NCBI GenBank assembly: GCA_043808175.1
Contig: JAZDFE010000002.1
Coordinates: 4,906 to 68,905 of the forward strand
Direction of reading: 5' to 3'
DNA from: Candidatus Omnitrophota bacterium
GTDB lineage: Bacteria; Omnitrophota; Omnitrophia; Omnitrophales; Aquincolibacteriaceae
Length of the DNA stretch: 64,000 nucleotides
Each line of letters opens with the position of its first letter. The first letter of the stretch is position 1. This document shows positions 1 through 64,000 of the stretch, one piece after another. Both the position numbers and the translations under genes were made by a program. The notes below the pieces were generated by a model that was not told the origin of the DNA, made no database searches, and was given only the letters and a program-made list of their open reading frames with translations.

Positions 1-252
1 TTCCCGCACCGTTAAGATGATGAAGGGTATGAATGGCCCCCCTTTCTCGGAAGTGACCTTTCTGTAGAGCTCGAGTCCGGTCATCTTGGGCATATTGATG
101 TCCAGGATCACGAGATCGGGATGCTTTTCAAAGATCATGGCGAGCCCCTTTTCCCCGTCCGCCGCTTCCAGGACCTTGTATTTTTTCTCCAAATAAAACC
201 GGAGCAGTCTTCTTACTTCTTTGGCATCATCGATCACAAGCACTGTTTTCAT
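1..252 (-). CDS. response regulator receiver-domain protein (C-terminus runs off the window edge)
   Basis: Manual reverse translation from the ATG at 252 gives MKTVLVIDDAKEVRRLLRFYLEKKYKVLEAADGEKGLAMIFEKHPDLVILDINMPKMTGLELYRK...ILT. It has the acidic DD pocket, the phospho-acceptor D in ILDINMP and the conserved T. ATGA start/stop overlap with the upstream Hpt ORF. Confidence 0.85.
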   Translation of the reverse strand, partial: MKTVLVIDDAKEVRRLLRFYLEKKYKVLEAADGEKGLAMIFEKHPDLVILDINMPKMTGLELYRKVTSEKGGPFIPFIILTVRE

Positions 253-512
253 GTCCATAAAGAGTCGCTCCTATATATTTTTTTCAGTTCTTCCATCGCG
301 TGCTTCAGGCTTCCCATTTGTTTCTCGATCGTGCCGACATCTTGATCGCCTTTCGCAACGGCCTCCAACTCCTTAGCTGTGATATAGATCTCTTCGATCC
401 GCAGATTCCCTGCGGTCCCCTTGATAAAATGAGCCGTCTTGGCAACTTCCTCAAAATTCCTTTCCTGAAAAGCCTTCTTAAGGTCTTGGATCGCTGAGGT
501 AAACTGCTTCAT
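249..512 (-). CDS. histidine phosphotransfer (Hpt) domain protein; may be the C-terminal part of a frameshifted REC-Hpt fusion
   Basis: 87-aa ORF with the Hpt signature AHFIKGTAGNL (HxxKG). The same frame continues upstream of the ATG as ...AIKELGIPEGFYRELVVGF without a start codon. Confidence 0.8.
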   Translation of the reverse strand: MKQFTSAIQDLKKAFQERNFEEVAKTAHFIKGTAGNLRIEEIYITAKELEAVAKGDQDVGTIEKQMGSLKHAMEELKKIYRSDSLWT

Positions 513-1038
513 GAACCCAACTACGAGTTCGCGGTAAAACCCCTCGGGGATACCCAGTTCTTTGATTGCCCCTCTGCTTATCCCATTTCATGGCCCTCTT
601 TTTTTTCCGATTTACCGGCCCACCTTGGGAAACTCCCTTGAGCCAATAAAAAATCTTGTCCTTGAGCTCAGAGACTTCAATGGGTTTTGTGAGGTAATCA
701 TTCATCCCTGCCGCGAGGCACTTTTCTTTGTCATTTTCGGTCGCGGTCAGGGCAAGAATGGGTAGGGTCTCATGAAGTTGCTCCCGGATGACCTTCGTTG
801 CCTCGACTCCTCCCATAACGGGCATTTGGAGGTCCATCAAGATCAGATCATAAGGATCTTTCTTGACCTTCTCAATGACTTCGCGTCCATCCAAAGCGAT
901 CTCTACGCTGAGTTTAAAACTTTTGAGTATGATCGAAAGAAATTTCTGAGCGTTCGGCTCGTCTTCCGCCACCAGGATATTGAACCCCTTGCCGGCCGAT
1001 TCTCCCTCCCTATATTGAGGCACAATCTCAACGGACAT
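478..1038 (-). CDS. response regulator receiver-domain protein (tail out of frame with the downstream Hpt)
   Basis: NILVAEDEPNAQ...DLILMDLQMPVMGG...LALTA...DYLTKP receiver motifs. The last ~45 residues are Arg/Lys-rich and overlap the Hpt reading frame. Confidence 0.85.
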   Translation of the reverse strand: MSVEIVPQYREGESAGKGFNILVAEDEPNAQKFLSIILKSFKLSVEIALDGREVIEKVKKDPYDLILMDLQMPVMGGVEATKVIREQLHETLPILALTATENDKEKCLAAGMNDYLTKPIEVSELKDKIFYWLKGVSQGGPVNRKKKRAMKWDKQRGNQRTGYPRGVLPRTRSWVHEAVYLSDPRP

Positions 1039-1119
1039 TTTTGACCCATATCTTCATGGCGACCCCTCTGTGGTTTGGTCGAAAAATTTTCCGTTCAAAC
1101 CCCTTTTACCCCTCGAAAA

Positions 1120-1300
1120 AACAGCACGGAACCGTCCGCAACTCATCTCAGTGCGATCGGCAAAGCCCACCATTATGATACCGCTCTTGGCTGCAATGTC
1201 GAGTGGCATAAAAATCCCGACTTAAGCGTCGAGGTATATCCCAAAGTGAAAGGCAGGAAGCGTAACAAGACCCCCGTCTGGACAATGACCTTTGAGGCAT
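1120..1300 (-). pseudogene. remnant of an RND efflux pump C-terminal transmembrane region
   Basis: The reverse frame reads LPAFHFGIYLDA*VGIFMPLDIAAKSGIIMVGFADRTEMS. This is collinear with YAYVGIFMLLGIVAKNGIMMVDFAN of the intact pump (DNA similar to 2230-2330). It has an in-frame TAA and no start codon or N-terminal part. Confidence 0.6.
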
Positions 1301-1402
1301 TGTGACGCTGTTTAAAATGAAAGCCGGGCAGGTCCAACACGGTAACTTCTCGTTTTATATGCAGGAAAAGATCGGCTTATGACTGAGTGGCGATGATCCG
1401 CC

Positions 1403-1895
1403 CTAGAACAATTCGGAAGGCTGTCCTGTTGCAGCGACGACGCCTTTCCAGAACCACTGGCTGGGATCTATTTTCTTTCGACCGCTCGTAACAAGAGCGA
1501 TGGGAACGTGCGTAAATTCGTGGTTCCAGAAACCGACCACCATCGCCGTGCGTCCCGACATGGCCGCATGAACGGCGTTCTGACCCAGCATAAGGCAGAT
1601 CGCCGAATCCTGCGCGTTCGCGGGAACGCTCCAGATCTCATAACTCGGATCGATATACTTCAGTGTGATGTCTTTGCCGCGCTTCTTGAAATAGGTCTTG
1701 ATCTGGTCTCTCAGGAAAATCCCGATATCGCCGTACACGACATTCCCTGAAGCATCTTTCACACTCGTGACCCGCGCCTTCCGCTGCCACGATCACCGCG
1801 TGATCATCCCGGGACAATATAGCCTCAAGCACCGTAAGGAGTTTTTCTGTGGTGAAAGGAACCTCGGGGATCATGCAAAGATCCGGAGCATTCAT
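1403..1895 (-). pseudogene. 6-phosphofructokinase remnant (N-terminally truncated and frameshifted)
   Basis: ORF 1638-1895 gives DLCMIPEVPF...AVIVAAEGAG, then loses similarity. ORF 1403-1762 in another frame resumes as KDASGNVVYGDIGIFL...IDPSYEIWSVPANAQD...AVHAAMSGRT (PFK C-terminal half). The N-terminal ~half is missing because the RND gene ends at 1937. Confidence 0.7.
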
Positions 1896-1936
1896 CTATC
1901 GTCGATTGTCTGATAAAAAGACACTGTTTCTTTGCT

Positions 1937-4900
1937 TTAGTTTTCTTTCCGGGACGAGCCGGCGCGAGTAAGCTCGAATTTATCGAGCACCTTTTCCTGG
2001 AAAGCTTGCATATAGAGAAAAAGCCCTGGCGTTACAAAGAGCGTTACCACCTGAGAAAAGACGAGCCCGCCGACCACGACCAGCCCGAGGGGGACCCTGG
2101 AAGAACCGTCCGCGCCATATCCGAGCGCGATCGGCAAAGCGCCCATGATCGCCGCGAGTCCCGTCATGAGGATCGGCCGGAAGCGCACAACGCTCGCGTC
2201 GTGGATCGCGTCAAAGTTGTTCTTCCCTTCGGCAAGGCCCTGATTGGCAAAGTCCACCATCATGATACCGTTCTTGGCCACAATGCCAAGCAGCATAAAG
2301 ATCCCGACATAAGCATAAAGGGACATCTCGGAGTGGAAGATCCAAAGCGTGGCAAGGCCGCCGAGCGTCCCGACCGGAAGCGTTGTGATGATCGTGAATG
2401 GATGCACATAACTTTCATAGAGAATACCGAGGATCACATATTTAATAAGAATCGCGATTAGGATCAGGAGGGTAAGACTCGCGATAGCGTCCGAAAATTC
2501 CTCCGCTTCGCCCTGCAGTTTCCCGGTAACCTCGGCCGGAAGAAGTTTCTCAGCCGTTTGTTCGATAAATTTCGTCGCATCTCCGAGAGGGACCCCCTCC
2601 TTGAGGTTGAACGAGATCGTCCCGGAATTCAGCTGCGAGTCATGCGGCACATTTTGCGGGGTCACCACTTCGGTCCATTCTAAGACAGAGCTTAGGGGCA
2701 CCATCTTTCCCGTGGCGCTTGCCCGGACATAGACGCGGGAAAGATCTTCCGGAACTTTCTGGTACTCCTTTTCGAGTTCTACGATCACCTGGTATTGATC
2801 GATCTGGGTTTTATAAAGCGTCACTTTGCCTTGGGCATAAGCCAGCGACAAGGCGTATTCGATATCCTGCGCCGTGATCCCTAAGGTCGACGCCCGGTCC
2901 CTTAAGATCGTGGCCTTCAAGGTCGGCAAGGTCAGTTTGACGCTGTTCTGAACGTCCACAAATCCGGGATGTGCCCGAAGCTCTTTTTCAAGCTGCATCG
3001 CGCTCTCATAAACTTTCCCCTGGTCTGCGCCGCGGATCGTGTAGGAATATTTGCTCCCCGAAGCGGTGCTTTCGCCGCCGGTGCTGATCTGAAGGGAGGG
3101 CGTTGCTTTAAGGAACGCGAATCCTCCGGCGATCTTTGCCAGCTTGCCGCGGATCTCCGCCAGGGCCTTGGCCATCGGGAGGCGCTTCCCGGAAGGCTTG
3201 AGCACAATATGGATGAACCCGGTGCTCTGGTCGGAGCCGGTCTGAAGTCCGGAAGCGGTCAGCGTCCGTTCAATATTGGGGTCCGCTTCAAGCACATGGT
3301 TCACTTGGGCTTGGTACTGGCGAGCCTGTTTTGTCGAGGTCCCGAGAGGCATCAATGTACCCCCCATGATCGCGCCGCTGTCGCCGTCCGGAAGAAATGT
3401 TTGAGGCAGCACATTGAAAAAGTATACGGTCCCGCCCAGACAAGCCACCCACAGAACGATCGTAATGAATGGCCGCAGCAGGATCTTTTTGAGAAGAATG
3501 CTGTATCCTCCGATCACTTTGTCCATGAACGGATTCATGATCCTCTGGACCCAGTTCTCTTTTTCTTTTCCCTCCTCCTTGGCCTTCAACATGCGCGCGC
3601 ACATCATCGGCGTGAGCGTAAGCGACACCACACCGGAACAAAGGATCGTCACGACCACCGTGATCGCAAATTCCCTGAAGATCCTTCCGACAACACCCCC
3701 CATGAATACCAGTGGAATAAAAATGACCGCTAAGGAAAGCGTCATGGAAAGGATCGTAAAACTGATTTCTTGAGCGCTCTTGATCGCGGCCGGAAACGGT
3801 TTCATGCCTTGTTCGATCAGACGCACCGTGTTTTCAAGCACCACGATCCCGTCATCCACGACGAACCCGACCGCAAGAATGATTCCCATAAGCGACAGGT
3901 TGTCCAAACTGAAATGGAGGGCCTTCATGACAAGGAACGAGGCAATGATGGAAACCGGCAACGTCATCGCGGGAATAACCGTGTCTGATAAACGCCCGAG
4001 GAAAAGAAAAATGACAAGAATGACCAGCACGAGCGCGATCAGGATTGTGTTCTTCACATCGTCGATGGACGCGATGATCGATTCGGATTTGTCGTAGTAA
4101 ACGGACAACTGGACCGAACCCGGGATCTCACGCTTCAGCTCTTCAACCGTTTGTTTGATCCGCTCGGCAAGACCCACCGTATTCGATCCCACCTGACGGA
4201 AAACAGGAAGCACGGCCACGCCGGCATGCAGCTTCTCGCCCGGCCGCGTCGTCGCCATCACATTCACAACGTCACTTTCGGTGCTGTTCACGCAAGTCGC
4301 GATATCCCGCAGCCGGATAGGAGCGCCGTTCCGGTAGGCCACGATCAGTGACTCATACTCCTTGGCGTCGATCATCTGCCCTTGAGGCTGGATCGAAAAA
4401 GTCCGCGCGTTTCCGTTCAAACTCCCTCCGGGGACCGTCACTGTTCCCGTTTGAACAGCCGCGGCAATATCATTCAACCCGATCCCATAGGCGGCCAGCT
4501 TGGCGGGATCCACCTGGACACGGATCGCGGATTGTGATCCGTAGACCTGAACCTGCGAAACGCCTTCGATCATGGAGATCCGCTGGCCGATCGTCCGGTT
4601 CGCATAATCATAAAGCTGGCCGGGGGTCAGACTGTCAGAAGTCACCATCAGATACATGATCGGTGTGTCGGAGGGGTTCGTTTTTGTATAAGTGGGCGGC
4701 GCCGGAAGATCTGTCGGCAGATTCGCCTGCGCGCGCGAAATAGCGGCCTGTACGTCCGGCGCCGCGAGGTCAATACTCCGGTCCAGATCAAACGTGAGCA
4801 TGATCTGAGTTTGACTGTCCGTGTTGGTGGAAATGATCGATTTGAGCCCCGGGATCTGCATGAACTGGCTTTCAAGGGGCGATGCCACCGTCGAGGCCAT

Positions 4901-5074
4901 GGTGTCCGGACTCGCGCCGGGATAAGCCACCGTCACCGTGATCACGGGAGAATCCACCACGGGAAGATCGCTGATGGGAAGACTGAAAAATGCGGCAACA
5001 CCAAAAAGCAGGACGAGCACCATGAGCAGCGTCGTCATGATCGGTTTTTTTATGAAGCTTTCCGTAAAACTCAT
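1937..5074 (-). CDS. RND (AcrB/HAE1-type) efflux transporter permease
   Basis: 1045-aa ORF with 12-TM RND layout and two large periplasmic loops. Conserved TM4 region GFVVDDGIVVLEN. Third gene of an OMF-MFP-RND operon. Confidence 0.93.
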   Translation of the reverse strand: MSFTESFIKKPIMTTLLMVLVLLFGVAAFFSLPISDLPVVDSPVITVTVAYPGASPDTMASTVASPLESQFMQIPGLKSIISTNTDSQTQIMLTFDLDRSIDLAAPDVQAAISRAQANLPTDLPAPPTYTKTNPSDTPIMYLMVTSDSLTPGQLYDYANRTIGQRISMIEGVSQVQVYGSQSAIRVQVDPAKLAAYGIGLNDIAAAVQTGTVTVPGGSLNGNARTFSIQPQGQMIDAKEYESLIVAYRNGAPIRLRDIATCVNSTESDVVNVMATTRPGEKLHAGVAVLPVFRQVGSNTVGLAERIKQTVEELKREIPGSVQLSVYYDKSESIIASIDDVKNTILIALVLVILVIFLFLGRLSDTVIPAMTLPVSIIASFLVMKALHFSLDNLSLMGIILAVGFVVDDGIVVLENTVRLIEQGMKPFPAAIKSAQEISFTILSMTLSLAVIFIPLVFMGGVVGRIFREFAITVVVTILCSGVVSLTLTPMMCARMLKAKEEGKEKENWVQRIMNPFMDKVIGGYSILLKKILLRPFITIVLWVACLGGTVYFFNVLPQTFLPDGDSGAIMGGTLMPLGTSTKQARQYQAQVNHVLEADPNIERTLTASGLQTGSDQSTGFIHIVLKPSGKRLPMAKALAEIRGKLAKIAGGFAFLKATPSLQISTGGESTASGSKYSYTIRGADQGKVYESAMQLEKELRAHPGFVDVQNSVKLTLPTLKATILRDRASTLGITAQDIEYALSLAYAQGKVTLYKTQIDQYQVIVELEKEYQKVPEDLSRVYVRASATGKMVPLSSVLEWTEVVTPQNVPHDSQLNSGTISFNLKEGVPLGDATKFIEQTAEKLLPAEVTGKLQGEAEEFSDAIASLTLLILIAILIKYVILGILYESYVHPFTIITTLPVGTLGGLATLWIFHSEMSLYAYVGIFMLLGIVAKNGIMMVDFANQGLAEGKNNFDAIHDASVVRFRPILMTGLAAIMGALPIALGYGADGSSRVPLGLVVVGGLVFSQVVTLFVTPGLFLYMQAFQEKVLDKFELTRAGSSRKEN

Positions 5075-5088
5075 CGTTTATCCTTTTC

Positions 5089-5143
5089 GAACCACGCTCC
5101 ACGATCCATGCACCACGTGGCCCGTGGCACGTGGAACGTGGAA
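5089..5143. repeat. GC-rich heptad palindrome (CCACG/CGTGG family)
   Basis: gaaCCACGctCCACGatCCATGcaCCACGTGGccCGTGGcaCGTGGaaCGTGGaa, centred on CACGTG. Lies between the MFP stop and the RND start. Confidence 0.85.
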
Positions 5144-5149
5144 TACATA

Positions 5150-6301
5150 CTATTGATGCGCATTGCCCACCGCATGTTGCCCTTGAAGATCGGGCTGTAC
5201 ATCTTTGACGGGCACGCCGGAACTCAATCCCATTTGCCCGCTGGTGACTACCTTCTCGCCCGCCTTGACGCCATTTTCAACCACAATGTCGTCTCCCTGC
5301 CGGCTGCCGGTCCTGAGGATCCTGAGATCCGCTTTACCCTCCGGCGTTACGACAAAGGCAAAAGTTCCCTTTTGTCCCAACTGCGCAGCCGCGTACGGGA
5401 TCAGCACGGCACCCTTCTGGATCCCGAGGATTAGTTTCACATAAACGAATTGACCCGCCCACAAAGCATTATCTTCGTTGGGAACAATCGCCCTGAGAGA
5501 AATGGTCCCTGTTGTGTTGTCGATCGCATTCTCGATCAGTTTTAATTCTCCGGCATAGGACTTCCCGTCGTCCGGGACCCGGACTTCCGCTTTCAAAACA
5601 CCCGCGGCCATCGCGCTGCGGATCGCTTGAAGTTGCCGGTCCGTCACCGTGAAATCCACATAGAGCGTATCGATCGCCTTGACATTGGCAAGCGTCGGAC
5701 CGTTATTGGCCAGCACGATGTTCCCAGGGTCCACAAGAACTTTCCCGGTCACTCCATTCACAGGAGACTTGATGGAGCAATAATCCAGATTGATCTCGGC
5801 CAACACTAGTTCGGCCTTATCGAGAGTGGTCTTCGCTTCCGCCGCCTCAACATCCGTTTCATATTTCTCGAAATCCTGCTGGGACACAAGCTCTTTACTG
5901 GCAAGCCCGCGGTTCCGCTCCAGCGTATCCTTTTTCATTTTCATGTCGACGTTGTCCGCCTGCACGACCGCCTGGGCTTTGTCAACCGCGGCTTTATATT
6001 CCGAAGGATCTATGGTGAAAAGAAGATCCCCTGCCGCGACCCTTTGCCCTTGCTTAAAGTGTGCCTGAAGGACCTTGCCCGTGACTTGGGACTTGATGTC
6101 CACGTTGACAAGCGCCGCTAAATTCCCAAAAGCCTCGATATAGGAAGGGACATCCTTTTGGAGAGCGACGGAAGTTTGAACCGGCCGGGGCGGCATGGGG
6201 GGGATTTCCTTTTTCCCGGAGCATCCATTCCCCAGGATCAAGAAGAATACCGCGAAAACCCAACTCATTAGAACAGGAAACTTCGAAGGAAATGATCGCA
6301 T
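5150..6301 (-). CDS. RND efflux periplasmic adaptor (membrane fusion protein, HlyD/AcrA family)
   Basis: ORF 5150-6370 trimmed to the ATG at 6301, which has an upstream AGGAG. Lipoprotein-like N-terminus ...FFLILGNGC. Alpha-hairpin and beta-barrel regions typical of MFPs. Confidence 0.88.
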   Translation of the reverse strand: MRSFPSKFPVLMSWVFAVFFLILGNGCSGKKEIPPMPPRPVQTSVALQKDVPSYIEAFGNLAALVNVDIKSQVTGKVLQAHFKQGQRVAAGDLLFTIDPSEYKAAVDKAQAVVQADNVDMKMKKDTLERNRGLASKELVSQQDFEKYETDVEAAEAKTTLDKAELVLAEINLDYCSIKSPVNGVTGKVLVDPGNIVLANNGPTLANVKAIDTLYVDFTVTDRQLQAIRSAMAAGVLKAEVRVPDDGKSYAGELKLIENAIDNTTGTISLRAIVPNEDNALWAGQFVYVKLILGIQKGAVLIPYAAAQLGQKGTFAFVVTPEGKADLRILRTGSRQGDDIVVENGVKAGEKVVTSGQMGLSSGVPVKDVQPDLQGQHAVGNAHQ

Positions 6302-6332
6302 TTTTTTGTTTCTCCTATCTTCTGGCGCTGAT

Positions 6333-7820
6333 TTAAAGCTCGATCGTGCCCTTCTCGGCCCGGGCAGCATCCGTTCTCTCGTTGATCGTGCCGGTTGCGT
6401 AGGCTACCTGGGCAAAGCTGGTATAAAGCTCTTTCCGCGAATTGATCACCTGGCTCCGGGCGTCCGAAAGGTCCGATTCGGCGTTTAGAACGTCCAGGAT
6501 GCTTTTCAGTCCGGTCTTGTAACCATCCATGGAAAGATCATATGAACCTTGCGAGGCATCCAGATAAGCCTTGCTGGCCTCGAGCTTCTGGGTCGCCGTA
6601 ACGAAGTTGTAATAGGCATCCCAAACATCCGCCGTGACGCTCAGCTCCTTCTGCCGCAAATTCTCAAATTCGGCGTCGGCATCGGCTTTGGCGGCTTTGA
6701 TCTTGGAAACCGTGTCAAACCCCTCGAAAAGGGGCCAATTGACGCTCACGCCGGCCGTATAGCCGTAATTATGCTGAGTGTCATAATTCAGACCATGCCG
6801 GCCAAAATATTTGTACCAATCGTTCGATCCTGATCCTTGAGCATTCAGGGTCGGCCATAGATCCGACCGGGCGGCTGTGATCGCGGCGATCTTCGCGGCA
6901 AGACTGGCGCGTTCCGCCGCAAGATCGGGGCGTTTCGCCAGACCTTCTTCGATCAATTGGCCCACTTCTCTTGTCCCCACCTTGAATTCCACGTCTTTTT
7001 GCGGAAGCATGATATTGAGCGGCGTCCCCGCGGGAAAACCGAGGACTTTCGCGAGATCTCCTTCGGCCGTCTTGAGATTCCCCTTGGCGGATTCCAATCC
7101 AAACAAAGTTTTCTGATAACTTGCGGTGGCCTGAAGCACATCCACCTTCGCCTGGATCCCGGCTGAAAATCTCTCATTGGTCGCATCGAGCGCCGCCTTG
7201 GCGTCTTTGACGTCCATGTGGGCGGCCTCAAGCAATGCGGTCGTGCTGAAAAAATTAAAGTAAGCGGACGTCACATTGAGCAGGAGATTCTGGAAAGTCT
7301 GGTTGAATTGGAAGTTAGTCGCAAGCAACGTTTGAAAGGCCTGTTCCACTTTGGCGCTCCGGCCTCCAAAATCAACCAGCAGATAGGTCAATTTCATGTT
7401 AGCGCCGATGTCTCCTTGATTCAGACTTTGAAGGGGGCGGTTGGAAACCGTATGCTGGGTGTCAAAATCCTGCTCCACGGTCGCCGTGGGGTACCAGGCG
7501 CTCTGCGCTTCCCCGACTCGAGCTTTGGCCGAAAGGGCCTGGTACCATGCCTGTTTGGTCGAGGGATTGTTCTGCAAGGCGAGCCCGACCAATTCGATAA
7601 GCTTCATGGGTTTTTCGACGCTCGGTTTTCTTCCCTCTACGCCCGCGAGAACCGTTTCCGGCTTCTTGGATTGGGCATACCACTGAGGGGGCGTCCACAT
7701 ACTTGAAGATTCTTTGGGAACTTCCAGGGTCCGGCAGCCTGCAAAAAAGATCAGAAACAAAGAGAGGAGCGCGAAGAGCGGAAAAGAAGCGTGGAGTTTA
7801 TTCGTTTTAAGCATCGGCAA
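6333..7820 (-). CDS. outer-membrane efflux protein (TolC/OEP family)
   Basis: 495 aa with signal/lipobox LIFFAGC. Duplicated OEP repeat structure. First gene of the efflux operon. Confidence 0.88.
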   Translation of the reverse strand: MPMLKTNKLHASFPLFALLSLFLIFFAGCRTLEVPKESSSMWTPPQWYAQSKKPETVLAGVEGRKPSVEKPMKLIELVGLALQNNPSTKQAWYQALSAKARVGEAQSAWYPTATVEQDFDTQHTVSNRPLQSLNQGDIGANMKLTYLLVDFGGRSAKVEQAFQTLLATNFQFNQTFQNLLLNVTSAYFNFFSTTALLEAAHMDVKDAKAALDATNERFSAGIQAKVDVLQATASYQKTLFGLESAKGNLKTAEGDLAKVLGFPAGTPLNIMLPQKDVEFKVGTREVGQLIEEGLAKRPDLAAERASLAAKIAAITAARSDLWPTLNAQGSGSNDWYKYFGRHGLNYDTQHNYGYTAGVSVNWPLFEGFDTVSKIKAAKADADAEFENLRQKELSVTADVWDAYYNFVTATQKLEASKAYLDASQGSYDLSMDGYKTGLKSILDVLNAESDLSDARSQVINSRKELYTSFAQVAYATGTINERTDAARAEKGTIEL

Positions 7821-7937
7821 TTTAAAAGTCCTGGTCTCAGGTTGCCAAATGAAAAATATCTTACGAACATACTATTCATAAGTCCTTCAATTACAAGGGG
7901 AAAAGCAGCCTTCCATCAACGACGGGCCTGCAGATAC

Positions 7938-9500
7938 CTATTTAACCCGGACCACAATGAGCGTCAGGTCGTCAAAGGGCGGAGCCTGGCCAATGAAGTC
8001 CTTGATCTCGGCCTGGATCTTTAAAAAAAGATCATGCGCTCCAAGAGAACTGTTTTGTTCGACCAATCGCTTGAGTCTCTCGATGCTGAACATTTCGCCG
8101 TGGGCTGCCCTGGCCTCGATCACTCCGTCCGTATACATCACAAGAAGGTCTTGAGAGGCAAGCCGGATCGTTTCTTCCGGATAAGTTTGTTCCGGAAGAA
8201 TGCCCACGGGAACCCCATTCGTTTTTGTCTCGACAAAGACCCTCTCTTTGGCTTTGAACCACAAGGGCGGATAATGGCCTGCGTTGGCACAAGTCATCTG
8301 TTTCTTTTTTACGTCATACAGCAAGTAGAGGACCGTGATGAACATCCCCTTCCCCGAAGAGGCATCCGCCGCAATAAAACTGTTCGCCCGGCTTAAGGTC
8401 TCTCCCGGATGCGCCACCTCTGAAGAGATCACTCGGAATACGCTGCGGGAACGCGTCATGTAAAGAGTTCCGGGAAGTCCCTTCCCGGAAGCGTCGGCGA
8501 TGATAAAACCTATCTGGTCGCGGGAAGGAACGGAAAGAAAATCATAATAATCCCCTCCCACTTCTTTAGCGGGGACACTCTTGGCCTCGATCTCCAGCCC
8601 CTCGACTTCGGGAGGATGTTCGGGAAAGATCGACCGCTGGATCTCTGTCGCGATCTCCAATTCGCGTCTCACACGTTCGTTCTCACGCACTGTCTCCGCC
8701 AATTCGAGCATCATGCGCTTGAGGGATACGGTCATCTCGTTGAAGATCCCGGACATGCGATTGAATTCGGTCTCGGTAAAATGTTCCAGTTTGTGTTCGA
8801 GATCGCCGCCCCCCACCGTTTCCATTCCCTTCACCACCCGCCGTATCGGTCTTGTAAGCCAGATCGAACTCAAAAGACCGACGATGAACGAAAAACCAAG
8901 GCAGGTTCCGATCGAGATAAGGAAAAGATTGGAAAATTCCTTCCGGATCTGAAGGACCGTTTGTTGGGCGATGTCGATCCCGATGACCCCGACAGTTTCT
9001 CCCGATCGTGTCTTCACGGGGGCAAAAGCTGAGACCCAGGTACCCCATGGGTCCGTCTGAGCTTTCAGGTCCGCGTAGGGCTTTTGGAATCCTACCCGGA
9101 TCTCAGGGGCATGACGAAGATCATAGCGCTCCCCGCAGCCCACAGGTGTGCGTTCGCGGTCGGCGTTCGTCACAAAGCGGACATAATTCGGGTCCGGGTC
9201 CGCGACCATGATGTAAGTATCAAAAATGTCCTTATCGACCGCGCGAACGCTCCGGAGTTTCTCGATCAAGATCCGGGTTTCAGGAAATTTTTCACAACCC
9301 TTCTCAAGAGAGATCGACCGGATATCTTCGCCTGTGATCAGGTTGGCGCTGACTTTGGTAAGGTTCTCGAGGTATTGTTTGAAGGCGTCGTCGCGAAGCT
9401 TTGTTACTTTAAAGTAGAAAAAAGTAAAAATACCCGTGAGCACGAGCGCGCTCGAAAGAAAAAAAACGATCGAAAGACGGGCCGCGAAGCTTTTGAACAT
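7938..9500 (-). CDS. membrane sensor PP2C-type serine phosphatase (Cache-like - HAMP - SpoIIE/RsbU)
   Basis: Two TM segments flank a periplasmic region (DPWGTWVSAFAPV...GVIGIDI). HAMP segment RPIRRVVKGMETVGGGDLEHKL. PP2C/SpoIIE motifs EVGGDYYDF and MYTDGVIEA. Confidence 0.85.
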   Translation of the reverse strand: MFKSFAARLSIVFFLSSALVLTGIFTFFYFKVTKLRDDAFKQYLENLTKVSANLITGEDIRSISLEKGCEKFPETRILIEKLRSVRAVDKDIFDTYIMVADPDPNYVRFVTNADRERTPVGCGERYDLRHAPEIRVGFQKPYADLKAQTDPWGTWVSAFAPVKTRSGETVGVIGIDIAQQTVLQIRKEFSNLFLISIGTCLGFSFIVGLLSSIWLTRPIRRVVKGMETVGGGDLEHKLEHFTETEFNRMSGIFNEMTVSLKRMMLELAETVRENERVRRELEIATEIQRSIFPEHPPEVEGLEIEAKSVPAKEVGGDYYDFLSVPSRDQIGFIIADASGKGLPGTLYMTRSRSVFRVISSEVAHPGETLSRANSFIAADASSGKGMFITVLYLLYDVKKKQMTCANAGHYPPLWFKAKERVFVETKTNGVPVGILPEQTYPEETIRLASQDLLVMYTDGVIEARAAHGEMFSIERLKRLVEQNSSLGAHDLFLKIQAEIKDFIGQAPPFDDLTLIVVRVK

Positions 9501-9621
9501 GTTCGCATTCTAGCTTCCCTCAAATAAAAAAGCCACTTGGAATAGCGGGTCTGGATAAGAAATTCCCTGGCAGCAAAGTAAAACCGGATCTTCTCTTTTC
9601 CCGGGGAAGCAGCTTCTTGGA

Positions 9622-12171
9622 CTATCGGGGATTGGAACCCTGTGGGGAAATAAGTTCTTCTATTTTTTTCTCGAGAGTGAGCAAGGTTGCTTCTAAGCGC
9701 CGGGAATGGGCCTGGGCTTTCACATGGGACCTTCTCTCTTCCTCGAGTTTTTCTTCCAGGGTCTTTTGGGTGATCTCTTTTTCGTTCAAAAGCTCTTCTT
9801 TTTCTCGGATCGCCTTCGTCAACGCCTCCAGGATGCGGATTTTTTCATCTCGTTCTTCCTTCATCTTTTCTTTTTCGCTTTCGACGTCGGCGCATCGTTT
9901 CCGGACGTCTCTCGTTTGAACCTCGGCTTGAGCCAAAGCCTCGTCAAGATCTCTGATCTTGGCTAAAGCCTTTTCAGTTTCCTCTCGCTTCGTTTCAATT
10001 TCTTCTGCAAGACGTTCTCTTTCTCGTTCTAAAACCGCGAGCTCCGAGAACCGGTCTTCCAGGTTTTTCCCCAAGGACAGCTTTTCTTCTTCAAGGCACG
10101 CAAGATCTTTCTCAAGACTGTGTCTCTCATTCTCTAATTGCTTTTTTTCGTCCTCTAAAGCAGAAAGGGCGGCACGGCTCTCCTCCGAGGCTTCCTCAAA
10201 CTCACGGATCCGGGCCTTCAAAGTCTCGGACTCGTCCTCTTTCTTTCCAAGATCCTTCTCAAGACGGGTCCGCACTGCCTCCAAAACTTCTAATGCCTGC
10301 GCTTTCTCGTTCCCGGCCTTTATTAAAGCTTCCTTCTCTTGCTCCAAACGATCCTTCTCGGACCGCAAAACATCAGAACCCTCGTGCGCTCCCTCCAGAT
10401 CCTTCTCCAAGCCCTCGATCTTCCCCCTCAACTCCTCCAAGGTCTCGCCCGATTCGCGGAGGTCCTCTCTCAACTGAAGGGCTTCCTTACCCCTCGCGGA
10501 AAGCTCTGTCCTCAGGAATTTTCGCTCATCCTCAAGCTGGCTCTTCTCTTCCTCCAACTCAAGACGCGCTCTCTCATGCGCTTCCACGATCATACGGTGT
10601 TTCTCAATCAGTGCGGCGGCGCTCGCTTCCCCGGCCTTGACCTCCGCCTCCGTCTCAGCGCGTTTTATTTCTAACGCCTGCAACTCCTCCCACAACCGCG
10701 CTGCCTCAGCCACCTTCGTCGCAAGTTCCTTCGATAACTGATCCTTTTCATCCTCTGATTGTTTTTTGTCATCCTCTAAAGCAGAAAGGGCGGCACGGCT
10801 CTTCTCCGAGGCTTCCTCAAACTCACGGATCCGGACCTTCAAAATCTCGGACTCTTTCTCCTTCTTACTGAGATCCTTCTCCAGATCTTTCCGCACTGCC
10901 TCCAAAACTTCTAATGCCTTCGCTTTCTCCTCACCCGACTTTAACAACACTGCCTGCTCACGTTCCAATCGTTCCTTCTCCTGTTCCAAACGTTCCTTCT
11001 CGGACCGCAAAACATCAGAACCCTCGTGCGCTCCCTCCAGATCCTTCTCTAAGCCCTCGATCTTCCCCCTCAACTCCTCCAAGGTCTCGCCCGATTCGCG
11101 GAGGTCCTCTCTCAACTGAAGGGCTTCCTTACCCTTCGCGGAAAGCTCCGCCTTCAGGGATTTCCTCTCACTCTCAAGTCCGCTCTTCTCTTCCTCTAAC
11201 TCAAGACGTTCTCTCTCATGCGTTTCCACGGCCATACGGTGTTTCTCGGTCAACTCTGCGGCGTACGCTTCCCCGGCCTTGACCTCAGCTTCCGTCTCAG
11301 CGTGTCTTGCCTCCAACGCCTGCAACTCCTCCCACAACCGCGCTGCCTCAGTCACCTTCGTCGCAAGTTCCTTCGATAACTGATCCTTTTCATTCTCTGA
11401 TTGTTTTTTGTCATCTTCTAAAGCAGAAAGGGCGGCACGGCTCTTCTCAGAGGCTTCCTCAAACTCACGGATCCGGGCCTTCAAAGTCTCGGACTCTTCC
11501 TCCTTCTTACTGAGATCCTTCTCAAGACGGGCACGGACTTCCTCCAAGGCCGCCAACGCCTTGGCTTTCTTTTCGAAGTTTTGTATTTGCGCATGAGCGG
11601 TCTTGATCTCCGCCTCAAGCTCGGCCGCCCTTTTCCTTGCTTTTTCCTCGTCGCCGCGTACTTGTTTGATCACTTCGATAAGCAGGGCATTCTCTTTTTC
11701 CAAAGGTTTTTTCTTATTTTCTCCATCAGCAACTTTTATCTTCAGGGTTTCTGCATGAGCCTTTTTTTCCGCCGCCAGCTCCGCTTCGAACTCCTCACAT
11801 CTCTTTTTCAGCTCTTCAATGCGGGCCTCCAAGAGCTTTCTCTCAACCCCCGCCTTATCCGCCCCGTCGGATGTCAGATATTCATTTTTATTTTCGTGAA
11901 GAAATTGCGCGGGCGAGCCGAGCGAATACACTTTGGAGGGGGGAGGCACTTGGGACGGACCGGGGTCGTTGGACGATCCCTTCTTTTTTTCCAGGACATC
12001 CATGAGGTCCATAAGCTCTACCAGATTGATCTTCGGAGGAGCTCCCGAGGCCTCACCCTTCAGCGAGTCGCGTTGCTTGGAATAATATCCGATCAAAGCA
12101 TCTGCGATCGCATTCGGAAGACGTCCGCTCTTCACCAATTTGTGGATTTGTTCCTCAAAAGAACTTGTCAT
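9622..12171 (-). CDS. long coiled-coil protein with 214-aa tandem repeats (function unknown)
   Basis: 849 aa, E/K/L/A-rich heptad pattern almost throughout, with no catalytic motif. The N-terminal ~100 aa are non-coiled. Confidence 0.8.
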   Translation of the reverse strand: MTSSFEEQIHKLVKSGRLPNAIADALIGYYSKQRDSLKGEASGAPPKINLVELMDLMDVLEKKKGSSNDPGPSQVPPPSKVYSLGSPAQFLHENKNEYLTSDGADKAGVERKLLEARIEELKKRCEEFEAELAAEKKAHAETLKIKVADGENKKKPLEKENALLIEVIKQVRGDEEKARKRAAELEAEIKTAHAQIQNFEKKAKALAALEEVRARLEKDLSKKEEESETLKARIREFEEASEKSRAALSALEDDKKQSENEKDQLSKELATKVTEAARLWEELQALEARHAETEAEVKAGEAYAAELTEKHRMAVETHERERLELEEEKSGLESERKSLKAELSAKGKEALQLREDLRESGETLEELRGKIEGLEKDLEGAHEGSDVLRSEKERLEQEKERLEREQAVLLKSGEEKAKALEVLEAVRKDLEKDLSKKEKESEILKVRIREFEEASEKSRAALSALEDDKKQSEDEKDQLSKELATKVAEAARLWEELQALEIKRAETEAEVKAGEASAAALIEKHRMIVEAHERARLELEEEKSQLEDERKFLRTELSARGKEALQLREDLRESGETLEELRGKIEGLEKDLEGAHEGSDVLRSEKDRLEQEKEALIKAGNEKAQALEVLEAVRTRLEKDLGKKEDESETLKARIREFEEASEESRAALSALEDEKKQLENERHSLEKDLACLEEEKLSLGKNLEDRFSELAVLERERERLAEEIETKREETEKALAKIRDLDEALAQAEVQTRDVRKRCADVESEKEKMKEERDEKIRILEALTKAIREKEELLNEKEITQKTLEEKLEEERRSHVKAQAHSRRLEATLLTLEKKIEELISPQGSNPR
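10100..11600. repeat. about 2.4 copies of a 642-bp tandem repeat inside the coiled-coil gene
   Basis: Shadow ORFs 10293/10914 and 10766/11408 repeat at a 642-nt offset. Protein blocks ...LSKKE.ESE.LK.RIREFEEASEKSRAALSALEDDKKQSE.EKDQLSKELATKV.EAARLWEELQALE... recur three times. Confidence 0.85.
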
Positions 12172-12332
12172 TTTAAACTTTCCTGGCGCAAAACATCCGG
12201 ACCTCGAACGGAGCGCCGGACACGCTAAAACACCGCTTCACTGAAAAAACCCTCTCTTGTTACCCCGCTCAACCTGCCCTCCGCATAAGCGGGACCTTTT
12301 TACAGCCACTTCGTGTTTTCCTCCGGTGGGTG

Positions 12333-13478
12333 CTATTTTTTTTTCGGGAACGATTCCAAGTAATGCTTAACAACAAGACACTTCTTTTCATGCTCACGAA
12401 TGATCGCTTCGATGAGCATGTCACGGGCTTCCTCCGTCAAATTTTCAGGGCCGACAGGTTCCTCGCCTATCATTTTAGACACATCATTGGTTCTCGAAAA
12501 GATCGCCCTTGCCCATTCCCCCTCGTTACACCTACCCAGCAGATACAGAACAGTCATCACAAACTGACCCCCGTTGAGACTGCCCAAGTTAACAAGCGCT
12601 GATTTCTGGGGGCCTGTGAAACCGGAAACGATCTCCTGAAACAGGTTGATAATTTTCCTCCAGTCTTCGCCCGTATAAAGGTCCCATGCATTAAGAGAAA
12701 GCCCGCGTTCCTGTAAAAAGAACTTCACTTTTTGCTGTTGCATCTCTTGATAGAGTGAGGAAACAGGGTACCCGGCCGCAGGCTCAAAAATAGGATCTGC
12801 ACGCAACCAACCCAGAAGATCTTGAGAAAGGTCATCCCCTTTATCCGCGAGATCCCTTTCTGAGGAAGCTAAAAGATACGCGCTAAAAATGCGGGGCTGG
12901 ATGATCACCCCATTTTCAACGAGCAGATCTCCTTGCCCTTTGAAATCAGCTATGATTCTCTCAAACAACGCTTTTGTTTCCGACTCGATCACATGGCCTT
13001 GAAAACTCTTGATGAGACCTTCACCGACCTGCAGACAATATTTACCTTCCCGGCTGATCAACTTCGCATCTTGGAGGGGCACCGCTTTCAAAAGCCCTTC
13101 CCGGATCATTTCCTGCAAAACTTTCTGTCGATTATCCAGTGCGGTCCGCATGCTCGGGTCCATTTGGAGCGCCGCATCAAAACATTTGAGCGCATCTTTG
13201 AACTTTTCGTTTTTCGACAACAAAGAGCCTTGATCGACCAGCGCGCGCTTATGCAAAAAATTGCAATGCAATGCTTCTTCGTAACATTCAAAGGCTTTGC
13301 CCGGATTTCCAAGTCTGTCGTGACAGCGACCCAGATCCACCCAGGCCTTTTCATTGTCGCCGTGAATGGCTAACGCCCTTTCATAACATGACTTGGCCTT
13401 TCCCCAGGCCTTGTTTTTGAAAAACTCAAGAGCTTCTTTCATGAATTTTTCGCATCCGCACCCCGATTCCTCATGCAT
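12333..13478 (-). CDS. TPR-repeat protein with unassigned C-terminal domain
   Basis: N-terminal TPR units (AWVDLGRCHDRLGNPGKAFECYEEAL; KDALKCFDAALQMDP). I recognise no motif in the remaining ~250 aa. Confidence 0.7.
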   Translation of the reverse strand: MHEESGCGCEKFMKEALEFFKNKAWGKAKSCYERALAIHGDNEKAWVDLGRCHDRLGNPGKAFECYEEALHCNFLHKRALVDQGSLLSKNEKFKDALKCFDAALQMDPSMRTALDNRQKVLQEMIREGLLKAVPLQDAKLISREGKYCLQVGEGLIKSFQGHVIESETKALFERIIADFKGQGDLLVENGVIIQPRIFSAYLLASSERDLADKGDDLSQDLLGWLRADPIFEPAAGYPVSSLYQEMQQQKVKFFLQERGLSLNAWDLYTGEDWRKIINLFQEIVSGFTGPQKSALVNLGSLNGGQFVMTVLYLLGRCNEGEWARAIFSRTNDVSKMIGEEPVGPENLTEEARDMLIEAIIREHEKKCLVVKHYLESFPKKK

Positions 13479-13632
13479 GGGCTCCCCCCTTTTCTTAAAT
13501 AGGTAACAAAACGTTGAATGGCTTAACGATCCTTCCGGACTCCCTGGCCATGGCTATTGTACTGGATAGTGGAACGCATGAAAAGGTATCCGGCCATAAA
13601 AATTTCCGCGTTTCCGGGAGGAAAAAGGGCTC

Positions 13633-14661
13633 TCATTCTGACCTCAGCCCTTTTTGCCACACCCAGCTGCTCGAGAGGGCGTCTTCCAACGACAGCTTCG
13701 CGCTCCAGCGCAGTTCTTTTTTCGCTTTGCCGACCGCAGCGTAGATCTTCTTGATATCGCCGGAACGGCGCGGGGCGATCTTGTGAGGCACCTTCACGCC
13801 TGTCACTTTTTCGAATGTCCGGAGGATCTCAAGAACGCTGTGTCCGCGGCCTGTGCCGATATTAAAAACATCGTAGAACGTCCGCTCGCGCTTTTTCTCC
13901 AGATACATCAACGCCCGGACATGGGCCCCGGCGAGGTCCATCACATGGATGTAATCCCGGATGCATGTTCCGTCGGGTGTCGGATAATCGTTCCCGTACA
14001 CTTGAAGGATCTTGCGGAGACCCGCCGCCGTCTGTGTGAGGAACGGCACGAGGTTCTTCGGGATCCCGAGCGGAAGCTCGCCGATAAGCCCCGAGGGATG
14101 TGCGCCGATGGGATTGAAATAGCGCAAAGAGACCGCCTTCAGGGGCGCGCCGCTCTGGATGAACGTCTCGAGCATCCGTTCTGCGATCTTTTTTGTTTCT
14201 CCGTAAGGGGATGCCGTTTTTTTGACCGGAGCGTTCTCGCGGACGGGAAGTTTGTCGGGATCGCCGTAAACCGTACAGGAGGAGGAAAAAACGAAATTCG
14301 GCACCCGGTATTGCTCGGTCGCTGTGAGCATCGTCAGCATACCGCCAAGGTTATTGCGATAATACCGGAGAGGCTGGGACACCGACTCCTCCACCGCCTT
14401 AAGCGCCGCGAAATGGATGATGCCGTGAAAATGCCCTTCCTTTTTGAAAACCCGGGCCACGTCCCCGGGGGCCGCGCAGTCGCCGGTATGCAAAGGCACG
14501 TTCCGCCCCGTGATCTTCCGGACCCTTGCGACGATGAACCTTTCGGAATTCGAGAAATTATCCAGGATCACGGGCTCGTAGCCCGCGCGAACCAACTCGA
14601 CCACAGTATGCGATCCGATATAACCCGCTCCGCCGGTCACCAGTATTTTCTTCGCTCTCAT
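13633..14661 (-). CDS. galE: UDP-glucose 4-epimerase
   Basis: ORF trimmed to the ATG at 14661 (MRAKKILVTGGAGYIGSH, Rossmann GxxGxxG). SPYGETKK catalytic YxxxK. Collinear with GalE over the full length. Confidence 0.9.
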   Translation of the reverse strand: MRAKKILVTGGAGYIGSHTVVELVRAGYEPVILDNFSNSERFIVARVRKITGRNVPLHTGDCAAPGDVARVFKKEGHFHGIIHFAALKAVEESVSQPLRYYRNNLGGMLTMLTATEQYRVPNFVFSSSCTVYGDPDKLPVRENAPVKKTASPYGETKKIAERMLETFIQSGAPLKAVSLRYFNPIGAHPSGLIGELPLGIPKNLVPFLTQTAAGLRKILQVYGNDYPTPDGTCIRDYIHVMDLAGAHVRALMYLEKKRERTFYDVFNIGTGRGHSVLEILRTFEKVTGVKVPHKIAPRRSGDIKKIYAAVGKAKKELRWSAKLSLEDALSSSWVWQKGLRSE

Positions 14662-14832
14662 GGGATCTCCCGTCTCAATAGTATCATAAGACGCCCCATT
14701 CTTGAACTCTGTTACGCGCATGGGGAGCCTATTCCGAAAGGGTAGGATCGCCGAGCAGCGGCAAACAAAAAGGGCACATCCCCGGTCACCCCTTCTATAG
14801 AAAATATTATCATTCCCCATTCCGAGGTCTCT

Positions 14833-14868
14833 AAAAACACGAAAACCACCGGGGTTATCCCCTGGTGG
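14833..14868 (-). terminator. intrinsic terminator downstream of the TPR gene
   Basis: Hairpin CCACCGGGG-ttat-CCCCTGGTGG. On the minus strand it is followed by TTTTCGTGTTTTT. Confidence 0.55.
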
Positions 14869-14890
14869 CCTTTTGTGTTACTGTGTTTCC

Positions 14891-15004
14891 AGGCTGTCCA
14901 TTCGTAGGACGCCATGATTTTCATTAATCAAAAAACGGATAGGGAATCATGACTGTACTAGTTTCTTCATGGTTTCTTTTAATGAATGACAAACCAGTAT
15001 GCCT
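14891..15004. repeat. hairpin-module array (AT-loop family)
   Basis: CGTAGGACGCC leader. Modules CCATGATT..(ttcattaatc)..AATCATGactgtac and GGTTT..(cttttaatgaatgac)..AAACCagtatgcc. Confidence 0.75.
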
Positions 15005-15012
15005 ACTTCTCT

Positions 15013-16284
15013 TTATGGATTGATGGTTGAATTAGCGGATTGGATCGCTTTATAAAGCTTTTGGGCCAGATCTTTGTTTAAATTATTTAATATCGTGTAT
15101 TGTTGCAACGCAGAATCCGTCTCATGAAAAGATAGATGCGACATCCCAAGACCGTAATAGGCCATGGAATTCCGGGCATCCAAGGAGATGGCCTTATTGA
15201 AAGACTCGATCGCTTTTTTGACTTTGCCTTGCTGAAAATAGCTGTTACCCAAACCGACGTAAGCATTAGATTCCTTGGCGTTCAAGGAGATCGCCTTGTT
15301 ATAAAACTCGATCGCTTTTTCGGTATTGCCCTTCTGCACATCGATATTACCCAAACCGACGTAAGCACCGGCACACTTGGCGTCCACGGAGACGGCTTTC
15401 GTGAAAGACTCGATCGCTTTTTCGACCTTGCCCTTCTGAAAATAGATATGCCCTAAACCGACGCTAGCATTGGGATCCTTGGTGCCCAACGAGACGGCCT
15501 TGTTATAAAACTCGATCGCTTTATCGATATTGTTTTGCTGGAAATAGAGGTGGCCCAAACCGACGTAAGCATTAGGCTCCCTGGCGTCCACGGAAATGGC
15601 TTTATTGAAAGATTCGATCGCTTTTCCGGTATTGCCTTGCTGGAAATAGAGCTGACCTAAACCGACGTAAGCACTGGGCTCCTTGGCGTTCAAGGAGATG
15701 GCCTTATTGAAAGACTGAATCGCTCCGTCGATATTGCCTTTCTGGAAATAGAGATGACCCAAACCGACATAAGCGCCGGACTCCTTGGCACCCAAGGAGA
15801 TGGCCTTGTTATAAAACTCGATCGCTTTTTCGGCGTTGTCCTTCCGGGAATAGATGAAAGCCAACCCGACGTAGGCCCCGGAGCATTTGGCGTCCAAGAA
15901 GATGGCCTTATTGAATGATTCGACCGCTTTATCGTCATCGCCTTTCCGGGAATAGACATGACCCAAACCGACGTAAGCGCCGGAACTCTCGGCGTTCAGG
16001 GAAATGGCCTTATTGAAAGACTCGATCGCTTTATCGTCATCGCCTTTCTGAAAATAGAGATTCCCCAAACCGACGTAAGCATTGGAATCCTTGGCATCCA
16101 AAGAGATGGCCTTATTGAAAGACTCGATCGCTTTATTCATGTCGCCCTTTCTCACCGCTTCATTGCCGGCCCTAATAGACTCGCCCGCGTTTGCAGCGTA
16201 ACCGCTCGGATTACCGCAAATAAAAAATGCTGCTTGGGCAAAAAATATCAGGCTTACTAATCCGGAAAAGGAATGTTTTTTCAT
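15013..16284 (-). CDS. secreted TPR-repeat protein (ten near-identical 34-aa units)
   Basis: Trimmed to the ATG at 16284 (MKKHSFSGLVSLIFFAQAAFF signal-like). The unit AIESFNKAISLDAK.SNAYVGLG.LYFQKG...K is reiterated ten times, a 102-bp DNA period. Confidence 0.85.
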   Translation of the reverse strand: MKKHSFSGLVSLIFFAQAAFFICGNPSGYAANAGESIRAGNEAVRKGDMNKAIESFNKAISLDAKDSNAYVGLGNLYFQKGDDDKAIESFNKAISLNAESSGAYVGLGHVYSRKGDDDKAVESFNKAIFLDAKCSGAYVGLAFIYSRKDNAEKAIEFYNKAISLGAKESGAYVGLGHLYFQKGNIDGAIQSFNKAISLNAKEPSAYVGLGQLYFQQGNTGKAIESFNKAISVDAREPNAYVGLGHLYFQQNNIDKAIEFYNKAVSLGTKDPNASVGLGHIYFQKGKVEKAIESFTKAVSVDAKCAGAYVGLGNIDVQKGNTEKAIEFYNKAISLNAKESNAYVGLGNSYFQQGKVKKAIESFNKAISLDARNSMAYYGLGMSHLSFHETDSALQQYTILNNLNKDLAQKLYKAIQSANSTINP

Positions 16285-16524
16285 TTTTGATCCCTCGCAT
16301 AAGTGGTTTGTTGCCAAAGGGAAATCACCGGGTGGCTCTTCCCCGATCCGGGGACGATTTTTTGGAGATAGTATTAAATTCTTTCTTTGCTTCCGCAAGC
16401 ATTTTCTCCCGGCTCATTCTGACCTGCTCCACGGAACGGTGCCGGCACGTTCGAGAGAGTGGCGGGTGATCTTCGGACCCATGATGGGGGCGTTACGCGG
16501 AGGATCCGTTCCAAGTGGATCTTA

Positions 16525-17970
16525 CTACTTATTAAATACTTCCCTAAGGATCGCGTCTGCGATATTTTGAGCTAAAAGCTGGTTGCCTTTTTGAGTGCAA
16601 TGGCCGAATTCTCCGCCGAATATATCCACAAAATACTCTTGATAACCTCCTTTCTTCAGCGCCCCCTTGAATACCTTCTCGTTATCCACAAAAATAAGGC
16701 CATCCTTTATCTCGAACATTCTTTTTAACGGCTCCACATGACGGACAGGATATTGCACGCAAACCAATCTTACGCCTTTTGCATCCAGGAATTCTTTGAG
16801 TTTGCGGTAGTTGTCAACGGTCATAGAACCGACATATTCCAACCTGGCCGCATTCATCTTTTTAGCATATTTTTTTGCCAGTTCCGGTTTGCCGCTTTCT
16901 TCGTAGAGCAATGACAGGGTGTCATAGATACGATCGTTCACAGGATCAAGCTCGACGGCTTTCTTGAAGGCATCGATAGCCTGGGGTAATTTGTCATGGC
17001 TTCGATAAAACCGCCCCAGTTCGATATAGGCATTATTGCTTTCAGGATCAAGCTCGGTGAGTCTCTTGAGCAGTTTTTCGGCTTCGGAGAATTTTCCCTG
17101 GAACCGGTAAAACCCTTCCAATCCTTCAAGCGCGGCATGGTTTCTAGGATTGATCTCGATGGCTTTCTTGTACATGTCTTCGGATTGGGGGAATTTGTTT
17201 TGCTCCCGATAAAGCCATCCTAACTGAAAGTAGGCATTATCGTTCTTAGGATTGAGCTGGATGGCTTTTTTGAATAACTCTTCGGCTTCTTTGAGAAATT
17301 TACCATGCTCTTGATAAAGAAACCCTAAGCTCACGTAGACATTATCGTTTTTAGGTTCAAGTTCGATGGCTTTCTTAAGGGATTTTTCGGCCGCTTGAAA
17401 TTGCTTTTCCTCGTCATCCGTGCTTTCTAATACCACTTGTTTTTTTTCTTCTTTAGGGGCCGCTTGGGTCAGGCGCAACCATAGAAACCTTGCCAGTTTA
17501 TAGATCCTGAGAGACCGGATGAAAAGCGTCCCTCTTGAAGTCGTGGGTGTTTCGATCGGAACATAGTCGCCCCCATCATTGACCCCCATCATCGCAACTA
17601 CCATATCGGGATGATACTCGTCCAAATAAGATTCTACGCGCCTCAAGATAGCGGTGGTATTCGTACCGATCTTGCCTTGATCTATGACGCTGAACCGTAT
17701 CCCGATATTACGCTCGTTCAAGACTTGCTCGAGAAGGTAAGGGTATTTCCCCTGAGTGGTAGACTCCCCTAAACAGAGAATGCGATGGGCACCTTTTTGT
17801 TTTATGGATCGTAAATTCCCGTACTGTTGTACCGATGCCAGAACAAACCCGCCCAGGCGCATTCCCGCCTCAAGAAGTAAAAGAGATAAGACCAAACCCA
17901 ATAGCACGAGGACTGTTTTTTGCCAAGCCGAGGTTGTTATTTGCGAGGATCTTTTCTTATTCATTAGCAC
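16525..17970 (-). CDS. membrane-anchored SGNH/GDSL-like hydrolase with inserted TPR repeats
   Basis: N-terminal TM segment. SGNH block I LCLGESTTQG, block III MGVNDGG, C-terminal FGHCTQKGNQLLA. About five TPR units lie in between (KNDNVYVSLGFLYQEHGKF...). Confidence 0.65.
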   Translation of the reverse strand: MLMNKKRSSQITTSAWQKTVLVLLGLVLSLLLLEAGMRLGGFVLASVQQYGNLRSIKQKGAHRILCLGESTTQGKYPYLLEQVLNERNIGIRFSVIDQGKIGTNTTAILRRVESYLDEYHPDMVVAMMGVNDGGDYVPIETPTTSRGTLFIRSLRIYKLARFLWLRLTQAAPKEEKKQVVLESTDDEEKQFQAAEKSLKKAIELEPKNDNVYVSLGFLYQEHGKFLKEAEELFKKAIQLNPKNDNAYFQLGWLYREQNKFPQSEDMYKKAIEINPRNHAALEGLEGFYRFQGKFSEAEKLLKRLTELDPESNNAYIELGRFYRSHDKLPQAIDAFKKAVELDPVNDRIYDTLSLLYEESGKPELAKKYAKKMNAARLEYVGSMTVDNYRKLKEFLDAKGVRLVCVQYPVRHVEPLKRMFEIKDGLIFVDNEKVFKGALKKGGYQEYFVDIFGGEFGHCTQKGNQLLAQNIADAILREVFNK

Positions 17971-18005
17971 ATTTTATTCGTTGGCGCACGCGACCTCCCC
18001 CGTTC

Positions 18006-18123
18006 ATTGAACCACCGGCAAGTTAGTTTTCTCGGGGATTTGGGTTGTGTCCGCCCAAGCATATTCCTCCGGGGTTAGTTTGTCCAGAGAACTGTGCGGG
18101 CGAACTCGGTTGTGATCGATCCT
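18006..18123 (-). mobile_element. relic of a DDE (rve/integrase-core) transposase C-terminus
   Basis: The reverse frame gives IDHNRVRPHSSLDKLTPEEYAWADTTQIPEKTNLPVVQ*. The (Y)N..RPHSSL...TP.E motif is the conserved end of IS3/IS481-type transposases. A stop lies immediately upstream, so only ~38 codons survive. Confidence 0.6.
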
Positions 18124-18127
18124 TTAT

Positions 18128-18268
18128 CCGTAGGGCGCCATGATTTTCATTAATCGAAAAATAAGGGGTAACCAGGGCAGTCCAAGTCACCCTTTATGAA
18201 AAGAAGATCAAGACTTGGGCTGTACTAGTTTCTTTATTGTTGCTTTTATTAAACGATCAATCGGTACG
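18128..18268. repeat. hairpin-module array (AT-loop family)
   Basis: CGTAGGGCGCCATGATTttcattaatc...; CAAGTC..GACTTGggctgtac; ...tcggtacgc junctions. Confidence 0.7.
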
Positions 18269-18269
18269 C

Positions 18270-18893
18270 TTACTTTTGCGCGAGCTCTTTCAGGACTTTC
18301 AGGGCCTTGTCGTAATCCGGCTCATTGATGTTCTCTTTGACATATTCCACATAGCGCACGTTCCCCCGGGGACCCACGATGAAAATGGCGCGGGAAAGCA
18401 GGCGCATCCCCTTGATCAGCACGCCGTATTTTTCCCCGAAGTCCGCGGTACGATGGTCCGAGAGTGTCCGTACGCCCAGGATCCCGTCGGTCTTGCAAAA
18501 ACGCTTTTGCGCGAACGGCAGGTCCATACTGATAAAAAGAACGGTGACCCCGGGGAAGGTGGACACGGCCTCCTCGTTGAACCGGTGGATCTCCATCCTG
18601 CAGACCATCGTATCCAGCGACGGTACCGAGGCGATGAGCGTGACCTTGCCTTTCAGATCACTCAGCCGAACATCGCTCATGTTGGGCGCCTGTACCACAA
18701 AATCCGGCGCCTTATCCCCGACGGCGATCTCCGGCCCCAGCAGCGTGACGGGCTCCCCTTGCATCGTGGCGACCCCGTTGCGTTCCTGCACAAGAGCGGG
18801 CAATTCCGCGAATACCAGCGAGGACACAAGCCCCAAACACGCCGCCAAGATCCAAACCACTTTCATTTTTCCCGCATGGATTTTTTTCATCAT
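18270..18893 (-). CDS. tpx: thiol peroxidase (Tpx-type peroxiredoxin) with signal peptide
   Basis: SVPSLDTMVCRMEIHRFN (peroxidatic Cys) and FAQKRFCKTDG (resolving Cys). Start moved to the ATG at 18893 next to AGGAG. Confidence 0.88.
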   Translation of the reverse strand: MMKKIHAGKMKVVWILAACLGLVSSLVFAELPALVQERNGVATMQGEPVTLLGPEIAVGDKAPDFVVQAPNMSDVRLSDLKGKVTLIASVPSLDTMVCRMEIHRFNEEAVSTFPGVTVLFISMDLPFAQKRFCKTDGILGVRTLSDHRTADFGEKYGVLIKGMRLLSRAIFIVGPRGNVRYVEYVKENINEPDYDKALKVLKELAQK

Positions 18894-18925
18894 CGCTCCT
18901 TTTCTCAACGGATATTGTTCTATGA

Positions 18926-19825
18926 TTAAACTTGGCCCAGCCAGTCCGGCGGCGCGATCTCTTTCCAGCGGCGGCGAATGGCTTCATAACGACCGGGATC
19001 AAGGGGGCCCTTGCTGACGATACACGCGTTCTCCTGCCAACGGCCCGGATGCTGGGTCCCGACGATCGCAACAGAAACACCCGGCACACTCAGCACAAAT
19101 CGCAGGGCTGTCGCCACGGCCTCGTCCTCCGGAGCTTTCAGAAAATCATAATCCAGTTTTTTAAAACGTTCCCAATAAGGCGCGTGGTACTCGATGGGTC
19201 GTCTCTTATGCCGCCAGGCAACATTGGCGATCGGCCGTTTCGCGATCACGCCCATGCCTTGTTTCACCGCGACGGGCAAAATGGAGTCGATAGAATGTTG
19301 GTCCGCAAGATTGATCGACATTTGCAGCGTGTCAAAAACCCCGGTCCGCACCGCATAAAGCGCGGCATCGTTCTCGCCGCTGTACCCGATGAACCGGGTC
19401 TTTCCGGATCGCTTGGCCTTTTTTATAAAATCGATCACGACGCCCTTTTCCAGGACCTTCCGCGAACAACTGTGCAACTGAAAAAGATCGAGATGACCGG
19501 TGCGCAAGCGTTTAAGACTTTGCTCCAGGCTATTTTGAAGACGGACGGGATCTGCCCAGTCGGCGGGATTTTCGAACCCGCGCGAGTGCCCGCATTTGGT
19601 GAAGAGAAAAAAATCCTCACGGCGATGCGCGACCGCGCGGCCGATACTTTCCTCGCTAGTCCCGTAACATTCGGCGGTATCGATCACATTGAGCCCGGCA
19701 TCCAGCGCGCTGCCGAGCAAACGCTCCACCTCCGGAAGTGAGGTATTCTCAAGGCCGACCTCGGCGCCCCCGAACCCCAGGACCGCCACTTCCAAACTTG
19801 TTTTCCCAAGCTTGCGTTTTTCCAT
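18926..19825 (-). CDS. aldo/keto reductase family oxidoreductase
   Basis: 299 aa. Motifs LGFGGAEVG, NVIDTAECYG..SEE.IG and LFTKCGH are typical of the AKR fold. Confidence 0.85.
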   Translation of the reverse strand: MEKRKLGKTSLEVAVLGFGGAEVGLENTSLPEVERLLGSALDAGLNVIDTAECYGTSEESIGRAVAHRREDFFLFTKCGHSRGFENPADWADPVRLQNSLEQSLKRLRTGHLDLFQLHSCSRKVLEKGVVIDFIKKAKRSGKTRFIGYSGENDAALYAVRTGVFDTLQMSINLADQHSIDSILPVAVKQGMGVIAKRPIANVAWRHKRRPIEYHAPYWERFKKLDYDFLKAPEDEAVATALRFVLSVPGVSVAIVGTQHPGRWQENACIVSKGPLDPGRYEAIRRRWKEIAPPDWLGQV

Positions 19826-19863
19826 TGAATCACCTCCCCAACCTTTCCCCGCCTGCCCTGTTT

Positions 19864-20094
19864 TTATGTATTCTTCGATTCTTGCTCCGGGCGCCGGAGG
19901 TCTTCCGGACTTTGGTTTTCTTCCCCGGGGGTTGTTGTCCCGGCCTCGGATGAAGAAAGCGCTTTTTCTGCTCGCCGGGCCGCGATCGCTGTTCTCGCGG
20001 CCCTGATACCGAAGATGGCATGCGCCGGAGGCGCTTCAAGCAGGAAGGTCCCCGCCACCAGCCCCGCCATGATGAGTTTAAAAGTTTTTGACAT
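19864..20094 (-). CDS. small secreted hypothetical protein
   Basis: Trimmed to the ATG at 20094, which has GGGAGGTGG upstream. MSKTFKLIMAGLVAGTFLLEAPPAHA looks like a signal peptide. The rest is low-complexity. Confidence 0.45.
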   Translation of the reverse strand: MSKTFKLIMAGLVAGTFLLEAPPAHAIFGIRAARTAIAARRAEKALSSSEAGTTTPGEENQSPEDLRRPEQESKNT

Positions 20095-20137
20095 CTTCCA
20101 CCTCCCGTATTTTGATCGAATGGCACCGGCTACCATT

Positions 20138-20668
20138 TTATCCGTGGATCGTGGTACGTGTCCCCGGAATTTCTCGGTAGATCTCAAGGTCCTGTTCTGA
20201 AAATAGAACGAAGATCACTTTTTCAAGGGACTCCGGATCTTCCTCCAGGAACCTCCGGACCGTTCCCACGGCAATCGCGGCGGCCTTCCGGATGGGAAAC
20301 CTGTAGGCCCCGGTCGAAATGGAGGGGAACGCGATCGTTTTCAAGTGATGGGTTTGAGCGCATTTTAAGGAGTTCCTGTAACAGGAGGCCAAAAGTGCTT
20401 CCTCTTGAGACTTTCCTCCGTGCCACACAGGGCCTACGGTATGAATGACAAAACGCGCCGGAAGCTCGTACCCCTTCGTGATCTTGGCCTGCCCCGTCTC
20501 GCAGCTACCCAGGCCTTTGCATGCTTCGAGAAGCGCCGGACCGGCGGCCCGGTGGATCGCGCCATCGACTCCCCCGCCGCCGAGCAGGGTCCGGTTGGCC
20601 GCGTTCACGATCGCATCGCAGCTGAGACGGGTAATATCGCCATGGATGAGTTCGATCGCAGTCTTCAT
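20138..20668 (-). CDS. macro-domain protein (O-acetyl-ADP-ribose deacetylase, YmdB-like)
   Basis: [43 protein letters not shown]. The last ~10 codons ([11 protein letters not shown]) are encoded by a heptad-repeat half element at 20143-20172. Confidence 0.88.
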
Positions 20669-20785
20669 AGGTAAGATCCCGGTTCAACAAGGCTCATGCC
20701 GGGATTATAGTGTGAGGATCATCCGCGGGAAATGAAAAACACCGGCACCCAGTTCAAAGCTTTTCGGAACGGCCCACCTGCACTG

Positions 20786-20849
20786 CCGTCCCGAGTCCCG
20801 GCGGTTCGTGGCTCGTGGCCCGTGTCCCGATGCCGTACACGTCACACCC
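20786..20849. repeat. GC-rich heptad repeat block (CGTGG/CGTGTCC units)
   Basis: gtcccgagtcccggcggttCGTGGctCGTGGccCGTGTCCcgatgccgtacacgtcacaccc. Positions 20805-20946 are 141/142 identical to 23776-23917. Confidence 0.85.
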
Positions 20850-20850
20850 A

Positions 20851-21110
20851 AGAAATGACGCCTGATTCTCCTATTAAGTTTTATAAAGAATCAGTGCAGC
20901 ACCGACTTTCAATTAACTGCTCTTATCGACAGTCGGTACGGCATCGCCTGGTTTCATTTAAGAGATGATTGAGAACCAGTGCTGTCCTGGCCTCCGATTA
21001 ATTTTTCAATAATAGCCAGGGCGTACTTGCACACAGGTACAAGTGCCGAGATGCTTGATATCGTTCTGAGCTCGTCTTTTTTGCTAGGCTGTCCGTAGGA
21101 CGCCTATTTT
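20851..21110. repeat. hairpin-module array (AT-loop family), five or more modules
   Basis: CTGATTCT..AGAATCAGtgcagc; ACCGACT..AGTCGGTacggc; CTGGTT..AACCAGtgctgtc; CTGGC..GCCAGggcgtac; ACTTGCACacagGTACAAGT; ends ...ggctgtccgtaggacgcc. Confidence 0.8.
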
Positions 21111-21111
21111 T

Positions 21112-21294
21112 TTACGCCTTCCCGCTCTTCACTAATCTTTCGGCCTCGAGCCAGATCTCAAGGTCATTGTTCGGAACGCACCCTTTTTGCTCCCAAAGTT
21201 CCCTGGCTTTCTTTTGAATGCGCGCATTCAGCTCTTCCTTTGAAAGCTTGGGTGCTGAAGCTCTACTCCACCCCAGATCTGTTATCTTTGCCAT
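21112..21294 (-). CDS. DUF2934-type small protein
   Basis: Trimmed to the ATG at 21294, which has AGGAG upstream. KKARELWEQKGCVPNNDLEIWLEAER matches the DUF2934 pattern (ELWE..G.P.G.D...WL.AE). Confidence 0.65.
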   Translation of the reverse strand: MAKITDLGWSRASAPKLSKEELNARIQKKARELWEQKGCVPNNDLEIWLEAERLVKSGKA

Positions 21295-21392
21295 ATTCCG
21301 CTCCTTTTGTGTTAGTGAAACGACGTGCAGTAACATATCCCTTGCGTGCGGCTTTGTCAGCAAAAAAGTTGCCGCTCCAATGGCGTATGGGA

Positions 21393-21657
21393 CGGCGTAC
21401 TGGTTTATCATTTATTTAAAAAATAATAATGAAACTAGTACTGTCATGATTACCGTCCAAACTTTTCATTTCTTTTTCAAAACGGTAGTCGGCACTGATT
21501 TTCATTTAATTTTTAGATTGGAAATCAGTACAGTCCCAACCAACCCTTAAATGAATCGGAGGGTTGGGGCTGGACGGCCCCAATCTCAGCTATGCTTCGA
21601 TTGATAGGTATTGGGACCGTTTATTTTTTGATTGATGAAAATCATGGCGTACCGACC
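21393..21657. repeat. hairpin-module array (AT-loop family), modules in both orientations
   Basis: CTGGTTT..AAACTAGtactgtc; CTGATTTtcatttaat..AAATCAGtacagtc; CCCAACC..GGTTGGGgctggac; GGCCCCAAT..ATTGGGACC; inverted copy of the CCATGATTTTCAT module. Confidence 0.8.
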
Positions 21658-21707
21658 GGAAGAGAATGAGGATCAGGGAATGAAACGATTATTTCTGACG
21701 CTTACTC

Positions 21708-21771
21708 GAGCCACGAGCCAAGCACCACGCACCACGAAGCTCGTGTCCCGTGGTTCGTGGCACGTGTCCCC
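21708..21771. repeat. GC-rich heptad palindrome
   Basis: gagCCACGagCCAAGcaCCACGcaCCACG-aagct-CGTGTCCCGTGGttCGTGGcaCGTGTCC, directly after the histidine-kinase stop. Confidence 0.85.
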
Positions 21772-21774
21772 GTA

Positions 21775-22890
21775 CTATTTCCTGGGCAGCGTAAAAATAA
21801 ATTTGCTGCCCTTTCCCGGCTCGCTTTCGACCCAGATCCTGCCCTGATGAAGCTCGACAATGTCCTTGACGATGGGAAGTCCAAGACCGGTCCCTTCCTG
21901 TTTTTCGGCGGTCAGACGCTCGAATTTGTCGAACAACTTGCCAAAATCCTCCTTGGCGATCCCCGGCCCCGAATCGGAGATCTCGAAACGGACCTCTTCT
22001 TCAGTTCCGGAAAGGCGGAGGATGATCTTGCCGCCGGAAGGAGTGTATTTGACGGCGTTGCTGAGCAAATTGATGAGGACCTCGGTCAGCTTGTCACGGT
22101 CCGCCAGGACCTCGCCCGCGCTCTCTGAAAAATCTTTTTCGAGGAGAAGGTTCTTTTTCGAGATCTCATTGGCATCGCCGGCAAGGACCTCCTCGGCCAG
22201 GGCGGCGATCCCGAAACTTTCTTTTTTCAACTTCATCTTTCCCGCTTCGATCTTTGAAAGATCGAGAAGATCCGTGACCAGCCGGATAAGCCTTTCCGTA
22301 TTTTTGAGGGCGATCGTAAGCACCTCCCGCTGTTCCTCGCTCACCGCGCCGGCCGAACCGTCCAAGACATAGTCCAGCGAAAGCTGCATGTTGCTCAAGG
22401 GATTTTTGAATTCATGGGAGACATTGGCGACAAAAGCCGACTTCCGCTCGTCCATCTGTTTCAAAAGCTCCTCGGCCTCTTTGATCTTGCTGATATCATT
22501 CCCGACGCAGAGGATCTCCTTGGTCTCGCCCTTCGCGTCGGACAAGGCCTTATTGGTCCAGGCGATCCACACCCGCTCCCCGCTGCGAAGCATGTTCTCA
22601 TTTTCGTTATTCACATACTTCTCGGGATAGCGCACGATATCATCAACCATGGCCTTCTGGTCCCTGCCCGCGCTGTCCGTCACCGGCGCGATCGTCCCGA
22701 TGGCGCTTTTACCCAAGATCTCCTTCTCCTCAAATCCGAAGAACTCCTGCGCGAACTTATTGAGGAAGGTGATCCTGCCCTGGGTATCCATGCGCAGGAT
22801 GATGCTGTTGGCGTCCTGGACCAGCCTGCGATAAGAGTCCTCGCTTTGTCCGAGCGTCTTACCGGCTTTCATGCTGCTCATGCCTCCCAT
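21775..22890 (-). CDS. PAS-domain sensor histidine kinase
   Basis: PAS region (YRRLVQDANSIILRMD...). HisKA H-box VSHEFKNPLS. HATPase N/G boxes (NLLSNAVKYTP, DSGPGI, GTGLGLPIV). Confidence 0.9.
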   Translation of the reverse strand: MGGMSSMKAGKTLGQSEDSYRRLVQDANSIILRMDTQGRITFLNKFAQEFFGFEEKEILGKSAIGTIAPVTDSAGRDQKAMVDDIVRYPEKYVNNENENMLRSGERVWIAWTNKALSDAKGETKEILCVGNDISKIKEAEELLKQMDERKSAFVANVSHEFKNPLSNMQLSLDYVLDGSAGAVSEEQREVLTIALKNTERLIRLVTDLLDLSKIEAGKMKLKKESFGIAALAEEVLAGDANEISKKNLLLEKDFSESAGEVLADRDKLTEVLINLLSNAVKYTPSGGKIILRLSGTEEEVRFEISDSGPGIAKEDFGKLFDKFERLTAEKQEGTGLGLPIVKDIVELHQGRIWVESEPGKGSKFIFTLPRK

Positions 22891-22895
22891 CCCCT

Positions 22896-23279
22896 CTACT
22901 GCTCTTTCTGATCGTCGGATTCGGATTTTGGATGATCGACGGCATCGGCAATTTTTTGCTTCGCCATGAGGGTCTTGAAGTCTAAAGATTTTACCGCCTT
23001 CACAACCTCAGGGTCATAGGCGAGGGCCTGAACATTAGGATCGGAGGCCAGGCCGGCAACGGTTTTCATGACCTCCGGATCGTCCATGACCGCGGGCTGG
23101 AGCTCCTGCAACTCGCTGGGGAGATTCTCGGGATCGGAAGAGACGGTCCCTTCGGAGGATGGAACGCTCCCGTCATCCGGGGTGCTCCCGTCCGTTGATC
23201 CGGTCTCCTCTCCATAGACGGTGCCGGCAAGTAAGGCGAATGCCGAAACAAAAAACACAAGCAAAAGGATCTTTTTCAT
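22896..23279 (-). CDS. secreted hypothetical protein
   Basis: Signal peptide MKKILLLVFFVSAFALLAGTVYG. The acidic/Pro-rich mature part has no recognisable motif. Confidence 0.6.
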   Translation of the reverse strand: MKKILLLVFFVSAFALLAGTVYGEETGSTDGSTPDDGSVPSSEGTVSSDPENLPSELQELQPAVMDDPEVMKTVAGLASDPNVQALAYDPEVVKAVKSLDFKTLMAKQKIADAVDHPKSESDDQKEQ

Positions 23280-23295
23280 TTTATCTCCTATTCAT

Positions 23296-23715
23296 TTAAG
23301 TTCCCGCCATCTGCACCACGATATCGCGTTGGCGGGGGCGGTTGTCGAATTCCGTCAGGACCACCTGCTGCCACGTGCCGAGCGTGAGTTTACCGTTCTC
23401 GAACGGGATGACAAGCGACGGCCCCTGAAGGAGCGCGCGCAGGTGGCTGAACCCGTTGGCGTCCCCCCACGAAGCATCGTGCGCGTACCCGGTCTTGCGC
23501 GGGACAAGCTTTTCATAGAGCGCCCGGACGTCCTTGACCAGGCCCGGCTCATATTCGAACGTCGTGACCGCGGCCGTGGAACCGGTCACAAAAACCGTGA
23601 GACTTCCCTGCCTCAAGGCCGACCGCTTCAGGATCTCTACGATCCGCTCCGTCAGGTCGATCAGATCCGGATCGCCCTTCGTCTCCACCGTTATGTGCTC
23701 CGTGATGATCTTCAT
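23296..23715 (-). CDS. YjbQ/UPF0047 family protein (secondary thiamine-phosphate synthase-like)
   Basis: Trimmed to the ATG at 23715 (MKIITEHITVETKG...). Motifs TGSTAAVTTFEYEPG and GFSHLRALLQGPS. The upstream 32 codons of the ORF (PGTRDT repeats) are translated repeat DNA. Confidence 0.85.
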   Translation of the reverse strand: MKIITEHITVETKGDPDLIDLTERIVEILKRSALRQGSLTVFVTGSTAAVTTFEYEPGLVKDVRALYEKLVPRKTGYAHDASWGDANGFSHLRALLQGPSLVIPFENGKLTLGTWQQVVLTEFDNRPRQRDIVVQMAGT

Positions 23716-23727
23716 CTTCTTTTCGTT

Positions 23728-23820
23728 CCCCGTGTCCCTTGTCCCTGGAGTTATCGTGTCCCGTGTCCCCGGAATTTCGTGGCTCGTGGCCCGTGTCCCG
23801 ATGCCGTACACGTCACACCC
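23728..23820. repeat. GC-rich heptad repeat block
   Basis: CGTGTCCcttgtccctggagttatCGTGTCCCGTGTCCccggaatttCGTGGctCGTGGccCGTGTCC... Its right part is shared with 20805-20849. Confidence 0.85.
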
Positions 23821-23829
23821 AAGAAGTGA

Positions 23830-24106
23830 CGCCTGATTCTCCTATTAAGTTTTATAAAGAATCAGTGCAGCACCGACTTTCAATTAACTGCTCTTATCGA
23901 CAGTCGGTACGGCATCGTACTTGTTCACCGGCGCAAGTGCGGTCAGAGTACGAAGCTGATATTATGCTCCGACTCTGCCGTCCCAATACTTATCAATTTC
24001 TGCAAAGCAGAAATTGGGGCGGTCTTGGTTACCGTTGATCAAAAGAAAATTAAAACCAGGGCCGTACTTGTACACAGGTACAAGTGCCTACGGTACCGGT
24101 ACCGAT
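23830..24106. repeat. hairpin-module array (AT-loop family)
   Basis: The first two modules are identical to 20862-20942. Then come ACTTG..CAAGT, CAGAGT..ACTCTGccgtc, CCCAATACTTATCAATTTCTGC..GCAGAAATTGGGG, TGGTT..AACCAgggccgtac, ACTTGTACacagGTACAAGT and GGTACCGGTACC. Confidence 0.8.
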
Positions 24107-24126
24107 CTATTTTCATTTCAGCCTCC

Positions 24127-24768
24127 TTATGGAACCAACCGGGCGCCCATCTCAAAAGCCCTCCGGAGGTCCTTCGGAAAAACATCCCGCCGGCGGGCCG
24201 CCTTTTGGGCCGGATCGAAACGGGTCGCGACATATTTGGAATAATCATCAAACTGGAGCGTATCATACACCTGCAAGGTCTCCGCCGGCCCGAGGACCCT
24301 TCCCATCATGGCGCCCGTCTCGTTCAAGCTCCGGTCCCAGCCCAGCTGGACCGCCATCTTCTCCGTCGTGCCGAGGGCATAGAGGATCCCCACACGCATC
24401 TTCCCGGGGAAAAGCGACACCGACGGGTCCGTGTACGTGTAAAAAGGAAAAACCAGCCGCTCGATCAAAGAGCGCATCGCGCCCGTGGCGCAGCCCAGGT
24501 ACACCGGCGACCCCAGGAGGATCCCGCCGGCGGTCTCGATCTTCCGCAGGAACGGCGTCAGGCCGTCCTCCATCGCGCAGCGGCCGTAACTTTTTCCGCC
24601 TTTCAGCTTGCAGGAGAAACAACTCGTGCAGCCTTTATAATCCAGATCGTAAAGATGCACCAGTTCCGTCTCCGCCCCGCGCGAGGCCGCCCCTTCGAGC
24701 GCGCTCTTGAGCAAAAGGGCCGTGTTCCACTCCTTGCGGGGACTCCCGTTGAACGCAATGACCTTCAT
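24127..24768 (-). CDS. flavodoxin-like fold NAD(P)H-dependent FMN reductase / iron-sulfur flavoprotein family
   Basis: MKVIAFNGSPRKEWNT (typical N-terminus), Cys cluster CTSCFSC...C, GSPVYLGCATGAMRSLIERL. Confidence 0.75.
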   Translation of the reverse strand: MKVIAFNGSPRKEWNTALLLKSALEGAASRGAETELVHLYDLDYKGCTSCFSCKLKGGKSYGRCAMEDGLTPFLRKIETAGGILLGSPVYLGCATGAMRSLIERLVFPFYTYTDPSVSLFPGKMRVGILYALGTTEKMAVQLGWDRSLNETGAMMGRVLGPAETLQVYDTLQFDDYSKYVATRFDPAQKAARRRDVFPKDLRRAFEMGARLVP

Positions 24769-24847
24769 ACCGGATCCTTTCTCGGTTTGAATTGATGCCG
24801 GTTATCTTTGATCGCTCCTACCAGTCTCCGATACCCGCACTGTTTCT

Positions 24848-24903
24848 ACGTGTCCCGAGTCCCGTGTCCCCGGAATTTCGTGTCCCGTGTCCCCGTGTCC
24901 CCT
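24848..24903. repeat. GC-rich heptad repeat block
   Basis: aCGTGTCCCGAGTCCCGTGTCCccggaatttCGTGTCCCGTGTCCCCGTGTCCcc. Confidence 0.8.
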
Positions 24904-25267
24904 AATCTCGGAACTGTTCCCAAAGCCGCTTGAAGCGGGGTTCGTAGATAAGGTCGTAGAGATGCGTCTTATCCGGGAAAAGACTCCGGATCAGTTCTCT
25001 GAACTTCGCTTTTTCGATCTCGATATCCACGGCCTCGCTGTCGGTGCTCAGGATCAGGAACACGATCCGGTCCTGCATCTTCTTGATCTCGGATAATTTT
25101 TCCTCTTCGATCGCAAGGTCATACTGCAGGCAGATCCGGGCAAGCCGGGCGAGGACCTCATCGCCGCCAAGTCCGAGCGGGGCCCCGCAGGGACAGACGA
25201 TCTCGCGGCCGGACTTGAAAAGCGACGCGTCATATTCCTTTTGGCATTTCGGACACTTCACCGGCAT
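24902..25267 (-). CDS. zinc-ribbon hypothetical protein
   Basis: N-terminal CPKC...CPCG four-Cys knuckle. The helical remainder has no recognisable family motif. Confidence 0.55.
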   Translation of the reverse strand: MPVKCPKCQKEYDASLFKSGREIVCPCGAPLGLGGDEVLARLARICLQYDLAIEEEKLSEIKKMQDRIVFLILSTDSEAVDIEIEKAKFRELIRSLFPDKTHLYDLIYEPRFKRLWEQFRD

Positions 25268-25285
25268 GGCCCCTGTCTGCGACGC

Positions 25286-25564
25286 TTATTCCTTGATCTT
25301 GTCAAATTCCTCGACGGGAATAGCGGGAAAACTGGTGAAGGCAATACCGGTCAATTTATTTAACGCGATCGAAGCCTTCATCACTTCCGCAGTCCCGGGA
25401 AAATTGGTAATGACCACGAGGTCGTATTTTCCCAGAAGCGCGTAGGCGGAAACCAGCTTGCCTCCGGCCTTTGCGATCACCTCAGCCGCCTTTTGGGTCC
25501 TCTCGGCGGAAATGCCTCCCAGCGCCTCTTTGGAATATTTCCCGTACATGAAATAAACAGCCAT
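25286..25564 (-). CDS. GYD-domain protein
   Basis: Trimmed to the ATG at 25564, which has AGGAGG upstream. MAVYFMYGKYS...GKYDLVVI... matches the GYD family pattern. Confidence 0.75.
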   Translation of the reverse strand: MAVYFMYGKYSKEALGGISAERTQKAAEVIAKAGGKLVSAYALLGKYDLVVITNFPGTAEVMKASIALNKLTGIAFTSFPAIPVEEFDKIKE

Positions 25565-25660
25565 TTTTCCCTCCTTTTTCTTCGGTTTGAAACGACTCAT
25601 AGTCGGTTGAGAAAAAACACGGAAAAGACAAGTCCGGCCGTGTCCCGACGGTTCGTGGCT

Positions 25661-25775
25661 CGTGGCACGTGTCCCCGGAATTATTGTGTCCCGTGGTACG
25701 TGTCCCCGGAATTATTGTGTCCCGTGGCACGTGTCCCCGGAATTATTGTGTCCCATGGCTCGTGGCACGTGTCCC
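25661..25775. repeat. 3.5 tandem copies of a 31-nt unit (GC-rich heptad family variant)
   Basis: CGTGGCACGTGTCCCCGGAATTATTGTGTCC at 25661, 25692 (one substitution) and 25723, then a partial copy. The copies are contiguous with no spacers. Confidence 0.9.
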
Positions 25776-25780
25776 TGATT

Positions 25781-26152
25781 TTAGATCCGTTCTACGCTCA
25801 CGTGATCGCCGTCACGGACGGCGCCGAGAAGCGCTTTGAAATCGCCTTCGAGCTCCCCGAGGATGTTGCACCGGTCGGCAAGCCGGCATTCCGTACCTTT
25901 CGAGATGGGCGTGCGCCCGTAGGGCAATGCCAGACAGTTCCCCTGCGTCCAAAAACAAACCGTGCCGGGAACCACCACCTGATGGGCGTCCGCTTCAAGC
26001 GCCGCGCTCACGGGGACCTGAAAATAGACCTCGTTCCCCCACGTCTGCGCCGACGACGTCATAGGAAGCGCCGCGAGGATCTTGCCGGCTGTCGCCGTCT
26101 CCTTCAGCGTCGCAAAAATTTCAACTTCCCCGATTTTAATTTTAATTTGCAT
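25781..26152 (-). CDS. cyclophilin-like fold protein (small, function unknown)
   Basis: Trimmed to the ATG at 26152 (MQIKIKIGEVEIFATLKETATAGKILAALP...WGNEVYF...). The pattern matches the cyclophilin-like small-protein family. Confidence 0.65.
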   Translation of the reverse strand: MQIKIKIGEVEIFATLKETATAGKILAALPMTSSAQTWGNEVYFQVPVSAALEADAHQVVVPGTVCFWTQGNCLALPYGRTPISKGTECRLADRCNILGELEGDFKALLGAVRDGDHVSVERI

Positions 26153-26186
26153 CTTCTTTCCTTTTTCCGTTATCTGTTTCACTTTT

Positions 26187-26489
26187 TTATCTTATCGCAT
26201 AAAGCAAGAATAATACTACTCCCAAAACGGTTAATTTAAACGATAAGAATAATAGGGCGAATGGAACATTCGTTGCTTTGATCTTGCCCCGCAAATAAAG
26301 ATGGAGATTGTACAAAAAATAAGCGAGGAGGATCCCGTAGGCAACGGGACTGGCCCAGTGACAGCGCGTGCCGGCCGCAAAGAAATCAAACCCATAAATA
26401 ACAAGGGTTAAGAAAAACGAGACCGCATAGGGCCAGCAACAATCATGCTGGTAAAATACGCGGATATTTTCAATCAATGATCGCATCAT
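26187..26489 (-). CDS. small integral membrane protein (3 TM), hypothetical
   Basis: 100 aa with three hydrophobic segments and no motif. Confidence 0.5.
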   Translation of the reverse strand: MMRSLIENIRVFYQHDCCWPYAVSFFLTLVIYGFDFFAAGTRCHWASPVAYGILLAYFLYNLHLYLRGKIKATNVPFALLFLSFKLTVLGVVLFLLYAIR

Positions 26490-26525
26490 ATTCTAGCCGT
26501 CGAATGGTACCGGGGACCTTTCTCA

Positions 26526-27302
26526 TCAAGAAACCATGTAAAGCTCTTTCCAGATGGCTTCAAGTGCCTCAGCAGCGCCAAGGGGAATTTTAGTGTCCAC
26601 CCAACCGGAGATCTCGGTCTTGTCGGGGTTGATCTCCACGGTCGGTCTGTTGAGATCGGACGCAAGTGCCATGGGGTGCCGGATGTAAGGAAACACGCTC
26701 GTCGTTCCGATGGAAAAATAGATATCGAACGGCTGCCCCACCTCCCGCTCCATCAGGGCCACTTTATGCGGCTGCAGCCATTCCCCGAAGAAAACAACGT
26801 CCGGCCGGGCGATGGAATGACATTCCGGACAGCGCGGAGGAATGCTCAGGCGGTCATAATTCTCGACCCGGGTCTTCCAGCCGCATCTTTCACACCGGAG
26901 GTCGTGCATATCCCCGTGGATATCGATCACGTTCTTGGAGCCCGCCGCATGGTGAAAACCGTCGATATTCTGCGTCAGCACCCAGACCCGTTCGAAATGC
27001 CTCTCCATCTCCGCAATGATCTCGTGAGCGCGGTTATACCTGGCTCCCCGGCATCTTTTTTCTATCTGAGAAAGGTATTTCCACGTGATCTCGGGCTTTT
27101 TCCGGAGAGTCTCACCGGCTAGCGCCGTCTCGATCGGAATGCCGTCTTCCGTCGCGTCATTCTCATAAAGACCGCCCATCCCCCGGTAGGTCGGAAGCCC
27201 GGAATCCGCGGAGATCCCCGCGCCGGTGATGAACAGAATGCTCTTACAAGCTTTAAGAAGCTTCGCGACTTCTTTTATTTTTGAGTCGGCTGTTTGAACC
27301 AT
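26526..27302 (-). CDS. cobB: NAD-dependent protein deacylase (Sir2/CobB family)
   Basis: GAGISADSGLPTYRG. QNIDGFH (catalytic His). Zn ribbon CERCG...CPECH. The 258-aa size is canonical. Confidence 0.88.
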   Translation of the reverse strand: MVQTADSKIKEVAKLLKACKSILFITGAGISADSGLPTYRGMGGLYENDATEDGIPIETALAGETLRKKPEITWKYLSQIEKRCRGARYNRAHEIIAEMERHFERVWVLTQNIDGFHHAAGSKNVIDIHGDMHDLRCERCGWKTRVENYDRLSIPPRCPECHSIARPDVVFFGEWLQPHKVALMEREVGQPFDIYFSIGTTSVFPYIRHPMALASDLNRPTVEINPDKTEISGWVDTKIPLGAAEALEAIWKELYMVS

Positions 27303-27339
27303 GGGATACCCCGAATGAAACTCGAAAGGTACCGTTCAA

Positions 27340-27372
27340 CGAGTCCCGAGTCCCGAGTCCCGTGTCCCCTGT
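27340..27372. repeat. heptamer tandem CGAGTCC x3 + CGTGTCC
   Basis: CGAGTCCCGAGTCCCGAGTCCCGTGTCCcctg, immediately 3' of the metallopeptidase gene. The same junction occurs at 31872-31892. Confidence 0.85.
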
Positions 27373-27377
27373 TTTTG

Positions 27378-27755
27378 TCAGTAGGTCCCGTCTTTGATCA
27401 TGTGTTCATCCGAGATCCCGAAATAGTGCGCGAACTCATGAAGAACGGTATCCCGGACCGCCTTCCGAATCTCCCGCCGGCTGCGGCAGGACCGCGTGAG
27501 AGGCCCCCGGAAGACCGTGATCTTGTCCGGGAGAACGCTCCCGTCGTGGTGTGTCCTCTCCCCGAGCGGCACGCCTTCGTAAAGTCCCAGCAGGTCTTCT
27601 CCGGCCCCGGTCTCCTTTTTTTGACGGGCCGATGGCTCCTCCAGGATCACGATATTGATGTTCTCGAGCTTGCGCTTGAACTCCCGGGGAAGACTTTTCA
27701 CCGCGTCCCGGACCAATGCCTCGAATTCCCGCGTCGTCAAAAATCTTTTTTCCAT
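27378..27755 (-). CDS. small zincin-like metallopeptidase family protein (copy 1)
   Basis: 125 aa with C-terminal HEFAHYFG (HExxH). Nearly identical to 31899-32250. Confidence 0.75.
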   Translation of the reverse strand: MEKRFLTTREFEALVRDAVKSLPREFKRKLENINIVILEEPSARQKKETGAGEDLLGLYEGVPLGERTHHDGSVLPDKITVFRGPLTRSCRSRREIRKAVRDTVLHEFAHYFGISDEHMIKDGTY

Positions 27756-27765
27756 TTCAGAACCT

Positions 27766-27835
27766 TACCGGCCGTTGCCGTCTCCTTCAGCGTCGCAAAA
27801 ATCTCGATCTTCCCGATCTTAATTCTGATCTTCAT
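27766..27835 (-). pseudogene. 5' fragment of a cyclophilin-like gene
   Basis: MKIRIKIGKIEIFATLKETATAG, equivalent to the first ~23 codons of 25781-26152, then unrelated sequence. Confidence 0.6.
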
Positions 27836-27914
27836 CCTCTTTCGTTCTCCGTGACTCATTTCACGTTCTTTGTTAATGAAGTGATGTGTCCCCTGATTTG
27901 TGTTTATTGGTTCC

Positions 27915-28256
27915 TTACGCAAAAGCGGTTTTAAGCCAAACATGCGTGGCCGCCACTCTCTCTTCCCGGCGTTTCGGATGGATCACGATCTCCACATCCT
28001 TATCAAGCGCGTTCAAGATCTCGAACAAGTAGTCCAGAGAGAATGCGCTGAGCTTTCCGTTCATGAGGCAGGACACCTTGGATTGAGGGATCCCGAGAAG
28101 TTTGGCCGCCCGTTTTTGCGTCAGGCCCCGTTCCCGGAGGATCTCCGCGATACGAGACATCACTTTCGCGCGGGTCTGAACGCGATCCGGATACTCGGCC
28201 CCGATATCCGCAAAAACATTCCCGCTTCCCCGTTGGATTTTTTCCTTTCCGCTCAT
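27915..28256 (-). CDS. XRE-family HTH regulator (HigA-like, no adjacent toxin ORF seen)
   Basis: Trimmed to the ATG at 28256. GSGNVFADIG...LTQKRAAKLLGIPQSKVSCLMNGKL (HTH_3). Confidence 0.8.
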   Translation of the reverse strand: MSGKEKIQRGSGNVFADIGAEYPDRVQTRAKVMSRIAEILRERGLTQKRAAKLLGIPQSKVSCLMNGKLSAFSLDYLFEILNALDKDVEIVIHPKRREERVAATHVWLKTAFA

Positions 28257-28263
28257 GCTCCCT

Positions 28264-28292
28264 AATATACCATATTTGGTATAATTGCTCAA
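28264..28292 (-). promoter_or_regulatory. putative promoter with embedded operator palindrome for the XRE gene
   Basis: The minus strand reads TTGAGC-17 nt-TATATT. The spacer contains the palindrome ATACCA-aata-TGGTAT (28267-28282). The -10 ends 7 nt before the ATG, so the mRNA may be leaderless. Confidence 0.45.
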
Positions 28293-28565
28293 GTTTAACC
28301 CGGAAAATCCTTTATGTTCTTCCCCATAGTTTACCATGAGGGCAGAGAATGGAGCTTCTGTTTCAAAAGTTTTTGGTCGATCAGCTTCGTTTTATAGGTC
28401 GCGACCTTAATGGGAGACACGGCTTTGCTGACGGCGATTCTCGCGACAGTGTCGCGAGTTTTTCACTGTGCCGGTCACTCTCATGGAATTGCCTCATCCT
28501 CCAAAGAGTAGCGGCAAGGAAGGTTAGCGGAGATCTGCGGCAGCCCGTCCGGACTTCACGATTTC

Positions 28566-28877
28566 CTATGAAAAACTGGGGGGAGATGCTTTTTTCACGG
28601 CTGGAACAACACGGATCTGCACGGTAAGACCCAGAAAACGGAGGACTTTCTCAAGCGCGGCAATGCTTGTGAATTCACCGCTCTCGATCTTGGAAATATA
28701 TTGTTGCGTTACTCCGGCTTTTCCAGCAAGATCCGTCTGGGTCCATCCATGCCGGATCCGGGCCGCAATGATCCGCTTCACGATTTGGAACTTCTGCGTC
28801 TCCAGCTCATAGAGTTCGCGGAAATGAGGATCCTTCAGCTCCTCTTTCAAATGATCGTCGACTTTGCTGAGCCTCAT
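28566..28877 (-). CDS. XRE-family antitoxin (HigA-type)
   Basis: WTQTDLAGKAGVTQQYISKIESGE HTH. ATGA overlap with the upstream toxin ORF. Confidence 0.8.
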   Translation of the reverse strand: MRLSKVDDHLKEELKDPHFRELYELETQKFQIVKRIIAARIRHGWTQTDLAGKAGVTQQYISKIESGEFTSIAALEKVLRFLGLTVQIRVVPAVKKASPPSFS

Positions 28878-29236
28878 AAAATCCCTCTCATCCGTCCATG
28901 CAAATACGCCTCCCGACTCCTGACCGCAAAGGCGATCTCCCTTTCCGGGGTCTGCATGGTCTTTTTAATGAAACCGTTTGTAAAGATGACGTTGCCACTT
29001 TCCACAAAAAAATAAAGCGCCCGAAGCGCTCCTTCCCGGCCCGTCCACCTCAGTTCAAAGATCTTTTGACCGAGGTATTTCACGTAGGGCTCTCTCAAGG
29101 CGTAACCGAACGCCTCCAACAGGCCCCGGACCGCGAAAAACTTCCGCCTCGAAGCGGGCTCCAACGACATGATGAATTCTTTAGCCGGGATCCGTCCCGC
29201 ACCGGTTTCAAGATAATAACAAGTGACGGCGCTCAT
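28874..29236 (-). CDS. RelE/ParE-superfamily toxin (phage Gp49-like / HigB-type)
   Basis: Trimmed to the ATG at 29236. Contains ...IFELRWTGREGALRALYFFVESGNVIFTNGFIKK..TP.REI, typical of the Gp49/DUF891 family. Confidence 0.75.
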   Translation of the reverse strand: MSAVTCYYLETGAGRIPAKEFIMSLEPASRRKFFAVRGLLEAFGYALREPYVKYLGQKIFELRWTGREGALRALYFFVESGNVIFTNGFIKKTMQTPEREIAFAVRSREAYLHGRMRGIL

Positions 29237-29497
29237 GGGAAGTATACAACCAGATAGTTGTTTTTGCAAGGGATGTTCATGAACAGGATATTATGACTAA
29301 ATTAAGCTTAAGTCAATTTTATTTTGCTTTTAAATCATTTTGTAAAAAAACTACCCCTTTCGGACTTGATGACATGGTGACTTGATAGTAAGGCTAGCTT
29401 TAGGCTATGAGCTATCGGGTACGTGCTACGCTCTAAGCGTAGCGGCAGGGAGAGCTAGGATCGAAGTAGGTCCGGAGAGGCGGTGTCCCGGAATAAC

Positions 29498-29644
29498 GAA
29501 AAAGCCGCGCTTAAATGGCGCGGCTTTGTGGAGATAGATCTCCCGGCGCTTTAGCACATTTCCCGTCCCGCAGGACGGTGCTCGCCCACATGGGGTCAAG
29601 CTTTAGCGGAGCAAGTAACCTCTTTAAATCACCGCTTCTTCTAT
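29498..29644 (-). ncRNA. candidate ~150-nt sRNA, copy 1
   Basis: Conserved promoter (29651-29679), several hairpins (CCGTCC-tgcg-GGACGG; GGAGA-tcta-TCTCC; a 10-bp helix with a G-U that is valid only on the minus strand) and the intrinsic terminator GCCGCGC-catttaa-GCGCGGC-TTTTT. About 95 percent identical to 31563-31709. Confidence 0.5.
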
Positions 29645-29650
29645 ATAAGA

Positions 29651-29679
29651 ACTGTAGCTGACCTATCGCGTTTTGACAA
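29651..29679 (-). promoter_or_regulatory. sigma70-like promoter of sRNA candidate copy 1
   Basis: The minus strand reads TTGTCA-17 nt-TACAGT. Both hexamers are conserved in copy 2 while the 17-nt spacer sequence differs. Confidence 0.5.
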
Positions 29680-29715
29680 GAAAGCGAGACCTAGCAAGAA
29701 CTAACAGGAGCCGGG

Positions 29716-29775
29716 GTCATTCATTTCCAACCATTCTTCAATGAACCCGGCACTTAGGGTACCGGCACCGATCCA
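29716..29775. repeat. hairpin module (AT-loop family)
   Basis: CCGGGGTCattcatttccaaccattcttcaatGAACCCGG followed by GGTACCGGCACC. Related module at 30447-30488. Confidence 0.6.
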
Positions 29776-30378
29776 TTAACGTAAATAGGCAAGCACGCGA
29801 TAACTCATCGTTTTGCCCGGTGTTCGGTTGATGATCGTCACCCGTAAATATTTCCCGTAAACGGGTGTGTAAAGCGCTCGGCCCGTGGTCGGCCCCGTGG
29901 TAAGTGTCGCGAAATTCGGATGCCCTTCCCCATTGTCTTCGGCAAGTGAAGCGCCAAACTCCTGAACGCCCTGGTCCACCAAACGCGCGTCCTCACCTCC
30001 GGACTTATGATAGACCGTCGTCATCGCCGTCATCGAGAAATAGGCCTTCAGCTCATACATGGGCGTGATCGCCTGTTTCGTCAAAATACTTTCCGGAAAA
30101 GCTTCGACAAAAAGCGTGATCTCTTCATATCCGCTCACGTCAATATACACGGACTCTTGACTCTTGCCGCTTTCAAGTTGGACTTTGGCGAGAACCTCCA
30201 ACTCCTTTTTTTCTTTGATGACTTTGACGGGAGTGGGCTGCTCTGCAGCTGCAGCAATGACTCCTTGTGTTTCTGCAGCCAAAGATATCCCCGGCGATAA
30301 TACAAGCATGAGGAACCACATAGCATGGCAACATTTTCGAAGGATTCTTGATTCCATGCGGGCCATTATACAGCACAT
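29776..30378 (-). CDS. secreted hypothetical protein
   Basis: 200-aa ORF whose start is uncertain among five Met codons. Signal-like MWFLMLVLSPGISLAAE. No motif recognised. Confidence 0.55.
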   Translation of the reverse strand: MCCIMARMESRILRKCCHAMWFLMLVLSPGISLAAETQGVIAAAAEQPTPVKVIKEKKELEVLAKVQLESGKSQESVYIDVSGYEEITLFVEAFPESILTKQAITPMYELKAYFSMTAMTTVYHKSGGEDARLVDQGVQEFGASLAEDNGEGHPNFATLTTGPTTGRALYTPVYGKYLRVTIINRTPGKTMSYRVLAYLR

Positions 30379-30446
30379 GAAACTTGGATGTTACTAAAAC
30401 GTCCCCACCCTTTCCACTGCGCTTCAAGGGCGATACAAATCATCGA

Positions 30447-30732
30447 GGCCGGGATCATTCATTTTCATCCATGCTTTAATGGACCCGGCTCGATACCGCA
30501 CGCACTGAACGACCCATAAAGCTTAAATGAAGTTTAGTGCTGTCCCAATCAACCCTTAAAATTAATGGGAGGATTGGGACGCGACCTACCTTAAAAAGCG
30601 GCGGTATCGCCTGGTTTCATTTAAGAGATGATTGAGAACCAGTGCTGTCCTGGCCTCCGATTAATTTTCCAATGATAGCCAGGGCGTACTTGTACACAGG
30701 CACAAGTGCTTGGGGTACCGGTACCGGTCCGG
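30447..30732. repeat. hairpin-module array (AT-loop family)
   Basis: CCGGGATC..GGACCCGG; CACTGAAC..GTTTAGTGctgtc (G-T pair valid on the + strand reading); CCCAATC..GATTGGGacgcgac. After that, 30606-30709 is about 95 percent identical to 20943-21046. Ends with GGTACCGGTACCGG. Confidence 0.8.
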
Positions 30733-30733
30733 T

Positions 30734-31033
30734 TTATTTCCTAGCGACCGCTTTAAATCCGACCCCCGCGTGATGAAGTAAGAGAAGGATATTGAGGAAC
30801 CCCGGATTGCCGTTCCCGGAAAGCATCTTATAAAGACTCACCCGGTGGATCTTGCTCGTTCTCGCGAACCGGGTCATCCCTCCGCGGGCGTCGATCACGT
30901 TCTTTAATGCCATCAGGAACGCCTTTTTATCTCCCGCCTCCAGTGCCGCGTTAAGGTACTCTGCCGCCTCCTCGGGATCCTTCAAGGTCTTCAATAACCA
31001 ATCGCGATAGCTGACTGCCGGTGGCACTTTCAT
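30734..31033 (-). CDS. addiction-module antidote protein (HigA-family DNA-binding antitoxin)
   Basis: Trimmed to the ATG at 31033 (ATGA overlap with the killer gene). DPEEAAEYLNAALEAGD...GMTRFARTSKIHRVSLYKMLS. Confidence 0.75.
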   Translation of the reverse strand: MKVPPAVSYRDWLLKTLKDPEEAAEYLNAALEAGDKKAFLMALKNVIDARGGMTRFARTSKIHRVSLYKMLSGNGNPGFLNILLLLHHAGVGFKAVARK

Positions 31034-31353
31034 TGTTTTCTCCTTAGGTAATCTTGCCAATAAAAACAGGCCTTCTGAATATCTTTGTCCTGGGTCGATT
31101 TATCACCGCCGCACAAGAGAATCACAAGCATGGCGCCGTCCAATCCGAAATACACACGGTACCCCGGTCCAAAATGGAATCGCAGTTCCCAAATACCGGT
31201 CCCCACAAGCTTCGTGTCACCAAAATTCCCAAAAAACAGCCGGTCAATACGGGTTTTAATGCGGGTCCGCACCCGGGCATCCTTTAAACTTTCCATCCAT
31301 TCGTCAAAGGGCTGGCGTCCATCCGCGGCCTGATAGAAAAGAACTTCTATCAT
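31030..31353 (-). CDS. addiction-module killer protein (RelE/HigB-like toxin)
   Basis: 107 aa. Contains ...FGNFGDTKLVGTGIWELRFHFGPGYRVYFGLDGAMLVILLCGGDKSTQ..DI, typical of this toxin family. Confidence 0.75.
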   Translation of the reverse strand: MIEVLFYQAADGRQPFDEWMESLKDARVRTRIKTRIDRLFFGNFGDTKLVGTGIWELRFHFGPGYRVYFGLDGAMLVILLCGGDKSTQDKDIQKACFYWQDYLRRKQ

Positions 31354-31443
31354 GCGCGACCTCTATGATCACTAACATGAAGATATCCCATAGCGCCTCG
31401 TTTGTCAACTATAGTTTACACGAATAATATTTAACTATATTCA

Positions 31444-31472
31444 TATAATAATTGATTATTATGGAATGTCAA
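31444..31472 (-). promoter_or_regulatory. possible promoter of the killer/antidote operon
   Basis: The minus strand reads TTGACA (31467-31472), 16 nt, TATTAT, within an AT-rich tract ~90 nt upstream of the toxin ATG. Confidence 0.35.
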
Positions 31473-31562
31473 GAAAGGAGCTTTTAAAAGGTGTGGCTTA
31501 ATGGGAAGGGCTTAATGATCGGGGAAAAAAACGGAAACGGGACAACGCACAGTTTGTAAAAC

Positions 31563-31709
31563 GAAAAAGCCGCGCGATTGAGCGCGGCTTTTCTGGAGAT
31601 AGATCTCCCGGCGCTTTAGCACATTTCCCGTCCCGCAGGACGGTGCTCGCCCACATGGGGTCGGGCTTTAGCGGAGCAAGTAACCTCTTTAAATCACCGC
31701 TTCTTCTAT
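31563..31709 (-). ncRNA. candidate ~150-nt sRNA, copy 2
   Basis: Same hairpins and terminator (GCCGCGC-tcaatc-GCGCGGC-TTTTT) as copy 1. The promoter is at 31716-31744. Confidence 0.5.
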
Positions 31710-31715
31710 AAAAGA

Positions 31716-31744
31716 ACTGTAGCCGGCCTTTTACGTTTTGACAA
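31716..31744 (-). promoter_or_regulatory. sigma70-like promoter of sRNA candidate copy 2
   Basis: The minus strand reads TTGTCA-17 nt-TACAGT, with a spacer sequence different from copy 1. Confidence 0.5.
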
Positions 31745-31847
31745 GAAAGCGAGACCTAGCAAGAACTAACAGGAGCCGAGGTCAACTCCCCCAGCGCCGC
31801 GAAAACCTCGATTTTCCCGATCTTGATTTTAATCTTCATTTTCTTTC

Positions 31848-31892
31848 GCTCCACGCTCCACGTTCCACGAATCCCGAGTCCCGTGTCCCCTG
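31848..31892. repeat. GC-rich heptad repeat block
   Basis: gctCCACGctCCACGttCCACGaatcCCGAGTCCCGTGTCCcctg. Confidence 0.8.
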
Positions 31893-31898
31893 TTTTTG

Positions 31899-32282
31899 TC
31901 AGTAGGTCCCGTCTTTGATCATGTGTTCATCCGAGATCCCGAAATAATGCGCGAACTCATGAAGAACGGTATCCCGGACCGCCTTCCGCATCTCCCGCCG
32001 GCTGCGGCAGGACCGCATGAGAGGCCCCCGGAAGACCGTGATCTTGTCCGGGAGAACGCTCCCGTCGTGGTGCGTCCTCTCCCCGAGCGGCACGCCTTCG
32101 TAAAGCCCCAGCAGGTCTTCTCCGGCCCCGGTCTCCTTTTTTTGACGGGCCGATGGCTCCTCCAGGATCACGATATTGATGTTCGCGAGCTTGCGCTTGA
32201 ACTCCCGGGGAAGACTTTTCACCGCGTCCCGGACCAGCGCCTCGAATTCCCCGATCTTAATTTTGATCTTCATCGGATTCAA
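31899..32282 (-). CDS. small zincin-like metallopeptidase family protein (copy 2, chimeric N-terminus)
   Basis: Identical to copy 1 from EFEALVRDAVK... to HEFAHYFG...GTY, apart from a few substitutions. The N-terminus MNPMKIKIKIG derives from a cyclophilin-like gene start, joined by an ~82-bp deletion relative to copy 1. Confidence 0.7.
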   Translation of the reverse strand: MNPMKIKIKIGEFEALVRDAVKSLPREFKRKLANINIVILEEPSARQKKETGAGEDLLGLYEGVPLGERTHHDGSVLPDKITVFRGPLMRSCRSRREMRKAVRDTVLHEFAHYFGISDEHMIKDGTY

Positions 32283-32320
32283 TTAGGTGATGTGTCCCTG
32301 AAATACCTGGCACCGTTCGA

Positions 32321-32872
32321 CTAGAAAATAATGCATTTATCCAAATCGAAAACGGTGGGTTGAGCGCTTCCCGGTCCCGTGGCATCCAGCGTTCCGTTAC
32401 ATTCGTGGCAATAATAAATGGTTTTAAGATACTTCTTCTCAAGAAGCGGGGGAATATGATCGTAGAATTTCTTATCCCCAGGATGTTGCTCGGCCCAAAA
32501 CGCGTAAAGCCCCTTTTGCTTTTTCGCACCATTACATTCCCGGCATGCCCACACTTGATTATGAATTTCCTGTACTCTCGAGCAATCTGGACACCGCTCG
32601 TTAATCTTGATCGTCTTGGGAACGATGTGCTCCCATTGGAGGGTTTCTTCGCTCCCACAATAAACGCATTTTTTCTCGGACTGAGCAAATTGTTTGTCCT
32701 CTCGCAGAATGTCTGACCACTTCTTCTTGTCAGTTTTTAAATCGCGGAAGGTTTGCTTCACGAACCCGTACGCGCTCTTCTTCGCGTCCTCCCCCATCGC
32801 GCTCTTGGCAATGATCTTCGCGTATTGGTACCAGATCAGATCCTGGATCGTTTTAACGTCTCTGTCAGGCAT
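32321..32872 (-). CDS. HNH endonuclease (small, Zn-ribbon type)
   Basis: CVYCGS...LQWEHIVP...NQVWACRECNGAKK is an HNH core flanked by CxxC pairs. Confidence 0.75.
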   Translation of the reverse strand: MPDRDVKTIQDLIWYQYAKIIAKSAMGEDAKKSAYGFVKQTFRDLKTDKKKWSDILREDKQFAQSEKKCVYCGSEETLQWEHIVPKTIKINERCPDCSRVQEIHNQVWACRECNGAKKQKGLYAFWAEQHPGDKKFYDHIPPLLEKKYLKTIYYCHECNGTLDATGPGSAQPTVFDLDKCIIF

Positions 32873-32884
32873 GAAAATTAGTTT

Positions 32885-33820
32885 CTAGTTAGGTGTAAAG
32901 TTCTTAAATTTTCCGTAGCGGATCTCAAGGCGATCTGGGTCGGGATGATCTTTGTGCGAACGGGGCAGGATCAGCCGCTGATCATTCAAAGCCTGTAGGC
33001 CATGCAACAAAATCGGCCCGTCCTCTTCCTCAAGAACATCTTTTCGCACTTTAATGACATAATCAGGACGTATTCCCAGGACAAAACGATCAAAAGCTGT
33101 GTGATGGAGATTGCATAAAGAAATGCCATTCGGAACGACCGGATCACCCTTGGGTTCTGAATCCGGGATAATGTGAATTGCTTCGAGAAGTTCGGGATGC
33201 CTCAGCCGACACATCGCACACTGCTCCCGGTAAGCTCGTAATACTTGCACTCTAAATTTTTGTTGATGAAGACGATATTTCATTTGAGCCGTCATATATC
33301 GTCTCTTCGCATCTTCCTCTCCGGGTTCGCTGACTTGGTAACCATTTACTCGCATTTGAGCTATACGGGCAACCTTCTCCTCATCAACTAATACTTTAAA
33401 TGTTAGCTTGGATGGATCGTCACCCTCCACAGTAACTGGCCAAACGGGAAAATACTTACCCTCTTCTACACAATACAAATACACAAGAGGCACTTTCCGT
33501 ATCATTGCTTCGCGCAAAGCCGCATTTTGCCAATGGTTTGGATTGGTCCCCATGTATCGATATAGCAAATAACCACTCGGATCATGTTTATCATCATATG
33601 GGGATTCAAGCGCTGTTCTGATCGTCAATGGAAGCTCGGGTAGGATTTCCGGCTTAAAGATCCCTTGCGGCCCTAGTAATCGGATCTTTTTATTCTGGTA
33701 GGGTACGCCCTCGTTAAGTAATTTCCACGGCAGCACTTCCCCATAAATTAGTGTCTGCTCTTTGAGCCATTCAAAAACTCTCAAACGAACTTTTGCATCG
33801 ATGTCGTTTGGGGATTCCAT
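32885..33820 (-). CDS. HNH (HNH_2-type) endonuclease with an N-terminal DNA-reader-like domain; putative type IV restriction enzyme (COG3440-like)
   Basis: C-terminal QKFRVQVLRAYREQCAMCRL...LEAIHIIP...NGISLCNLHHTAFD. N-terminal LLYRYMGTNPNHWQNAALREAM...PLVYL block, typical of this predicted restriction-endonuclease family. Confidence 0.7.
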   Translation of the reverse strand: MESPNDIDAKVRLRVFEWLKEQTLIYGEVLPWKLLNEGVPYQNKKIRLLGPQGIFKPEILPELPLTIRTALESPYDDKHDPSGYLLYRYMGTNPNHWQNAALREAMIRKVPLVYLYCVEEGKYFPVWPVTVEGDDPSKLTFKVLVDEEKVARIAQMRVNGYQVSEPGEEDAKRRYMTAQMKYRLHQQKFRVQVLRAYREQCAMCRLRHPELLEAIHIIPDSEPKGDPVVPNGISLCNLHHTAFDRFVLGIRPDYVIKVRKDVLEEEDGPILLHGLQALNDQRLILPRSHKDHPDPDRLEIRYGKFKNFTPN

Positions 33821-33824
33821 CGGA

Positions 33825-34952
33825 TTAATTTAAGACTGTGGCTGGATTTACGGATTCGCCAACGCTAAGTAAGACGTTCGGATCAAAATCGAGACTATTT
33901 TTATTAGATTCATCAATTTCCCGAATTTTCTCATAACCCAAGAAGCGAATAACTTCATTTAACCGAAGACAGGGGCCCGAAAAGGTGGGACGTCTTAGCT
34001 CATTAAAAACTTTGGTCCGGCGCGTCTCTGAGGCAACAATAAAAAGTGGATAGTTTGAGTTTGGATTTTCTGCTCTTAGATCTGATAGCCTCAAGATCCC
34101 GGAGTAAATCTGGGTAGAATTTTCTACTTCGAAGGCAGATTTGATGGAATAAGGACCAAACTTCCACACGACATCAATATTTTTAATGCTTGGAGGGACA
34201 TCAAGTGTTTCATGAAATTCCGGCAGGACAAGCTCTCTGAAAGTGTGTCCTTCAAATTCTCTGCCCTGGTCATTACGGGGAACCCAAACATCACATCGAG
34301 CCAAACGACCTAACCGAATTAATCGCCACTGCATTTCCGTGTGTTCGGTTGGCGCTTGGGCTATAAACTCCTCCTCTTTTTCTTTGATGCTTTTTGCCTG
34401 CGGAGCGATATTGACCAGTTCTTCCCCTTTTTCTAAGGTCTTGAGCACCCCTAAAATATCCCCGTATCTGCTAAAAAAGTTTTTGACGGCTTCTTCGTTG
34501 ACCATTGAGAAACCACGAGGAAAATAGTTTTCCTTATAACCAAAGAGAACATTTAGCTTGTTAAAAGGGACATTGATGCGTTCATCGTTGACGATAAAAT
34601 AGATAAACTCCCAGGTCGTTCCGCCCTCTTTTTCTTGCCAAAAATACCGCGCGAGGTCCCGGCTGTGCACTTTGGCTGCCACCTCGCCAACAGCGCGGAT
34701 TCTTCCCCCGTTATAGATCAATACCACATCACCTGCTGCCATATTCTCCCAGTTCCGTTGGTTAGATTGCCCAGGAACAGCACCCCAAACAATAAACGGA
34801 GAATTATGGTAGATGTCTTGGAGGTTTTTTATCTCTTGCTCAGGTAGGAACTTTCGGACTTCTTCGAGACTGCGCTTACGCTGGATGGTATCTTCAAAAT
34901 GCCGTTCGGCTGCTAAATTTCCGCCTGCAACGACAATGAAAATCTTTCTCAT
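33825..34952 (-). CDS. two-domain protein: N-terminal PUA-like (EVE/ASCH-type) reader + C-terminal PD-(D/E)xK-like nuclease; putative modification-dependent restriction enzyme
   Basis: N-terminal pattern FIVWGAVPG....NWENMAAGDVVLIYNGGRIRAVGEVAAKV resembles PUA-like folds. C-terminal QWRLIRLGR..CDVWVP...IDVVWK...AFEVENST.IYSGILRLSDL resembles restriction-endonuclease-like cores. The assignment is inferred, not searched. Confidence 0.55.
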   Translation of the reverse strand: MRKIFIVVAGGNLAAERHFEDTIQRKRSLEEVRKFLPEQEIKNLQDIYHNSPFIVWGAVPGQSNQRNWENMAAGDVVLIYNGGRIRAVGEVAAKVHSRDLARYFWQEKEGGTTWEFIYFIVNDERINVPFNKLNVLFGYKENYFPRGFSMVNEEAVKNFFSRYGDILGVLKTLEKGEELVNIAPQAKSIKEKEEEFIAQAPTEHTEMQWRLIRLGRLARCDVWVPRNDQGREFEGHTFRELVLPEFHETLDVPPSIKNIDVVWKFGPYSIKSAFEVENSTQIYSGILRLSDLRAENPNSNYPLFIVASETRRTKVFNELRRPTFSGPCLRLNEVIRFLGYEKIREIDESNKNSLDFDPNVLLSVGESVNPATVLN

Positions 34953-34980
34953 TTGTTCCTCGGTTTTCTTATAAAAACAG

Positions 34981-35096
34981 ACGTCCTACGAATGAACACC
35001 CTGGCTTTTAATTATTCCACCATCCGTACGGCACTTGTACCGATGCACAAGTACGGCAGGGTCACTTTTCAAGGTTAATCGTGTACCCTGACCGCG
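34981..35096. repeat. hairpin-module array (AT-loop family, partly inverted orientation)
   Basis: ACGTCCTACGAATG is the reverse complement of the CATTCGTAGGACG leader. CACTTGTACcgatGCACAAGTA; GGGTCA..TGTACCCtgaccgcg. Confidence 0.65.
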
Positions 35097-35542
35097 TATC
35101 CATTCTCTAGAATTGAGTTGTTAAGATAGCACTCGCGCTTTGTTGGCGCCAGTACCTTCGGTCGAAGCTCCGAGGCTTCGTACCGAATAGACCTCTTTGC
35201 CGTCTTTGTCACTATAGTACTTGAGCCCCGTGGCCCTCATATCTTAGTCTAGACCCATCCCACCTTGGAACAAATAAAAAAACTCCTAGTACTCACATGC
35301 TTTGAACTTTTTGCTCCGGACTTATATATTGAAGTGAGATTTTCCATCCGACTAGCACTTATTCCAATGAATAAGTACGATCGCGCCACTCCCCTAGGTT
35401 GGTCGTGTGCGCGAATCGCAATAACTAGCATTAAATAACATTCCAAATATTTTGTTCAAATCACGCTCAGAGGCTTTGCGAGTATAATACTTGCAATATG
35501 TGGATGCACATAGTATACTTATATCAGAAAAAGGAGGCTCTT

Positions 35543-35761
35543 ATGCCCAACATGACACTCTCGATACCGGTAGAACTGAAAGCGAAAATGGACCGTTTTA
35601 AGGAGATCAACTGGTCTGAGGTCGCGAGACAGGCCATTTTTCAAAAGACCCTGCTCATGGACAAGATGAACCTGATGATGTCCTCAAGCAAGATCAGCGA
35701 GCCGGAGACCCTGTACGAGGCCCGCAAGATCAGCCGCAAAATCTCTAAAAAACATAAGTAG
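35543..35761 (+). CDS. VapB-like antitoxin (small DNA-binding protein)
   Basis: Trimmed to the ATG at 35543, which has AGGAGG 7 nt upstream. MPNMTLSIPVELKAKMDRF... looks like an RHH/AbrB-like N-terminus. It lies 11 nt upstream of the PIN gene. Confidence 0.6.
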   Translation: MPNMTLSIPVELKAKMDRFKEINWSEVARQAIFQKTLLMDKMNLMMSSSKISEPETLYEARKISRKISKKHK

Positions 35762-35772
35762 AGCACGCCCGC

Positions 35773-36186
35773 ATGGAACTCGTCGTTGACGCGAACATCC
35801 TGCTCGCCGGTTTCATGAAGGCGGCCGTGACGCGGGAACTTCTTCTGGACACTCGCCTGAAGTTACACGCCCCGGAATATCTGGTCTATGAAACGCGGAA
35901 ACACCTTTTGGGGAATTCCAGCCTGCGCAAACGCATCGGTTTGTCGTCTAAGCAGATCGAGGAGACATGGTTCATTCTCACACAGAATATTGAATCGCAT
36001 GCACAAACCGATTATCAAAAAGTCTATCTTTCCGCGCTTAAGATCGCGCCCCACCCCGAGGACGCTCCCTATCTCGCCCTCGCCTTAGACATGGGACTTC
36101 CCCTCTGGTCCAATGATCATGGAATGAAAATGCAGAATCGGGTCAAAGTATTCACAACCCATGAATTGTTAAATAAACTCCGCTAG
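35773..36186 (+). CDS. PIN-domain toxin (VapC-like)
   Basis: MELVVDANILLAGF... (first acidic residue), further acidic residues at E..(YETR) and D (WSNDHG). The 137-aa size is typical. Confidence 0.7.
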   Translation: MELVVDANILLAGFMKAAVTRELLLDTRLKLHAPEYLVYETRKHLLGNSSLRKRIGLSSKQIEETWFILTQNIESHAQTDYQKVYLSALKIAPHPEDAPYLALALDMGLPLWSNDHGMKMQNRVKVFTTHELLNKLR

Positions 36187-36265
36187 TCTGTGGTTGTATC
36201 GATAAGGAACCGATGCAAGAAATGCACAGGTTGCGCCGGATAACAAAGAGAGGAACGGTTGATTA

Positions 36266-36490
36266 ATGTTAGAACGGAACGATGAATTGATCGAGCAATT
36301 TAACAAGGAAGAGCAGAAGCGTCAGAGGCTTCAACGCCGCAAGCGTGCGCGCCGGAAACGGGCACCCTCTGCGAGTAAAGAATTTCATAAGCTGTTCGAC
36401 CGTCTTGACGCCTGGCTTTCTTATAAAATTAAATTGGAAGCCAGTGCTGTACTTGCCAACCTTTATTATTTAATAGAGGCAAGTACGTAG
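36266..36490 (+). CDS. hypothetical small basic protein
   Basis: 74-aa ORF with an Arg/Lys-rich centre (QRRKRARRKRAP). No motif, and coding status is uncertain. Confidence 0.3.
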   Translation: MLERNDELIEQFNKEEQKRQRLQRRKRARRKRAPSASKEFHKLFDRLDAWLSYKIKLEASAVLANLYYLIEAST

Positions 36491-36558
36491 TAATCGAACG
36501 GCGCAAGCCCGCGGACTGTATTTCCAAGAAATGGATTGGTTAGAAATCCGGGATTTTT

Positions 36559-37368
36559 TCAGCTCAGACTTTCGGCGCTGTAGCGGGCGATCAGGCCCGT
36601 CCGAAGGGCATGCCGGTAGACCCGGGTGAAGTACCGGTAGGCCAGATAAATATAGCCCACCGCGAGACCCAGGGCCACGAAGAGCCCCGTCCACGCGACG
36701 TCGCCGCCGGAGACGATCTTCCTCAATCCTTCGAAAACATACGAGGGCGGCAGGAACCGCGAGACGCCTTGCATCCATCCCGGAAGAGTCGCGAGGGGGT
36801 AGAGCACGCCCGCGAAAGGCGAAATGAGCGCCGGGATCGGCCAGATGAACCATTCCGAGGCCGGACCGAATCGGAGCACAAGCGCGCTCCCGAAAATGCC
36901 GAGGGCGATCCCGAAGAGGAAGAGCACGAGCAGGAACGGCAGGACCATGAGGCCGTAGATAAGGATCGACAGTTTAAAACACAGGCCCGCGATCAGGAGC
37001 ATGGCGGCCAGACCGATCACGCTCGTCGCGATGCTCGAGAGGACAAGGCCCGCCACGTACTCCGGGATCAAAAGAGGCGCGGCAAAAAGATTCAGGAAAT
37101 TACGCGACCAGACATCCTCGAAGAACGCCATGGTCACGCCCTGCATGATCCGCATGAAGAAATCCCAAAAGAGGACCGCGCCGAGGAGCGCGGGGACAAA
37201 ATTAAAACCGGGTGCGGCCACGGTGTTGAGGTAGCGGGTGAGAAATCCCCAAAGGACGATGTCCACCACGACCCACGCGAAAAGAGGCACGACGCGGGAA
37301 AAACTCCCGCGGATCAGATAATACTGGCGGAGCACGATGGACCAGATCCGGCGCAGTGACATAATCAA
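36559..37368 (-). CDS. ABC-2 type transporter permease
   Basis: 269 aa with six hydrophobic segments. ATGA overlap with the ATPase gene. Confidence 0.8.
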   Translation of the reverse strand: MIMSLRRIWSIVLRQYYLIRGSFSRVVPLFAWVVVDIVLWGFLTRYLNTVAAPGFNFVPALLGAVLFWDFFMRIMQGVTMAFFEDVWSRNFLNLFAAPLLIPEYVAGLVLSSIATSVIGLAAMLLIAGLCFKLSILIYGLMVLPFLLVLFLFGIALGIFGSALVLRFGPASEWFIWPIPALISPFAGVLYPLATLPGWMQGVSRFLPPSYVFEGLRKIVSGGDVAWTGLFVALGLAVGYIYLAYRYFTRVYRHALRTGLIARYSAESLS

Positions 37369-38105
37369 CCGACCAGGGTCAGCGGCTCGCGGGCCACGGT
37401 GATAAAAAGTTCTTCGAGGGTTTTTTTGCCGTGTTCGGCCGGCAAAGTCTTCGGGTCCCCTTCCAAGAGGATCCTGCCGTGCGAAAGAAAAAGCACGCGG
37501 TCGCAGACCTCCTCCACCTCGTACATATTGTGGGAGGCCCAGAGAACGCCGCCGGCCTCCCGGGTCGCGAACTCGCGGATCCGGGCCCGGATCTCCCGCG
37601 CGATCGACGGATCGAGCGATGCGGTCGGCTCATCCAACAAAAGCAGTTGCGGCCGGTTGAGCATCGCCTTGGCGAGGCTGACGCACGTCTGTTCGCCCGA
37701 AGAAAGAACGCCGCATTTCCGGTCCCGGAAAGCCCCGAGTTCGAACCCTCTCAGGAGTTCCTCGATACGCGCCGGAAGGTCCCTCACCCCGTACAAATGG
37801 CCGAAGATCTTCAGGTTCTGGGACACGGTCAGGTTCCCCGGGAGCGGGGCGTAAACGGCCGCGAAATTCGTCTGCGAGATCGCCCGCGAACGGCACGAGG
37901 CAAGGTCGAACCCTCCGATCTCGACCGTCCCCTCGTCGGGCGCGAGGATGCTGAGGATCATGCTGAGGGCGGTCGTCTTTCCCGCCCCGTTGGGCCCCAG
38001 AAGTCCGACGATCTCGCCCTGCGCCACATCAAAGGAGATCCCGTCCACGGCCGTCTTGCCGCCGTAGGCCTTGCGTAAGGACCTCACCGAAAGTATTTTG
38101 TCCAT
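37365..38105 (-). CDS. ABC transporter ATP-binding protein
   Basis: Walker A GPNGAGKT, signature LSSGEQ, Walker B LLLLDEP, H-loop SHNM. Confidence 0.92.
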   Translation of the reverse strand: MDKILSVRSLRKAYGGKTAVDGISFDVAQGEIVGLLGPNGAGKTTALSMILSILAPDEGTVEIGGFDLASCRSRAISQTNFAAVYAPLPGNLTVSQNLKIFGHLYGVRDLPARIEELLRGFELGAFRDRKCGVLSSGEQTCVSLAKAMLNRPQLLLLDEPTASLDPSIAREIRARIREFATREAGGVLWASHNMYEVEEVCDRVLFLSHGRILLEGDPKTLPAEHGKKTLEELFITVAREPLTLVG

Positions 38106-38330
38106 GACCCCGTCCCCAAGCTATTGAATGCGTAGAGTCTCTCCTCCCGCGGGAAAAGTTTCAAGAAATTTCTCCGCCTCCGCCCCACGCTTTAAATTTT
38201 ATAAACCCCATGAATTCCTTCCGGCCCATGGGGATGAACACGGAAAAGTGGCGCTAGGATTCCCGGGGGGAATCTGATACAATACGCCCGCTGTCGAAGG
38301 GAAATTCTATCGGTATTCATTAGTTTGCGT

Positions 38331-38407
<77 letters not shown>

Positions 38408-38420
38408 ATTTACGCACTAA

Positions 38421-38455
38421 AAGGCCTCTTCAAATGAAGAGGCCTTTTGTGTTTA
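38421..38455 (+). terminator. intrinsic terminator after the tRNA
   Basis: AGGCCTCTTC-aaat-GAAGAGGCCT followed by TTTTGTGTTT. Confidence 0.8.
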
Positions 38456-38615
38456 TGTAAATTGGTACTACGCCGGCACGGCTTAAGGTGGGCCGTGTCC
38501 GGCGGTTGTACCGCAGGGGGCTTCTTTGTTTTTGTATCCCCTCAAATACCCCCTGTAAGCACTTTTGTATGCATTTTTGGATCGCCTCGAGTTAGAATAG
38601 GCCACTTTTAATTTT

Positions 38616-39671
38616 ATGAAGGGAGAAAAAGTGAAGGCAAAGCTCAAAACCGTTTTTGGATTACTTGTTAAGATCGTCGTCGTGATCGTCCTTACGATCC
38701 TCTTGTTGGAGGGCGGCGTTCGCGTCGTTTTATACGTCTCCTTAAACAACTATCTGACCAAGGTCCTGCCGCAGCCTTACGGGAACATCATGCAAAAAGT
38801 AGGACGGTTCGATTGTTTTGGCGCAAAGTCTGAGAACCAATTTGATCCCCTTTGTTATTTTATTCCACAGACCGGATTTTTTCGCGGGCCCGAAGGAAGG
38901 GTCGACTGTCCTAAAGAAAAAACAAATCACGAGATCAGGATCATTTGCATCGGGGACTCCGCGACTTACGGGGTCGCGGTCGATTATGATCATAGCTGGG
39001 TCGTTCTTTTGGGCAGGATGCTTACTGAAAAATATCCCGGAAAGAACATCCGGGTGCTCAACGCGGGTCTTCCGGGAGCCACTTCGCGGCAGGTCAAGAG
39101 ATTTTTCCAATTTTATATAGCGCCCTATCACCCCGACATCCTTATCTGGCGAGGCGGCAGCACGCTCACGGACACCTATTTTGTGAACGCGGCGACAGAC
39201 TCCATGAGATTCTTGATGTGGCGCTGTTTGTATGAATCGCGTCTCCTCAGGGTTATTTGCGCCCTTCTGGATAGAGGAAAAAAGCAGCTTGCGGACAAGG
39301 TTTTTGACTTTGTAACAAACAAAAGTGGCCGTTTTTTACTCAGCCCGTTGCCGTCCGGGGCGTTCGATTCTGATTTTAGTCTGGTCAAAAGGATCGCTGA
39401 AGAGCGAGGCACTCAATACGTGTTGCAAGTCGAACATCTTAATCGTGACGAAACGACAGATACTATTTATAGCGAATTTGAAGGACAACGGCGCGATGAT
39501 AAAAAACCTGTCGCCTACACCCTGGCCGCCTTCGAAGCATACCGCAAAAAAAATCCTTCAAAGAACCTTTTTGTTGATCATGTCCATCTCACGGAGACAG
39601 GGGAAGCGATCACCGCAGAAGAGATCTCAAAATTTATTATCAACAACAAATGGATCGAGACATTGAATTAG
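38616..39671 (+). CDS. membrane-anchored SGNH/GDSL hydrolase family protein
   Basis: N-terminal TM segment (LLLEGGVRVV, as in the 16525-17970 protein). Block I IICIGDSATYG, block II GLPGATS, block V DHVHLTETG. Confidence 0.75.
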   Translation: MKGEKVKAKLKTVFGLLVKIVVVIVLTILLLEGGVRVVLYVSLNNYLTKVLPQPYGNIMQKVGRFDCFGAKSENQFDPLCYFIPQTGFFRGPEGRVDCPKEKTNHEIRIICIGDSATYGVAVDYDHSWVVLLGRMLTEKYPGKNIRVLNAGLPGATSRQVKRFFQFYIAPYHPDILIWRGGSTLTDTYFVNAATDSMRFLMWRCLYESRLLRVICALLDRGKKQLADKVFDFVTNKSGRFLLSPLPSGAFDSDFSLVKRIAEERGTQYVLQVEHLNRDETTDTIYSEFEGQRRDDKKPVAYTLAAFEAYRKKNPSKNLFVDHVHLTETGEAITAEEISKFIINNKWIETLN

Positions 39672-39844
39672 CTGTCTTTAAATTATGGGTAGCTTTCGCC
39701 GTACGGTGCTGACCTTGAGCGCCGACGGCGGGGTCCCGGGACAGTGAGGCCCAGGGCCGCTATCTAAGGACGTATTCCTGCTGGTTTTTTGGGTTTTTAC
39801 AGGTAGAATGTCCCCCTCTATGCCACTCATCAAAGGAGCTTTCC

Positions 39845-40798
39845 ATGTATCGGGAAAAAATTAAGGTATTAGATTGCACGATCCGCGACGGCGGCCTGAT
39901 GAATAACCACGACTTCGACGACCGCTTCGTCCGGGCGATCTACAAGGCGGTTTCCGAGGCCGGGATCGACTATATGGAGATCGGCTACAAGAACTCCAAA
40001 CGGCTTTTCCCGGGGGACAAATACGGCGCCTGGAAATTCTGCTCCGATGACGATATCCGGAAGGTCACGGAAGGGATCCCCTCCAAGACCAAGCTCTCCG
40101 TCATGGTGGACGTGGACCGTGTGGACCTTGAGGACATCAAGCCCAAAAAGGAAAGCCCCGTGAGCATGATCCGCACGGCGTGTTATGTCAAAGACGTCGA
40201 TAAAGCGATCTTTCTCGCCAATCATTTCGCGGACAAGGGTTACGAGACCGCGGTCAATCTCATGGCGATCTCCAAGGTGCTGGAGGTGGAGCTGAACGAA
40301 TGCCTGGCCCAGCTCGAGAAGGAATGCAAATGCAATGTGGTGTATCTGGTCGATTCGAACGGCGCGCTGTATCAGGAGACCGTGGAGTATCTGATCAAGA
40401 AAGCCAAGGGCATCATCAAGACCAAAGAGATCGGGCTTCACGCGCACAATAACCAGCAGCTGGCCTTCGGCAACACGATCGAGGCGATCATCCACAACGC
40501 GAACTACCTGGACAGCACGATCTTCGGGATGGGGCGGGCGGCCGGGAATTGCCCGACGGAGCTGCTCCTGGGTTTCCTGAAAAATCCGAAATTCGACATC
40601 CGTCCCATCCTGGACGTGATCTCCAAAGAGATGCTCCCCTTGAGCAAAAAGGTCGAATGGGGCTACGTGATCCCTTATGCCATCACCGGGATCCTGGATG
40701 AGCATCCCAAATCCGCGTTGGAGCTTCGCGAAAGCGACCGGAAAGATAATTTCCGCGAATTTTATGACAGTTTCGCGGGGAGCTCCGAGGTCGAATAA
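39845..40798 (+). CDS. HMGL-like / DRE-TIM metallolyase family aldolase (pyruvate carboxyltransferase domain)
   Basis: VLDCTIRDGG, IGLHAHNNQQLAFGNTIEAI, GMGRAAGNCPTELL. Confidence 0.75.
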   Translation: MYREKIKVLDCTIRDGGLMNNHDFDDRFVRAIYKAVSEAGIDYMEIGYKNSKRLFPGDKYGAWKFCSDDDIRKVTEGIPSKTKLSVMVDVDRVDLEDIKPKKESPVSMIRTACYVKDVDKAIFLANHFADKGYETAVNLMAISKVLEVELNECLAQLEKECKCNVVYLVDSNGALYQETVEYLIKKAKGIIKTKEIGLHAHNNQQLAFGNTIEAIIHNANYLDSTIFGMGRAAGNCPTELLLGFLKNPKFDIRPILDVISKEMLPLSKKVEWGYVIPYAITGILDEHPKSALELRESDRKDNFREFYDSFAGSSEVE

Positions 40799-40800
40799 GC

Positions 40801-41421
40801 GTGGATCTCCGCAAATTCCGTGAAAGGCCCGTCCTCGGGATCCTGCGCGGGATCACCCCTTCGCAGTTGGAGCCCCTCTTCGAATCGATCATCGCCGGCG
40901 GTCTTCGGGCCGTTGAGATCACGATGAACACCGAAGGCGCGACCGGACTTATCAAGAACGCGGTCCGGCGCTACGGTAAGCAACTGATGATCGGAGCCGG
41001 AACCGTTCTCACTTTGAAAGATCTCCAGGCTGCACTTCGCGCGGGCGCGACCTTCATCGTGAGCCCTGTCGTGGTCCCTCCCGTGATCGCATACTGCGCC
41101 AGGCACAAGATCCCCGTTTTCCCGGGAGCGCTGGCCCCTCGGGATATTTATGAAGCGTGGCGGGCCGGAGCGACGATGGTGAAGGTATTCCCCGCCGGCT
41201 GTTTCGGGCCGGATTATTTCAAAGAGATCAAAGGCCCGTTCCCCAAGATCGAGCTCCTGGCGTGCGGCGGGGTCACGCCTCAGAACCTGCCGGATTATTT
41301 TAAGAACGGCGCGAGTGCCGCCGCGGTAGGCTCGAGCGTCTTCCGCAAGGATTGGCTCGCCGCAAAGAAATTCCACCTCATCCGCAACCAGATCCGCGCC
41401 TACCTCAAAGCACTCCCCTAA
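40801..41421 (+). CDS. eda: KDPG / 4-hydroxy-2-oxoglutarate aldolase
   Basis: GTG start 2 nt after the previous stop. VLGILRG, RAVEITMNT, GAGTVL, VKVFPA (Schiff-base Lys), GGV. Confidence 0.82.
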   Translation: MDLRKFRERPVLGILRGITPSQLEPLFESIIAGGLRAVEITMNTEGATGLIKNAVRRYGKQLMIGAGTVLTLKDLQAALRAGATFIVSPVVVPPVIAYCARHKIPVFPGALAPRDIYEAWRAGATMVKVFPAGCFGPDYFKEIKGPFPKIELLACGGVTPQNLPDYFKNGASAAAVGSSVFRKDWLAAKKFHLIRNQIRAYLKALP

Positions 41422-41476
41422 AAAGCGATCCGACGGAATTTCTTGCGAATCCGGAAGCACGCTCCGCAGGTCGAGC

Positions 41477-41637
41477 GGGCATGGTGTCAGCCAGGAGAGT
41501 GCCTTGCTTCGACACCGGCGGTTCCTCGTTTCCGGCGAACGATGACCGCCTGCGCTCTCGCGCTTCGCCTCGCTCAAAGCGAGACCAAGCTCGAAGCGCT
41601 CCGAGAGCTGCCTCCGGCAAGGCACTCTCCTGCTGAC
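41477..41637 (-). ncRNA. conserved multi-stem element, copy A (orientation given relative to copy B; transcribed strand unknown)
   Basis: A 21-bp closing helix (41486-41507 / 41617-41637) encloses the blocks CAGCTCTCGGAGC, GAGCTTGGT, GCGAGAGCGCAGGC and GCCGGTGT, which are shared with 55394-55552. The inner stems differ from copy B but stay complementary. Confidence 0.5.
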
Positions 41638-41645
41638 GAGCAAGA

Positions 41646-41833
41646 CCGGTCCCAATACTTATCAATTTCCACAGAGTGGAAATTGGGGCCGTCCTTGTCG
41701 ACCATTTGGGAAAAGAATGAAAGACAAGGGCGGAGGCGCGAGTGAGTTTTTCCACGCCGGGGAAAAACGAACGGTGCCGAAGGATCCGCAAGAAATTCCA
41801 CATTTTGTTCACTTGGAATCAGGGAATTGGGGG
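41646..41833. repeat. hairpin-module array abutting the uvrB stop codon
   Basis: GGTCCCAATACTTATCAATTTCCACagaGTGGAAATTGGGGCCGTCC; CTTGTC..GACAAGggcggag; further imperfect modules. Confidence 0.7.
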
Positions 41834-43936
41834 CTAGCGTTTTTTGCGGGGGATCCGGACGGATCTTTTGGGCGTGCCCTTTTGGGGCGCGCCTTCCCCT
41901 TCGATCCGGCGGATCTCGTCGCGATAACGGGCGGCCTTGTCGAACTCCAGCGCCCGCGCGCAAGCTTCCATCCGGGTCTTGAGGAACGCGAGATAGTTCT
42001 TGGTCTCGTATGCTTTTCCGGATTCATGGACCACGTCATGGACGAACTCTTCGGCCTTTTTCCATTGTTCGATCCCGTCCTTGATCTCTTTCTGGATCGA
42101 GACCGGGGTGATCTTGTGCGCCGTATTGTAGTCCGCCTGGATCTTACGGCGGCGCGCGGTCTCATCGATCGCCCGCTTCATGGAATCCGTGACTTTGTCC
42201 CCGTACATGAGGACCCTGCCGTTGACGTGACGTGCCGCCCGGCCCGCGGTCTGGATGAGCGAAACGTCGCTCCGGAGGAAACCTTCCTTGTCCGCGTCGA
42301 GCACGACCACGAGCGACACTTCCGGGAGGTCCAGACCTTCGCGCAAAAGGTTCACGCCGATCACGCAGTCGTATTTCTTGAGACGGAAATCGCGGAGGAT
42401 CTCCACCCTCTCGAACGCGTCGAACTCCGAGTGAATGTAATGCGCCTTGATCCCGAGCTCCTTCAGGTACCGGCTGAGATCTTCGGCCATCTTTTTGGTC
42501 AGCGTCGTGACGATCGTCCGTTCCCCTTTCTTCTCCCGCGCCTTCACCTCGCCGATCAGATCGTCGATCTGTCCTTCGGTCTTCCGGACCTCGATCTGGG
42601 GGTCCATCAACCCCGTCGGGCGGATGACCTGCTCCGTCACTTCTTTCACGCGGCCCATCTCGTAAGGCCCCGGCGTCGCGGAGACATAAAGACACTGCTT
42701 CAACTTGGCCTCGAATTCCGGCCATCGGAGCGGCCGGTTATCCAGCGCGGAAGGCAGGCGGAACCCGTGGTCGACCAGGACCTTTTTCCGTGAAGCATCG
42801 CCGTTGAACATGCCGCGGATCTGCGGCACGCTTTGGTGCGACTCGTCGATGATGACGAGAAAATCCTTCGGGAAATAATCCATGAGCGTGTAAGGTGTGG
42901 AGCCGGGAGCGCGTCCGGAAAGATGACGGGAGTAATTCTCGACGCCGGAGCAATAGCCGACCTCCTTCAGCATCTCAAGGTCATATTGCGTACGCGACTC
43001 CAGGCGCTTGGCCTCAAGGTCCTTGCCTTCGGAAGCGAGTTTCTTGACGTGTTCTTTCATTTCTTGCTCGATCGATACGATCGCGGCCTCGAGCCTTTCG
43101 CCCGGGGTCACGAAATGTTTCGCGGGATAGATCGCGAGTTTTTCGACCTCCCGGAGTGCGGTCAATTTCACGGGGTCGAGAAGCGCGATCCGTTCGATCG
43201 CCTCGGGACCGCCCAAACTTTTCATTTCTTTTCCAGAGTGGTAGTTTGGACGGCCCCAATCTCCGCTTTGCTTCGATTGATCGATATTGGGACCGAAATC
43301 GATGCGGTAAGGATTCTGTCCGTACGACGGAAGGAGGTCGATCCTGCCGCCGCGTACGCGGAACGTTCCCCGCCGGAGCTCGGTCTCCTCCCTTTCATAT
43401 TGAAGGCTGATCAGGCTTGAGAGGAATTTGTCGCGGTCCGCGGCCTCGCCTTTGGCGATCGTGATGAGAAGTCCCTGCCAGTCCTCCGGCGCGCCGAGGC
43501 CGTAGATGCAGGAAACGCTTGAGACGATGATACAGTCCTTGCGCGAAAGGATGGAGCTGGTCGCGGAAAGACGCAGCCGGTCGAGGTCTTCGTTGATCGA
43601 GGCGTCTTTTTCGATGTAGGTGTCCGTGTGCGGGATGTACGCCTCCGGCTGGTAATAATCGTAATAGGACACGAAGTATTCGACGGCGTTCTCGGGGAAG
43701 AATTCCTTGAGCTCCGAATAAAGTTGCGCGGCGAGGGTCTTGTTGTGGGAGATCAAAAGCGTGGGGAGCCCGAGCCGGGCGATCACGTGCGCCATGGTGA
43801 ACGTCTTTCCCGAGCCCGTCACCCCCCGAAGGACCTGTTCCTTTTCCCCGGCCAGGAAACCCTCTACCAGCTTTTCGATCGCCTGCGGCTGATCGCCCTT
43901 CGGCTTCATGGAGGAAACCAATCTGAACCCGCTCAT
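41834..43936 (-). CDS. uvrB: excinuclease ABC subunit B
   Basis: 700 aa. Walker A GVTGSGKT, helicase motifs (DESH, ...), C-terminal UVR motif LEFDKAARYRDEI. It carries a 28-aa repeat-derived insertion. Confidence 0.95.
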   Translation of the reverse strand: MSGFRLVSSMKPKGDQPQAIEKLVEGFLAGEKEQVLRGVTGSGKTFTMAHVIARLGLPTLLISHNKTLAAQLYSELKEFFPENAVEYFVSYYDYYQPEAYIPHTDTYIEKDASINEDLDRLRLSATSSILSRKDCIIVSSVSCIYGLGAPEDWQGLLITIAKGEAADRDKFLSSLISLQYEREETELRRGTFRVRGGRIDLLPSYGQNPYRIDFGPNIDQSKQSGDWGRPNYHSGKEMKSLGGPEAIERIALLDPVKLTALREVEKLAIYPAKHFVTPGERLEAAIVSIEQEMKEHVKKLASEGKDLEAKRLESRTQYDLEMLKEVGYCSGVENYSRHLSGRAPGSTPYTLMDYFPKDFLVIIDESHQSVPQIRGMFNGDASRKKVLVDHGFRLPSALDNRPLRWPEFEAKLKQCLYVSATPGPYEMGRVKEVTEQVIRPTGLMDPQIEVRKTEGQIDDLIGEVKAREKKGERTIVTTLTKKMAEDLSRYLKELGIKAHYIHSEFDAFERVEILRDFRLKKYDCVIGVNLLREGLDLPEVSLVVVLDADKEGFLRSDVSLIQTAGRAARHVNGRVLMYGDKVTDSMKRAIDETARRRKIQADYNTAHKITPVSIQKEIKDGIEQWKKAEEFVHDVVHESGKAYETKNYLAFLKTRMEACARALEFDKAARYRDEIRRIEGEGAPQKGTPKRSVRIPRKKR
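43211..43296. repeat. two hairpin modules inserted in frame inside uvrB
   Basis: CCAAACTtttcatttcttttccagagtggtAGTTTGGacggc + CCCAATctccgctttgcttcgattgatcgatATTGGGaccg. Both have close relatives at 21456-21495 and 21580-21625. Confidence 0.8.
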
Positions 43937-43992
43937 CCGTCTATTCCTTTAAGACTGCCGGCCGTTTTTCACCTGCCCGCACTTGTGCGCCC

Positions 43993-44949
43993 TCACAAGT
44001 GGGATCCCCTTTCGGCGGCATCGCCGAAACGGGACGGAAAAGGCTCATACCAGTCAAGCAAGAGGGAGAAATCAACGGCTTTAACGGAATGGGTCAGGGC
44101 ACCGACGGAAATGGTATCGACGCCCGTTGCGGCAAACTTACGGACGTTCGCGAGCGTGATACCTCCCGAGGCTTCGATCATGACGCCAGGGGCTTCCTTG
44201 TGAATGATCCCCACGGCCCTCCGGGTTTCCTTGGGCGAAAAATTATCCAGAAGGATCACCTTGGGCTTGAGCGCGATCGATTGGCGGAGCTCCTTGAGGT
44301 CGCGGACCTCGATCTCGAAATCACGCAGGTGTCGTTTCAGTTTCGAAAGATCGCCGTAAAGCCGGTGGTTTTCCTTCACGAAAATATACGCATCCAGGCC
44401 GGGGCGGTGTCTCCGACCCCCGCCGACCTCAACGGCCACCTTTTCCAGTTCGCGCCAAAGCGGCGCGGTCTTGCGCGTGTGGAGAAGAAGGACCGGATAT
44501 TCTTTTATTTTTTCCACGAACTGGCGCGTTTTGGTCGAGATCCCGGAAAGATGGCTGATAAAATTGAGCAGGGTCCTCTCCACCTTCAGGATCGACCGGA
44601 TATTCCCGCGCATTTTGAAAACGATCTTCCCGGGCCGGAGCTTCCCTCCGTTATGGACCCAGAATTCGAGCTTCACTTTCGGATCCACGATCTTGAAGAT
44701 CTCTCTTACGAGCCGCTCGCCGCAAAAGATCCCGCGGTCCTTGGCGATCACACGGGCTTCGCCCTTGGTTTGGGCCGGGATCAGAAGATTTGAGGTGATA
44801 TCTCCGTGTCCGATATCCTCCCTCAGGGCTTCCTTGATGAAATTCAGGGTCCGCTGGGAGACATGGAGCGGATGGCCGTGGATGCCGTGCCTTTTGCTAA
44901 AGACCGGCGAGCTGGGTTTTGTAGGATACAAGAAGACTTTTCGCATCAT
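43993..44949 (-). CDS. nadC: nicotinate-nucleotide diphosphorylase (carboxylating)
   Basis: ALREDIGHGDITS, ERTLLNF, HTRKT, VKENH, IEASGGI. The start is set at the first in-frame ATG (44949), which overlaps the valS 3' end by ~50 nt. The start is uncertain. Confidence 0.85.
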   Translation of the reverse strand: MMRKVFLYPTKPSSPVFSKRHGIHGHPLHVSQRTLNFIKEALREDIGHGDITSNLLIPAQTKGEARVIAKDRGIFCGERLVREIFKIVDPKVKLEFWVHNGGKLRPGKIVFKMRGNIRSILKVERTLLNFISHLSGISTKTRQFVEKIKEYPVLLLHTRKTAPLWRELEKVAVEVGGGRRHRPGLDAYIFVKENHRLYGDLSKLKRHLRDFEIEVRDLKELRQSIALKPKVILLDNFSPKETRRAVGIIHKEAPGVMIEASGGITLANVRKFAATGVDTISVGALTHSVKAVDFSLLLDWYEPFPSRFGDAAERGSHL

Positions 44950-47707
44950 TGAGTTTCTCTTTTTCTTTTTCAAGGATCTCTTTTGGCGCTTTTTCGGCAA
45001 AAGAAGGGTTCTCAACTTTTTTACGGATGTTCTCTATCCATTGTTCGGTTTCTTGGATCCTTTTCTGGAGCCGTTTTTTCTCTTCTTCCGGGTCCAGGAT
45101 CCCCTCGAGCGAGATAAAAATATCAAAAGCCGCAAAGGAGTTCGCCGCCATCGTGCCTTTTTTCTGGAAGGTACGCACACATTGAAGCTCCGCGAGCCGG
45201 CCCAGTGTCTTCACCTCGCGTTCAAAGGCTTTAAAGATCTCCTGCGTCCCCTGCTCTTTACAAACAAGGGCGGCCTTGAGTTTCTCCGTCGGCGCGATCC
45301 GGGACCGGACCCTGAGATCGCGGATACCGCCCACGGCGTCCTGCAAAAGACCGATCGCCTCCTGCGCTTCCGCGTCGTGGAACTTCTTTTTCCCGTCATG
45401 CGGCCAACCGGCGAACATGAGGGTCTCGGGCCAGGTATTGGCGTCGGCCGCTTTTTGTTTGAACGTCTGCCAGATCTCTTCGGTGATGAACGGCATGAAA
45501 GGATGCAGGAGCCTCAGGATCTTTTCTGTCACATAAAAAAGAACTTTTTGCGTCTGAAGTTTTAAAGCGGCGTCGGCGGATTGGGTCATGGGTTTTGCGA
45601 GCTCGATATACCAGTCGCAGAAATCATCCCACACGAAGTGATAAAGCTCGATCGCCGCCTGGGCGAGGCCGAACTGGGAAAGGTGCTTTTCGATCGCAGC
45701 GGCTTTTTCCTCAAGACGCGACAGGATCCAGCGGCTGGGAAGCGAGAGTGCTTCCTTTTTGAACTGTCCGGGGTCCGTCGAAGCGGTTTCGAGGCCCCCG
45801 AGTTGCATCAGCACGAACCGGCAGGCGTTCCAGACCTTGTTCGCGAAATTACGGCCGACTTCGAATTTTTCGCGCGAAAGATAAACATCCTGCGCCGAAA
45901 GCATCACGAGACTGTAGCGCAGGGCGTCGGCCCCCATCTCTTCGATCACCTCAAGCGGGTCGATGGAGTTCCCGAGCGATTTCGACATCTTGAGCCCGGT
46001 GGCTACGCGGACCGTGCCGTGAATATTAATTTGGGTGAACGGGACTTCGCCCATGAATTCAAGGCCCGCCATGATCATGCGCGCCACCCAGAAGAAAATG
46101 ATCTCCGGAGCGGTCACGAGGTCCGAGGTCGGGTAGAATTTTTTCAGGTCTTCGGTCTTGGCCGGCCAGCCCAGGGTCGAGAACGGCCACAGCCAGCTGG
46201 AAAACCAGGTGTCTAAAACATCAGGATCTTGTTGAAGTTCGGTGTTCCCGCAAGAGGGACATTTTGACGGCTTTTCGCGAGCGACAATGATCCCTTCCGA
46301 GCCACGAGCCACGGGACACGGCCCATCGGATTTTTCGTGGTTCGTGGCACGTGGTGCTTGGCCCTGCGCGCAGCGCGCGCAATACCACGCCGGGATCTGA
46401 TGCCCCCACCAGATCTGCCGCGAGATACACCAGTCACGGATGCCGCCGAGCCAGTTAAGATAAACCTTGGTCCAGCGGTCCGGATAGAAAACCGTTTTTC
46501 CCTGCTCATGCGCCTTGAGGGCCTTCGCGGCCAGCGGCTGCATTTTGACGAACCATTGTTTGGAAAGGTACGGTTCGACCACGGTATCGCACCGGTAGCA
46601 ATGTCCGACCGCGTGCAGATGCGAATCGCGTTTAATGAAAAGACCGCGCGCCTCGAGATCATGAATGATCTTCTTACGCGCGTCGAACCGGTCCATCCCC
46701 TTGTAAACACCACCGCGTTCGTTGATCTTGCCGTCCGGCGTCATGACATTGATCTGCTCGAGATTATGGCGGTACCCCATCGCGAAGTCGTTGGGGTCAT
46801 GCGCCGGCGTGACTTTCACGATGCCGGTCCCGAATTCAGGGTCCACAAATTCATCCGCGATCACCGGGATCTCGCGGTCCATGAGCGGCAGGATGACCTT
46901 CTTGCCGATCAAGCGTTTGTAACGCGGATCGCCCGGATGGACCGCGACGGCCGTATCACCCAACATCGTTTCGGGACGCGTCGTCGCGACCACGATATGG
47001 TCTTCGCCCATCTTTTCATGGGGACCGCTCTTCCCCGCGATCGGATATTTGATGTGATAAAGCCCGCCCTGCACGTCCTTGTGGGCGGCTTCTTCGTCCG
47101 AAAGCGCGGTCTGGCAGCGCGGGCACCAGTTGATGATATAGTTGCCGCGATAGATCAGCCCCCGTTCATAGAGCGTGACGAACGCCTCGCGTACCGCCTT
47201 GGAAAGCCCTTCGTCCATGGTGAACCGTTCGCGGGTCCAGTCGCAGGAAGCCCCGAGGCGGCGGAGCTGGCGCGTGATGGTCGACCCGTGTTCGTTCTTC
47301 CATTTCCAGACTTCTTTTAAGAAAGCCTCGCGGCCGACGTCCCACCGGGTTTTCTTTTCCTTGGCGAGTTTCTTCTCCACCACATTCTGCGTCGCGATCC
47401 CCGCGTGGTCTACGCCCGGCACCCAAAGCGTATCCCGGCCTTTCATGCGGTTCCAACGGACGAGGACATCCTGGATGGAATTATTGAGCGCGTGGCCCAT
47501 GTGCAGGATGCCCGTGACATTGGGAGGAGGAATGACAATGACGTAAGGGCCCACGGGACACGGGCCATGGGCCACGTCTTTTTCCGTGGAGCGTGGGGCG
47601 TGGGACGTGGCCCGGTCACTTTGCGGGCGGAAATAACCCTTCGACTCCCAGAGGGAATACCACTTGGTTTCGACCTGCCTAGAATGATATTGTTTGTCTA
47701 GTTCCAT
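44897..47707 (-). CDS. valS: valine--tRNA ligase
   Basis: Trimmed to the ATG at 47707 (MELDKQYH...). HIGH region PPPNVTGILHMGHA, KMSKS LKMSKSLGN, CP1 editing domain, C-terminal coiled coil. It contains two repeat-derived in-frame insertions. Confidence 0.95.
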   Translation of the reverse strand: MELDKQYHSRQVETKWYSLWESKGYFRPQSDRATSHAPRSTEKDVAHGPCPVGPYVIVIPPPNVTGILHMGHALNNSIQDVLVRWNRMKGRDTLWVPGVDHAGIATQNVVEKKLAKEKKTRWDVGREAFLKEVWKWKNEHGSTITRQLRRLGASCDWTRERFTMDEGLSKAVREAFVTLYERGLIYRGNYIINWCPRCQTALSDEEAAHKDVQGGLYHIKYPIAGKSGPHEKMGEDHIVVATTRPETMLGDTAVAVHPGDPRYKRLIGKKVILPLMDREIPVIADEFVDPEFGTGIVKVTPAHDPNDFAMGYRHNLEQINVMTPDGKINERGGVYKGMDRFDARKKIIHDLEARGLFIKRDSHLHAVGHCYRCDTVVEPYLSKQWFVKMQPLAAKALKAHEQGKTVFYPDRWTKVYLNWLGGIRDWCISRQIWWGHQIPAWYCARCAQGQAPRATNHEKSDGPCPVARGSEGIIVAREKPSKCPSCGNTELQQDPDVLDTWFSSWLWPFSTLGWPAKTEDLKKFYPTSDLVTAPEIIFFWVARMIMAGLEFMGEVPFTQINIHGTVRVATGLKMSKSLGNSIDPLEVIEEMGADALRYSLVMLSAQDVYLSREKFEVGRNFANKVWNACRFVLMQLGGLETASTDPGQFKKEALSLPSRWILSRLEEKAAAIEKHLSQFGLAQAAIELYHFVWDDFCDWYIELAKPMTQSADAALKLQTQKVLFYVTEKILRLLHPFMPFITEEIWQTFKQKAADANTWPETLMFAGWPHDGKKKFHDAEAQEAIGLLQDAVGGIRDLRVRSRIAPTEKLKAALVCKEQGTQEIFKAFEREVKTLGRLAELQCVRTFQKKGTMAANSFAAFDIFISLEGILDPEEEKKRLQKRIQETEQWIENIRKKVENPSFAEKAPKEILEKEKEKLNDAKSLLVSYKTQLAGL
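46299..46366. repeat. GC-rich heptad palindrome inside valS (internal)
   Basis: gaGCCACGaGCCACGgGACACGgcccatcgg-attttt-CGTGGttCGTGGcaCGTGGtgCTTGGccctg. It encodes ...APRATNHEKSDGPCPVARGS... between the CARC and CPSC zinc knuckles. Confidence 0.8.
47547..47615. repeat. GC-rich heptad palindrome inside valS (N-terminal)
   Basis: gggcCCACGgGACACGggCCATGggCCACG-tcttttt-cCGTGGagCGTGGggCGTGGgaCGTGGcccgg. It encodes ...RATSHAPRSTEKDVAHGPCPVGP... just before the HIGH motif. Confidence 0.8.
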
Positions 47708-47716
47708 AAATTCAAA

Positions 47717-47782
47717 GAGCCACGGCCCACGCACCACGAGCTACGATTTTCGTGGCCCCTGGCCCGTGGAACGTGGCCCCGG
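47717..47782. repeat. GC-rich heptad palindrome (cimA/valS junction)
   Basis: gaGCCACGgcCCACGcaCCACGagCTACG-atttt-CGTGGccCCTGGccCGTGGaaCGTGGcccc. Confidence 0.88.
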
Positions 47783-47784
47783 TT

Positions 47785-49353
47785 TTACCCTTTGTGCAGT
47801 TTATATTCGATGGCTTCCACGAGGGCTTGCCAGCTGGCTTCGATGATGTTCTCGTGAACGCCCACCGTGGTCCAGCTCCTGTCCTTGTCCTGGAATTCGA
47901 TGAAAACGCGCACCTTGGCGGCGGTCCCGGCCTCGGAATTAACGACGCGCACTTTATAATCCGTCAGGTGGATCTCGGAGATCGACGGGAACGAACGGCC
48001 GAGCGCTTTGCGGAGCGCGGAATCAAGCGCGTTCACCGGGCCGTCCCCTTCGGCGGATTCGAAATGCTCCTCCCCTCCGGCCGTGATCGTGACGTCCGCA
48101 ATGGAACGAGGGATCCCTTTGCCGATATTCTCGGTCCGGACCGAGATGTCTTTGACTTTGAAGAACGGCTTGAATTTTCCGAGAAGTTTCTGCACCAAAA
48201 GCTCGAAGCTCGCCTCCGCGGCCTCGAATTGGTAGCCCTCATGTTCAAGGCGCTGGATCTCGGTCAGGATCTTCTGCGTCTCGGGCGAATCCTTTTTGAA
48301 ATGCATCTCGAGTTCCCGGGCCTTGATCATGATATTGGTCTTCCCGCCAAGCTCGGAGACGAGGTAGCGGCGATAATTGCCGAGGGCCTTGGGCTCCACG
48401 TGCTCGTAGGTCTTGGCGTTCTTCATCATGGCGTTGATATGCACGCCGCCTTTATGCGCGAACGCGGAACGGCCCGTGAACGGCTGGTGGTTCACGAGCG
48501 GCATATTGCAAACCTCGGCCACGTAGTGCGAGAGCTGGGTCAATTCTTTCATCTTCTTCGCCGGAAAACACGGGGTCTTCATCTTGAACTGCAGGTCCGG
48601 GATGATGCTCACGAGGTTCGCGTTCCCGCAGCGCTCCCCGTAGCCGTTGATCGTTCCCTGCACCAGGACGCATCCTTCGCCCACCGCCTGAATGGAATTC
48701 GCGACCGCGAGTTCGGAATCATTGTGGCAATGGATGCCGAGCGGCGTTCTCACGGAGCGCTTCACTTTAAGGATCGCGTGACGGATCTCGTGCGGCAAAC
48801 TCCCGCCGTTCGTGTCACAAAGCGTGAGAATATCGGCCCCCGCCTTCGCGGCCTGCCGGAGCGTTTCGAGCGCGTAGTCCGGGTTCGCTTTGAACCCGTC
48901 GAAGAAATGTTCCGCATCATAGATCACTTCGAGCCTCCGGTCCTTGAGATAAGCGACCGTCTCGTAGATCATCAGAAGATTTTCTTTGAGCGTGGTCTTG
49001 AATACTTCCGAAACGTGAAAATCCCAGGATTTCCCGAACACCGTCGCCACCCGGGTGCCGGCCCCGATCAAAGCCTTCACGTTCGGGTCGTCCTTGACCT
49101 TGGTGTGTGCGCGCCGCGTGGAGCCAAAAGCCACGATCCTGGAACGCTTGATCCCGGCTTTCTTGACCATCGCGAAGAATTCCATGTCCTTGGGGTTCGA
49201 GCCCGGCCACCCGCCTTCGATGTAGTGAATGCCGAACTGATCGAGCCGTTTCGCGATCAGGAGCTTGTCATGCGAAGACAGACTGATGCCTTCCGCTTGA
49301 GAACCGTCGCGGAGCGTGGTGTCGTAAAATAGTATTTTTTTGGTTTTACTCAT
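47785..49353 (-). CDS. cimA: citramalate synthase (LeuA-related, CimA-type)
   Basis: FYDTTLRDGSQAEGISLS..DKL.IA..LD.FGI.YIEGGWPGSNPKD is the hallmark N-terminus of CimA-type enzymes. HxH metal site GIHCHND. C-terminal LeuA-dimer-like regulatory domain. Confidence 0.8.
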   Translation of the reverse strand: MSKTKKILFYDTTLRDGSQAEGISLSSHDKLLIAKRLDQFGIHYIEGGWPGSNPKDMEFFAMVKKAGIKRSRIVAFGSTRRAHTKVKDDPNVKALIGAGTRVATVFGKSWDFHVSEVFKTTLKENLLMIYETVAYLKDRRLEVIYDAEHFFDGFKANPDYALETLRQAAKAGADILTLCDTNGGSLPHEIRHAILKVKRSVRTPLGIHCHNDSELAVANSIQAVGEGCVLVQGTINGYGERCGNANLVSIIPDLQFKMKTPCFPAKKMKELTQLSHYVAEVCNMPLVNHQPFTGRSAFAHKGGVHINAMMKNAKTYEHVEPKALGNYRRYLVSELGGKTNIMIKARELEMHFKKDSPETQKILTEIQRLEHEGYQFEAAEASFELLVQKLLGKFKPFFKVKDISVRTENIGKGIPRSIADVTITAGGEEHFESAEGDGPVNALDSALRKALGRSFPSISEIHLTDYKVRVVNSEAGTAAKVRVFIEFQDKDRSWTTVGVHENIIEASWQALVEAIEYKLHKG

Positions 49354-49370
49354 AAGTTTAAACTTTCAAA

Positions 49371-49447
49371 GGGCCGCGGGACACGACCCGCGAGCCACGA
49401 CCCGCGAGCCACAAAAACGTGGCGCGTGGACCGTAGAACGTGGACCG
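49371..49447. repeat. GC-rich heptad palindrome (lysC/cimA junction)
   Basis: gggccgcgGGACACGacCCGCGagCCACGacCCGCGagCCAC-aaaaa-CGTGGcgCGTGGacCGTAGaaCGTGGaccg. Confidence 0.88.
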
Positions 49448-49449
49448 TA

Positions 49450-50667
49450 TTATTTCTTGCCGAGTCCGAACGCCTGGTGAATGACCTTCGCGGCGAGCTT
49501 GCCTTTATCGCCGGCCACCACGACCGAGATCTTGATCTCGGAAGTGGAGATCATATCGATATTGATCTTGTTCTTGGCCAAGGTCGAGAACATCTTGGAC
49601 GCGATGCCCGAATGGGACCGCATGCCGATCCCGACCACGCTCACCTTCGCGATATTCTCGTCGCAAGTGACGTTCGTGGCGCCGACCTTCTTCATGGCGG
49701 CTTTCACGACCTTCATGGCCTTCACCAGTTCGTTCTTGAAGACGGTAAAAGAAATATCCGTGGAATTCGTCTGTGTTTTGTTCTGGATGATCATATCCAC
49801 GTTTACATTCGCGTCCGCCAGGGTCTGGAAGACCTTGGCCGCCACGCCCGGACGGTCCGAGACGCGGAACAGGGTGATCTTGGCTTCATCTTCGGCGAGT
49901 GCGACGCCGCTTACGACGACTTCTTCCATGGCTTTATTCTCCTTCGTGATAAGAGTTCCTTTGTGGTCGTTCTGGGAATTGCGGACCCAGATCGGCATGT
50001 TGAATTTTTTCCCGACTTCGATCGAACGTGAATGCATCACTTTCGCGCCGAGCGACGCGAGCTCCAGGATCTCATCGTAAGTGACCCGGTCCATCTTTTG
50101 CGCTTCCGGGATCACGCGCGGGTCCGCGGTGAAGATCCCGTCCACGTCCGTATAGATCTCGCAATGTTTCGCCTTCAGGGCGACCGCGAGCGCCACGGCC
50201 GTCAGATCGGAACCGCCGCGACCGAGCGTCGTGATCTCGCCCGAGGGCGTCTGGCCCTGGAATCCGGCCACGATCACGATCTTCCCTTCGCTCAAGGCCT
50301 TCTTGATCCGATCCGGGCTGATGTTCTGAATACGCGCCTTGCTGTGGAACTCATCCGTCATGATCCCGACCTGCGGGCCCGTGAACGAGACCGCTTCATG
50401 ATCGAGCTTGTGGATCGCCATGGCCAAAAGCGCGATCGACACCTGCTCGCCCGTGGCAAGCAACATGTCCATCTCGCGCTCCTGCGGATCGGAGTTGATC
50501 TGTTTCGAGAGATCGATCAGGTCGTCGGTCATATCGCCCATGGCGGAAACGACCACGACGACCTTGTTCCCCGCTTGCTCGGTTTTGATCACACGTTGAG
50601 CGACCCGTAAGATCTTTTCCGCGTTCGCGACCGAGGAACCGCCGTATTTCTGTACGATCAATGACAT
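49450..50667 (-). CDS. lysC: aspartate kinase
   Basis: Trimmed to the ATG at 50667 (MSLIVQKYGGSSV). Kinase core plus two C-terminal ACT domains. Confidence 0.92.
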   Translation of the reverse strand: MSLIVQKYGGSSVANAEKILRVAQRVIKTEQAGNKVVVVVSAMGDMTDDLIDLSKQINSDPQEREMDMLLATGEQVSIALLAMAIHKLDHEAVSFTGPQVGIMTDEFHSKARIQNISPDRIKKALSEGKIVIVAGFQGQTPSGEITTLGRGGSDLTAVALAVALKAKHCEIYTDVDGIFTADPRVIPEAQKMDRVTYDEILELASLGAKVMHSRSIEVGKKFNMPIWVRNSQNDHKGTLITKENKAMEEVVVSGVALAEDEAKITLFRVSDRPGVAAKVFQTLADANVNVDMIIQNKTQTNSTDISFTVFKNELVKAMKVVKAAMKKVGATNVTCDENIAKVSVVGIGMRSHSGIASKMFSTLAKNKINIDMISTSEIKISVVVAGDKGKLAAKVIHQAFGLGKK

Positions 50668-50730
50668 GGTAATGACCTTTTCGATTTGATTGGTTTTAAA
50701 AAACATGTTTCCAAAATAACCACCGTTGTG

Positions 50731-50780
50731 CGGGCCACGTTCCACGCGCCACGCATTCCGTGGCCCTTGGCCCGTGGAAC
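50731..50780. repeat. GC-rich heptad palindrome (kinase/lysC junction)
   Basis: cggGCCACGttCCACGcgCCACG-cattc-CGTGGccCTTGGccCGTGGaac. Confidence 0.88.
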
Positions 50781-50785
50781 AGCTC

Positions 50786-51991
50786 CTAAGAGGCCTTAGT
50801 CATGAAAAATGGCATCAGTTCCGTGGTTTTATTGAATTTCACTTCCGAAGTTTTGGCCGCGAGCTCCGAGAACCGCTCGATCTCGTCAGGCATGATGTTC
50901 TTGCCGGTCACGGCGAAGGGAACGCTGTCGCGAACGATCTCCTTCATTTTCCAAAGGGTCGCATGACCCGGCGTGACCAGAAGGCGCGAATCTTTGGAGC
51001 GCTCCAGATATTTGCGGACCTTCGAAAGAACGAAGAAATCGATCCCCTCGATCGCCGAGACCTTTCCCTTCACATCTCCGGCCCGCGACGCCTCCTCGGG
51101 AGTGTGGAGATGGAGACAAACAAAATCTTTTTCTTCCAGGGCCTCGATCGCCACTTTGGAGATCTTGTCATAAAAAGCCGCGGGCTCTTCGCCCCCTTCC
51201 TTGACCTCCATGACCGTGAGTCCCGCCATGCGGCCCAGGCCCCTCGCGTATTCGCGCGCGGCGACCATCGCGCCGCCGGTGATGTCAAAACATTCGCGGA
51301 AAGGTGTGAGGAACGGCTTCTTTCCCTGTCCCCAAAGCCAGATCATGTTCGCGGGATTCTCGCCGAGGTCCACGCGCACCTGATTGATCTCATGGTCCTG
51401 CAAGAGAAGCCTGGCGTCATACATCAATTTTCGCATCAATTCCTCGCCCGGACCCTTCGGCAGCACATCCTCGATCTTCTCGCCGATCACGCTCTCGGGC
51501 GGCTGGGTCTTCGCGGACAAGGCCTCGAATCCGTTCGCGTCCTTGATCACCGCAAGGTGCCGGTGCCCGGAACCCGAGAAGAACCGCACAAAATCGCTTG
51601 CTACCTTTTTGTTCAAAAAATTGACGAGCGCCTTCGCCTCTTTGGTGCTAAGGGCTCCGGCAGTCGGATCGGCCAGCATCCCCGCGGCCTCGGTGATGAA
51701 ATTCATGCAGAACGCGACTTCTTTGTCGTCGAGCGTCAGTTCCTTATCGGCAGCCTCAAGCGGTCCGCGGCCGGTATAAAGTTTCGACGCGTCGTAGCCT
51801 AAAAGATTGAATAGGCTCACGTCCGCGGAAAGCGGCAAACGTTCGGAAACAAGTTTCGCGGTCCCTACCTTTCCGTTCTTCGCAAAAAAATTCAAATTGG
51901 GGACCTTGGCCGCTTCCAAAGGAGTTTTTCCTCCGAGTTCCTCGGTCGGATGATCCGCAGCGCCCGCGAGAACCACAACGATAGATTTCAT
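50786..51991 (-). CDS. cofactor-independent phosphoglycerate mutase (ApgM) family protein; proposed non-canonical homoserine kinase
   Basis: [28 protein letters not shown] ApgM-type N-terminus with metalloenzyme core. It sits between thrC and lysC, overlapping the thrC stop. The kinase role is by analogy with thr-operon-linked ApgM homologues. Confidence 0.7.
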
Positions 51992-53058
51992 CGGATGACC
52001 TCCTTTACGGCATCGAGAGTGGATTTGACCTTATAGACCGGATCTTCGAAGCTGAGCGCAAAATCGGGGTCTTTCAACCCCGCACCCGTCAGCGTGATCA
52101 CAATGCGGGATCCTTCCTTGAAAAATCCCTTTTTCGCTAGGTTGATCACTCCGGCGACCGGCGCAACACTGGCCGGTTCCGCGAACACGCCTTCGCGCTC
52201 CGCGATAAAACGGTACGCCTTCGTGATCTCCTCGTCCGTCACCTTATCGATCAGGCCGCCCGATTCGTCGCGCGCGTTGACGGCGCCCTGCCAGCTCGCG
52301 GGATTTCCGATACGGATGGCAGTCGCGATCGTCTCCGGTCTTTCCACCGGATGCCCCAGCACGATCGGTGCGGACCCCGCGGCCTGAAAGCCGAGCATCT
52401 TCGGTAAGGTTTCGGACTTCCCCGCTTTTTTATATTCCTTGTAGCCCATCCAGTAAGCCGTGATATTGCCGGCATTCCCGACCGGGATCGCGTGATATTC
52501 CGGTGCGTCCCCGAGATCATCGACGATCTCGAACGCCGCCGTCTTCTGTCCTTCGATGCGGTACGGATTGATGGAATTCACAAGCGTGATCTTCCCTTCC
52601 CGGGTGATCTCTTTGACGAGTTCAAGCGCCTTGTCAAAATTCCCCTCGACCATGATCACCTTCGAGCCGTAGCGGTACGCCTGCAAAAGTTTTCCTTTGG
52701 CGATCTTCCCTTCCGGGATCAACACAAAACATTTGAGCCCGCACCGGCACGCGTAAGCCGCGGCAGAGGCGGACGTATTCCCGGTCGAGGCGCACATCAC
52801 GGCCTTCGAGCCCGCTTCAACCGCCTTCGAGATCGCCAGGGTCATCCCGCGGTCCTTGAACGAACCCGTCGGGTTCAGGCCTTCGAATTTGTAATAGATC
52901 CGGATATTTTTCAGACCGAGTTCCTGAGGCAGGGCCTCCGCGAGAATGAGCGGCGTATTGCCTTCATTGAGCGAAATGATGGGCGTCTTATCCGTGACCG
53001 GAAGATATTCCTGATAGCGCTCGATGATCCCGATCTTCTTGACCGCGTATGTCCCCAT
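51988..53058 (-). CDS. thrC: threonine synthase
   Basis: PLP-lysine motif [14 protein letters not shown]. 356 aa, collinear with short-type ThrC. Confidence 0.92.
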
Positions 53059-53062
53059 ACCG

Positions 53063-54358
53063 TCAGGCCTCTTCGATGCGAATGACCTGGGTCTTGCCCT
53101 TGATACAGGACATGCCGTCGATCTCGCGGACCGCGGCCCTCAGGTCTTTTTCGTGGGTATCATGCGTTAAAAGGATGAGCGGCACCACGCGCCCCGCGCT
53201 GCGTTCACGCTGCATGACGTCCGAGATGCTGATCTTGTGTTTTCCGAGGATCTTCGAGATATTCGCGAGCACGCTGGGTTTGTCGATCACATAGAACCGT
53301 AAATAATAGCGCGACAGGATCGAGAAAATGCTTTTCACCGGGAGGGTCTTCCCGAGCGCCCGGACCATGAACCGGTCCTCTGCGGGCCCCGCGACTCCGG
53401 CTTTCGCGATATCCACCAGGTCCGCGATCACCGCGCTCGCGGTCGGATGCGGCCCCGCTCCGCGGCCGTAAAAAAGCACGTCGCCCACTTCGTCGCCGCG
53501 CATGAGGATCGCGTTGAACGATCCGTTCACGTTCGCGAGGATGTGCGAATTCGGCAAAAGCGTCGGCTGAACGCGCGCCTCCATACCCTCCCCCGACCGC
53601 TTGGCGATCGCGAGCAATTTGATCGTGTACCCGAATTCTTTGGCGAAGGCAATATCGTCGCTTGAGATCTCGGTGATCCCCTCGCAGTAAATGTCCTTGA
53701 ACTTCACTTTCCCGCCGAAAGCGAAACGGGCGAGGATCGCGAGCTTGTGCGCGGCGTCGTGCCCGCTCACGTCAAGAAAAGGGTTCGCCTCGGCAAAACC
53801 CTGCTTCTGGGCGCCGGTCAATGCTTCCTTAAAACTCATGCCCTTGGCGGTCATCTGGGTCAGGATGTAATTCGTGGTCCCGTTGATAATGGCGTGCATC
53901 GAATCGATACGGTTCGCCGCAAGTCCTTCACGAAGCGCCTTGATGCACGGAATGCCGCCTCCCACGCTCGCCTCAAAACAAAGCCAGCGTTTCATCCGGT
54001 GCGCGAGTGCGAAGATCTCATCGCCGTGCTCGGCCAGAAGGGCTTTATTAGCGGTCACCACATGTTTGCCGTTTTTGAGCGCTTCTTTGATCAACTGCCG
54101 GGCGACCGTTGTGCCGCCGATCAGTTCGACCACGACATCAATGGACGGATCCCGCACGACGGCAAAAGCGTCCCGGGTCATGATACTTTTCGGAGGATGG
54201 ACTTTTTTATTCCGCCCGGGATATTTCTCCGCGATCCTCGCGAGCTCGAAAGACACCCCGAGCTGGCGGGCGAACAAAGCCTTCTTCGCCTTAAGGATCT
54301 CATAAAGTCCGGTGCCGATCTGTCCCAACCCGAGAAGTCCGATCTTGATCTTTTTCAT
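53063..54358 (-). CDS. hom: homoserine dehydrogenase
   Basis: Trimmed to the ATG at 54358, which has GAGGAG upstream. NAD-binding [11 protein letters not shown], catalytic domain, C-terminal ACT domain. Confidence 0.92.
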
Positions 54359-54411
54359 ATTTCTCCTCAAGCAAACGCCCTAAGTTCAGTAATGACAAAA
54401 CCTTAAGTCGG

Positions 54412-54500
54412 GGCAGCACTGATTCTCATTGATTGAAAATTATAATGTAATCAGTGCAGTCCTGGCTACCTTCAATTTCCAATAAAAGCCAGGGCAGTAT
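54412..54500. repeat. hairpin-module array (two modules)
   Basis: CTGATTctcattgattgaaaattataatgtAATCAGtgcagtc + CTGGCTaccttcaatttccaataaaAGCCAGggcagtat. Confidence 0.75.
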
Positions 54501-54547
54501 ATCCCACCCCAAAGTAAAAATCAAACAGCCCTTGCCCTTGAAATGCC

Positions 54548-54595
54548 GCACCACGCCAACCGCTCCACGCGCCACGTGGCACGTGCTACGAGGTG
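54548..54595. repeat. GC-rich heptad palindrome upstream of hom
   Basis: gcaCCACGccaaccgctCCACGcgCCACGTGGcaCGTGCtaCGAGGtg, centred on CACGTG. Confidence 0.8.
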
Positions 54596-54685
54596 TTTCA
54601 GCATTTCCAACGGAGTTTACTTTAAAAATGATTTATGTATACTATTCCCCTGTTTTCCGTCATAAACTAAATAAAGGGTCCACCT

Positions 54686-55111
54686 ATGAAAAAGGGTTAT
54701 CTTGTTATTCTTGTTCTTTTGACCACCGTCATCCAACTCGGCATGGCGCGGTCCGGCCAGTATGATGAAGACGCGCGCGCGCAGGAAAAGATCCAGAAAC
54801 AAATGGATAACGAGAACCTAACCCCTGAAAAGAGCCATCCCGCAAAAAATTTCGCGACGGGAGTTAAAGAAATGACGGTTGATAATGTGAAGGACACTCT
54901 CGACGATACGGCCCACAGCACCATGAGCGAAAAGCCGGTGGTCGGGACCCTGGACGGAACGCAGCAGGCAGGAGAAAAGGTCGTCGATAACACCATCAAG
55001 GGCGTCAAGAAGGTCGTTTCTCTCGGCTACGCGAAAAACGATCATTACGAGATCGAACAGGCCGAAAAGGGCTCCGGCGACGCCGCCAAGATCAAGCTCT
55101 TCAAGTTCTAA
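54686..55111 (+). CDS. secreted hypothetical protein
   Basis: Signal-like MKKGYLVILVLLTTVIQLGMA. The 141-aa hydrophilic mature part has no motif. Confidence 0.6.
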   Translation: MKKGYLVILVLLTTVIQLGMARSGQYDEDARAQEKIQKQMDNENLTPEKSHPAKNFATGVKEMTVDNVKDTLDDTAHSTMSEKPVVGTLDGTQQAGEKVVDNTIKGVKKVVSLGYAKNDHYEIEQAEKGSGDAAKIKLFKF

Positions 55112-55131
55112 AAACGACGCAGCGCTTCAAC

Positions 55132-55165
55132 AAAAAAGCCGGGTCAAAAAAGCCTGGCTTTTTTT
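55132..55165. terminator. bidirectional intrinsic terminator
   Basis: AAAAAA-AGCCGGG-tcaaaaaag-CCTGGCT-TTTTTT. It has an A-run upstream and a T-run downstream, so it reads as a terminator on both strands. Confidence 0.65.
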
Positions 55166-55393
55166 GTGCCTCAACCCAATAGACTTGGGTGCATCCCCCT
55201 TCCGCTGTTTATTTGTCTCTTTATTGAGCCCTCCGTCGGGAAGTGTGTTTCGCCAACGTTCGCCATGCCCCGCCGAGGCATGACTTCACTCGCAAGCGTC
55301 GGCCTCGATGAAAAACCGTGGCTCTCGGCCTCCTTAGCGTGGCTCGCCGCACTTCCCGCCGTCGGCTCAAGAGAAGGCGAAAAGTTGAGATGA

Positions 55394-55552
55394 GGCAGGC
55401 AGGAATCGTAACGAGACAGCTCTCGGAGCTGATGGGAGCTTGGTTCCGTTCCTCATGAACGGATCCCATCAGCGAGAGCGCAGGCTGGCACTCGCCGCTG
55501 GAGCGAGTGAACAGCCGGTGTTGAGAGACGATTCCTGCCTGCCACCCTGCCC
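55394..55552 (+). ncRNA. conserved multi-stem element, copy B (transcribed strand unknown)
   Basis: 16-bp closing helix GGCAGGCAGGAATCGT / ACGATTCCTGCCTGCC. Nested hairpins CAGCTC-tcg-GAGCTG, CTGATGGGA...TCCCATCAG around TCCGTTC-ctcat-GAACGGA, and CACTCGC-cgctgga-GCGAGTG. It shares four sequence blocks with copy A. Confidence 0.5.
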
Positions 55553-55619
55553 ATTCCGTCTCGCGAGCGAGCCTCACCGCATTGGGATTGCTTCCAAGGT
55601 ATCCAGCTGGAATAATAAA

Positions 55620-58600
55620 TTAGGCTGCTACGGCGAAGGCGAGGGTGGCGTCGTAACTTCTCTGTAGGGCATTGACCAGGGACTCGGCAACGATCCAGAA
55701 CCCGTCCCGGCCCCGGCTTATTTCCCGAAGCCGCGCATCTTCCCCGCCGGACCACGCCCAAAGAAGCGCTGCCGCCAAGGTTCCGCCGTTTTGCCCCTGG
55801 GTCTTAAAGAAAGAGACCTTCTTCCTCAGACGTTGGACCAACTCCTGGGAGGGAAGGATCTTCTTTGAAAGATGAATGCTCGGCGCGCCCGGCCGGTCAA
55901 AGCTGATCTGCGACCCGGCAAGATCTCTGTCGGTCCTCGTCACGCGGTCCAGTTTAAGCAAAGCGCCAAGTTCTTTATCCTGCACCTGGCCGCGCTCGTT
56001 ATAGACCACGATCCGGACCCCCCGGCCGGAAAGAGCCGCGTAAAAATATTCGTTCTTCTGCGCCAGAGAAAGATTGGGGAAATCCTCGGCGTCCACGAAC
56101 ACCGTCGCAAGCTGCACGCTCTTGCGGATGGCTTTCACCATCTTGTCCTCACGCATCTCCGCCCGATTCTTCGGATCGGGACGGATCCGTCCTTCGCTTT
56201 GCAAAGGCGGATCGAAATGCTGGCTTTCGGCTTCGCTCAACGCCCTACGCTCAACACCCAACGTATTTTTTTCTTCCGTCCCCTGTTTCCCCTTCTCCGT
56301 TTCCCCGGATATTTTCCTCACCTCCGACCGCCCGACTGCGCCGGAACGTGGCACCTTGTCTGTGACAAACACGCGCTGTGCGGTCCAGTTAAGGGTGGCA
56401 CGGCGGTTCTCAGATTGAACAGAAACATCGGAAGATCTTTTCCAACCCGCCCACAATCTTTGTTTCAACGCTTCGAACGCGGTCCGGTCCCCAAAATAGT
56501 CCCGCATGAGATCAGGCATCGCATCATCCAGCGCGGCGCTCTTCGCTTTGATGAACCCCACGGGGCTGAATGCAACGGGCTGTGATTCTTTTTTATAAAT
56601 GAAGAACATGACAATGATATCGCGCCCATTCGCATCCAGAAAAGCGCTCTGAATAAACCACTGCCGTTCGGCTTCCAAGGATTCTGCCAATTGCAGGGCG
56701 GCATCCCGGAGAGCCTTGCTATCGCCGGACCGTAATGCAATATGGGGAACGGGATAGCCGGTTTTTCCGATCGAGACGTCCCCAGCCTCTTCTTCGGGAA
56801 CAAAACTACCGCGAAATTCTGCCATGGGAACGACTTCCGGAGGATACAGATGGAGATGCATATGCGGCACGAAAGCCTCCGAACGATGGAACTCCGTAAC
56901 GGCACCCGCGCGCACCCAGCCAAACTCGACGTCAAGGGCTTTTTCCGTGAGCCACTGTTTCTGCCATTTTTTTGTAACGATCAGCGAATCGAATTCCACT
57001 TTCGGATACGTGCCGGCCCTGACGAAATAATCTGGGTTGAAAGGATCCTGAAAATACTTTTCGGCACTTTCGGCGTCGTACGACTCTTTGTTATCAAACA
57101 AAGATTCTGCATCTCGATTCACACTGACCGCGGGCCGGGCATTCAGCTTCGGCAGAAGAAGTCTTTGAAATGGCCCGTATTTCCTCATTGGGACCAGGGC
57201 CGGATCATAAGCCAACGGTACCTTCCGGTCGTTCGTGACGGGCATTACGGCCGTTTGCGTTTGCTCCCAAAAAACACGGCTTTCATCGAATTTCTTCCAC
57301 CATGAACGCCTTAATTCCTCGACCAGATTCGTACCGGAAACCACCTTCTCTTCGACAACACTGCTTCGCGCCCCTTGAGAAATCTCCTTCCGCGGCGGAA
57401 CAGTCTCATTGTAAACGCTCGAAAGAACGACCGCCGCTTCTTGAGTAGAAAGCGGCAAGTTCGGACTGGGGAATGCTTGTTTGGACAATCGCGCATGAAA
57501 AGCGTTTAAGTAAGCCTTTGTGAGATCCCGTAACGTGACAGACAAGGCGAATCGTTCGTCGACAAAGCGTCTCCCGGCTTCCGCCATTCGATCCCTCTTT
57601 CCCTCATCGATCACGAGCTCACGGATCCTTTCCGCCAGTTCCTGGGGATCGCCTCTCCGGGTCACAAATCCCGTTTTACCGTTTTCCAAAGTTTCCGGAA
57701 GACCTCCGCCGTCCGAAACGATCACCGGTACACCGCTGGCTTGTCCCTCAATGGACACGATACCAAAAGGCTCGGAACCGAGGGTAGGATAAACTGCCAT
57801 GGAGGACAGGTCATACCAATCCCTCATACGCTCGCTCGGCTGGTCTTCCACGAATATCACGTCAACGCCCAACTGTCTTGCCAGTTGCCGCAAACGGAAA
57901 CGCTCCCGGGCTGCAGGATCCCTTTCCGGTCCGACGATCACCACAACGACCTTCGCGGCCAACCCGGGATCTTTCTTGATCAATGCCGCTACCGCCCGGA
58001 TCGTGACCTCCTGCCCCTTCCGGGGAGTGATCCGGCCGGGATGCAAAATAACCTTCCGGCCCTGTAAACCATATTGGTCCTTGAGTTTTTGAACGGCCCG
58101 GCGATCGTTTTCCGTCCTCGCGGCGCTGAAGTAGCTCATATCGGTCACGGGATAGAGCGTTCCGACGTTCTCGATCCCTAATCCGGAAAATACCTTTTCA
58201 TAAGCCTTGCTGCCCGTGACTGCGGTATCGGCATGACGGATCAGATAACGGACGCCTTCCGTGATCGGCCCTCCGTGAAAAAAGTATTGAGAAGCCACGG
58301 AAAACCGGTTCGCAAAAGAAAGCGCTTTTTGCATCATCTGAAAATGGGGCGTCGAACTGTTTAAGGCGATCAATTGGATGGGTTCGCGGGCATGGATCTT
58401 TTCAAGCGATCGCCCCACATGATCGGCTTGTTCTTGATCGCTTAAGACAGCGCCGGCCGCTGTCCTTGCGGGGATCCCGTGGAGCACAAGCCCATTGCCG
58501 GTCTTGAGATTCTTTAAGGAATTTTCCGTGGGTGCCGTTGCGAAATTCAAATAGAGCCAGTCAATGGTCAGGTTCTTCTCGGTCCGCAGCAGCGCCTTGA

Positions 58601-61600
58601 TCATATTGCTTTGATAAGTCTGTACCCCGCCTGTCGTGAGCTGCAGCGGGCAGAAAAAAACAAGATGCCTCACGCCCTGGGCGCTCAGGCCTTCGCCCGG
58701 GGCCCGCTGCGAAGGGATCGTGTTCAAGTCCACAAAAAAAGAGGCCCATGCCCGGACAAACCCTTGTTCCGGTTCTTCCACCGCCGTTCGCACCTCGGAT
58801 CGATTTCCGATTCCGTCAGTCAGTCTCTCTTTGTCCGGTCTATCCGGATCATTCGCATCCTCATCCCGCATCTCGGAACGGGCTTGGGAGCTCGCGGAAG
58901 ACCCCGACAACTGGCCCAGGATCTTCCATCCCGTCCGGCGAACGATCTCCGCCATCATTCCCGGACCCCAACTGTTCATCTCGGCATTATTAAGATCGAT
59001 GATCCTTCTGAAATCGTCTTGCTGCTCGGGACCGCGTCCGGGACCGATCTCCGAAGCATATAAACTCAGAAAGCCGGGGATCCTTGCCGCCAACACTTCA
59101 TCGCGATATTCCTTTTCGAACCCGCTTTCGCGGATCACTAATTCCTGATGTGGGCGAGGACCGTAAATCGTCATTTCCCCCTTCAGGATGTTCCAAAGTT
59201 GCGGAAGCTCATCGATCCCCGAATATTTCAAAAAAGATCCGAGGGGAAATTCGAACAACTTAATGGGCTCATTCTTTCGATCGAGGCTCCTCAATTCAAA
59301 GATCGTGAAGGGTTTCCCGCGAAATCCGACCCTCTTCTGTTGAAAAAGCCACGACATCTTCGGATTCGCGATCTTGATCAGAGGGATCAAAACCGCGAGC
59401 AATGCCATGGACGGGATCGCCGCGATCATGACCGTTGTCAGATCCAGCAGCCGCATCCAGGAAGAGGTTGGAGAAATCGCAAAAAAAGAACGGTTCTGTC
59501 CAAAATCTTGCCGCATCTCGGAGCGCGTGACGAATTTCTCATCTCCAGCAATACGATTCCTAGAGATGAACTCCATGGAGTTTCGAGCCGCCCTTTTTAT
59601 CTCTTTATATTCATCACCTTGTTTTGTGATTAACTCCTGCAGAATAGATCGCGGTGTATGAAGGTTGCAGCCTAACGCGAAGAGGATACCCAAAAGTGAA
59701 TGTTTACCACCATATTGAGTAGCATCAAGATGATAAATATTTTCTAAAACGGTGGAATACATGCTATTCCAGGCCAGAGCAAACAGGATAGGATAGCCAT
59801 CATCGCCTCTGGCGATGCCCGCTCTCAAAACCTCCAGTTGGTCTGCCCTAGCACTTTTCTTTTCCTTATCCCAGGCCTTGTTGAAAAGTTTCACCCAGTC
59901 ATGCCCTCGATTAAAGGCTTCCAAGGAAGCGCAAATCATTCTTTCCTTGATTTTCATCACATTCTTTTTATGAGCTTCAAGGCGTTTGAACACGGCCTCG
60001 CCTGATTGAAGCCCCAATTGTGGCGCTAATCGATCTGCAAAATCATGCGTGATAACGTCTCGCATATCCCTGCCTTTAAGAAACTCCTGGCCAGCTTGAG
60101 GATTTTCATGGTTTTTTTTGATTAATTGCTGAGGAGATTCGTCGCGAATTTTGTGTAGTGTTTCTCGGACGCGCAGAAAAAAGTCCAGAGCCAATTCGAG
60201 CTGTTCAAACTCGCTGGCACTGATCGTGCCATTCTTTCGCATGTTGTTCAGAACTTCGATCGAGCTCATGCCCAAGGAGCGGAAGGCGGTCTTGCCAATC
60301 ATGCAAATCGTAAGAATATCCCGCATCATTCCCCAGCCCTTTTTGATGCTCCTTAGATCTAGAGATTCAAGATTGCGATGCTCCCTCTCATAATCCCAGG
60401 CATCAAAAAAGATGCTGACAACAGCGATCGGATCTTTTTCGATATTAAAAAGAAATGGGTAATGGGGAGTCGCTTGTATTTGCGAATACAAGTTTGAGTC
60501 ACCGATTATAAAAGATAACTGTTTTGCTTTTTCAGCATCAAAGGGATTGCCCCTACATAACTCCTGGAATTCCTCCACCGTCCCCGTCCACGCGTCGATA
60601 TCGTTATATCCTCTTTCCTGTATAGCCGAGATAAATTGATCCCGAAACAATTGTTGATCGTCCTGTTTTGAATCAAAGACGATAAAAACATCAACGTCTG
60701 AATTATAGGTCATCTCCTCCCGGGCAACACTTCCCGCGCCAAGAAGAGCTATTTTTCGGCCTGCCCAAGCCGGATTTTTATATACCCCTTCAAAGGTTGC
60801 TCGACTGGCCTCAAGAAATCTTGCGGTATTAGCTTTGGCCACCGAAATCCCTGAAAAACTCGAATGATCAGTCACATTTGGCGCCAGCCCTTCCTTTTGT
60901 GGATTAGTCCGCATTTCGGAGCGAGATCCTTTGCTATCCTCTCCCTTCGGACGACGTCCGGTGTCGATGGTGATAAGGGATGATGGGTTGGGGTTCATTG
61001 CCTTATGAAATATTAATAGCGGGAGGTTGAATGCCTTATTGCTTTCTCTTGCAGCAGGCAGAATGACTGACATTAAACGCCCTTCCGCATCGACTAATTT
61101 AGCTGCCTCGATTTCATTAAAAAGTGCGGCCCTTTGCGCGACAAACTTCTCACCAGCAGCATCGATCGCTGCGTTAAGAGCACTGTCCCGCGAAGCTTCT
61201 GGAGCGCGTTCCGCCTCAAGATAGGAGTCGACGATCCCTTTTACAAAATCAAAATCAAGCTTCCTCAGTTTCAGAAGATAAGTGTCTATATTTTTGTCAT
61301 TGCTCAGCCCATTAAAGTTAAGCGCATTTAACCAACGCCACTTCAGAAGGCCATGAAGTATTTTGAATATTGCATTCAAGATATCTTGAATGATCTTAAC
61401 CGCTTCAACAACAACAGGCTGGGTAATCTTCCAATTAGAAACGCTAAAATAAAACCTCTTTTTGATCCGGCCAAGATATTTGATGGTCCCATCCGCCACT
61501 TTTTCCCAATTTTCGATGATCTTCTGGATTTCTGGGACGTTGGGATCCTGATAATTTGAGTCATAGGAAAGATTGTCCAGCTTCATCGGCCCGGTCGTCA

Positions 61601-63974
61601 ACGGCTCACCCTTGACCCTGATTTTGGCATACGGACTTCCTTGCTGAATGCGTAATGAACCAAAGAGGCGGGAATCGGTCTCGAAGAGCCTCGTCGTTCC
61701 TATGAACTCCAGGTTACGCGAAAGCGTCGGGATCGTGGCTTGGGGATCGATAAATATGAACCCCACCTCAAGATCGAATTCCCACCTTCTGACATTTTCA
61801 ATCGCTTTCCTGTTCTGCTCTACCGTCACTCCTTTCCCATAATGCCTTAATTGCTCTGGATCGCCAGACTCGATCCCTAGATAGAGTTTTTCCACGCCCG
61901 CACGCCGCAGCAGGCGAAATACTTTATCAACTCTTGCTTCCCTTCTCTTTGTTTCTTCCGGATCGTCACGGACGAAAGGAGCGACATTGTCGGCACGAAC
62001 CGATACCTTTCTGATCGGAACCGGCTTTTTACCCATCGTTTTCCGCTTTTTATTGATCTCGATCATGTGATTCGCGAACTCTTCGACGCGATCCATCGAA
62101 TGTTCAAAATCTTCTTTTTCTTTAACGGGCCCAACAAATTCAGAATCCACGATGTAGAACGCTTTTGCCCCATTCTTGATCAACTTGTCAATTCGATCGA
62201 ATACCCACTTTAACGGAAAAGGCCGCCAAATAGCCCCAAAGCCGCCCTGGATCGAACAAAATGTGCAGTGTCCATACGGACAACCGCGGCTCGTTTCGAT
62301 GCCGTAGTATCCCGTTCCGTCATCCTGGAAGAGCTCGACAGCGTGTTCCTCCGTGATATCGGGATAATCTTCCAGATCCATGCCTTTTTGGGGTTTATTA
62401 AAAACCACCCTCTGGGAATCCGCATCCACGAACGCGACGCCGGGGATCTCCCGATAAAAAGTCATGTCCCGATATTCCGTATTGGATAGAGCTTTATCAT
62501 AAATTTTTTCCAAAGGCTCTTCTCCGTCACCCGCAACGGCGATGACCCCTCCGTAATCTTGCAATTCGTCTTGTTCCAAAAGTTCCCGATAGCCGAATGT
62601 GGGTAGCGTATTTCCCAGCACGATCAACGGCCGGTCATCGCCCATCTCTTTGAACTTTTTCACCAAATAATTTAAGACTACCAGCGAACCCCACTTGGCC
62701 GAAAGACCTACCACGCGCGGTCTTTTTTCTTTGATCTCTTTAAAGATCGCATCATACAGATCATTCCATTGCTGCTCAGTCCATTCACCCTTCCGACCGG
62801 GAGCTTTCTTTTCCCATTCACGCAGGCGCTGATTCATATCAACAATGGATACCGACGCAGCCGGGATCTTAACCCGCATATAGGCCGCCAGCGTTTCGAC
62901 CGCAAGAGGCTCTTGCCAGCGTTCTTTATATTTTGGCGCAATGAGATTCACCAACACCAAATCCGAAGTAGTAGTTCGATGTCCAAGTATGAATCGGATC
63001 TTATCCCGCACTTCAGAGCGACGATTATCTCGATAAACCTCGGCGGCGGGAAAGGTCATAACATTGAGCGTGAGACGCTGTTCGATCAGGGGCGTCGCGG
63101 AGTGAACGCCGAGGGCTTCCACCGAAGACGCGATCGCGCGGAGTTCGGTGCGGGTGGAAGCGGCATCTCCCTGCATGGTTTTTTCAGGTTCAACGTATTG
63201 CAGCATTCCACCCCGCCCTTTACGGAACCAGTAAGGATCTTTGGCCGCAAGAGCCGCCACAGCTGCTCGGTCGGCCCCTATGACCGTATCGCTTTTTACG
63301 GTTCTCCTGATGACTACAGGGGTGTCGCTTCGTATCACACGATTCATCGCCTGATCGATGCCCCAACGACGATTCCCGGTCACCAGGCGATAATTCCAAT
63401 CCCCATTGACGAAGATCAAATCCGAACGGTCTTTCAAACTTCCGGGCTTTTTATCATAGGTCATCCCTGAGGTGGAGAATGGGTCGGTGGAAACGACGAG
63501 CTTCGCTTCCTGTTTCAGGGCTTCCAGCCGGTGCCCCAATCGGGATATCTTTTCATCGGGAGATGCTTTCAATTGTGCGAGAGTATCGTCGACATCTTTT
63601 TGCGTTGTATCACTGACCAAGAATGGGTAATTTCTGACATTGAAAATGACCCGTTCAACGAGGCTGCTGTCCAATAAATACTGCGCCAACCAAAGATCAG
63701 ACACGATCTCGGGACCGACGTTATCCGTGTCCAATTCCAGGGTCTTGACCGAACGGCTTTGAAATTTTCTTATGATCGCTTCCCGGTGGTCGATCAAATA
63801 ATTCCGCTTTGAGTCAGGATCGATCGGGTTCGAGGGATCATAATTGTTGGACCAAAGACCCGCATCAAGCAGGAACGATAATCGATCGGCGGTTCCTGAT
63901 TTTACAAATCGAGCCATCAAATCCGGCAGCCCCTTGGGGGAGGTAAGAAACTCGTTTAAAGCTTGTTGTTTCAT
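55620..63974 (-). CDS. 2,784-aa multi-module fusion protein: DUF89/ARMT1-like phosphatase - B12-binding/radical SAM - GlnE-like nucleotidyltransferase - phosphoglycosyl (polyprenyl-P sugar) transferase - GT4 glycosyltransferase - HIT-like - unknown C-terminal module
   Basis: Uninterrupted ORF. Motifs in order: DTDNVGPE / NGDWNYRL; SRGCPYGHCTFCS; GSVAREEMTYNSDVDVFIVF and DLRSIKKGWGMMRDI; QQKRVGFRGKPFTIFELRSL and DELPQLWNILKGEMTIYGPRP; EPFGIVSIEGQASGVPVIVSDGGGLPE; VPHMHLHLYP. Confidence 0.85.
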   Translation of the reverse strand: MKQQALNEFLTSPKGLPDLMARFVKSGTADRLSFLLDAGLWSNNYDPSNPIDPDSKRNYLIDHREAIIRKFQSRSVKTLELDTDNVGPEIVSDLWLAQYLLDSSLVERVIFNVRNYPFLVSDTTQKDVDDTLAQLKASPDEKISRLGHRLEALKQEAKLVVSTDPFSTSGMTYDKKPGSLKDRSDLIFVNGDWNYRLVTGNRRWGIDQAMNRVIRSDTPVVIRRTVKSDTVIGADRAAVAALAAKDPYWFRKGRGGMLQYVEPEKTMQGDAASTRTELRAIASSVEALGVHSATPLIEQRLTLNVMTFPAAEVYRDNRRSEVRDKIRFILGHRTTTSDLVLVNLIAPKYKERWQEPLAVETLAAYMRVKIPAASVSIVDMNQRLREWEKKAPGRKGEWTEQQWNDLYDAIFKEIKEKRPRVVGLSAKWGSLVVLNYLVKKFKEMGDDRPLIVLGNTLPTFGYRELLEQDELQDYGGVIAVAGDGEEPLEKIYDKALSNTEYRDMTFYREIPGVAFVDADSQRVVFNKPQKGMDLEDYPDITEEHAVELFQDDGTGYYGIETSRGCPYGHCTFCSIQGGFGAIWRPFPLKWVFDRIDKLIKNGAKAFYIVDSEFVGPVKEKEDFEHSMDRVEEFANHMIEINKKRKTMGKKPVPIRKVSVRADNVAPFVRDDPEETKRREARVDKVFRLLRRAGVEKLYLGIESGDPEQLRHYGKGVTVEQNRKAIENVRRWEFDLEVGFIFIDPQATIPTLSRNLEFIGTTRLFETDSRLFGSLRIQQGSPYAKIRVKGEPLTTGPMKLDNLSYDSNYQDPNVPEIQKIIENWEKVADGTIKYLGRIKKRFYFSVSNWKITQPVVVEAVKIIQDILNAIFKILHGLLKWRWLNALNFNGLSNDKNIDTYLLKLRKLDFDFVKGIVDSYLEAERAPEASRDSALNAAIDAAGEKFVAQRAALFNEIEAAKLVDAEGRLMSVILPAARESNKAFNLPLLIFHKAMNPNPSSLITIDTGRRPKGEDSKGSRSEMRTNPQKEGLAPNVTDHSSFSGISVAKANTARFLEASRATFEGVYKNPAWAGRKIALLGAGSVAREEMTYNSDVDVFIVFDSKQDDQQLFRDQFISAIQERGYNDIDAWTGTVEEFQELCRGNPFDAEKAKQLSFIIGDSNLYSQIQATPHYPFLFNIEKDPIAVVSIFFDAWDYEREHRNLESLDLRSIKKGWGMMRDILTICMIGKTAFRSLGMSSIEVLNNMRKNGTISASEFEQLELALDFFLRVRETLHKIRDESPQQLIKKNHENPQAGQEFLKGRDMRDVITHDFADRLAPQLGLQSGEAVFKRLEAHKKNVMKIKERMICASLEAFNRGHDWVKLFNKAWDKEKKSARADQLEVLRAGIARGDDGYPILFALAWNSMYSTVLENIYHLDATQYGGKHSLLGILFALGCNLHTPRSILQELITKQGDEYKEIKRAARNSMEFISRNRIAGDEKFVTRSEMRQDFGQNRSFFAISPTSSWMRLLDLTTVMIAAIPSMALLAVLIPLIKIANPKMSWLFQQKRVGFRGKPFTIFELRSLDRKNEPIKLFEFPLGSFLKYSGIDELPQLWNILKGEMTIYGPRPHQELVIRESGFEKEYRDEVLAARIPGFLSLYASEIGPGRGPEQQDDFRRIIDLNNAEMNSWGPGMMAEIVRRTGWKILGQLSGSSASSQARSEMRDEDANDPDRPDKERLTDGIGNRSEVRTAVEEPEQGFVRAWASFFVDLNTIPSQRAPGEGLSAQGVRHLVFFCPLQLTTGGVQTYQSNMIKALLRTEKNLTIDWLYLNFATAPTENSLKNLKTGNGLVLHGIPARTAAGAVLSDQEQADHVGRSLEKIHAREPIQLIALNSSTPHFQMMQKALSFANRFSVASQYFFHGGPITEGVRYLIRHADTAVTGSKAYEKVFSGLGIENVGTLYPVTDMSYFSAARTENDRRAVQKLKDQYGLQGRKVILHPGRITPRKGQEVTIRAVAALIKKDPGLAAKVVVVIVGPERDPAARERFRLRQLARQLGVDVIFVEDQPSERMRDWYDLSSMAVYPTLGSEPFGIVSIEGQASGVPVIVSDGGGLPETLENGKTGFVTRRGDPQELAERIRELVIDEGKRDRMAEAGRRFVDERFALSVTLRDLTKAYLNAFHARLSKQAFPSPNLPLSTQEAAVVLSSVYNETVPPRKEISQGARSSVVEEKVVSGTNLVEELRRSWWKKFDESRVFWEQTQTAVMPVTNDRKVPLAYDPALVPMRKYGPFQRLLLPKLNARPAVSVNRDAESLFDNKESYDAESAEKYFQDPFNPDYFVRAGTYPKVEFDSLIVTKKWQKQWLTEKALDVEFGWVRAGAVTEFHRSEAFVPHMHLHLYPPEVVPMAEFRGSFVPEEEAGDVSIGKTGYPVPHIALRSGDSKALRDAALQLAESLEAERQWFIQSAFLDANGRDIIVMFFIYKKESQPVAFSPVGFIKAKSAALDDAMPDLMRDYFGDRTAFEALKQRLWAGWKRSSDVSVQSENRRATLNWTAQRVFVTDKVPRSGAVGRSEVRKISGETEKGKQGTEEKNTLGVERRALSEAESQHFDPPLQSEGRIRPDPKNRAEMREDKMVKAIRKSVQLATVFVDAEDFPNLSLAQKNEYFYAALSGRGVRIVVYNERGQVQDKELGALLKLDRVTRTDRDLAGSQISFDRPGAPSIHLSKKILPSQELVQRLRKKVSFFKTQGQNGGTLAAALLWAWSGGEDARLREISRGRDGFWIVAESLVNALQRSYDATLAFAVAA

Positions 63975-64000
63975 AGGAGCGAATGGGTCTTTTTTATTTC

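Follow-up and report, generated by a model that had tools for sequence, protein, structure and literature searches.

A duplicated minus-strand RNA unit in an Omnitrophota toxin-antitoxin island is very probably an enlarged, unannotated variant of the SAM-II/SAM-V riboswitch class

RESULTS

Two copies of a promoter-to-terminator unit lie among toxin-antitoxin genes

The window analyzed here, a 64,000-nt stretch of an Omnitrophota contig, contains an island in which Gp49-type toxins with HTH or HI1420-type antitoxins are encoded beside a signal-peptide protein (no Pfam match) and cyclophilin-like 5′ gene fragments. An earlier, sequence-only reading had placed a duplicated small-RNA-like unit among toxin-antitoxin genes, a secreted-protein gene, and a cyclophilin-like fragment, and annotation of the neighbors bears this out. 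The neighboring toxins are type II (Gp49 plus HTH antitoxin), and an exact-sequence look-up of two neighboring proteins returned no record. Many further intergenic repeats and gene fragments give the island a mosaic structure.

The two copies, A (29499-29718) and B (31564-31783), both lie on the minus strand and are 93 to 95% identical. The ~225-nt segment reported as duplicated is indeed present as two direct copies, with 95% identity over 195 ungapped nt (29525-29719 and 31590-31784) and 93% over 227 nt when gaps are allowed; blastn, nhmmer, and pattern searches found no third copy in the 64,000-nt window. In each copy, a TTGTCA-17-TACAGT promoter precedes structured RNA (~146 nt) and a GC-rich terminator that is 10 bp long and followed by a U-tract. 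Compared with shuffled sequences, the fold energy is stronger on the minus strand (z = -3.15) than on the plus strand (z = -1.97). A pattern search found GCTAAAGC twice in each copy, as had been noted. The internal open reading frame, previously given as 24 codons, is in fact an ATG frame that spans 26 codons in A but 52 in B and is thus not conserved. The cyclophilin-like 5′ gene fragment (31775-31869) lies directly upstream of copy B, a junction also seen at loci L035 and L051; in three related genomes this junction of fragment and unit is kept, while the downstream genes are three different ones. In the window, the next genes start 210 to 260 nt past the terminators and have better promoter matches of their own (31472-31445, 11/12; 29316-29288). 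No SAM- or methionine-related gene was found near either copy or near the other Omnitrophota members.

Several identities for the unit were considered and dropped: a type III antitoxin RNA, since no tandem repeats occur within the unit; a retron, tracrRNA, omega-RNA, or bridge RNA, since none of the neighboring genes encodes a reverse transcriptase, Cas, TnpB, or IS110 protein; an integron attC site, since the unit does not consist of one imperfect palindrome; and the 3′ untranslated region of a duplicated gene, since different genes precede the two copies and a conserved promoter belongs to the unit itself.

The promoter is conserved together with its spacer

The features upstream of the predicted transcript are as follows.

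29680-29718, minus strand: block 5′ of the -35 element, copy A (GACCCCGGCTCCTGTTAGTTCTTGCTAGGTCTCGCTTTC), near-identical in copy B, L003/L004, L051, and L035
29651-29679, minus strand: promoter A, with TTGTCA at 29674-29679, a 17-nt spacer, and TACAGT at 29651-29656; predicted start at ~29644
31745-31783, minus strand: copy B counterpart of the block 5′ of the -35 element
31716-31744, minus strand: promoter B, with TTGTCA at 31739-31744, a 17-nt spacer, and TACAGT at 31716-31721; predicted start at ~31709

The minus-strand arrangement TTGTCA-17 nt-TACAGT that the earlier reading described was recovered in both copies (29679-29651 and 31744-31716), and promoter A scores 9/12 in a consensus scan. 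The argument drawn from it, that conserved hexamers around completely different spacers reveal selection on a promoter, fails as stated, because the two spacers (aaacgcgataggtcagc and aaacgtaaaaggccggc) match at 12 of 17 positions and the spacer is conserved in distant relatives too (AAACGYRAWAGGYCRGC). The entire promoter, spacer included, is kept in Omnitrophota relatives whose flanks are unrelated. The block 5′ of the -35 element, which could be an operator or UP-like region, is absent from L001, L037, L045, L053, and L056.

The predicted RNA carries a SAM-II/SAM-V-type pseudoknot signature

The predicted RNA contains the following features, listed in RNA order for each copy.

29545-29640, minus strand: long-form aptamer, copy A (~100 nt)
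29605-29636, minus strand: aptamer 5′ half, copy A, with P1 5′ strand AGCGG (29632-29636), loop L1, and P1 3′ strand CCGCU (29605-29609)
29610-29631, minus strand: loop L1, copy A (UGAUUUAAAGAGGUUACUUGCU), carrying the third strand (U-rich), GG(U) of P2a in the turn, and UUGC of P2
29563-29601, minus strand: linker insert, copy A, with H2 at 29580-29601 (8 bp, bulged A) and H3 at 29563-29578 (6 bp, loop UGCG)
29545-29562, minus strand: aptamer 3′ half, copy A, with linker GAAAU, P2 3′ strand GUGC-U-AAA (bulged U), and P2a 3′ strand (G)CGCC
29530-29543, minus strand: H4, copy A, GGAGA-UCUA-UCUCC, between aptamer and terminator
29499-29527, minus strand: terminator A, AAAGCCGCGC-CAUUUAA-GCGCGGCUUU, then UU
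31670-31701, minus strand: aptamer 5′ half, copy B, with P1 5′ strand, L1, and P1 3′ strand, identical in sequence to copy A
31628-31666, minus strand: linker insert, copy B, with H2 at 31645-31666 and H3 at 31628-31643
31610-31627, minus strand: aptamer 3′ half, copy B, with the A-rich linker, GUGC-U-AAA, and CGCC
31595-31608, minus strand: copy B counterpart of H4
31564-31592, minus strand: terminator B, AAAAGCCGCGC-UCAAUC-GCGCGGCUUUUU

We searched for relatives with a 22-mer and a two-block pattern taken from the RNA and recovered a family of about 45 loci (38 true genome loci, 4 metagenome loci, and 3 on viral contigs). All of them contain GGTTACTTGCTCCGCT and AAATGTGCTAAAG in the same order, the former invariant in the aptamer 5′ half and the latter in the 3′ half. 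Among the matches set aside, 15 of 18 viral matches to a 16-mer were unrelated coding sequence, and five genome matches (L028, L043, L047, L059, and L064) were false. First-round viral and genome scans with long exact patterns returned nothing, as did a third viral pattern, and BLAST of the unit against phage and plasmid collections gave nothing useful.

In both copies AGCGG/CCGCU encloses a 22-nt loop, and UUGC in this loop is complementary to the GC-AA of GUGCUAAAG. In 36 family sequences, pairing is seen in 99.7% of the P1 and P2 cells, against 33 to 57% in slid controls, and P1 shows two compensatory changes. The P2 pairing UUGC/GC-AA is present in 36/36 sequences but is invariant there and shows no covariation; because the search pattern fixed the P2 bases, this invariance carries no covariation signal. 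P2a complementarity (2 to 5 bp) occurs in 18/18 aptamers and covaries (GGU/GCC, GGU/ACC, GGC/GCC, GGGU/ACCC, and GGUU/AACC). The sequence following AGCGG is UGAUUU in both copies and GAUUU, GAGUU, or AAUUU in relatives, including the metK-associated ones, and this U-rich third strand could form U:A·U triples with the P2 A-U pairs. GC-U-AAA-G with its bulged U is invariant in the same 36 sequences and both window copies, and the A-rich linker that precedes GUGCUAAAG reads AUAUAAAU in short forms and (G)GAAAU in long forms. The family therefore has the SAM-II/V pseudoknot signature of P1, a GAUUU third strand, CUUGC/GC(U)AAA with a bulged U, an A-rich linker, and P2a, and every SAM-II/V helix is compatible with the sequence of the window copies. 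As predicted, the RNA would run from P1 5′ AGCGG through the UGAUUU third strand, the GG(U) turn, (C)UUGC of P2, and P1 3′ CCGCU to H2 and H3, and from there through GAAAU, GUGC-U-AAA, (G)CGCC of P2a, and H4 to the terminator.

The insert sets the long form apart, being missing from short forms. Folding gives two hairpins of 6 to 9 bp, different in sequence, for all nine distinct long-form inserts (energy z, -1.6 to -6.0); pair counts for these come from per-sequence folds, as MAFFT misaligned H2 and H3 in long forms. The insert is structurally conserved, and its hairpins covary. In copy B, a UU-to-CC change in H2 relative to copy A creates one C·A mismatch and one C-G pair. Most of the helices proposed earlier were recovered (AGCGG...CCGCT, CCGTCC-tgcg-GGACGG, and GGAGA-tcta-TCTCC), but what was taken for a 10-bp helix has 8 bp and a bulged A, or 7 bp in copy B. 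H4 is part of the minimum-energy fold and is limited to the closest relatives, without conservation in L001, L037, or L056. The strong terminator attributed to each copy was confirmed by a terminator scan (GC-rich 10-bp stem plus U5; in terminator A, 7 of the 10 pairs are G-C); its stem is conserved across relatives and its loop is variable.

Using five sequences, RNAalifold proposed a long-range rod pairing both invariant blocks. We rejected this fold because short forms keep both blocks without the intervening hairpins, because H2 and H3 covary locally, and because the blocks correspond to pseudoknot strands, a pairing beyond the reach of predictors restricted to nested structures.

Relatives include short forms in metK leaders

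The majority of the family is a 60-nt short form in Syntrophales; the long form, where labelled, is confined to Omnitrophota. An HMM built from the Syntrophales short forms alone matches both window copies (E = 3.9e-10; aptamer 5′ half in A). At least 10 distinct short-form loci lie 100 to 120 nt upstream of S-AdoMet synthetase genes (PF00438), two more lie upstream of DUF2061, and one family member precedes metK on a contig of the viral collection. L036 (5915-5981) is one example of a short form in a metK leader. Short forms L027 and L053 have the Omnitrophota promoter and terminator as in the window, without the insert. Sequence comparison thus shows the window copies to be homologous to a family with a metK-leader short form that is predicted in silico to switch between antiterminator and terminator.

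Orthologous units in at least five other genomes are 72 to 93% identical, with an invariant core, intact promoter and terminator in all, and compensatory stem changes (U-G to C-G in P1; U-A, U-G, or C-G in H2; U-G to U-A in P2a). Copy A, copy B, and the orthologues differ in the promoter spacer, H2, H4, and the terminator loops, and not in the aptamer core. The promoter/terminator module occurs in at least 10 unrelated contexts (toxin-antitoxin, DUF2092, GNAT, histidine kinase, LexA-like, and ClpX-like genes), and most relatives lie away from toxin-antitoxin genes. The next downstream gene is co-oriented with the unit wherever this can be called; upstream genes are co-oriented as well, which makes this observation uninformative.

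At least 15 family loci have a second SAM-II-like aptamer 70 to 200 nt downstream, and L052 has three aptamers. A second aptamer lies 84 to 133 nt after long forms L002, L037, and L045 and short form L025; in L002 and L045 it immediately precedes a conserved 221-amino-acid gene. Units of this type therefore do occur in 5′ leaders. No second SAM-II-like aptamer was found after the window copies.

The family falls below Rfam thresholds

Rfam scans of the window copies at gathering and permissive thresholds returned only tRNA-Met and terminator look-alikes, including weak matches of terminator B to models that contain terminators, and no SAM-class match even at E ≤ 10. The best Rfam match of short forms is SAM_alpha (RF00521), at about 18.7 to 22.2 bits against a threshold of 36. 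The next tandem unit at L052 (2629-2704), which is ~80% identical to the window core minus the insert, reaches 36.4 bits against that threshold. The SAM-II long-loop model (RF01726) matched at L029 only, at 23.3 bits against a threshold of 44, and did not match the window copies; SAM-V (RF01826) had no match anywhere. The earlier statement that the unit resembles no known family thus stands at Rfam thresholds but not at the level of structural class, which is SAM-II/SAM-V. A match to a known RNA family had been named as an outcome that would overturn the novelty of the unit, and that novelty largely falls, although the match is to a structural class and lies below the Rfam threshold. The literature that we searched does not describe the long variant or its gene context.

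Like SAM-II (RF00521), the family has an H-type pseudoknot order, with a P1 hairpin loop holding GAUUU and CUUGC and a 3′ strand GCUAAA(G) followed by the P2a partner, and terminator-based expression platforms are common. Known SAM_alpha elements occur in Rhizobiales and Rhodobacterales, upstream of metY, metA, and metX (PMC4239095), whereas the present family is found in Syntrophales (upstream of metK) and Omnitrophota; the SAM-II linker has no hairpin, and the window form has two. With SAM-V the family shares the ligand-pocket architecture that is common to SAM-II, and its element order matches the crystal-structure description of P1, third strand, turn, P2, P1, P3, A-minor adenines, and P2 with bulged U47 and A48-A50 (PMC6061858). 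P3 of SAM-V is inserted after the P1 3′ strand and before the A-rich stretch that leads into the P2 3′ strand (PMC6061858), exactly the position that H2 and H3 occupy in the window. U47 and A48-A50 contact the adenine, sulfonium, and amino acid ends of SAM, and the A-rich linker of the clan makes A-minor contacts with P1 (PMC6061858). The bulged U of the window copies would be the counterpart of the U that pairs with the SAM adenine in solved SAM-II/V structures. SAM-V differs in having a single 3-bp P3, translational control (Shine-Dalgarno sequence in P2a), and a distribution in marine Pelagibacter-type bacteria, in contrast to the two hairpins of 6 to 9 bp plus terminator of the window form. 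The SAM-II long-loop class is a SAM-II relative with enlarged loops, whereas the enlargement in the window is two discrete linker hairpins. A tandem arrangement of two aptamers of the SAM-II/V clan within one leader is reported in PMC11508383; the present family differs in having its own terminator for each aptamer.

Predicted antiterminators are found in part of the family

At L026, L030, L054, and L063, the minimum-energy fold is an antiterminator when the tail is free and the terminator when the tail is sequestered. Tail-terminator complementarity reaches 10 bp at L026, L045, and L063. No antiterminator appeared as the minimum-energy fold for the window copies, L003, L035, L037, L045, L027, L053, or L025. 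For the window copies and their promoter-sharing relatives, folding with a free or a sequestered tail gives the terminator as the minimum-energy structure in either case (terminator A also folds with the tail held unpaired); a free tail forms a small GUGC-UAAA-GCRC hairpin instead. GCUAAAG has partial complementarity to the terminator loop, by eye 6 to 7 of 7 positions in copy A and L004, and poor complementarity in copy B.

DISCUSSION

The pseudoknot signature and homology to metK-leader elements point to an unannotated enlarged variant of the SAM-II/SAM-V riboswitch class, an assignment of class and descent that we consider very probable. It is somewhat less certain, but still probable, that the ligand is SAM. 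How the unit acts in the window is more finely balanced: regulated read-through, as opposed to a free-standing RNA, is about as likely as not to be the output. Under the model that we prefer, SAM binding would lock the tail in the pseudoknot, transcription would stop at the terminator, and an RNA of ~146 nt would be released; at low SAM, some polymerases would read through into the downstream Gp49-toxin/antitoxin operons at 29236-28566 and 31353-30734. We give about equal weight to belief and doubt in the complete statement, that the self-contained unit is a SAM riboswitch-type attenuator releasing a ~146-nt RNA. Against it, the family scores below the Rfam gathering thresholds for SAM_alpha, SAM-II long-loop, and SAM-V, the copies have no SAM or methionine gene nearby and are followed by genes with better promoters of their own, the terminator is always the minimum-energy fold in the window copies, and downstream genes differ across a shared junction.

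Some of the same observations would fit a SAM-II/V-derived aptamer that has become a free-standing small-RNA gene with a constitutive terminator and the ~146-nt RNA as its product, a possibility that we rate as real but on the unlikely side. Retained SAM binding would then alter the RNA's conformation, leading to action in trans on mRNAs or proteins, or to stabilization. The window subgroup has no predicted antiterminator, promoter, spacer, and terminator are conserved as a single module across the unrelated contexts, conservation ends sharply at the U-tract, and the downstream operons have their own promoters and vary in gene among orthologous junctions. Units also occur close together, two less than 2 kb apart here and two on one contig of a related genome (L051/L053). 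Precedents exist as well: Listeria SreA and SreB are small RNAs from SAM-I riboswitches, and SreA acts in trans. In Sinorhizobium meliloti, SAM-II riboswitches yield the small RNAs RZ and RA1/RA2, with termination releasing a discrete, stable small RNA (PMC9373788). The S. meliloti and Listeria RNAs, however, sit in leaders of methionine/SAM genes, whereas no gene of that kind follows the window units. An own promoter and a sharp 3′ boundary do not discriminate, since every riboswitch unit has both. The always-terminator prediction also applies to L025, L037, and L045, each followed by a second aptamer (at L045 just before a gene), so these units are probably in 5′ leaders and read through at times. 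The co-orientation with the next gene would also speak for read-through, were the upstream genes not co-oriented too.

The non-SAM neighbors of the long variant could be explained if its SAM-II/V scaffold sensed another ligand or a protein, with the added hairpins as a new binding surface. Long forms lie in gene contexts with no link to SAM metabolism, the conserved structure of the insert means that it is under selection, and a change of ligand in a SAM aptamer scaffold has a precedent in SAM-I variants that sense spermidine (PMC10853860). We nevertheless find this improbable. The core (GAUUU, CUUGC, GC-U-AAA, and the A-rich linker) is identical to that of metK-associated short forms, short forms L027 and L053 share the Omnitrophota promoter and terminator without the insert, and the insert site is where SAM-V tolerates a peripheral hairpin outside the ligand pocket (PMC6061858). 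It is slightly less probable still that the copies are nonfunctional passengers, riboswitch-leader remnants that were carried with cassettes in a recombination-prone island and persist only because they were duplicated recently. A mosaic island full of intergenic repeats and gene fragments, the lack of a cognate gene nearby, and, in copy B, the C·A mismatch in H2 and the poor tail-terminator complementarity would suit such an origin, but orthologues in at least five other genomes (72 to 93% identity) combine an unchanged core with compensatory stem changes, and all retain promoter and terminator.

The sequence-only reading of a new base-pairing small-RNA family, unrelated to riboswitches and regulating toxin mRNAs of the island, is very improbable and already contradicted: promoter-to-terminator anatomy, placement among toxin-antitoxin genes, and the lack of an Rfam match at threshold favored it, yet the unit is homologous to metK-leader elements and to a threshold-passing SAM_alpha match, most relatives are distant from toxin-antitoxin genes, and the conserved single-stranded blocks are exactly the SAM-II/V pseudoknot strands. 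Its anatomical part survives: a duplicated, noncoding unit with its own promoter, a ~150-nt structured minus-strand RNA, and a terminator, backed by relatives in unrelated contexts that share its promoter and terminator. An unknown family acting on toxin mRNAs is unsupported, since the core is a SAM-II/SAM-V-type aptamer with short-form relatives in metK leaders. A testable identification, a ~100-nt aptamer with a predicted ligand, replaces it.

The preferred reading, an enlarged SAM-II/V variant, implies that current Rfam models miss a sizeable branch of this clan (Syntrophales metK leaders and Omnitrophota), so that riboswitch counts and regulon reconstructions in Syntrophales and Omnitrophota are incomplete. 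New in the long form are two structured hairpins at the SAM-V P3 position and its occurrence as a stand-alone module beside toxin-antitoxin, LexA-like, ClpX-like, and kinase genes; SAM binding by the long form would make this a SAM sensor of unusually broad, nonmetabolic use. The bacteria of the phylum Omnitrophota are very small and may depend on hosts. We offer as a speculation, and a rather unlikely one, that the enlarged aptamer has here been freed from methionine/SAM genes to become a portable promoter-aptamer-terminator module reporting the SAM level to unrelated cassettes, or a ligand-responsive small RNA, which at this locus couples SAM depletion to the expression of Gp49-type toxin-antitoxin genes. 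If so, the response to SAM depletion, caused for instance by phage SAM-degrading enzymes or starvation, would be a metabolite-sensing trigger of defense or dormancy genes.

The duplicated unit and its promoter, helices and terminator

The unit occurs twice in the window as a direct repeat:

29499-29718, minus strand, RNA unit copy A (promoter, aptamer and terminator)
31564-31783, minus strand, RNA unit copy B (same elements)

An ungapped alignment of 195 bases (29525-29719 against 31590-31784) gives 95% identity between the copies, and a gapped one of 227 bases gives 93%, in agreement with the figure of about 95% from the sequence-only reading. No third copy was found in the window by blastn, by nhmmer, or with a two-block pattern whose chance expectation was zero. 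On the minus strand, both copies contain the TTGTCA-17-TACAGT promoter and the helices previously listed, and each ends in the strong intrinsic terminator proposed, a 10-bp GC-rich hairpin followed by a U-tract. Three other details required correction. The promoter spacers had been described as completely different, which they are not, since 12 of 17 positions are the same between copies, and the spacer is also kept in distant relatives. The supposed 10-bp helix consists of 8 bp and a bulge. The internal ORF, reported as 24 codons, is not conserved: its length is 26 codons in one copy but 52 in the second. Relative to shuffled controls, the folding energy of the minus strand (z = -3.15) is lower than that of the plus strand (z = -1.97).

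Relatives of the unit point to the SAM-II/SAM-V class

An Rfam scan of the window copies returned no SAM-class match, even at E ≤ 10. The earlier statement that no family matches thus holds at Rfam thresholds, but the structural class could be recognized through relatives. Phage and plasmid collections yielded nothing, while a 22-mer from the RNA retrieved four metagenome contigs, two about 92% identical to copy A, promoter included (L003 and L004), and two about 72% identical (L001 and L002). The window copies and these four loci have two invariant blocks in common, GGTTACTTGCTCCGCT and GCGGGACGGGAAATGTGCTAAAGCGCCGG. Scanning viral contigs with the first block gave mostly matches to unrelated coding sequence. 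It also led to L021, a viral-collection contig (a second contig, the source of L011 and L012, has the same sequence) carrying two copies of a shorter RNA that keeps both blocks and lacks the ~45 nt between them. One lies directly upstream of an S-adenosylmethionine (SAM) synthetase gene, and its top Rfam match is the SAM-II model SAM_alpha, at 21 bits versus a threshold of 36.

When applied to species-representative genomes, the two-block pattern matched 43 loci, 38 of them true. About 33 of these are short forms, mainly from Syntrophaceae, Smithella, and other Syntrophales MAGs, with a few from Omnitrophota (L025, L027, L053, and L063); the five long forms (L035, L037, L045, L051, and L056) are from Omnitrophota where labelled. 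An HMM built from Syntrophales short forms only matches both window copies (E = 3.9e-10). At least 10 distinct short-form loci lie 100 to 120 nt upstream of SAM synthetase genes, which are of two types, both confirmed as PF00438, and two more precede DUF2061 genes.

The published SAM-V/SAM-II architecture runs from the P1 ascending strand through a third strand in the P2 major groove and a turn to the P2 descending strand, which leads straight into the P1 descending strand; a P3 hairpin (SAM-V only) and A-minor adenines follow (PMC6061858). In the P2 ascending strand, a bulged U forms a pair with the ligand's adenine, and the SAM sulfonium and amino-acid end are held by three adenines (PMC6061858). 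The elements of the window RNA (AGCGG, UGAUUU, AAAGAGGUUA, CUUGC(U), CCGCU, hairpins H2 and H3, GAAAU, GUGC-U-AAA-G, and CGCC) occur in this same order. In 36 sequences of the family, 99.7% of P1 and P2 cells are paired, versus 33 to 57% in slid controls; P1 shows two compensatory changes, while P2 is invariant and has no covariation to read because the search pattern fixed its bases. P2a complementarity holds in all 18 aptamers examined, drawn from the family and from the tandem type next to it, and covariation is clear (GGU/GCC, GGU/ACC, GGC/GCC, GGGU/ACCC, and GGUU/AACC). A further link is provided by L052, a locus with three aptamer-terminator units in tandem. Its first unit is a family member; its second shares ~80% identity with the first, and likewise with the window core after in silico removal of the insert, and passes the SAM_alpha gathering threshold (36.4 versus 36). 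On the basis of gene context, element order, helix support, and the L052 and HMM links, we place the window RNA, as judged from sequence, in the SAM-II/SAM-V structural class, though it falls short of the Rfam thresholds for RF00521, RF01726, and RF01826.

The long-form insert folds as two hairpins

In the window copies and their Omnitrophota long-form relatives, 43 to 51 nt separate the P1 3' strand from the A-rich stretch, at exactly the site of the 3-bp P3 hairpin in SAM-V. Each of the nine distinct inserts folds as two adjacent hairpins of 6 to 9 bp, with energies 1.6 to 6 standard deviations below shuffles. Both hairpins differ by lineage (H2, GCUUG-A-CCC/GGG-CGAGC versus UCCG-CCAC/GUGG-U-CGGA; H3, CCGUCC/GGACGG versus CCUGCCGG/CCGGCAGG and others), and most positions show several pair types. 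That the fold is kept despite these differences argues that the insert is a selected structural module and not junk. Two short forms, L027 and L053, carry the same Omnitrophota promoter and terminator, indicating that the insert supplements a scaffold that works without it.

Proposed switching in relatives and in the window copies

In the minimum-energy fold of four short forms (L026, L030, L054, and L063), the terminator loop and 3' strand are paired with the free 3' tail GUGCUAAAG, and the terminator is predicted only if the tail is kept from pairing. In these models, the four have a classic OFF-switch design. At least 15 loci, including the long forms L002, L037, and L045, have a second, more canonical SAM-II-like aptamer 70 to 200 nt behind the first unit. 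Such units probably lie in 5' leaders and are at times read through, as the aptamer downstream implies.

These lineages often have SAM-II-like aptamers in tandem, with two in series at the loci just counted (L023, L025, L026, L030, L031, L033, L039, L042, L054, and L065 among them) and three in L052 (2474-2829); a separate terminator stands behind each in the loci read (L045 and L052). A conserved small protein (MAIKVTFLTVVTR...) that matches nothing in Pfam follows several of the tandems. In two different genomes, the second aptamer precedes a conserved gene for a cysteine-rich 221-aa protein (L002 9060-9725; L045 1-175; …KYPEIASI(L/I)RN…ELDPWLPFPQ…), also without a Pfam match; no other gene recurs downstream of the long form. 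L037 has the same two RNA elements, and its contig ends ahead of the gene. On the Syntrophaceae contig L021 (1186-2689; also L024 and L060), the synthetase gene sits between two short-form units: the first lies in the synthetase leader, and the second follows the synthetase gene and precedes a 270-aa gene. A large ORF (4756-6777) resembles, by eye, a terminase large subunit, and the synthetase may be a phage-carried, SAM-regulated metK.

The favoured reading of the window unit itself is a SAM-responsive attenuator: termination would release a ~146-nt RNA, and at low SAM some transcription would pass into the toxin-antitoxin operons. A close second is that it is a free-standing small RNA derived from a riboswitch, for which a precedent is the S. 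meliloti RZ/RA sRNAs, terminated SAM-II riboswitches that persist as RNAs (PMC9373788). In the window copies, the terminator belongs to the minimum-energy fold whether the tail is free or held, and the tail, when free, folds into a small GUGC-UAAA-GCRC hairpin. The terminator is also predicted to be constitutive in L025, L037, and L045, each with a second aptamer behind, so this prediction is weak evidence against regulation. No second aptamer was found behind either window copy. The next genes encode Gp49 toxins, which start 210 to 260 nt away and have good promoter matches of their own. In three related genomes, the upstream junction of cyclophilin fragment and unit is retained, and the genes that follow differ, namely a toxin-antitoxin pair, a GNAT gene, and a histidine kinase gene. 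It is possible that the long form senses an altered ligand, a reading we do not favour because its pocket residues are identical to those of metK-associated members. Simple decay is unlikely, since orthologues at 72 to 93% identity keep the core intact and change their stems compensatorily.

Repeats in the surrounding island

The neighbourhood agrees with the initial description, with toxin-antitoxin genes, a secreted protein, and a cyclophilin-like fragment. The RNA units neighbour Gp49-family toxins paired with HTH or HI1420-type antitoxins, HNH nucleases, duplicated zincin genes, a secreted-looking 200-aa protein without a Pfam match, and repeated 5' fragments of a cyclophilin-like gene.

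Features of the island
25781-26182, full cyclophilin-like gene (PF04126)
26076-26163, 27759-27846, 31763-31850, 32241-32274, minus-strand gene starts, cyclophilin-like 5' ends
31899-32282, zincin gene fused in frame to a cyclophilin-like 5' copy
27333-27632, 31854-32153, zincin-like metallopeptidase gene (PF06262) duplication
29710-29751, 30448-30489, 42-nt imperfect palindrome
20797-21066, 23768-23917, 24060-24107, 30602-30729, further intergenic repeats
25655-25764, three tandem ~31-nt repeats
20144, 21750, 23725, 24850, other intergenic sites of the ~31-nt unit
38331-38407, tRNA-Met (CAT) gene

The first ~10 to 30 codons of the cyclophilin-like gene, with upstream bases, recur in three additional copies in the same orientation, each 5' copy at a cassette junction; the layout looks like the outcome of repeated insertion at the gene's 5' end or of recombination through it. 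The junction of this fragment with the RNA unit also occurs in L035 and L051. The zincin duplication (300 nt, most of the gene, 96% identity) brackets a block containing both RNA units. One copy of the palindrome GCCGGG-TCATTCATT...AATGA-CCCGGC (86% identity) adjoins the 5' edge of unit A, and the second precedes the secreted-protein gene. The intergenic repeats (20797/23768, 150 nt, 97% identity; 20939/30602, 108 nt, 95% identity; and a three-copy 48-nt element containing TTGTACACAGG-ACAAGTGC and GGTACCGGTACCG) could be other regulatory or RNA modules travelling with the cassettes. GTGTCCC motifs related to the ~31-nt unit GTGTCCCGTGGNACGTGTCCCCGGAATTATT lie just past both RNA units (about 29483 and 31885). 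The tRNA gene, ~6.5 kb from the RNA units and just past an ABC-2 transporter pair, possibly marks where the variable region ends. Mosaic blocks at 85 to 94% nucleotide identity link the window to L004 and to two Omnitrophota MAGs, PLLJ01 (L051/L053) and JBDRCT01 (L035), and so place its origin in a related member of the Omnitrophota.

Relation to known SAM riboswitches

The closest known systems include SAM-II, which has the same core without a linker hairpin and is found in alpha-proteobacterial metY/metA/metX leaders (PMC4239095); SAM-V, which has the same core and one linker hairpin and works translationally; and the Pelagibacter SAM-II/SAM-V tandem. No paper in one open-access full-text collection tied SAM-II riboswitches, or riboswitches in the relevant sense, to Omnitrophota or Omnitrophica. 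Three aspects appear to be new: a sub-family missed by current models, comprising Syntrophales metK leaders, the viral-collection metK contig, and Omnitrophota members; the two-hairpin long form of a SAM-II/V-type RNA; and the occurrence of this long form, next to genes with no link to SAM, as a portable promoter-aptamer-terminator module. The window RNA carries less weight than a truly new sRNA class would, though its orphan gene context and the family's hidden breadth make it more than trivial.

Follow-up and report, generated by a model that had tools for sequence, protein, structure and literature searches.

The 64-kb window analysed here, which is the whole stretch of Omnitrophota DNA (64,000 nucleotides), contains eda on the plus strand and uvrB on the minus strand, and these genes converge on a gap that holds a complete, stem-closed unit of 365 bp (41435-41799). 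A preliminary description had placed a multi-stem element, copy A, in this convergent gap at 41477-41637; Pfam matches to both genes bear out the location, and the core of the element was correctly recognised, but copy A is only the inner module of the larger unit. Three layers can be told apart in the latter: an outer member O on the minus strand, copy A nested in it on the plus strand, and an unrelated 85-nt MITE. The features referred to below are the following:

40801-41421, plus strand: eda (KDPG/KHG aldolase) coding sequence (Pfam PF01081, E = 5e-41).
41435-41452, no strand assigned: 5' arm of P0, the outermost closing stem of the composite (GGAATTTCTTGCGAATCC); inverted repeat I1.
41453-41485, minus strand: one half of outer element O (..GCACGCTCCGCAGGTCGAGCGGGCATGGT in plus-strand reading), with the GAGCGGGCAKGGTG junction that is kept in 29 composites.
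41486-41507, plus strand: 5' arm of P1 of the inner element (inverted repeat, MFE fold, alignment to model R1).
41508-41616, plus strand: core of copy A, a three-way junction (MFE fold, R1 alignment, consensus structure, covariation).
41517-41523/41544-41550, plus strand: P2, in the core.
41526-41531/41537-41542, plus strand: P2a hairpin with the conserved loop UCCNGCG, in the core.
41552-41567 pairing with 41592-41611, plus strand: P3/P3a, in the core.
41569-41574/41578-41583, plus strand: P3b hairpin, in the core.
41584-41590, plus strand: conserved unpaired ACCAAGC, in the core.
41617-41637, plus strand: 3' arm of P1 of the inner element (inverted repeat, MFE fold, R1 alignment).
41638-41649, minus strand: junction of outer element O (GAGCAAGACCGG), broken after CGG by the MITE, as comparison with uninterrupted copies indicates.
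41650-41734, no strand assigned: MITE (TCCCAAT..CAATTTCCAC-AGA-GTGGAAATTG..GGGCGG) inserted in O, delimited by its other copies and by its absence from the composites of L010 and L043.
41735-41781, minus strand: other half of outer element O, with hairpin 41746-41768 (loop CACGCCGGG; inverted repeat I10) and CGAACGGTGCCGAA.
41782-41799, no strand assigned: 3' arm of P0 (GGATCCGCAAGAAATTCC; inverted repeat and MFE fold).
41800-41833, no strand assigned: residual spacer ending in GGGAATTGGGGGC before CTAG, weakly assigned by its resemblance to the end of the MITE family.
41834-43936, minus strand: uvrB coding sequence (Pfam UvrB, UvrB_inter, Helicase_C, UVR).
55396-55542, minus strand: copy B, the second family member in the window (R1 133.7 bits).

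The eda product is a 100% match to an NCBI MAG protein. Its stop codon, TAA, lies at 41419-41421, and the outermost stem P0 begins 13 nt further on; on the other side, 34 nt separate P0 from the stop of uvrB, which reads CTA on the plus strand (41834-41836). The two arms of P0 were found in an inverted-repeat scan (18 nt, 94% complementary) and close the MFE fold of 41432-41802, with a matching architecture across 29 composites; the folding energy of the whole composite is -185.1 kcal/mol (z = -8.1). The residual spacer towards uvrB carries one copy of direct repeat D7 (41678-41688 vs 41822-41832), and related segments are present in L010 and L105. When 41300-41950 was scanned with terminator and promoter consensus patterns, no terminator-like site and no promoter-like signal were found, so that eda is indeed without any other obvious terminator of the canonical kind. 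The element is free of stop codons and yields spurious ORFs of 94-297 aa (40762-41655, minus; 41352-41636, plus; 41405-41812, minus), which cross the eda/uvrB gap, run antisense to eda and mislead longest-ORF gene calling.

The 21-bp inverted repeat that was said to bracket copy A is present: the arms at 41492-41507 and 41617-41632 are complementary over 16 nt at 100%, and this stem, P1, extends to 41486-41507/41617-41637 with one bulged C. The plus strand of 41477-41645 folds at -89.4 kcal/mol (z = -6.0), which is equalled by none of 200 shuffled sequences, and for the minus strand the value is -96.3 kcal/mol. R1, a covariance model derived from 86 relatives, matches copy A over its full length (model positions 1-144) with 118.7 bits (E = 6e-31); the copy has the P1-closed three-way junction, the UCCNGCG loop, the UGCGCUCUCG/CUCCGAGAG helix and the unpaired ACCAAGC. 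Besides copy A, the only match of R1 in the 64-kb window is copy B. A BLAST comparison of the gap with the window likewise recovers copy B, at about 55413-55552 and only on the minus strand; copy A read on the plus strand aligns only with copy B read on the minus strand, at 70-74% identity. The alignment contains the conserved blocks ACACCGGCNGTTC, GCCTGCGCTCTCGC, ACCAAGCTC and GCTCCGAGAGCTG, and the stems between them differ in sequence while pairing in both copies. A 2784-aa ORF on the minus strand (55620-63974) ends 77 nt upstream of copy B, which is thus in sense orientation to it; giant genes of this kind agree with an Omnitrophota origin of the window. Since the plus strand of A equals the minus strand of B, it is the 3' UTR of eda in which copy A stands in the B-equivalent orientation, the reverse of the earlier assignment to the uvrB 3' UTR. 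The outer layer of copy B is rearranged (55230-55400, minus strand, 3' of B): its 5' P0 arm (GGAAGCAATCCCAATGCG) is without a partner, and ~110 nt of extra sequence follow 3' of the copy together with a second module of the outer type, closed by GGGAAGTG/CACTTCCC.

That copies A and B are multi-stem and covarying had been concluded from these two; it holds across about 100 copies. A strict pattern drawn from the conserved blocks was searched in GTDB species genomes and returned at least 100 stretches. Among the matches listed, nearly all come from MAGs of Omnitrophota or Patescibacteria/CPR, several per MAG, the CPR groups being Saccharibacteria, Liptonbacteria, Wolfebacteria, Colwellbacteria, Jorgensenbacteria, Peregrinibacteria and others; the pattern matches in L033, L072 and L097 lie inside genes and were discarded as chance. 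R1 gave 114 matches in 713 kb of loci, some of which the pattern had missed. The consensus computed with RNAalifold from a MAFFT alignment of 89 copies is a three-way junction with compensatory changes at 38 of its 46 pairs. The unit is ~140 nt long: P1, a long closing stem of variable sequence, encloses P2 with P2a (UCCNGCG loop) and P3/P3a with P3b and the unpaired ACCAAGC, and it is the junction and loop nucleotides that are conserved. The stems of the family covary very strongly. In an alignment of 98 copies fitted to R1, the share of paired cells is 94.6%; it is 60.9% after shuffling and 40.5-43.8% after sliding the partners. Both sides have changed in 41 of 48 pairs. The independent MAFFT alignment of 89 copies shows the same picture.

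Close copies also differ by paired double substitutions in P1 (GAGAGTGC/GCACTCTC in the window, GAGGATGC/GCATCCTC in L010, GAGAATGC/GCATTCTC in L043), so that the 5' arm of copy A shows compensatory differences from its counterparts in L010 and L043. Such changes between very close copies, as well as the unusual perfection of the stems, are what quasipalindrome correction could produce, by template switching between the arms of inverted repeats; the covariation would then be unselected and the fold without function. This process would, however, leave unexplained why unpaired junction and loop nucleotides are conserved across two phyla, why helix lengths and three-way geometry are fixed in ~100 copies, and why mismatches are distributed asymmetrically between the strands, and we find it scarcely credible as an account of the family.

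Comparison with Rfam 15 at the gathering score gave only a tRNA in the 64-kb window and only tRNAs in 18 loci; at E <= 10, both strands of copy A, of copy B and of a CPR long form gave noise only (at most 19 bits, E >= 0.2). No description of this element was found in the literature, a MITE survey included, and the folded repeat family of Omnitrophota and CPR is apparently undescribed so far. Scanning viral contigs with the family gave no matches, and scanning metagenomes with the 3' end of eda gave one chance match in an unrelated gene. Exact look-ups of the UvrB and Eda of the window returned no record. With its ornate three-way junction, its conserved nucleotides at the junction, its very strong covariation and antisense loops rich in G, a trait of many functional RNAs, the element might be taken for an independent small RNA gene or ribozyme with its own promoter on either strand, acting in trans or cleaving itself. 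We consider this very improbable: the Rfam comparison returned no ribozyme or other RNA even at the relaxed threshold, -10-like boxes upstream of the copies show no positional peak in either orientation and there is none in the gap of the window, tens of copies with different stems occur per small genome, and the element can follow stop codons with zero spacer (L009) and is dispensable at the level of the locus.

Copies A and B are among 29 copies that share extra flanks and thereby form composites with common junctions. On the 5' side, the outermost variable stem P0 is followed by ..GAGCGGGCAKGGTG; on the 3' side, CGAGCGARGNCGAG.. leads to a small hairpin (loop CTCGCYGGG), a ..GAGCGGTAGCGAA-like sequence and then P0'. 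Read on the opposite strand, the weak matches of R1 (41-56 bits) consist of this outer layer with a short hairpin in place of P1 and the core. The divergent R1 matches are therefore the outer layer without a core, and the long form is a member O with a second member nested in it; the inner member occupies the position of O's terminal hairpin, in inverted orientation. The model orientation of O at eda/uvrB is the minus strand, so that O is co-oriented with uvrB, while copy A is co-oriented with eda. Assignment of 41453-41485 to O is further based on stand-alone O copies that match R1 on the opposite strand and on the alignment of composites with stand-alone copies. The O junction broken in the window is uninterrupted elsewhere (CGAGCAAGACCTGAGGCGCGAG in L043, CGAGCGAAGCCGAGCGCGCGAG in L002), and a segment homologous to 41735-41781 is present in all composites and in stand-alone O. 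What had been described as a free-standing element followed by a hairpin array is thus an element nested in a homologue on the opposite strand, which itself carries a MITE. The hairpins attributed to the array (41646-41833) do exist, at 41663-41685, 41689-41733 and 41746-41768, but they do not make up a single array: the first two belong to the inserted MITE, which accounts for about half of it, and the third belongs to the 3' half of O. A kissing-loop interaction between the P2a loop and the loop of the outer hairpin was also considered and dropped, as covariation was inconsistent in a check by eye.

The MITE is unrelated to the three-way-junction family and belongs to an Omnitrophota family of the form TCCCAAT..CAATTTCCAC-nnn-GTGGAAATTG..GGGCGG, which is found in loci L057, L061, L019, L093, L004, L055, L075, L068, L015 and L043. 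It is missing from the otherwise homologous composites of L010 and L043 and uses another O site in L105. CGG stands at both of its ends (41647-41649 and 41732-41734), and the same repeat is seen in all three insertions inspected; with this CGG duplication, the small MITE at eda/uvrB behaves classically. The sites of insertion are O (two different positions), the P2a loop of the core (L015, L068, L075) and a gene. Further copies lie in the window at 23980-24024, 21572-21617 and 43220-43295. The last of these is in frame within uvrB, on the minus strand, and the UvrB of the window has a 28-aa insertion (GPNIDQSKQSGDWGRPNYHSGKEMKSLG, aa 215-242) that is not in the 90%-identical ortholog of L010 and is located exactly where the Pfam UvrB_inter match breaks off.

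Comparison of orthologous loci bears on the origin of the composite. In L102 and L103, which share the TauE-HMGL-Eda-UvrB synteny and an Eda of 90% identity, the eda/uvrB gap is absent: the TAG of eda and the stop of uvrB overlap in the palindrome CTAG (1818-1821), leaving no intergenic DNA. The site is empty in these two and occupied in the window, L010, L104 and L105. L010 (Omnitrophota fen_1321) shares the gene order of the window, with identities of 96% for HMGL, 91% for Eda, 90% for UvrB and 88-93% for the flanks; between its eda and uvrB stands a close relative of the composite that points the other way and has no MITE. In L105 (Eda 87%) a 56-nt fragment of an L010-type copy is separated by a spacer from a complete window-type copy, which R1 scores at 118 bits. 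L104 resembles L105, but its contig stops within the core at 2046, which suggests that the repeats may break assemblies. A simple inversion between the window and L010 was rejected: the P0 arms differ and L105 retains remnants of both types, which argues for independent insertion or replacement. In L108, L109 and L110 the gap consists of 128-163 nt of unrelated DNA with no family member; in L109/L110 (1822-1984; Eda 83%) it contains a cluster of different hairpins, such as GTAGGGCAGGTTTAAACCTGCCCTAC and GATCCCCGCTTTCGCGGGGAT, without an R1 match.

Judged by these orthologous sequences, the eda/uvrB composite is an insertion, and since close relatives have no gap at all, neither eda nor uvrB needs it. 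The element is also not a fixed feature of the 3' UTR of either gene: relatives with 90%-identical Eda have no gap, and in others its content differs. P0 is likewise absent from the empty site, so the stems come with the element. That P1 might derive from a terminator hairpin already in place and split by the insertion was found to be a weak idea, as a perfect stem of at least 10 bp occurs at only ~2% of element-free gene ends and the outermost eda/uvrB stem is absent from the empty site. CTAG, CTAA or TTAG borders the inserted block on either side, which could be a target duplication or could reflect selection that keeps both stop codons; the CTAG/CTAA of the eda/uvrB site is the only duplication seen. 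Similar turnover is seen elsewhere: L021 and L048 have flanks that are 97% identical and a divergence that starts within the stop codon, one holding O(+) and S(-) and the other S(+) and another stem-bounded element. The latter, in L048 at 6140-6323, is ~180 nt long and closed by a long stem (GGGAACACTGCC ... GGCAGTGTTCCC); it has no R1 match and may belong to a further repeat family.

Gene context was determined from stop positions in place of naive longest-ORF calling, which was abandoned because the element itself makes ORFs. Stand-alone members adjoin the stop codons of ordinary genes, within about 20 nt and in sense orientation. Of the 75 stand-alone copies, 40 lie at most 160 nt downstream of the end of a co-oriented ORF that has 100 codons or more, and in 29 of these 40 the stop lies at -21 to +2 nt of the start of the R1 match, approximately the base of P1; a converging ORF ends equally near the 3' side in only 7. 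The upstream ORFs are housekeeping genes (gyrB, EF-G, aminoacyl-tRNA synthetases, clpP, groEL, comEC), and for 47 of them, in 8-kb loci, no transposase family is among the best 25 of 75 matched families. In L009 (743-883) a stand-alone member fills a convergent gap exactly, with stops at 742 and 884 and zero spacer. In composites, 51-152 nt separate the co-oriented stop from the core that follows, and at the short end of this range the stop is at the edge of P0; 12 of the 29 composites are located between convergent genes.

A sense orientation, 0-20 nt from stop codons and often intercistronic (the next start codon being 10-46 nt away), is also what one would look for in a host-beneficial, cis-acting RNA of 3' UTRs, whether a factor-dependent terminator or insulator, a block to 3'-exonucleases or a platform for protein loading, whose copies would have spread and been kept by selection. 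The eda/uvrB gap without canonical terminators would fit such a function, as would the unpaired nucleotides conserved across phyla and the excess of C over G that is specific to the element on its sense strand; loops rich in C and poor in G would lend themselves to Rho or to some other protein that binds C. On the other hand, the element is dispensable at eda/uvrB, where close relatives have no gap, and orthologous sites hold other members or orientations. A U-tract (5 or more T among the 8 nt that come next to the stem) follows only 7 of 61 copies in sense and 6 of 61 in antisense, G.U pairs are under-represented relative to A.C on the sense strand, and inverted self-nesting has no obvious regulatory logic. 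We therefore see a 3'-UTR function as possible but not probable.

The two strands of the element are not equivalent. Position relative to genes points to the sense strand, yet this strand contains 125 A.C mismatches against 60 G.U, and it is C-rich (50.4 C vs 38.9 G per copy) on a flat flanking background; the antisense strand folds better in 93 of 103 copies, with an average advantage of 7 kcal/mol. The antisense single strand, as DNA or RNA, may thus be the selected folder, or pressure for C-rich loops in sense may have produced its better folding incidentally. By analogy with attC sites and with IS200/IS605 and REP hairpins, the element might be a site that a recombinase or HUH enzyme recognises as folded single-stranded DNA; the active strand would be the bottom one, which is antisense to the upstream gene. 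It would resemble attC as a ~140-nt imperfect palindrome directly 3' of a co-oriented ORF with variable stems and a conserved fold; the antisense reading of 125 G.T against 60 A.C and the better folding would agree with this, as would the polymorphism of presence and orientation and the absence of TIRs and a consistent TSD. Against it, there are no core sites of the RYYYAAC/GTTRRRY type, the neighbours are housekeeping genes and not cassettes, neither GTAG/CGTC tags nor a conserved 5' target motif are present, and the strand asymmetry could merely reflect the C-rich composition of the sense strand. On this analogy, a single-stranded DNA site seems quite unlikely. A 3'-UTR function, an attC-like site and an RNA gene or ribozyme are accordingly all possible, with a probability that decreases in this order.

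The closing stem evolves differently from the core. L007 and L020 have near-identical cores in one MAG and unrelated P1 stems, and simple copying followed by drift fails to account for the same core with an unrelated P1. We infer that P1 could turn over by gene conversion between cores or by template-switch correction of the arms. The arms are not guides to other loci, as they match only the orthologous or paralogous P1 of related copies.

Several known systems invite comparison. On the best-supported reading, the family is nearest in behaviour to REPINs, ERIC, Correia elements and MITEs. REP/BIME and REPIN-RAYT systems are those of E. coli and Pseudomonas (bioRxiv 10.1101/2021.07.10.451892; PMC3733652). 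Like REPs and REPINs, the present repeats are non-coding, multi-copy and hairpin-forming, lie in the 3' regions of genes and between convergent genes, are probably co-transcribed, often occur as inverted pairs without classical TIRs or TSDs, and have a fold that outweighs the sequence of the stem. REPs, however, are simple palindromes of 20-40 nt, tagged with GTAG/CGTC and species-specific, whereas this family is ~140 nt long, has a conserved three-way junction, is common to two phyla and is without such tags, which occur near the ends of 1-6 of 104 copies, where chance alone would give ~4.5. ERIC/IRU, Correia (NEMIS) and MITE sequences are alike in being imperfect palindromes of 100-170 bp in transcribed intergenic sites that fold in the mRNA, are polymorphic in presence between strains and are sometimes nested or intragenic; theirs are conserved terminal inverted repeats and a defined TSD (e.g. 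TA), while the terminal stem of this family varies in sequence between copies, even within one MAG, and there is no consistent TSD. Presence/absence at orthologous sites, as in MITEs, is thus found for the family, and shared terminal inverted repeats are not. The attC sites (e.g. the Vibrio cholerae repeats) share the length, the imperfect palindrome with variable stems and a branched centre, the co-oriented placement directly after a stop codon and, as a hint, the better-folding bottom strand; they differ in that the foot of their stem carries R''/R' core sites (RYYYAAC ... GTTRRRY), the stem bases of the family being variable and without such a motif, and in forming arrays of promoterless cassettes next to an intI integrase, as opposed to neighbouring dispersed housekeeping genes. 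PATEs of IS200/IS605 also have no TIRs or TSD, act as folded single strands and insert strand-specifically, but the family has no conserved 5' target tetranucleotide and no Rfam match to an IS605-type RNA, and neither TnpA nor TnpB was seen in the vicinity; stand-alone copies have neither flanking direct repeats nor a conserved flank motif, nor any conserved position in the 10 nt 5' of P1. Intrinsic terminators, including bidirectional ones, are similar as stable stems directly after stops, also between convergent genes, yet about 90% of copies have no U-tract on either strand, and the stem closes a 110-nt branched core and not a small loop.

Taken together, the observation of copy A is confirmed and its earlier interpretation is supported in part. 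We lean towards the view, with some reserve, that the nested insertion in which copy A forms the inner module comes from a family of non-autonomous, mobile or recombining, selfish structured repeats of the REPIN/ERIC/Correia/MITE kind, which are co-transcribed in 3' UTRs and required by neither eda nor uvrB. The best-supported reading of the family as a whole is that it is selfish or semi-domesticated and turns over quickly. The element would fold as a single strand, of DNA or RNA, in order to be copied or moved by a putative trans-acting enzyme, and the fold would be conserved because this single-stranded form must be recognised. Copies would persist just 3' of stop codons because these are among the few harmless places in compact genomes. 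At eda/uvrB, copy A would be co-transcribed as the 3' UTR of eda and the outer layer as that of uvrB, and the long stems may act as 3' hairpins in a gap without a canonical terminator. REPIN systems include a RAYT gene (Y1 HUH), which is single-copy and lies between repeats in the genome they share. Against the selfish reading, the loci examined yielded neither a gene for mobilisation nor conserved terminal repeats, and no target-site duplication that recurs consistently; the conflict in the strand evidence and the unrelated P1 stems around near-identical cores also speak against it. The conservation of junction and loop nucleotides in two phyla exceeds what is usual for REPs and MITEs and would also fit a host function.

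We further speculate that the core is itself the active module, either as a new ribozyme or as a recombination site of folded DNA that some conserved enzyme of ultra-small bacteria recognises; it would install copies precisely at stop codons and in the hairpins of its own relatives. We think this unlikely; if true, it would be a new class of structured replicator that targets stop codons across phyla, and the variable stems of 17-24 bp might carry its specificity.

The genomes of CPR and Omnitrophota are small and densely packed, and selfish DNA is expected to be rare in them. Even so, the family occurs in many copies, with covariation comparable to that of rRNA. It is unusual for its ornate core conserved across phyla, placement at stop codons and inverted self-nesting. 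In practical terms, the element may break assemblies, creates spurious ORFs and should be masked in searches for structured RNAs, and the covariance model R1 is now available for annotating it. If the family is selfish, it would be an unusually ornate and long-lived non-autonomous element whose mobilising enzyme is worth finding; if it has been domesticated, it would be a candidate for a general 3'-end module in genomes where recognisable terminators are few.

What the first reader, a model, noticed from the sequence alone, without database searches (positions are those of the whole stretch)
46299..47615. Two heptad palindromes are inserted in frame in valS and encode similar peptides
Copy 1 (47547-47615) lies between the conserved GYF(K/R)P and the HIGH region. 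The sequence reads ...YFRPQSDR[ATSHAPRSTEKDVAHGPCPVGP]YVIVIPPPNVTG, whereas E. coli ValRS has only ~10 residues there. Copy 2 (46299-46366) lies between the two Cys pairs of the zinc knuckle. The sequence reads WYCARCAQGQ[APRATNHEKSDGPCPVARGS]EGIIVAREKPSKCPSCG, roughly 20 residues longer than the Thermus-type spacing I recall. Both insertions have the same orientation and give related peptides (A-T-S/N-H ... GPCPV). At the DNA level they are full members of the intergenic family (four CCACG units, a T-rich loop, four CGTGG units). The macro-domain gene similarly ends in a repeat-encoded tail ([11 protein letters not shown], 20138-20172). An essential aminoacyl-tRNA synthetase tolerating two such insertions argues that the element spreads into coding DNA and is selected to stay open in one frame.
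Basis: partly seen in the sequence, partly recalled or inferred. Interest (0 to 1): 0.7.

Follow-up and report, generated by a model that had tools for sequence, protein, structure and literature searches.

The report
Heptad-repeat palindromes translated inside ValRS
Two copies of a short repeated DNA hairpin that normally sits just after genes lie, in frame, in two flexible linkers of the essential enzyme valyl-tRNA synthetase of an uncultured Omnitrophota bacterium, and related bacteria carry other versions of such repeats at exactly the same two spots.

Summary
valS (44897-47707, minus strand, 936 aa) holds two full members of a window-wide family of imperfect palindromes, (NNCCACG)x3-4, a short loop, then (CGTGGNN)x3-4. 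They lie at 47551-47610 and 46302-46361, both in frame. The nearest relative (4-fold divergence 0.19), outgroups and Thermus ValRS have short linkers there, so these are lineage-specific gains.

The element needs no selection to stay open in one frame. A CCACG-NN-CCACG array cannot contain a stop triplet on either strand, and 46 of 48 frames across eight elements are open. All three frames of a heptad array give the same cyclic 7-aa peptide, so similar peptides are expected.

Beyond the finding:
- The two ValRS sites are clade-wide hot spots, expanded in 31 and 34 of 56 orthologues, and filled by at least five different heptad cores.
- A MiaB loop behaves the same way.
- Intergenic copies start 6-8 nt after stop codons. 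They fold strongly, and two orthologous copies are more conserved than neutral sites.
- Coding copies fold more weakly, and the site-1 copy is decaying.

The closest known kinds are the heptameric inverted repeat arrays of Xanthomonas and Nostoc and the in-frame Rickettsia RPEs. I rate this a new variant of a known kind. How the arrays spread is unresolved.

The parts
44897..47707 (-). valS, valine--tRNA ligase, 936 aa, intact (HMGH and KMSKS present). It hosts both inserts.
   Evidence: 100% match to an NCBI Omnitrophota MAG ValRS; Pfam tRNA-synt_1, Anticodon_1, Val_tRNA-synt_C; 1GAX, E 2e-227.
47546..47611 (-). Insert copy 1 (residues 33-54, ATSHAPRSTEKDVAHGPCPVGP). It is a 4+4 heptad palindrome at 47551-47610, in the linker between the N-terminal helix (GYFRP) and the strand leading to HIGH. 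It replaces an ancestral xGKKxxGK linker.
46298..46363 (-). Insert copy 2 (residues 451-470, APRATNHEKSDGPCPVARGS). It is a 4+4 heptad palindrome at 46302-46361, between the two CxxC pairs of the second zinc knuckle.
   Evidence: (19-residue gap in Thermus).
47720..47776 (-). Intergenic family member between the cimA/leuA-like stop (47785) and the valS start. First core is 8 nt after the stop. Strongest hairpin (-47 kcal/mol, z -6.5). This slot is filled in all 10 genomes read.
49381..49443 (-). Intergenic family member between the lysC stop (49450) and the cimA/leuA-like start. First core is 6 nt after the stop. CCGCG and CTACG variants are present.
50735..50777 (-). Intergenic family member (3+3) after the apgM stop (50786). 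It is orthologous to L002 4727-4773, with 3 of 51 nt different.
21711..21767 (-). Intergenic family member 7 nt after the stop of a PAS histidine kinase gene (21775-23007, minus strand).
5092..5141 (-). Intergenic family member with no loop (centre CCACGTGG). It lies 8 nt after the stop of ORF 5150-6370 and upstream of the AcrB-family gene.
54551..54586 (.). Degenerate, short family member between divergent genes. It has no significant fold.
20138..20172 (-). Repeat-encoded C-terminal tail [11 protein letters not shown] of the macro-domain gene (20138-20683). It is a single-arm array plus the AATTCCGGGGACACG motif.
27337..27373 (.). Single-arm array of a second core, (GAGTCCC)x3 then GTGTCCC, immediately downstream of ORF 27378-27755 (minus strand).
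31851..31894 (.). Hybrid single-arm array, (CCACGNN)x3 continuing in register into TCCCGAG/TCCCGTG units. It sits at the edge of a 300-nt duplicated segment.
25654..25772 (.). 31-bp tandem repeat (about 3.8 copies) made of CGTGG/CGTGT heptads plus CCCCGGAATTATT. It is intergenic, between two small minus-strand genes.

Best explanation
The two segments are copies of a genome-wide family of microsatellite-like palindromes. Each has two inverted arrays of three to four 7-nt units (a 5-nt core CCACG plus two free bases) around a short loop.

The family's normal place is the first few bases after the stop codon of a gene that is followed by another gene on the same strand. There the copies form strong hairpins. 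Two orthologous intergenic copies are conserved well above the neutral rate. They probably act as RNA or DNA hairpins at gene ends, in the way REP/BIME elements do (inferred).

In the lineage of this genome such arrays also replaced two short, flexible, purine-rich surface linkers of ValRS. They are read through by the ribosome and add about 14 and 19-20 residues of P/R/T/H/G-rich, low-complexity loop.

They survive for four reasons:
1. These heptad cores cannot make stop codons in any of the six frames.
2. Three heptads equal seven codons, so 21-nt slippage keeps the frame.
3. The two sites tolerate almost any length.
4. The peptides are hydrophilic.

In coding DNA the hairpin is not maintained, and the one copy that can be compared with an orthologue decays at about the neutral rate.

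The arrays do not arrive by classical cut-or-copy transposition with terminal repeats and target duplications. They most likely arrive by array formation or replacement at pre-existing sites, through slippage plus template switching or short-patch conversion from other arrays. This last step is inferred, not shown.
For: Shown:
- Family membership and excess over chance.
- Empty ancestral linkers in the nearest relative and in outgroups.
- In-frame, stop-free reading in all frames.
- 17 heptad arrays in intact ORFs across 10 sequences: W, L001-L003, L084, L085, L102, L103, L097 and L086.
- A 21-nt (three-heptad, 7-aa) difference between the window and L001/L002 at site 1.
- Hot spots: site 1 is expanded in 31 of 56 and site 2 in 34 of 56 orthologues, while the other ~860 residues are 856-861 aa long in 33 of 56.
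- Neighbouring genes (hom, thrC, apgM, lysC) are nearly constant in length in the same genomes; cimA/leuA and uvrB vary more.
- The MiaB loop after QNVNSY is expanded in 40 of 58 orthologues, with peptides that read like the same cores.
- All five full co-directional intergenic palindromes have their first core 6-8 nt after a stop codon.
- Intergenic copies fold better: mean z -5.7 (n=8) against -3.0 (n=12) for coding copies, Mann-Whitney p=0.002.
- Intergenic arms are conserved. L104 and L002 differ at 0 of 58 arm bases at 4-fold divergence 0.163. The window and L002 differ at 3 of 51 nt against about 0.18 in the flanks.
- The coding copy at site 1 differs at 6 of 39 nt between the window and L002 at 4-fold divergence 0.20, and lost its right arm in L001/L002.
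- There is no target duplication, and the linker is replaced rather than split.
Against: - No reads, proteomics or ribosome data show that the inserts are translated.
- Surface exposure rests on natural length variation and alignment to 1GAX. The AlphaFold model was too poor to use (mean pLDDT 65.7).
- The hairpin role of intergenic copies is inferred. None matches a simple terminator rule and Rfam has no family.
- The mode of spread is unknown.
- Spacers are almost random between copies, and sharing between elements is not above chance. This does not look like recent copying from a master element. The window is only 64 kb, though, so sibling copies may lie elsewhere.
- L102, a distant relative, has a perfect 4+4 CCACG palindrome at site 2 with the same right junction as the window. 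That hints at targeting or active homogenisation, which a purely passive model does not predict.
- ValRS-based counts are biased towards intact ORFs, because the relatives were found through predicted proteins.
- Whether a second, insert-free valS exists elsewhere in the genome cannot be checked from a 64-kb window.
Confidence: 0.62

Rival explanations
1. The elements are non-autonomous mobile palindromes (REP/REPIN- or MITE-like). A trans-acting nuclease or transposase, for example a RAYT/Y1 HUH enzyme, recognises the core and moves whole elements. The ValRS sites are preferred landing sites.
For: - Many copies share one core in a single genome.
- Cores are lineage-specific and several families coexist, as with REP classes.
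- Core positions are conserved while spacers are free, as expected for a recognition site.
- The window and the distant L102 share the same right junction at site 2.
- The window has CCACG in all five slots compared, whereas its two closest relatives have other cores or empty sites.
Against: - No target-site duplication and no conserved flanks; the target linker is replaced.
- No transposase or Y1_Tnp domain in the 36 window ORFs scanned.
- Loops differ between slots within one family. At valS site 1 and the leuA|valS slot they look alike across families. This is odd if whole elements move.
- Spacer patterns are not shared between copies.
- No copies were found on viral contigs.
Confidence: 0.2
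2. The arrays arise in place. Polymerase slippage on a 7-nt unit expands a local seed, and intrastrand template switching (quasi-palindrome correction) mirrors it to the other side of a pre-existing A/G-rich centre. No element moves.
For: - Heptamers are the over-represented long simple repeat in bacteria, and slippage has been proposed as the cause (PMC4692102).
- Single-arm arrays exist (L084 site 1, L102 site 1, window 27337).
- 21-nt step differences are seen.
- The loop of copy 1 (GAAAAAGAC) lines up with the ancestral GGGGAAAAAACC of the empty allele.
- The empty site 2 contains GGCCGCG and GGGAC, near-matches to two cores.
Against: - The same 5-nt core occurs in eight or more separate places in one 64-kb window, and in both ValRS and MiaB across genomes. 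Independent local origin cannot explain that.
- The near-matches in empty sites are within chance expectation by my estimate.
- Spacers are not homogenised as slippage would predict.
Confidence: 0.12
3. The inserts are adaptive ValRS modules, for example extra tRNA or partner contacts or an extended zinc knuckle, kept by selection for their peptide.
For: - Copy 1 is shared, about 78% identical, with P0025, a relative at about 81% overall identity.
- The inserts are hydrophilic and sit near the catalytic core.
Against: - Presence, absence and sequence differ between closest relatives.
- At least five unrelated cores fill the same sites.
- The peptides are simply the translation of an intergenic repeat.
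- Divergence is near neutral and one arm has been lost.
- The same peptides appear in MiaB and CobA.
Confidence: 0.04
4. The inserts are not translated. They would be bypassed by the ribosome or removed from the RNA. Alternatively, they are assembly artefacts.
For: Hairpin-forming mobile inserts that are bypassed during translation exist elsewhere (yeast mitochondrial 'byps', phage T4 gene 60). This is from my own knowledge, not a tool result.
Against: - All 17 arrays seen in ORFs keep the frame and lack stops. Chance would give (1/3)^17 if the frame did not matter, though most cases were found through intact proteins.
- The inserts are about 60 nt, shorter than a read.
- Analogous inserts occur in many independent assemblies from NCBI, JGI and ENA.
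Confidence: 0.02

Closest known systems
Heptameric simple-repeat arrays of Xanthomonas (GGGAATC) and Nostoc/Anabaena (GGGGA(C/T)T, the STRR type), described in Rehm et al. 2015, PMC4692102
   Same: - Tandem 7-nt units with five conserved and two variable positions.
- Most often four units.
- 70-75 convergent inverted pairs per genome.
- About 90% intergenic and close to the upstream ORF.
- The same gene pairs are occupied in related species, with length and sequence variation.
- Function unknown.
- Two of the cores found in relatives here (GGGACTC, GGGGAAC) are G-rich like those.
   Different: - A different phylum and different cores. CCACG has no G-tract, so G-quadruplex formation cannot be the common property.
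- Here the arrays are almost always paired into palindromes.
- At least seven cores turn over among close relatives.
- The arrays lie in frame inside essential enzymes at recurrent sites. This was not reported there, where intragenic cases were 7-11% and counted only as overlaps.
Rickettsia palindromic elements (RPE; Ogata et al. 2000, as summarised in PMC2229807)
   Same: Palindromic repeats found both between genes and fused in frame inside conserved protein genes (19 ORFs). The host enzyme is still active in the one case tested (gmk).
   Different: - RPEs are 105-146 bp with 12-bp terminal inverted repeats, and one defined sequence family encodes a fixed peptide.
- The elements here are about 45-65 nt and built from 7-nt units.
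- They are open in all six frames and come in many cores.
- They recur at the same two sites in orthologues.
REP/BIME and REPIN elements of proteobacteria
   Same: - Short imperfect GC-rich palindromes.
- Many copies.
- Located just after genes within operons.
- Species-specific sequence.
- Long persistence at the same positions.
   Different: - REPs are almost strictly extragenic, lack 7-nt internal periodicity, and have a conserved 5' tetranucleotide and a RAYT partner gene.
- None of these was found here.
Tandem repeats in Borg elements that create disordered protein regions (PMC9879509)
   Same: Fast-evolving nucleotide repeats that are kept in frame inside ORFs and add low-complexity, probably disordered peptide (abstract).
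   Different: Borg repeats are direct tandem repeats with unit lengths divisible by three inside genes. They are not inverted heptad arrays, and they lie in an extrachromosomal element rather than in core housekeeping genes.
Neisseria Correia/NEMIS 107-bp versus 155-bp forms (PMC2229807)
   Same: The form without stop codons is found fused into ORFs. The form with stops in all frames stays intergenic. Here the only core seen with a stop (TAGGATG, L084) was seen intergenically.
   Different: Correia elements are true MITEs with TA target duplications and terminal repeats.

Membership tests
CCACG heptad-palindrome family of this window | Two inverted arrays of at least three 7-nt units with core CCACG/CGTGG around a short loop | tested here: met
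   Both valS copies are 4+4. The pattern is 58 against 3.7 expected.
CCACG heptad-palindrome family of this window | Core conservation equal to intergenic members, with free spacers | tested here: met
   Core identity is 92.5% (coding) against 94.2% (intergenic). Spacers carry 0.25 bits or less.
CCACG heptad-palindrome family of this window | Strong hairpin | tested here: not met
   valS copies give z -1.6 and -2.0. Intergenic copies give -2.4 to -6.5, four of five at -3.3 or below. The coding copies have eroded as hairpins.
Heptameric SSR arrays (Xanthomonas GGGAATC / Nostoc GGGGAYT type) | Tandem 7-nt unit with 5 conserved and 2 variable positions, modal four units | tested here: met
   compared with PMC4692102.
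Heptameric SSR arrays (Xanthomonas GGGAATC / Nostoc GGGGAYT type) | Frequent convergent inverted pairs; mostly intergenic and close to the upstream ORF | tested here: met
   All 5 full co-directional intergenic palindromes have the first core 6-8 nt after a stop. Only valS (two copies) and the macro tail are coding, out of about 15 arrays.
Heptameric SSR arrays (Xanthomonas GGGAATC / Nostoc GGGGAYT type) | G3-4 tracts able to form G-quadruplexes | tested here: not met
   CCACG/CGTGG units have no G3 tract. Some relatives' cores (GGGACTC, GGGGAAC) do.
Rickettsia palindromic elements (RPE) | Palindromic repeat fused in frame inside conserved protein genes | tested here: met
   ValRS (twice), MiaB and CobA.
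Rickettsia palindromic elements (RPE) | 105-146 bp unit with terminal inverted repeats, one sequence family, Rickettsiales | tested here: not met
   The elements are 45-65 nt, built of heptads, and in Omnitrophota. Sequence similarity to RPE was not computed.
MITE | Terminal inverted repeats with a target-site duplication, and simple insertion into an otherwise intact target | tested here: not met
   Filled-versus-empty comparison with L104 and L083 shows no duplication. The linker and the whole intergenic spacer are replaced.
MITE | A parent insertion sequence with matching ends in the genome | not testable with these tools
   Only 64 kb of the genome is available.
REP/REPIN-RAYT | Cognate RAYT (Y1 HUH transposase) gene | tested here: inconclusive
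   No such domain in the 36 ORFs scanned against Pfam. The rest of the genome was not seen.
REP/REPIN-RAYT | Conserved tetranucleotide at the foot of the hairpin and strictly extragenic location | tested here: not met
   Flanks are not conserved. Copies lie inside ORFs.
Intrinsic transcription terminator | GC-rich hairpin followed by a U-run | tested here: not met
   None of the palindromes is listed by the terminator scan of 44000-55000. Some relatives' copies are followed by T-runs (L001, L003).
Any Rfam RNA family | Match at the gathering score | tested here: not met
   Only a tRNA at 38331-38404.
Translational bypass / excised intervening sequence | Insert length and content unconstrained by the reading frame | tested here: not met
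   All 17 arrays in ORFs are in frame and stop-free. There is some ascertainment bias.
Class Ia valyl-tRNA synthetase (host gene) | HIGH and KMSKS motifs, editing domain, anticodon-binding and C-terminal coiled-coil domains | tested here: met
   HMGH and KMSKS are present in the translation. Pfam domains are listed, and the alignment to 1GAX covers residues 46-921.

The most novel reading that the evidence does not exclude
The heptad palindromes are written by an unknown, core-specific process that installs or overwrites inverted arrays at fixed 'slots' while leaving the slot's own centre in place. The slots lie just after stop codons and in a few protein linkers such as the two in ValRS and one in MiaB.

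The evidence that leaves this reading open:
- The leuA|valS slot is filled in all 10 genomes read, with six different cores.
- Many of those copies share a GGAAAA-type centre.
- Arms are 100% conserved between L104 and L002, yet wholly different in the equally close window genome.
- A distant relative has a pristine CCACG copy at ValRS site 2 with the same junction as the window.

If real, this would be a new kind of programmable repeat-spreading system. It would be closer to a REPIN-RAYT-like partnership or to uptake-sequence 'dialects' than to a transposon.
Probability: 0.15. Interest if true: 0.85.

Novelty: new variant of a known kind. Interest (0 to 1): 0.6.

Why it matters
It gives a second, independent example, after the Rickettsia RPEs, of repeat DNA being carried in frame inside essential, highly conserved enzymes. 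This one is in a barely studied phylum and involves a different, microsatellite-like element.

It also links two literatures: heptameric repeat arrays of unknown function, and protein-coding palindromes.

In Omnitrophota these arrays are a main source of length variation in ValRS and MiaB. They create hypervariable, probably disordered loops at fixed positions.

There are practical consequences:
- Because the arrays are stop-free, gene callers extend ORFs into them. This gives false N-termini, C-terminal tails and read-through fusions.
- Alignments and trees of aaRS markers from this phylum contain repeat-derived blocks that should be masked.

The pattern of conserved slots with rapidly exchanged cores offers a tractable comparative system for asking how such repeats spread.

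Tried and rejected
1. AlphaFold2 of the ValRS with the 56-sequence alignment gave mean pLDDT 65.7 with low confidence across the catalytic core. It could not be used to show that the inserts are surface loops, and no fold search was run.
2. The genome-contig scan with the ValRS protein was swamped by generic ValRS. Only L003 was a close relative.
It was solved through cluster member P0272.
4. Rfam found no family.
5. The terminator scan did not list the palindromes.
6. Viral contigs had no CCACG or GGGACTC palindromes.
7. Pfam scans of 36 window ORFs found no transposase or RAYT.
8. A test for shared spacer patterns between elements, which would be evidence of recent copying, gave no signal (236 against 249 +/- 10 in permutations). 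The test has low power in 64 kb.
9. The idea that net insert lengths are multiples of 21 nt holds for the window and L002 at site 1, but not generally.
10. The idea that the 300-nt duplicates at 27333 and 31854 show in-place core overwriting was rejected. The duplication boundary simply lies inside the array.
11. High-GC contigs with CCACG-type palindromes (L090, L091, L093, L096) could not be shown to carry them inside real genes.
12. Near-matches to cores in the empty sites (GGCCGCG, GGGAC) were judged to be within chance.

Full report
**1. What is at the coordinates**

The minus-strand ORF 44897-47737 is valS. Orthologues and the identical NCBI protein start at the ATG at 47707 (MELDKQ...), which gives 936 aa. 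The protein is 100% identical to a ValRS of a Candidatus Omnitrophota MAG. It aligns to Thermus thermophilus ValRS (1GAX) over residues 46-921 (E 2e-227), and HMGH and KMSKS are intact.

- Residues 33-54 (ATSHAPRSTEKDVAHGPCPVGP, 47546-47611) are encoded by an 8-unit palindrome. On the + strand it reads CCACG/ACACG/CCATG/CCACG, TCTTTTTC, then CGTGG x4.
- Residues 451-470 (APRATNHEKSDGPCPVARGS, 46298-46357) are encoded by a second one. It reads CCACG/CCACG/ACACG/CCATC, ATTTTT, then CGTGG x3 and CTTGG.

**2. The family is real and both copies are full members**

CCACGNNCCACG with up to 1 mismatch occurs 58 times in the window against 3.7 +/- 1.8 in shuffles. A core-blind scan for period-7 runs finds 21 against 0-3 in shuffles.

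Full palindromes lie at 5092-5141, 21711-21767, 46302-46361, 47551-47610, 47720-47776, 49381-49443 and 50735-50777. A degenerate one lies at 54551-54586.

Over 54 units the five core positions carry 1.3-1.8 bits and the two spacer positions 0.25 bits or less. Core identity is 92.5% in the valS copies and 94.2% in the intergenic ones.

A second core (GAGTCCC/GTGTCCC) forms single-arm and hybrid arrays at 20801, 23724-23801, 24848, 27337 and 31851, and a 31-bp tandem repeat at 25654-25772. The macro-domain gene (PF01661, 20138-20683, minus strand) ends in [11 protein letters not shown], read from such an array.

**3. The segments are insertions, not ancestral loops**

Thermus ValRS has a 19-residue gap opposite copy 2. 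In an alignment of 56 Omnitrophota orthologues (A1), many sequences scattered over the tree, and all outgroups, have a short linker at site 1 (consensus SDHGKKSAGKPYVIV) and at site 2 (CxxCQAAGxxGIIVSR).

The nearest relative for which DNA could be read is L104/P0272, at 4-fold divergence 0.186 and seen in three independent assemblies. It has SDRGEKTSGKPYV and CSKDGEGQDGII.

At the DNA level the ancestral linker is replaced rather than split, and there is no target duplication. The loop of copy 1 (GAA AAA GAC) lines up with the GGG GAA AAA ACC of the empty allele.

**4. The frame argument does not hold**

A CCACG-NN-CCACG array cannot contain TAA, TAG or TGA on either strand whatever the spacer. 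Half of all 16,384 heptamers are stop-free on both strands.

Translating eight window elements in six frames gives 46 open frames out of 48. The two stops come from degenerate CTACG units in intergenic copies. All six frames of both valS copies are open.

Because 3 x 7 = 21, every frame of a heptad array reads the same seven codons in rotation, so related peptides are automatic. GPCPV comes from the sub-motif CCGTGTCCCGTGG, which intergenic arrays share.

The only real constraints are total length divisible by three and an acceptable loop. Copies in MiaB and CobA contain Trp-bearing versions of the same peptide cycle (HAPRTTHHESWPVARGSW; LHAPRATEHEKTAWVVDRGSWPG).

Orientation can be read only from the loop. 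The loop is A-rich on the sense strand in both valS copies and in most coding copies in relatives, but not in all intergenic copies. This is suggestive, not significant.

**5. The two sites are clade-wide hot spots with core turnover**

In the 56 orthologues, site 1 is expanded in 31 and site 2 in 34. The remaining ~860 residues are 856-861 aa long in 33 of 56.

DNA from nine relatives shows that the inserts are heptad arrays of different cores.

| Locus | valS site 1 | valS site 2 |
|---|---|---|
| Window | CCACG | CCACG |
| L001 | CCACG | GGGACTC |
| L002 | CCACG | CGGGGAA |
| L003 | GGGACTC | GGGACTC |
| L084 | (GAGTCCC)x4, single arm | no heptad array |
| L085 | CAGACCA-type | GCAGTCT-type |
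| L102 | TTCCCCG, single arm | perfect 4+4 CCACG |
| L103 | CCACG | GGATG |
| L083 | empty | empty |
| L104 | empty | empty |

A neighbour-joining tree built without the insert columns shows a patchwork. The window's closest neighbours are empty, CGGGGAA and GGGACTC at site 2.

Neighbouring genes in the same loci are hom 431-433, thrC 355-356, apgM 399-401, lysC 405, cimA/leuA 519-524 (547 in one) and uvrB 667-693 aa. The first four hardly vary in length.

**6. It is not peculiar to ValRS**

An exact scan of 241 million metagenome records for a 3+3 CCACG palindrome found only 16 contigs. Among them the element lies:
- in frame inside the radical-SAM domain of a MiaB-like enzyme (L097);
- inside a CobA/BtuR adenosyltransferase (L086);
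- at ORF ends (L094/L100);
- upstream of a band-7 gene (L098).

In 58 Omnitrophota MiaB orthologues the loop after QNVNSY is expanded in 40. The peptides read like the same cores: CCACG, CAACG (GATRNAQRATQEPNVDRCALSVE), CGTACGG (YGVRR...RTPYAV), GGGACTC (GTRDSGLGTRT) and GGGAACG (GNGERGTGN). Empty alleles read xGGHVx. Only L097 is confirmed at the DNA level; the rest is inferred from peptides.

**7. Intergenic copies behave differently from coding copies**

In all five full co-directional intergenic palindromes of the window, the first core starts 6-8 nt after the stop codon of the upstream gene (stops at 5150, 21775, 47785, 49450 and 50786). Single-arm arrays also abut stops.

Intergenic copies fold strongly (z -2.4 to -6.5), whereas the valS copies give z -1.6 and -2.0. 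Over 20 elements from the window and relatives, mean z is -5.7 (n=8, the leuA|valS slot) against -3.0 (n=12, coding), with Mann-Whitney p=0.002.

Intergenic arms are conserved beyond neutrality:
- L104 and L002 differ at 0 of 58 arm bases, at 4-fold divergence 0.163.
- The window and L002 differ at 3 of 51 nt in the apgM|lysC palindrome, against about 0.18 in its flanks.

The coding copy at site 1 differs at 6 of 39 nt between the window and L002, at 4-fold divergence 0.20. Four of seven spacer bases and one of 20 core bases changed. L001 and L002 have lost 21 nt (three heptads, 7 aa) of the right arm.

I read this as functional hairpins between genes and tolerated, decaying passengers inside genes. 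The hairpin's role is inferred: none matches a simple terminator rule and Rfam has nothing.

**8. Slots and turnover**

The leuA|valS spacer carries a heptad palindrome in all 10 genomes read, with six cores:
- CCACG: window, L083
- GGGACTC: L001, L003
- CGTACGG: L002, L104
- GGATG: L084, L103
- GGGGAAC: L085
- CAACG: L102

Many of these have a GGAAAA-type loop start.

Among the window, L002 and L104 (mutual 4-fold divergence 0.16-0.20), the window has CCACG in all five slots compared. The other two have other cores, other palindromes or empty sites in three to five of them.

Loops differ between slots within one family. At valS site 1 and the leuA|valS slot they look alike across families. 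L102, a distant relative, has a pristine CCACG palindrome at site 2 with the same right junction as the window (CGTGGCyCG|GAAGG).

Spacer patterns are not shared between window elements beyond chance. The window holds no transposase among the 36 ORFs scanned, and no copies occur on viral contigs.

These facts fit poorly with a classical MITE. They leave open three mechanisms: a core-recognising trans-acting system, short-patch conversion or template switching between arrays, or slippage-driven growth around a fixed centre. I cannot discriminate among them with 64 kb.

**9. Comparison with what is known**

The anatomy matches the heptameric repeat arrays described in Xanthomonas (GGGANTN) and Nostoc. 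Those have five conserved and two variable positions, a mode of four units, 70-75 convergent inverted pairs per genome, and about 90% intergenic location close to the upstream ORF. The same gene pairs are occupied in sister species with sequence and length variation, and function is unknown (PMC4692102). That work favoured G-quadruplexes, but the CCACG core has no G-tract, so G4 formation cannot be the unifying property here.

The behaviour inside genes matches the Rickettsia RPEs: in-frame insertions in 19 conserved ORFs, with gmk still active (PMC2229807). It also matches the rule seen for Neisseria Correia forms, where only the stop-free form occurs in ORFs. Borg tandem repeats are a looser parallel for repeat-made disordered regions.

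Full-text searches found no description of such elements in Omnitrophota.

I therefore class this as a new variant of a known kind. The new elements are the palindromic heptad arrays with many rapidly exchanged cores, their fixed slots, and their recurrent in-frame residence in ValRS and MiaB.

**10. Limits**

- No read, RNA or protein data were available.
- Surface exposure is inferred from natural length variation and the 1GAX alignment, because the AlphaFold model was poor.
- ValRS relatives were found through intact predicted proteins, which biases in-frame counts.
- MiaB cores are mostly inferred from peptides.
- The mode of spread is unresolved.

Noticed in passing
window 19000-36200: A variable island of toxin-antitoxin or defence-like genes: Macro (20138-20683), SIR2 (26526-27302), HTH_37 (27915-28391), an HI1420-type antidote (30734-31099), HNH (32885-33829) and PIN (35758-36186). 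It is interleaved with 88-300-nt segments; the two-copy ones are 95-97% identical (27333-27632 = 31854-32153; 29525-29719 = 31590-31784; 20797-20946 = 23768-23917; 20939-21046 = 30602-30709). Several begin or end in heptad arrays.
   Followed up: partly
window 25654-25772: A 31-bp tandem repeat (about 3.8 copies) composed of CGTGG/CGTGT heptads plus CCCCGGAATTATT. It lies between two small minus-strand genes (25781-26182 and 25286-25600). The same CGTGTCCCCGGAATT motif recurs at 20160, 23760 and 24870.
   Followed up: partly
window 25781-26182, about 27737-27846, about 31763-31850 (minus strand): Three paralogous small genes or gene starts beginning M(Q/K)I(K/R)IKIG(E/K)(V/I)EIFATLKE. Heptad arrays lie directly upstream of at least one of them (31851-31894).
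   Followed up: no
window 47707-47740; P0019 and P0025 N-termini; L088 1-6921 and L101: Because the palindromes are stop-free, ORF finders run through them. The ORF tool starts valS at a GTG inside the upstream palindrome (47737). Some database ValRS entries carry about 20-aa false N-terminal extensions. A CCACG palindrome sits inside a 2,300-aa open frame that may be a read-through fusion.
   Followed up: partly
alignment A1, reference positions 226-232, 516-519, 651, 712, 754-757: Other, less frequent ValRS insertion spots in relatives carry peptides typical of other dispersed repeats, for example ...FPRVLSGNPEHGSPIGTFGDD... and GGWTGPTPGVGLG. They do not look heptad-derived.
   Followed up: no
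leuA|valS spacer: window 47720-47776; L001 2433-2526; L002 7816-7885; L083 4448-4514; L084 9916-9985; L085 9924-9993; L102 8873-8965; L103 9916-9990; L104 9930-10000: The centre of the palindrome, often GGAAAA on the sense strand, is similar across different core families at the same slot. Loops of one family differ between slots. The loop of valS copy 1 also lines up with the A-run of the empty allele. It looks as if arms are exchanged around a resident centre. This is unexplained.
   Followed up: partly
L090, L091, L093, L096 (metagenome contigs, GC 0.66-0.73): Perfect heptad palindromes with a CCACG core, for example (CCACGCT)x3 ... (AGCGTGG)x3, occur in high-GC contigs that are clearly not from this clade. 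Heptad palindromes therefore exist in other phyla too.
   Followed up: no
L102 444-526 and 8873-8965; L103 6110-6183; L104 6985-7030: A core CAACG differs by one base from CCACG and has the same 5+2 layout. This hints that cores may evolve by single steps. CCAAG, CCATG and CCGCG variants occur within the window's own arrays.
   Followed up: no
window 38331-38404 (+): A tRNA gene (Rfam RF00005, 64 bits).
   Followed up: no
window 55620-63998 (-) and 9622-12237 (-): A giant open frame of at least 2,792 aa runs off the window end. Relatives have 4,445- and 9,273-aa genes near the same hom-thrC cluster. A separate 871-aa ORF has no Pfam match.
   Followed up: no
window 44897-45015: The nadC (QRPTase) reading frame overlaps the 3' end of valS by roughly 50-120 nt, depending on the start chosen. 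The called genes of relatives show a similar overlap (for example L001, 5275 against 5324).
   Followed up: no
alignment A1, site 2 flanks: The sequence around ValRS site 2 falls into two allele classes, PAWHC..CQAAG...GIIVSR..PE.CP.CG..DLVQDP and PVWYC.KC.Q.QT...VSREDI..CPHCGSKDIKRDE. They do not follow the tree of the rest of the protein, which suggests recombination of the zinc-knuckle module between lineages. P0036 and P0107 lack the cysteines altogether.
   Followed up: no
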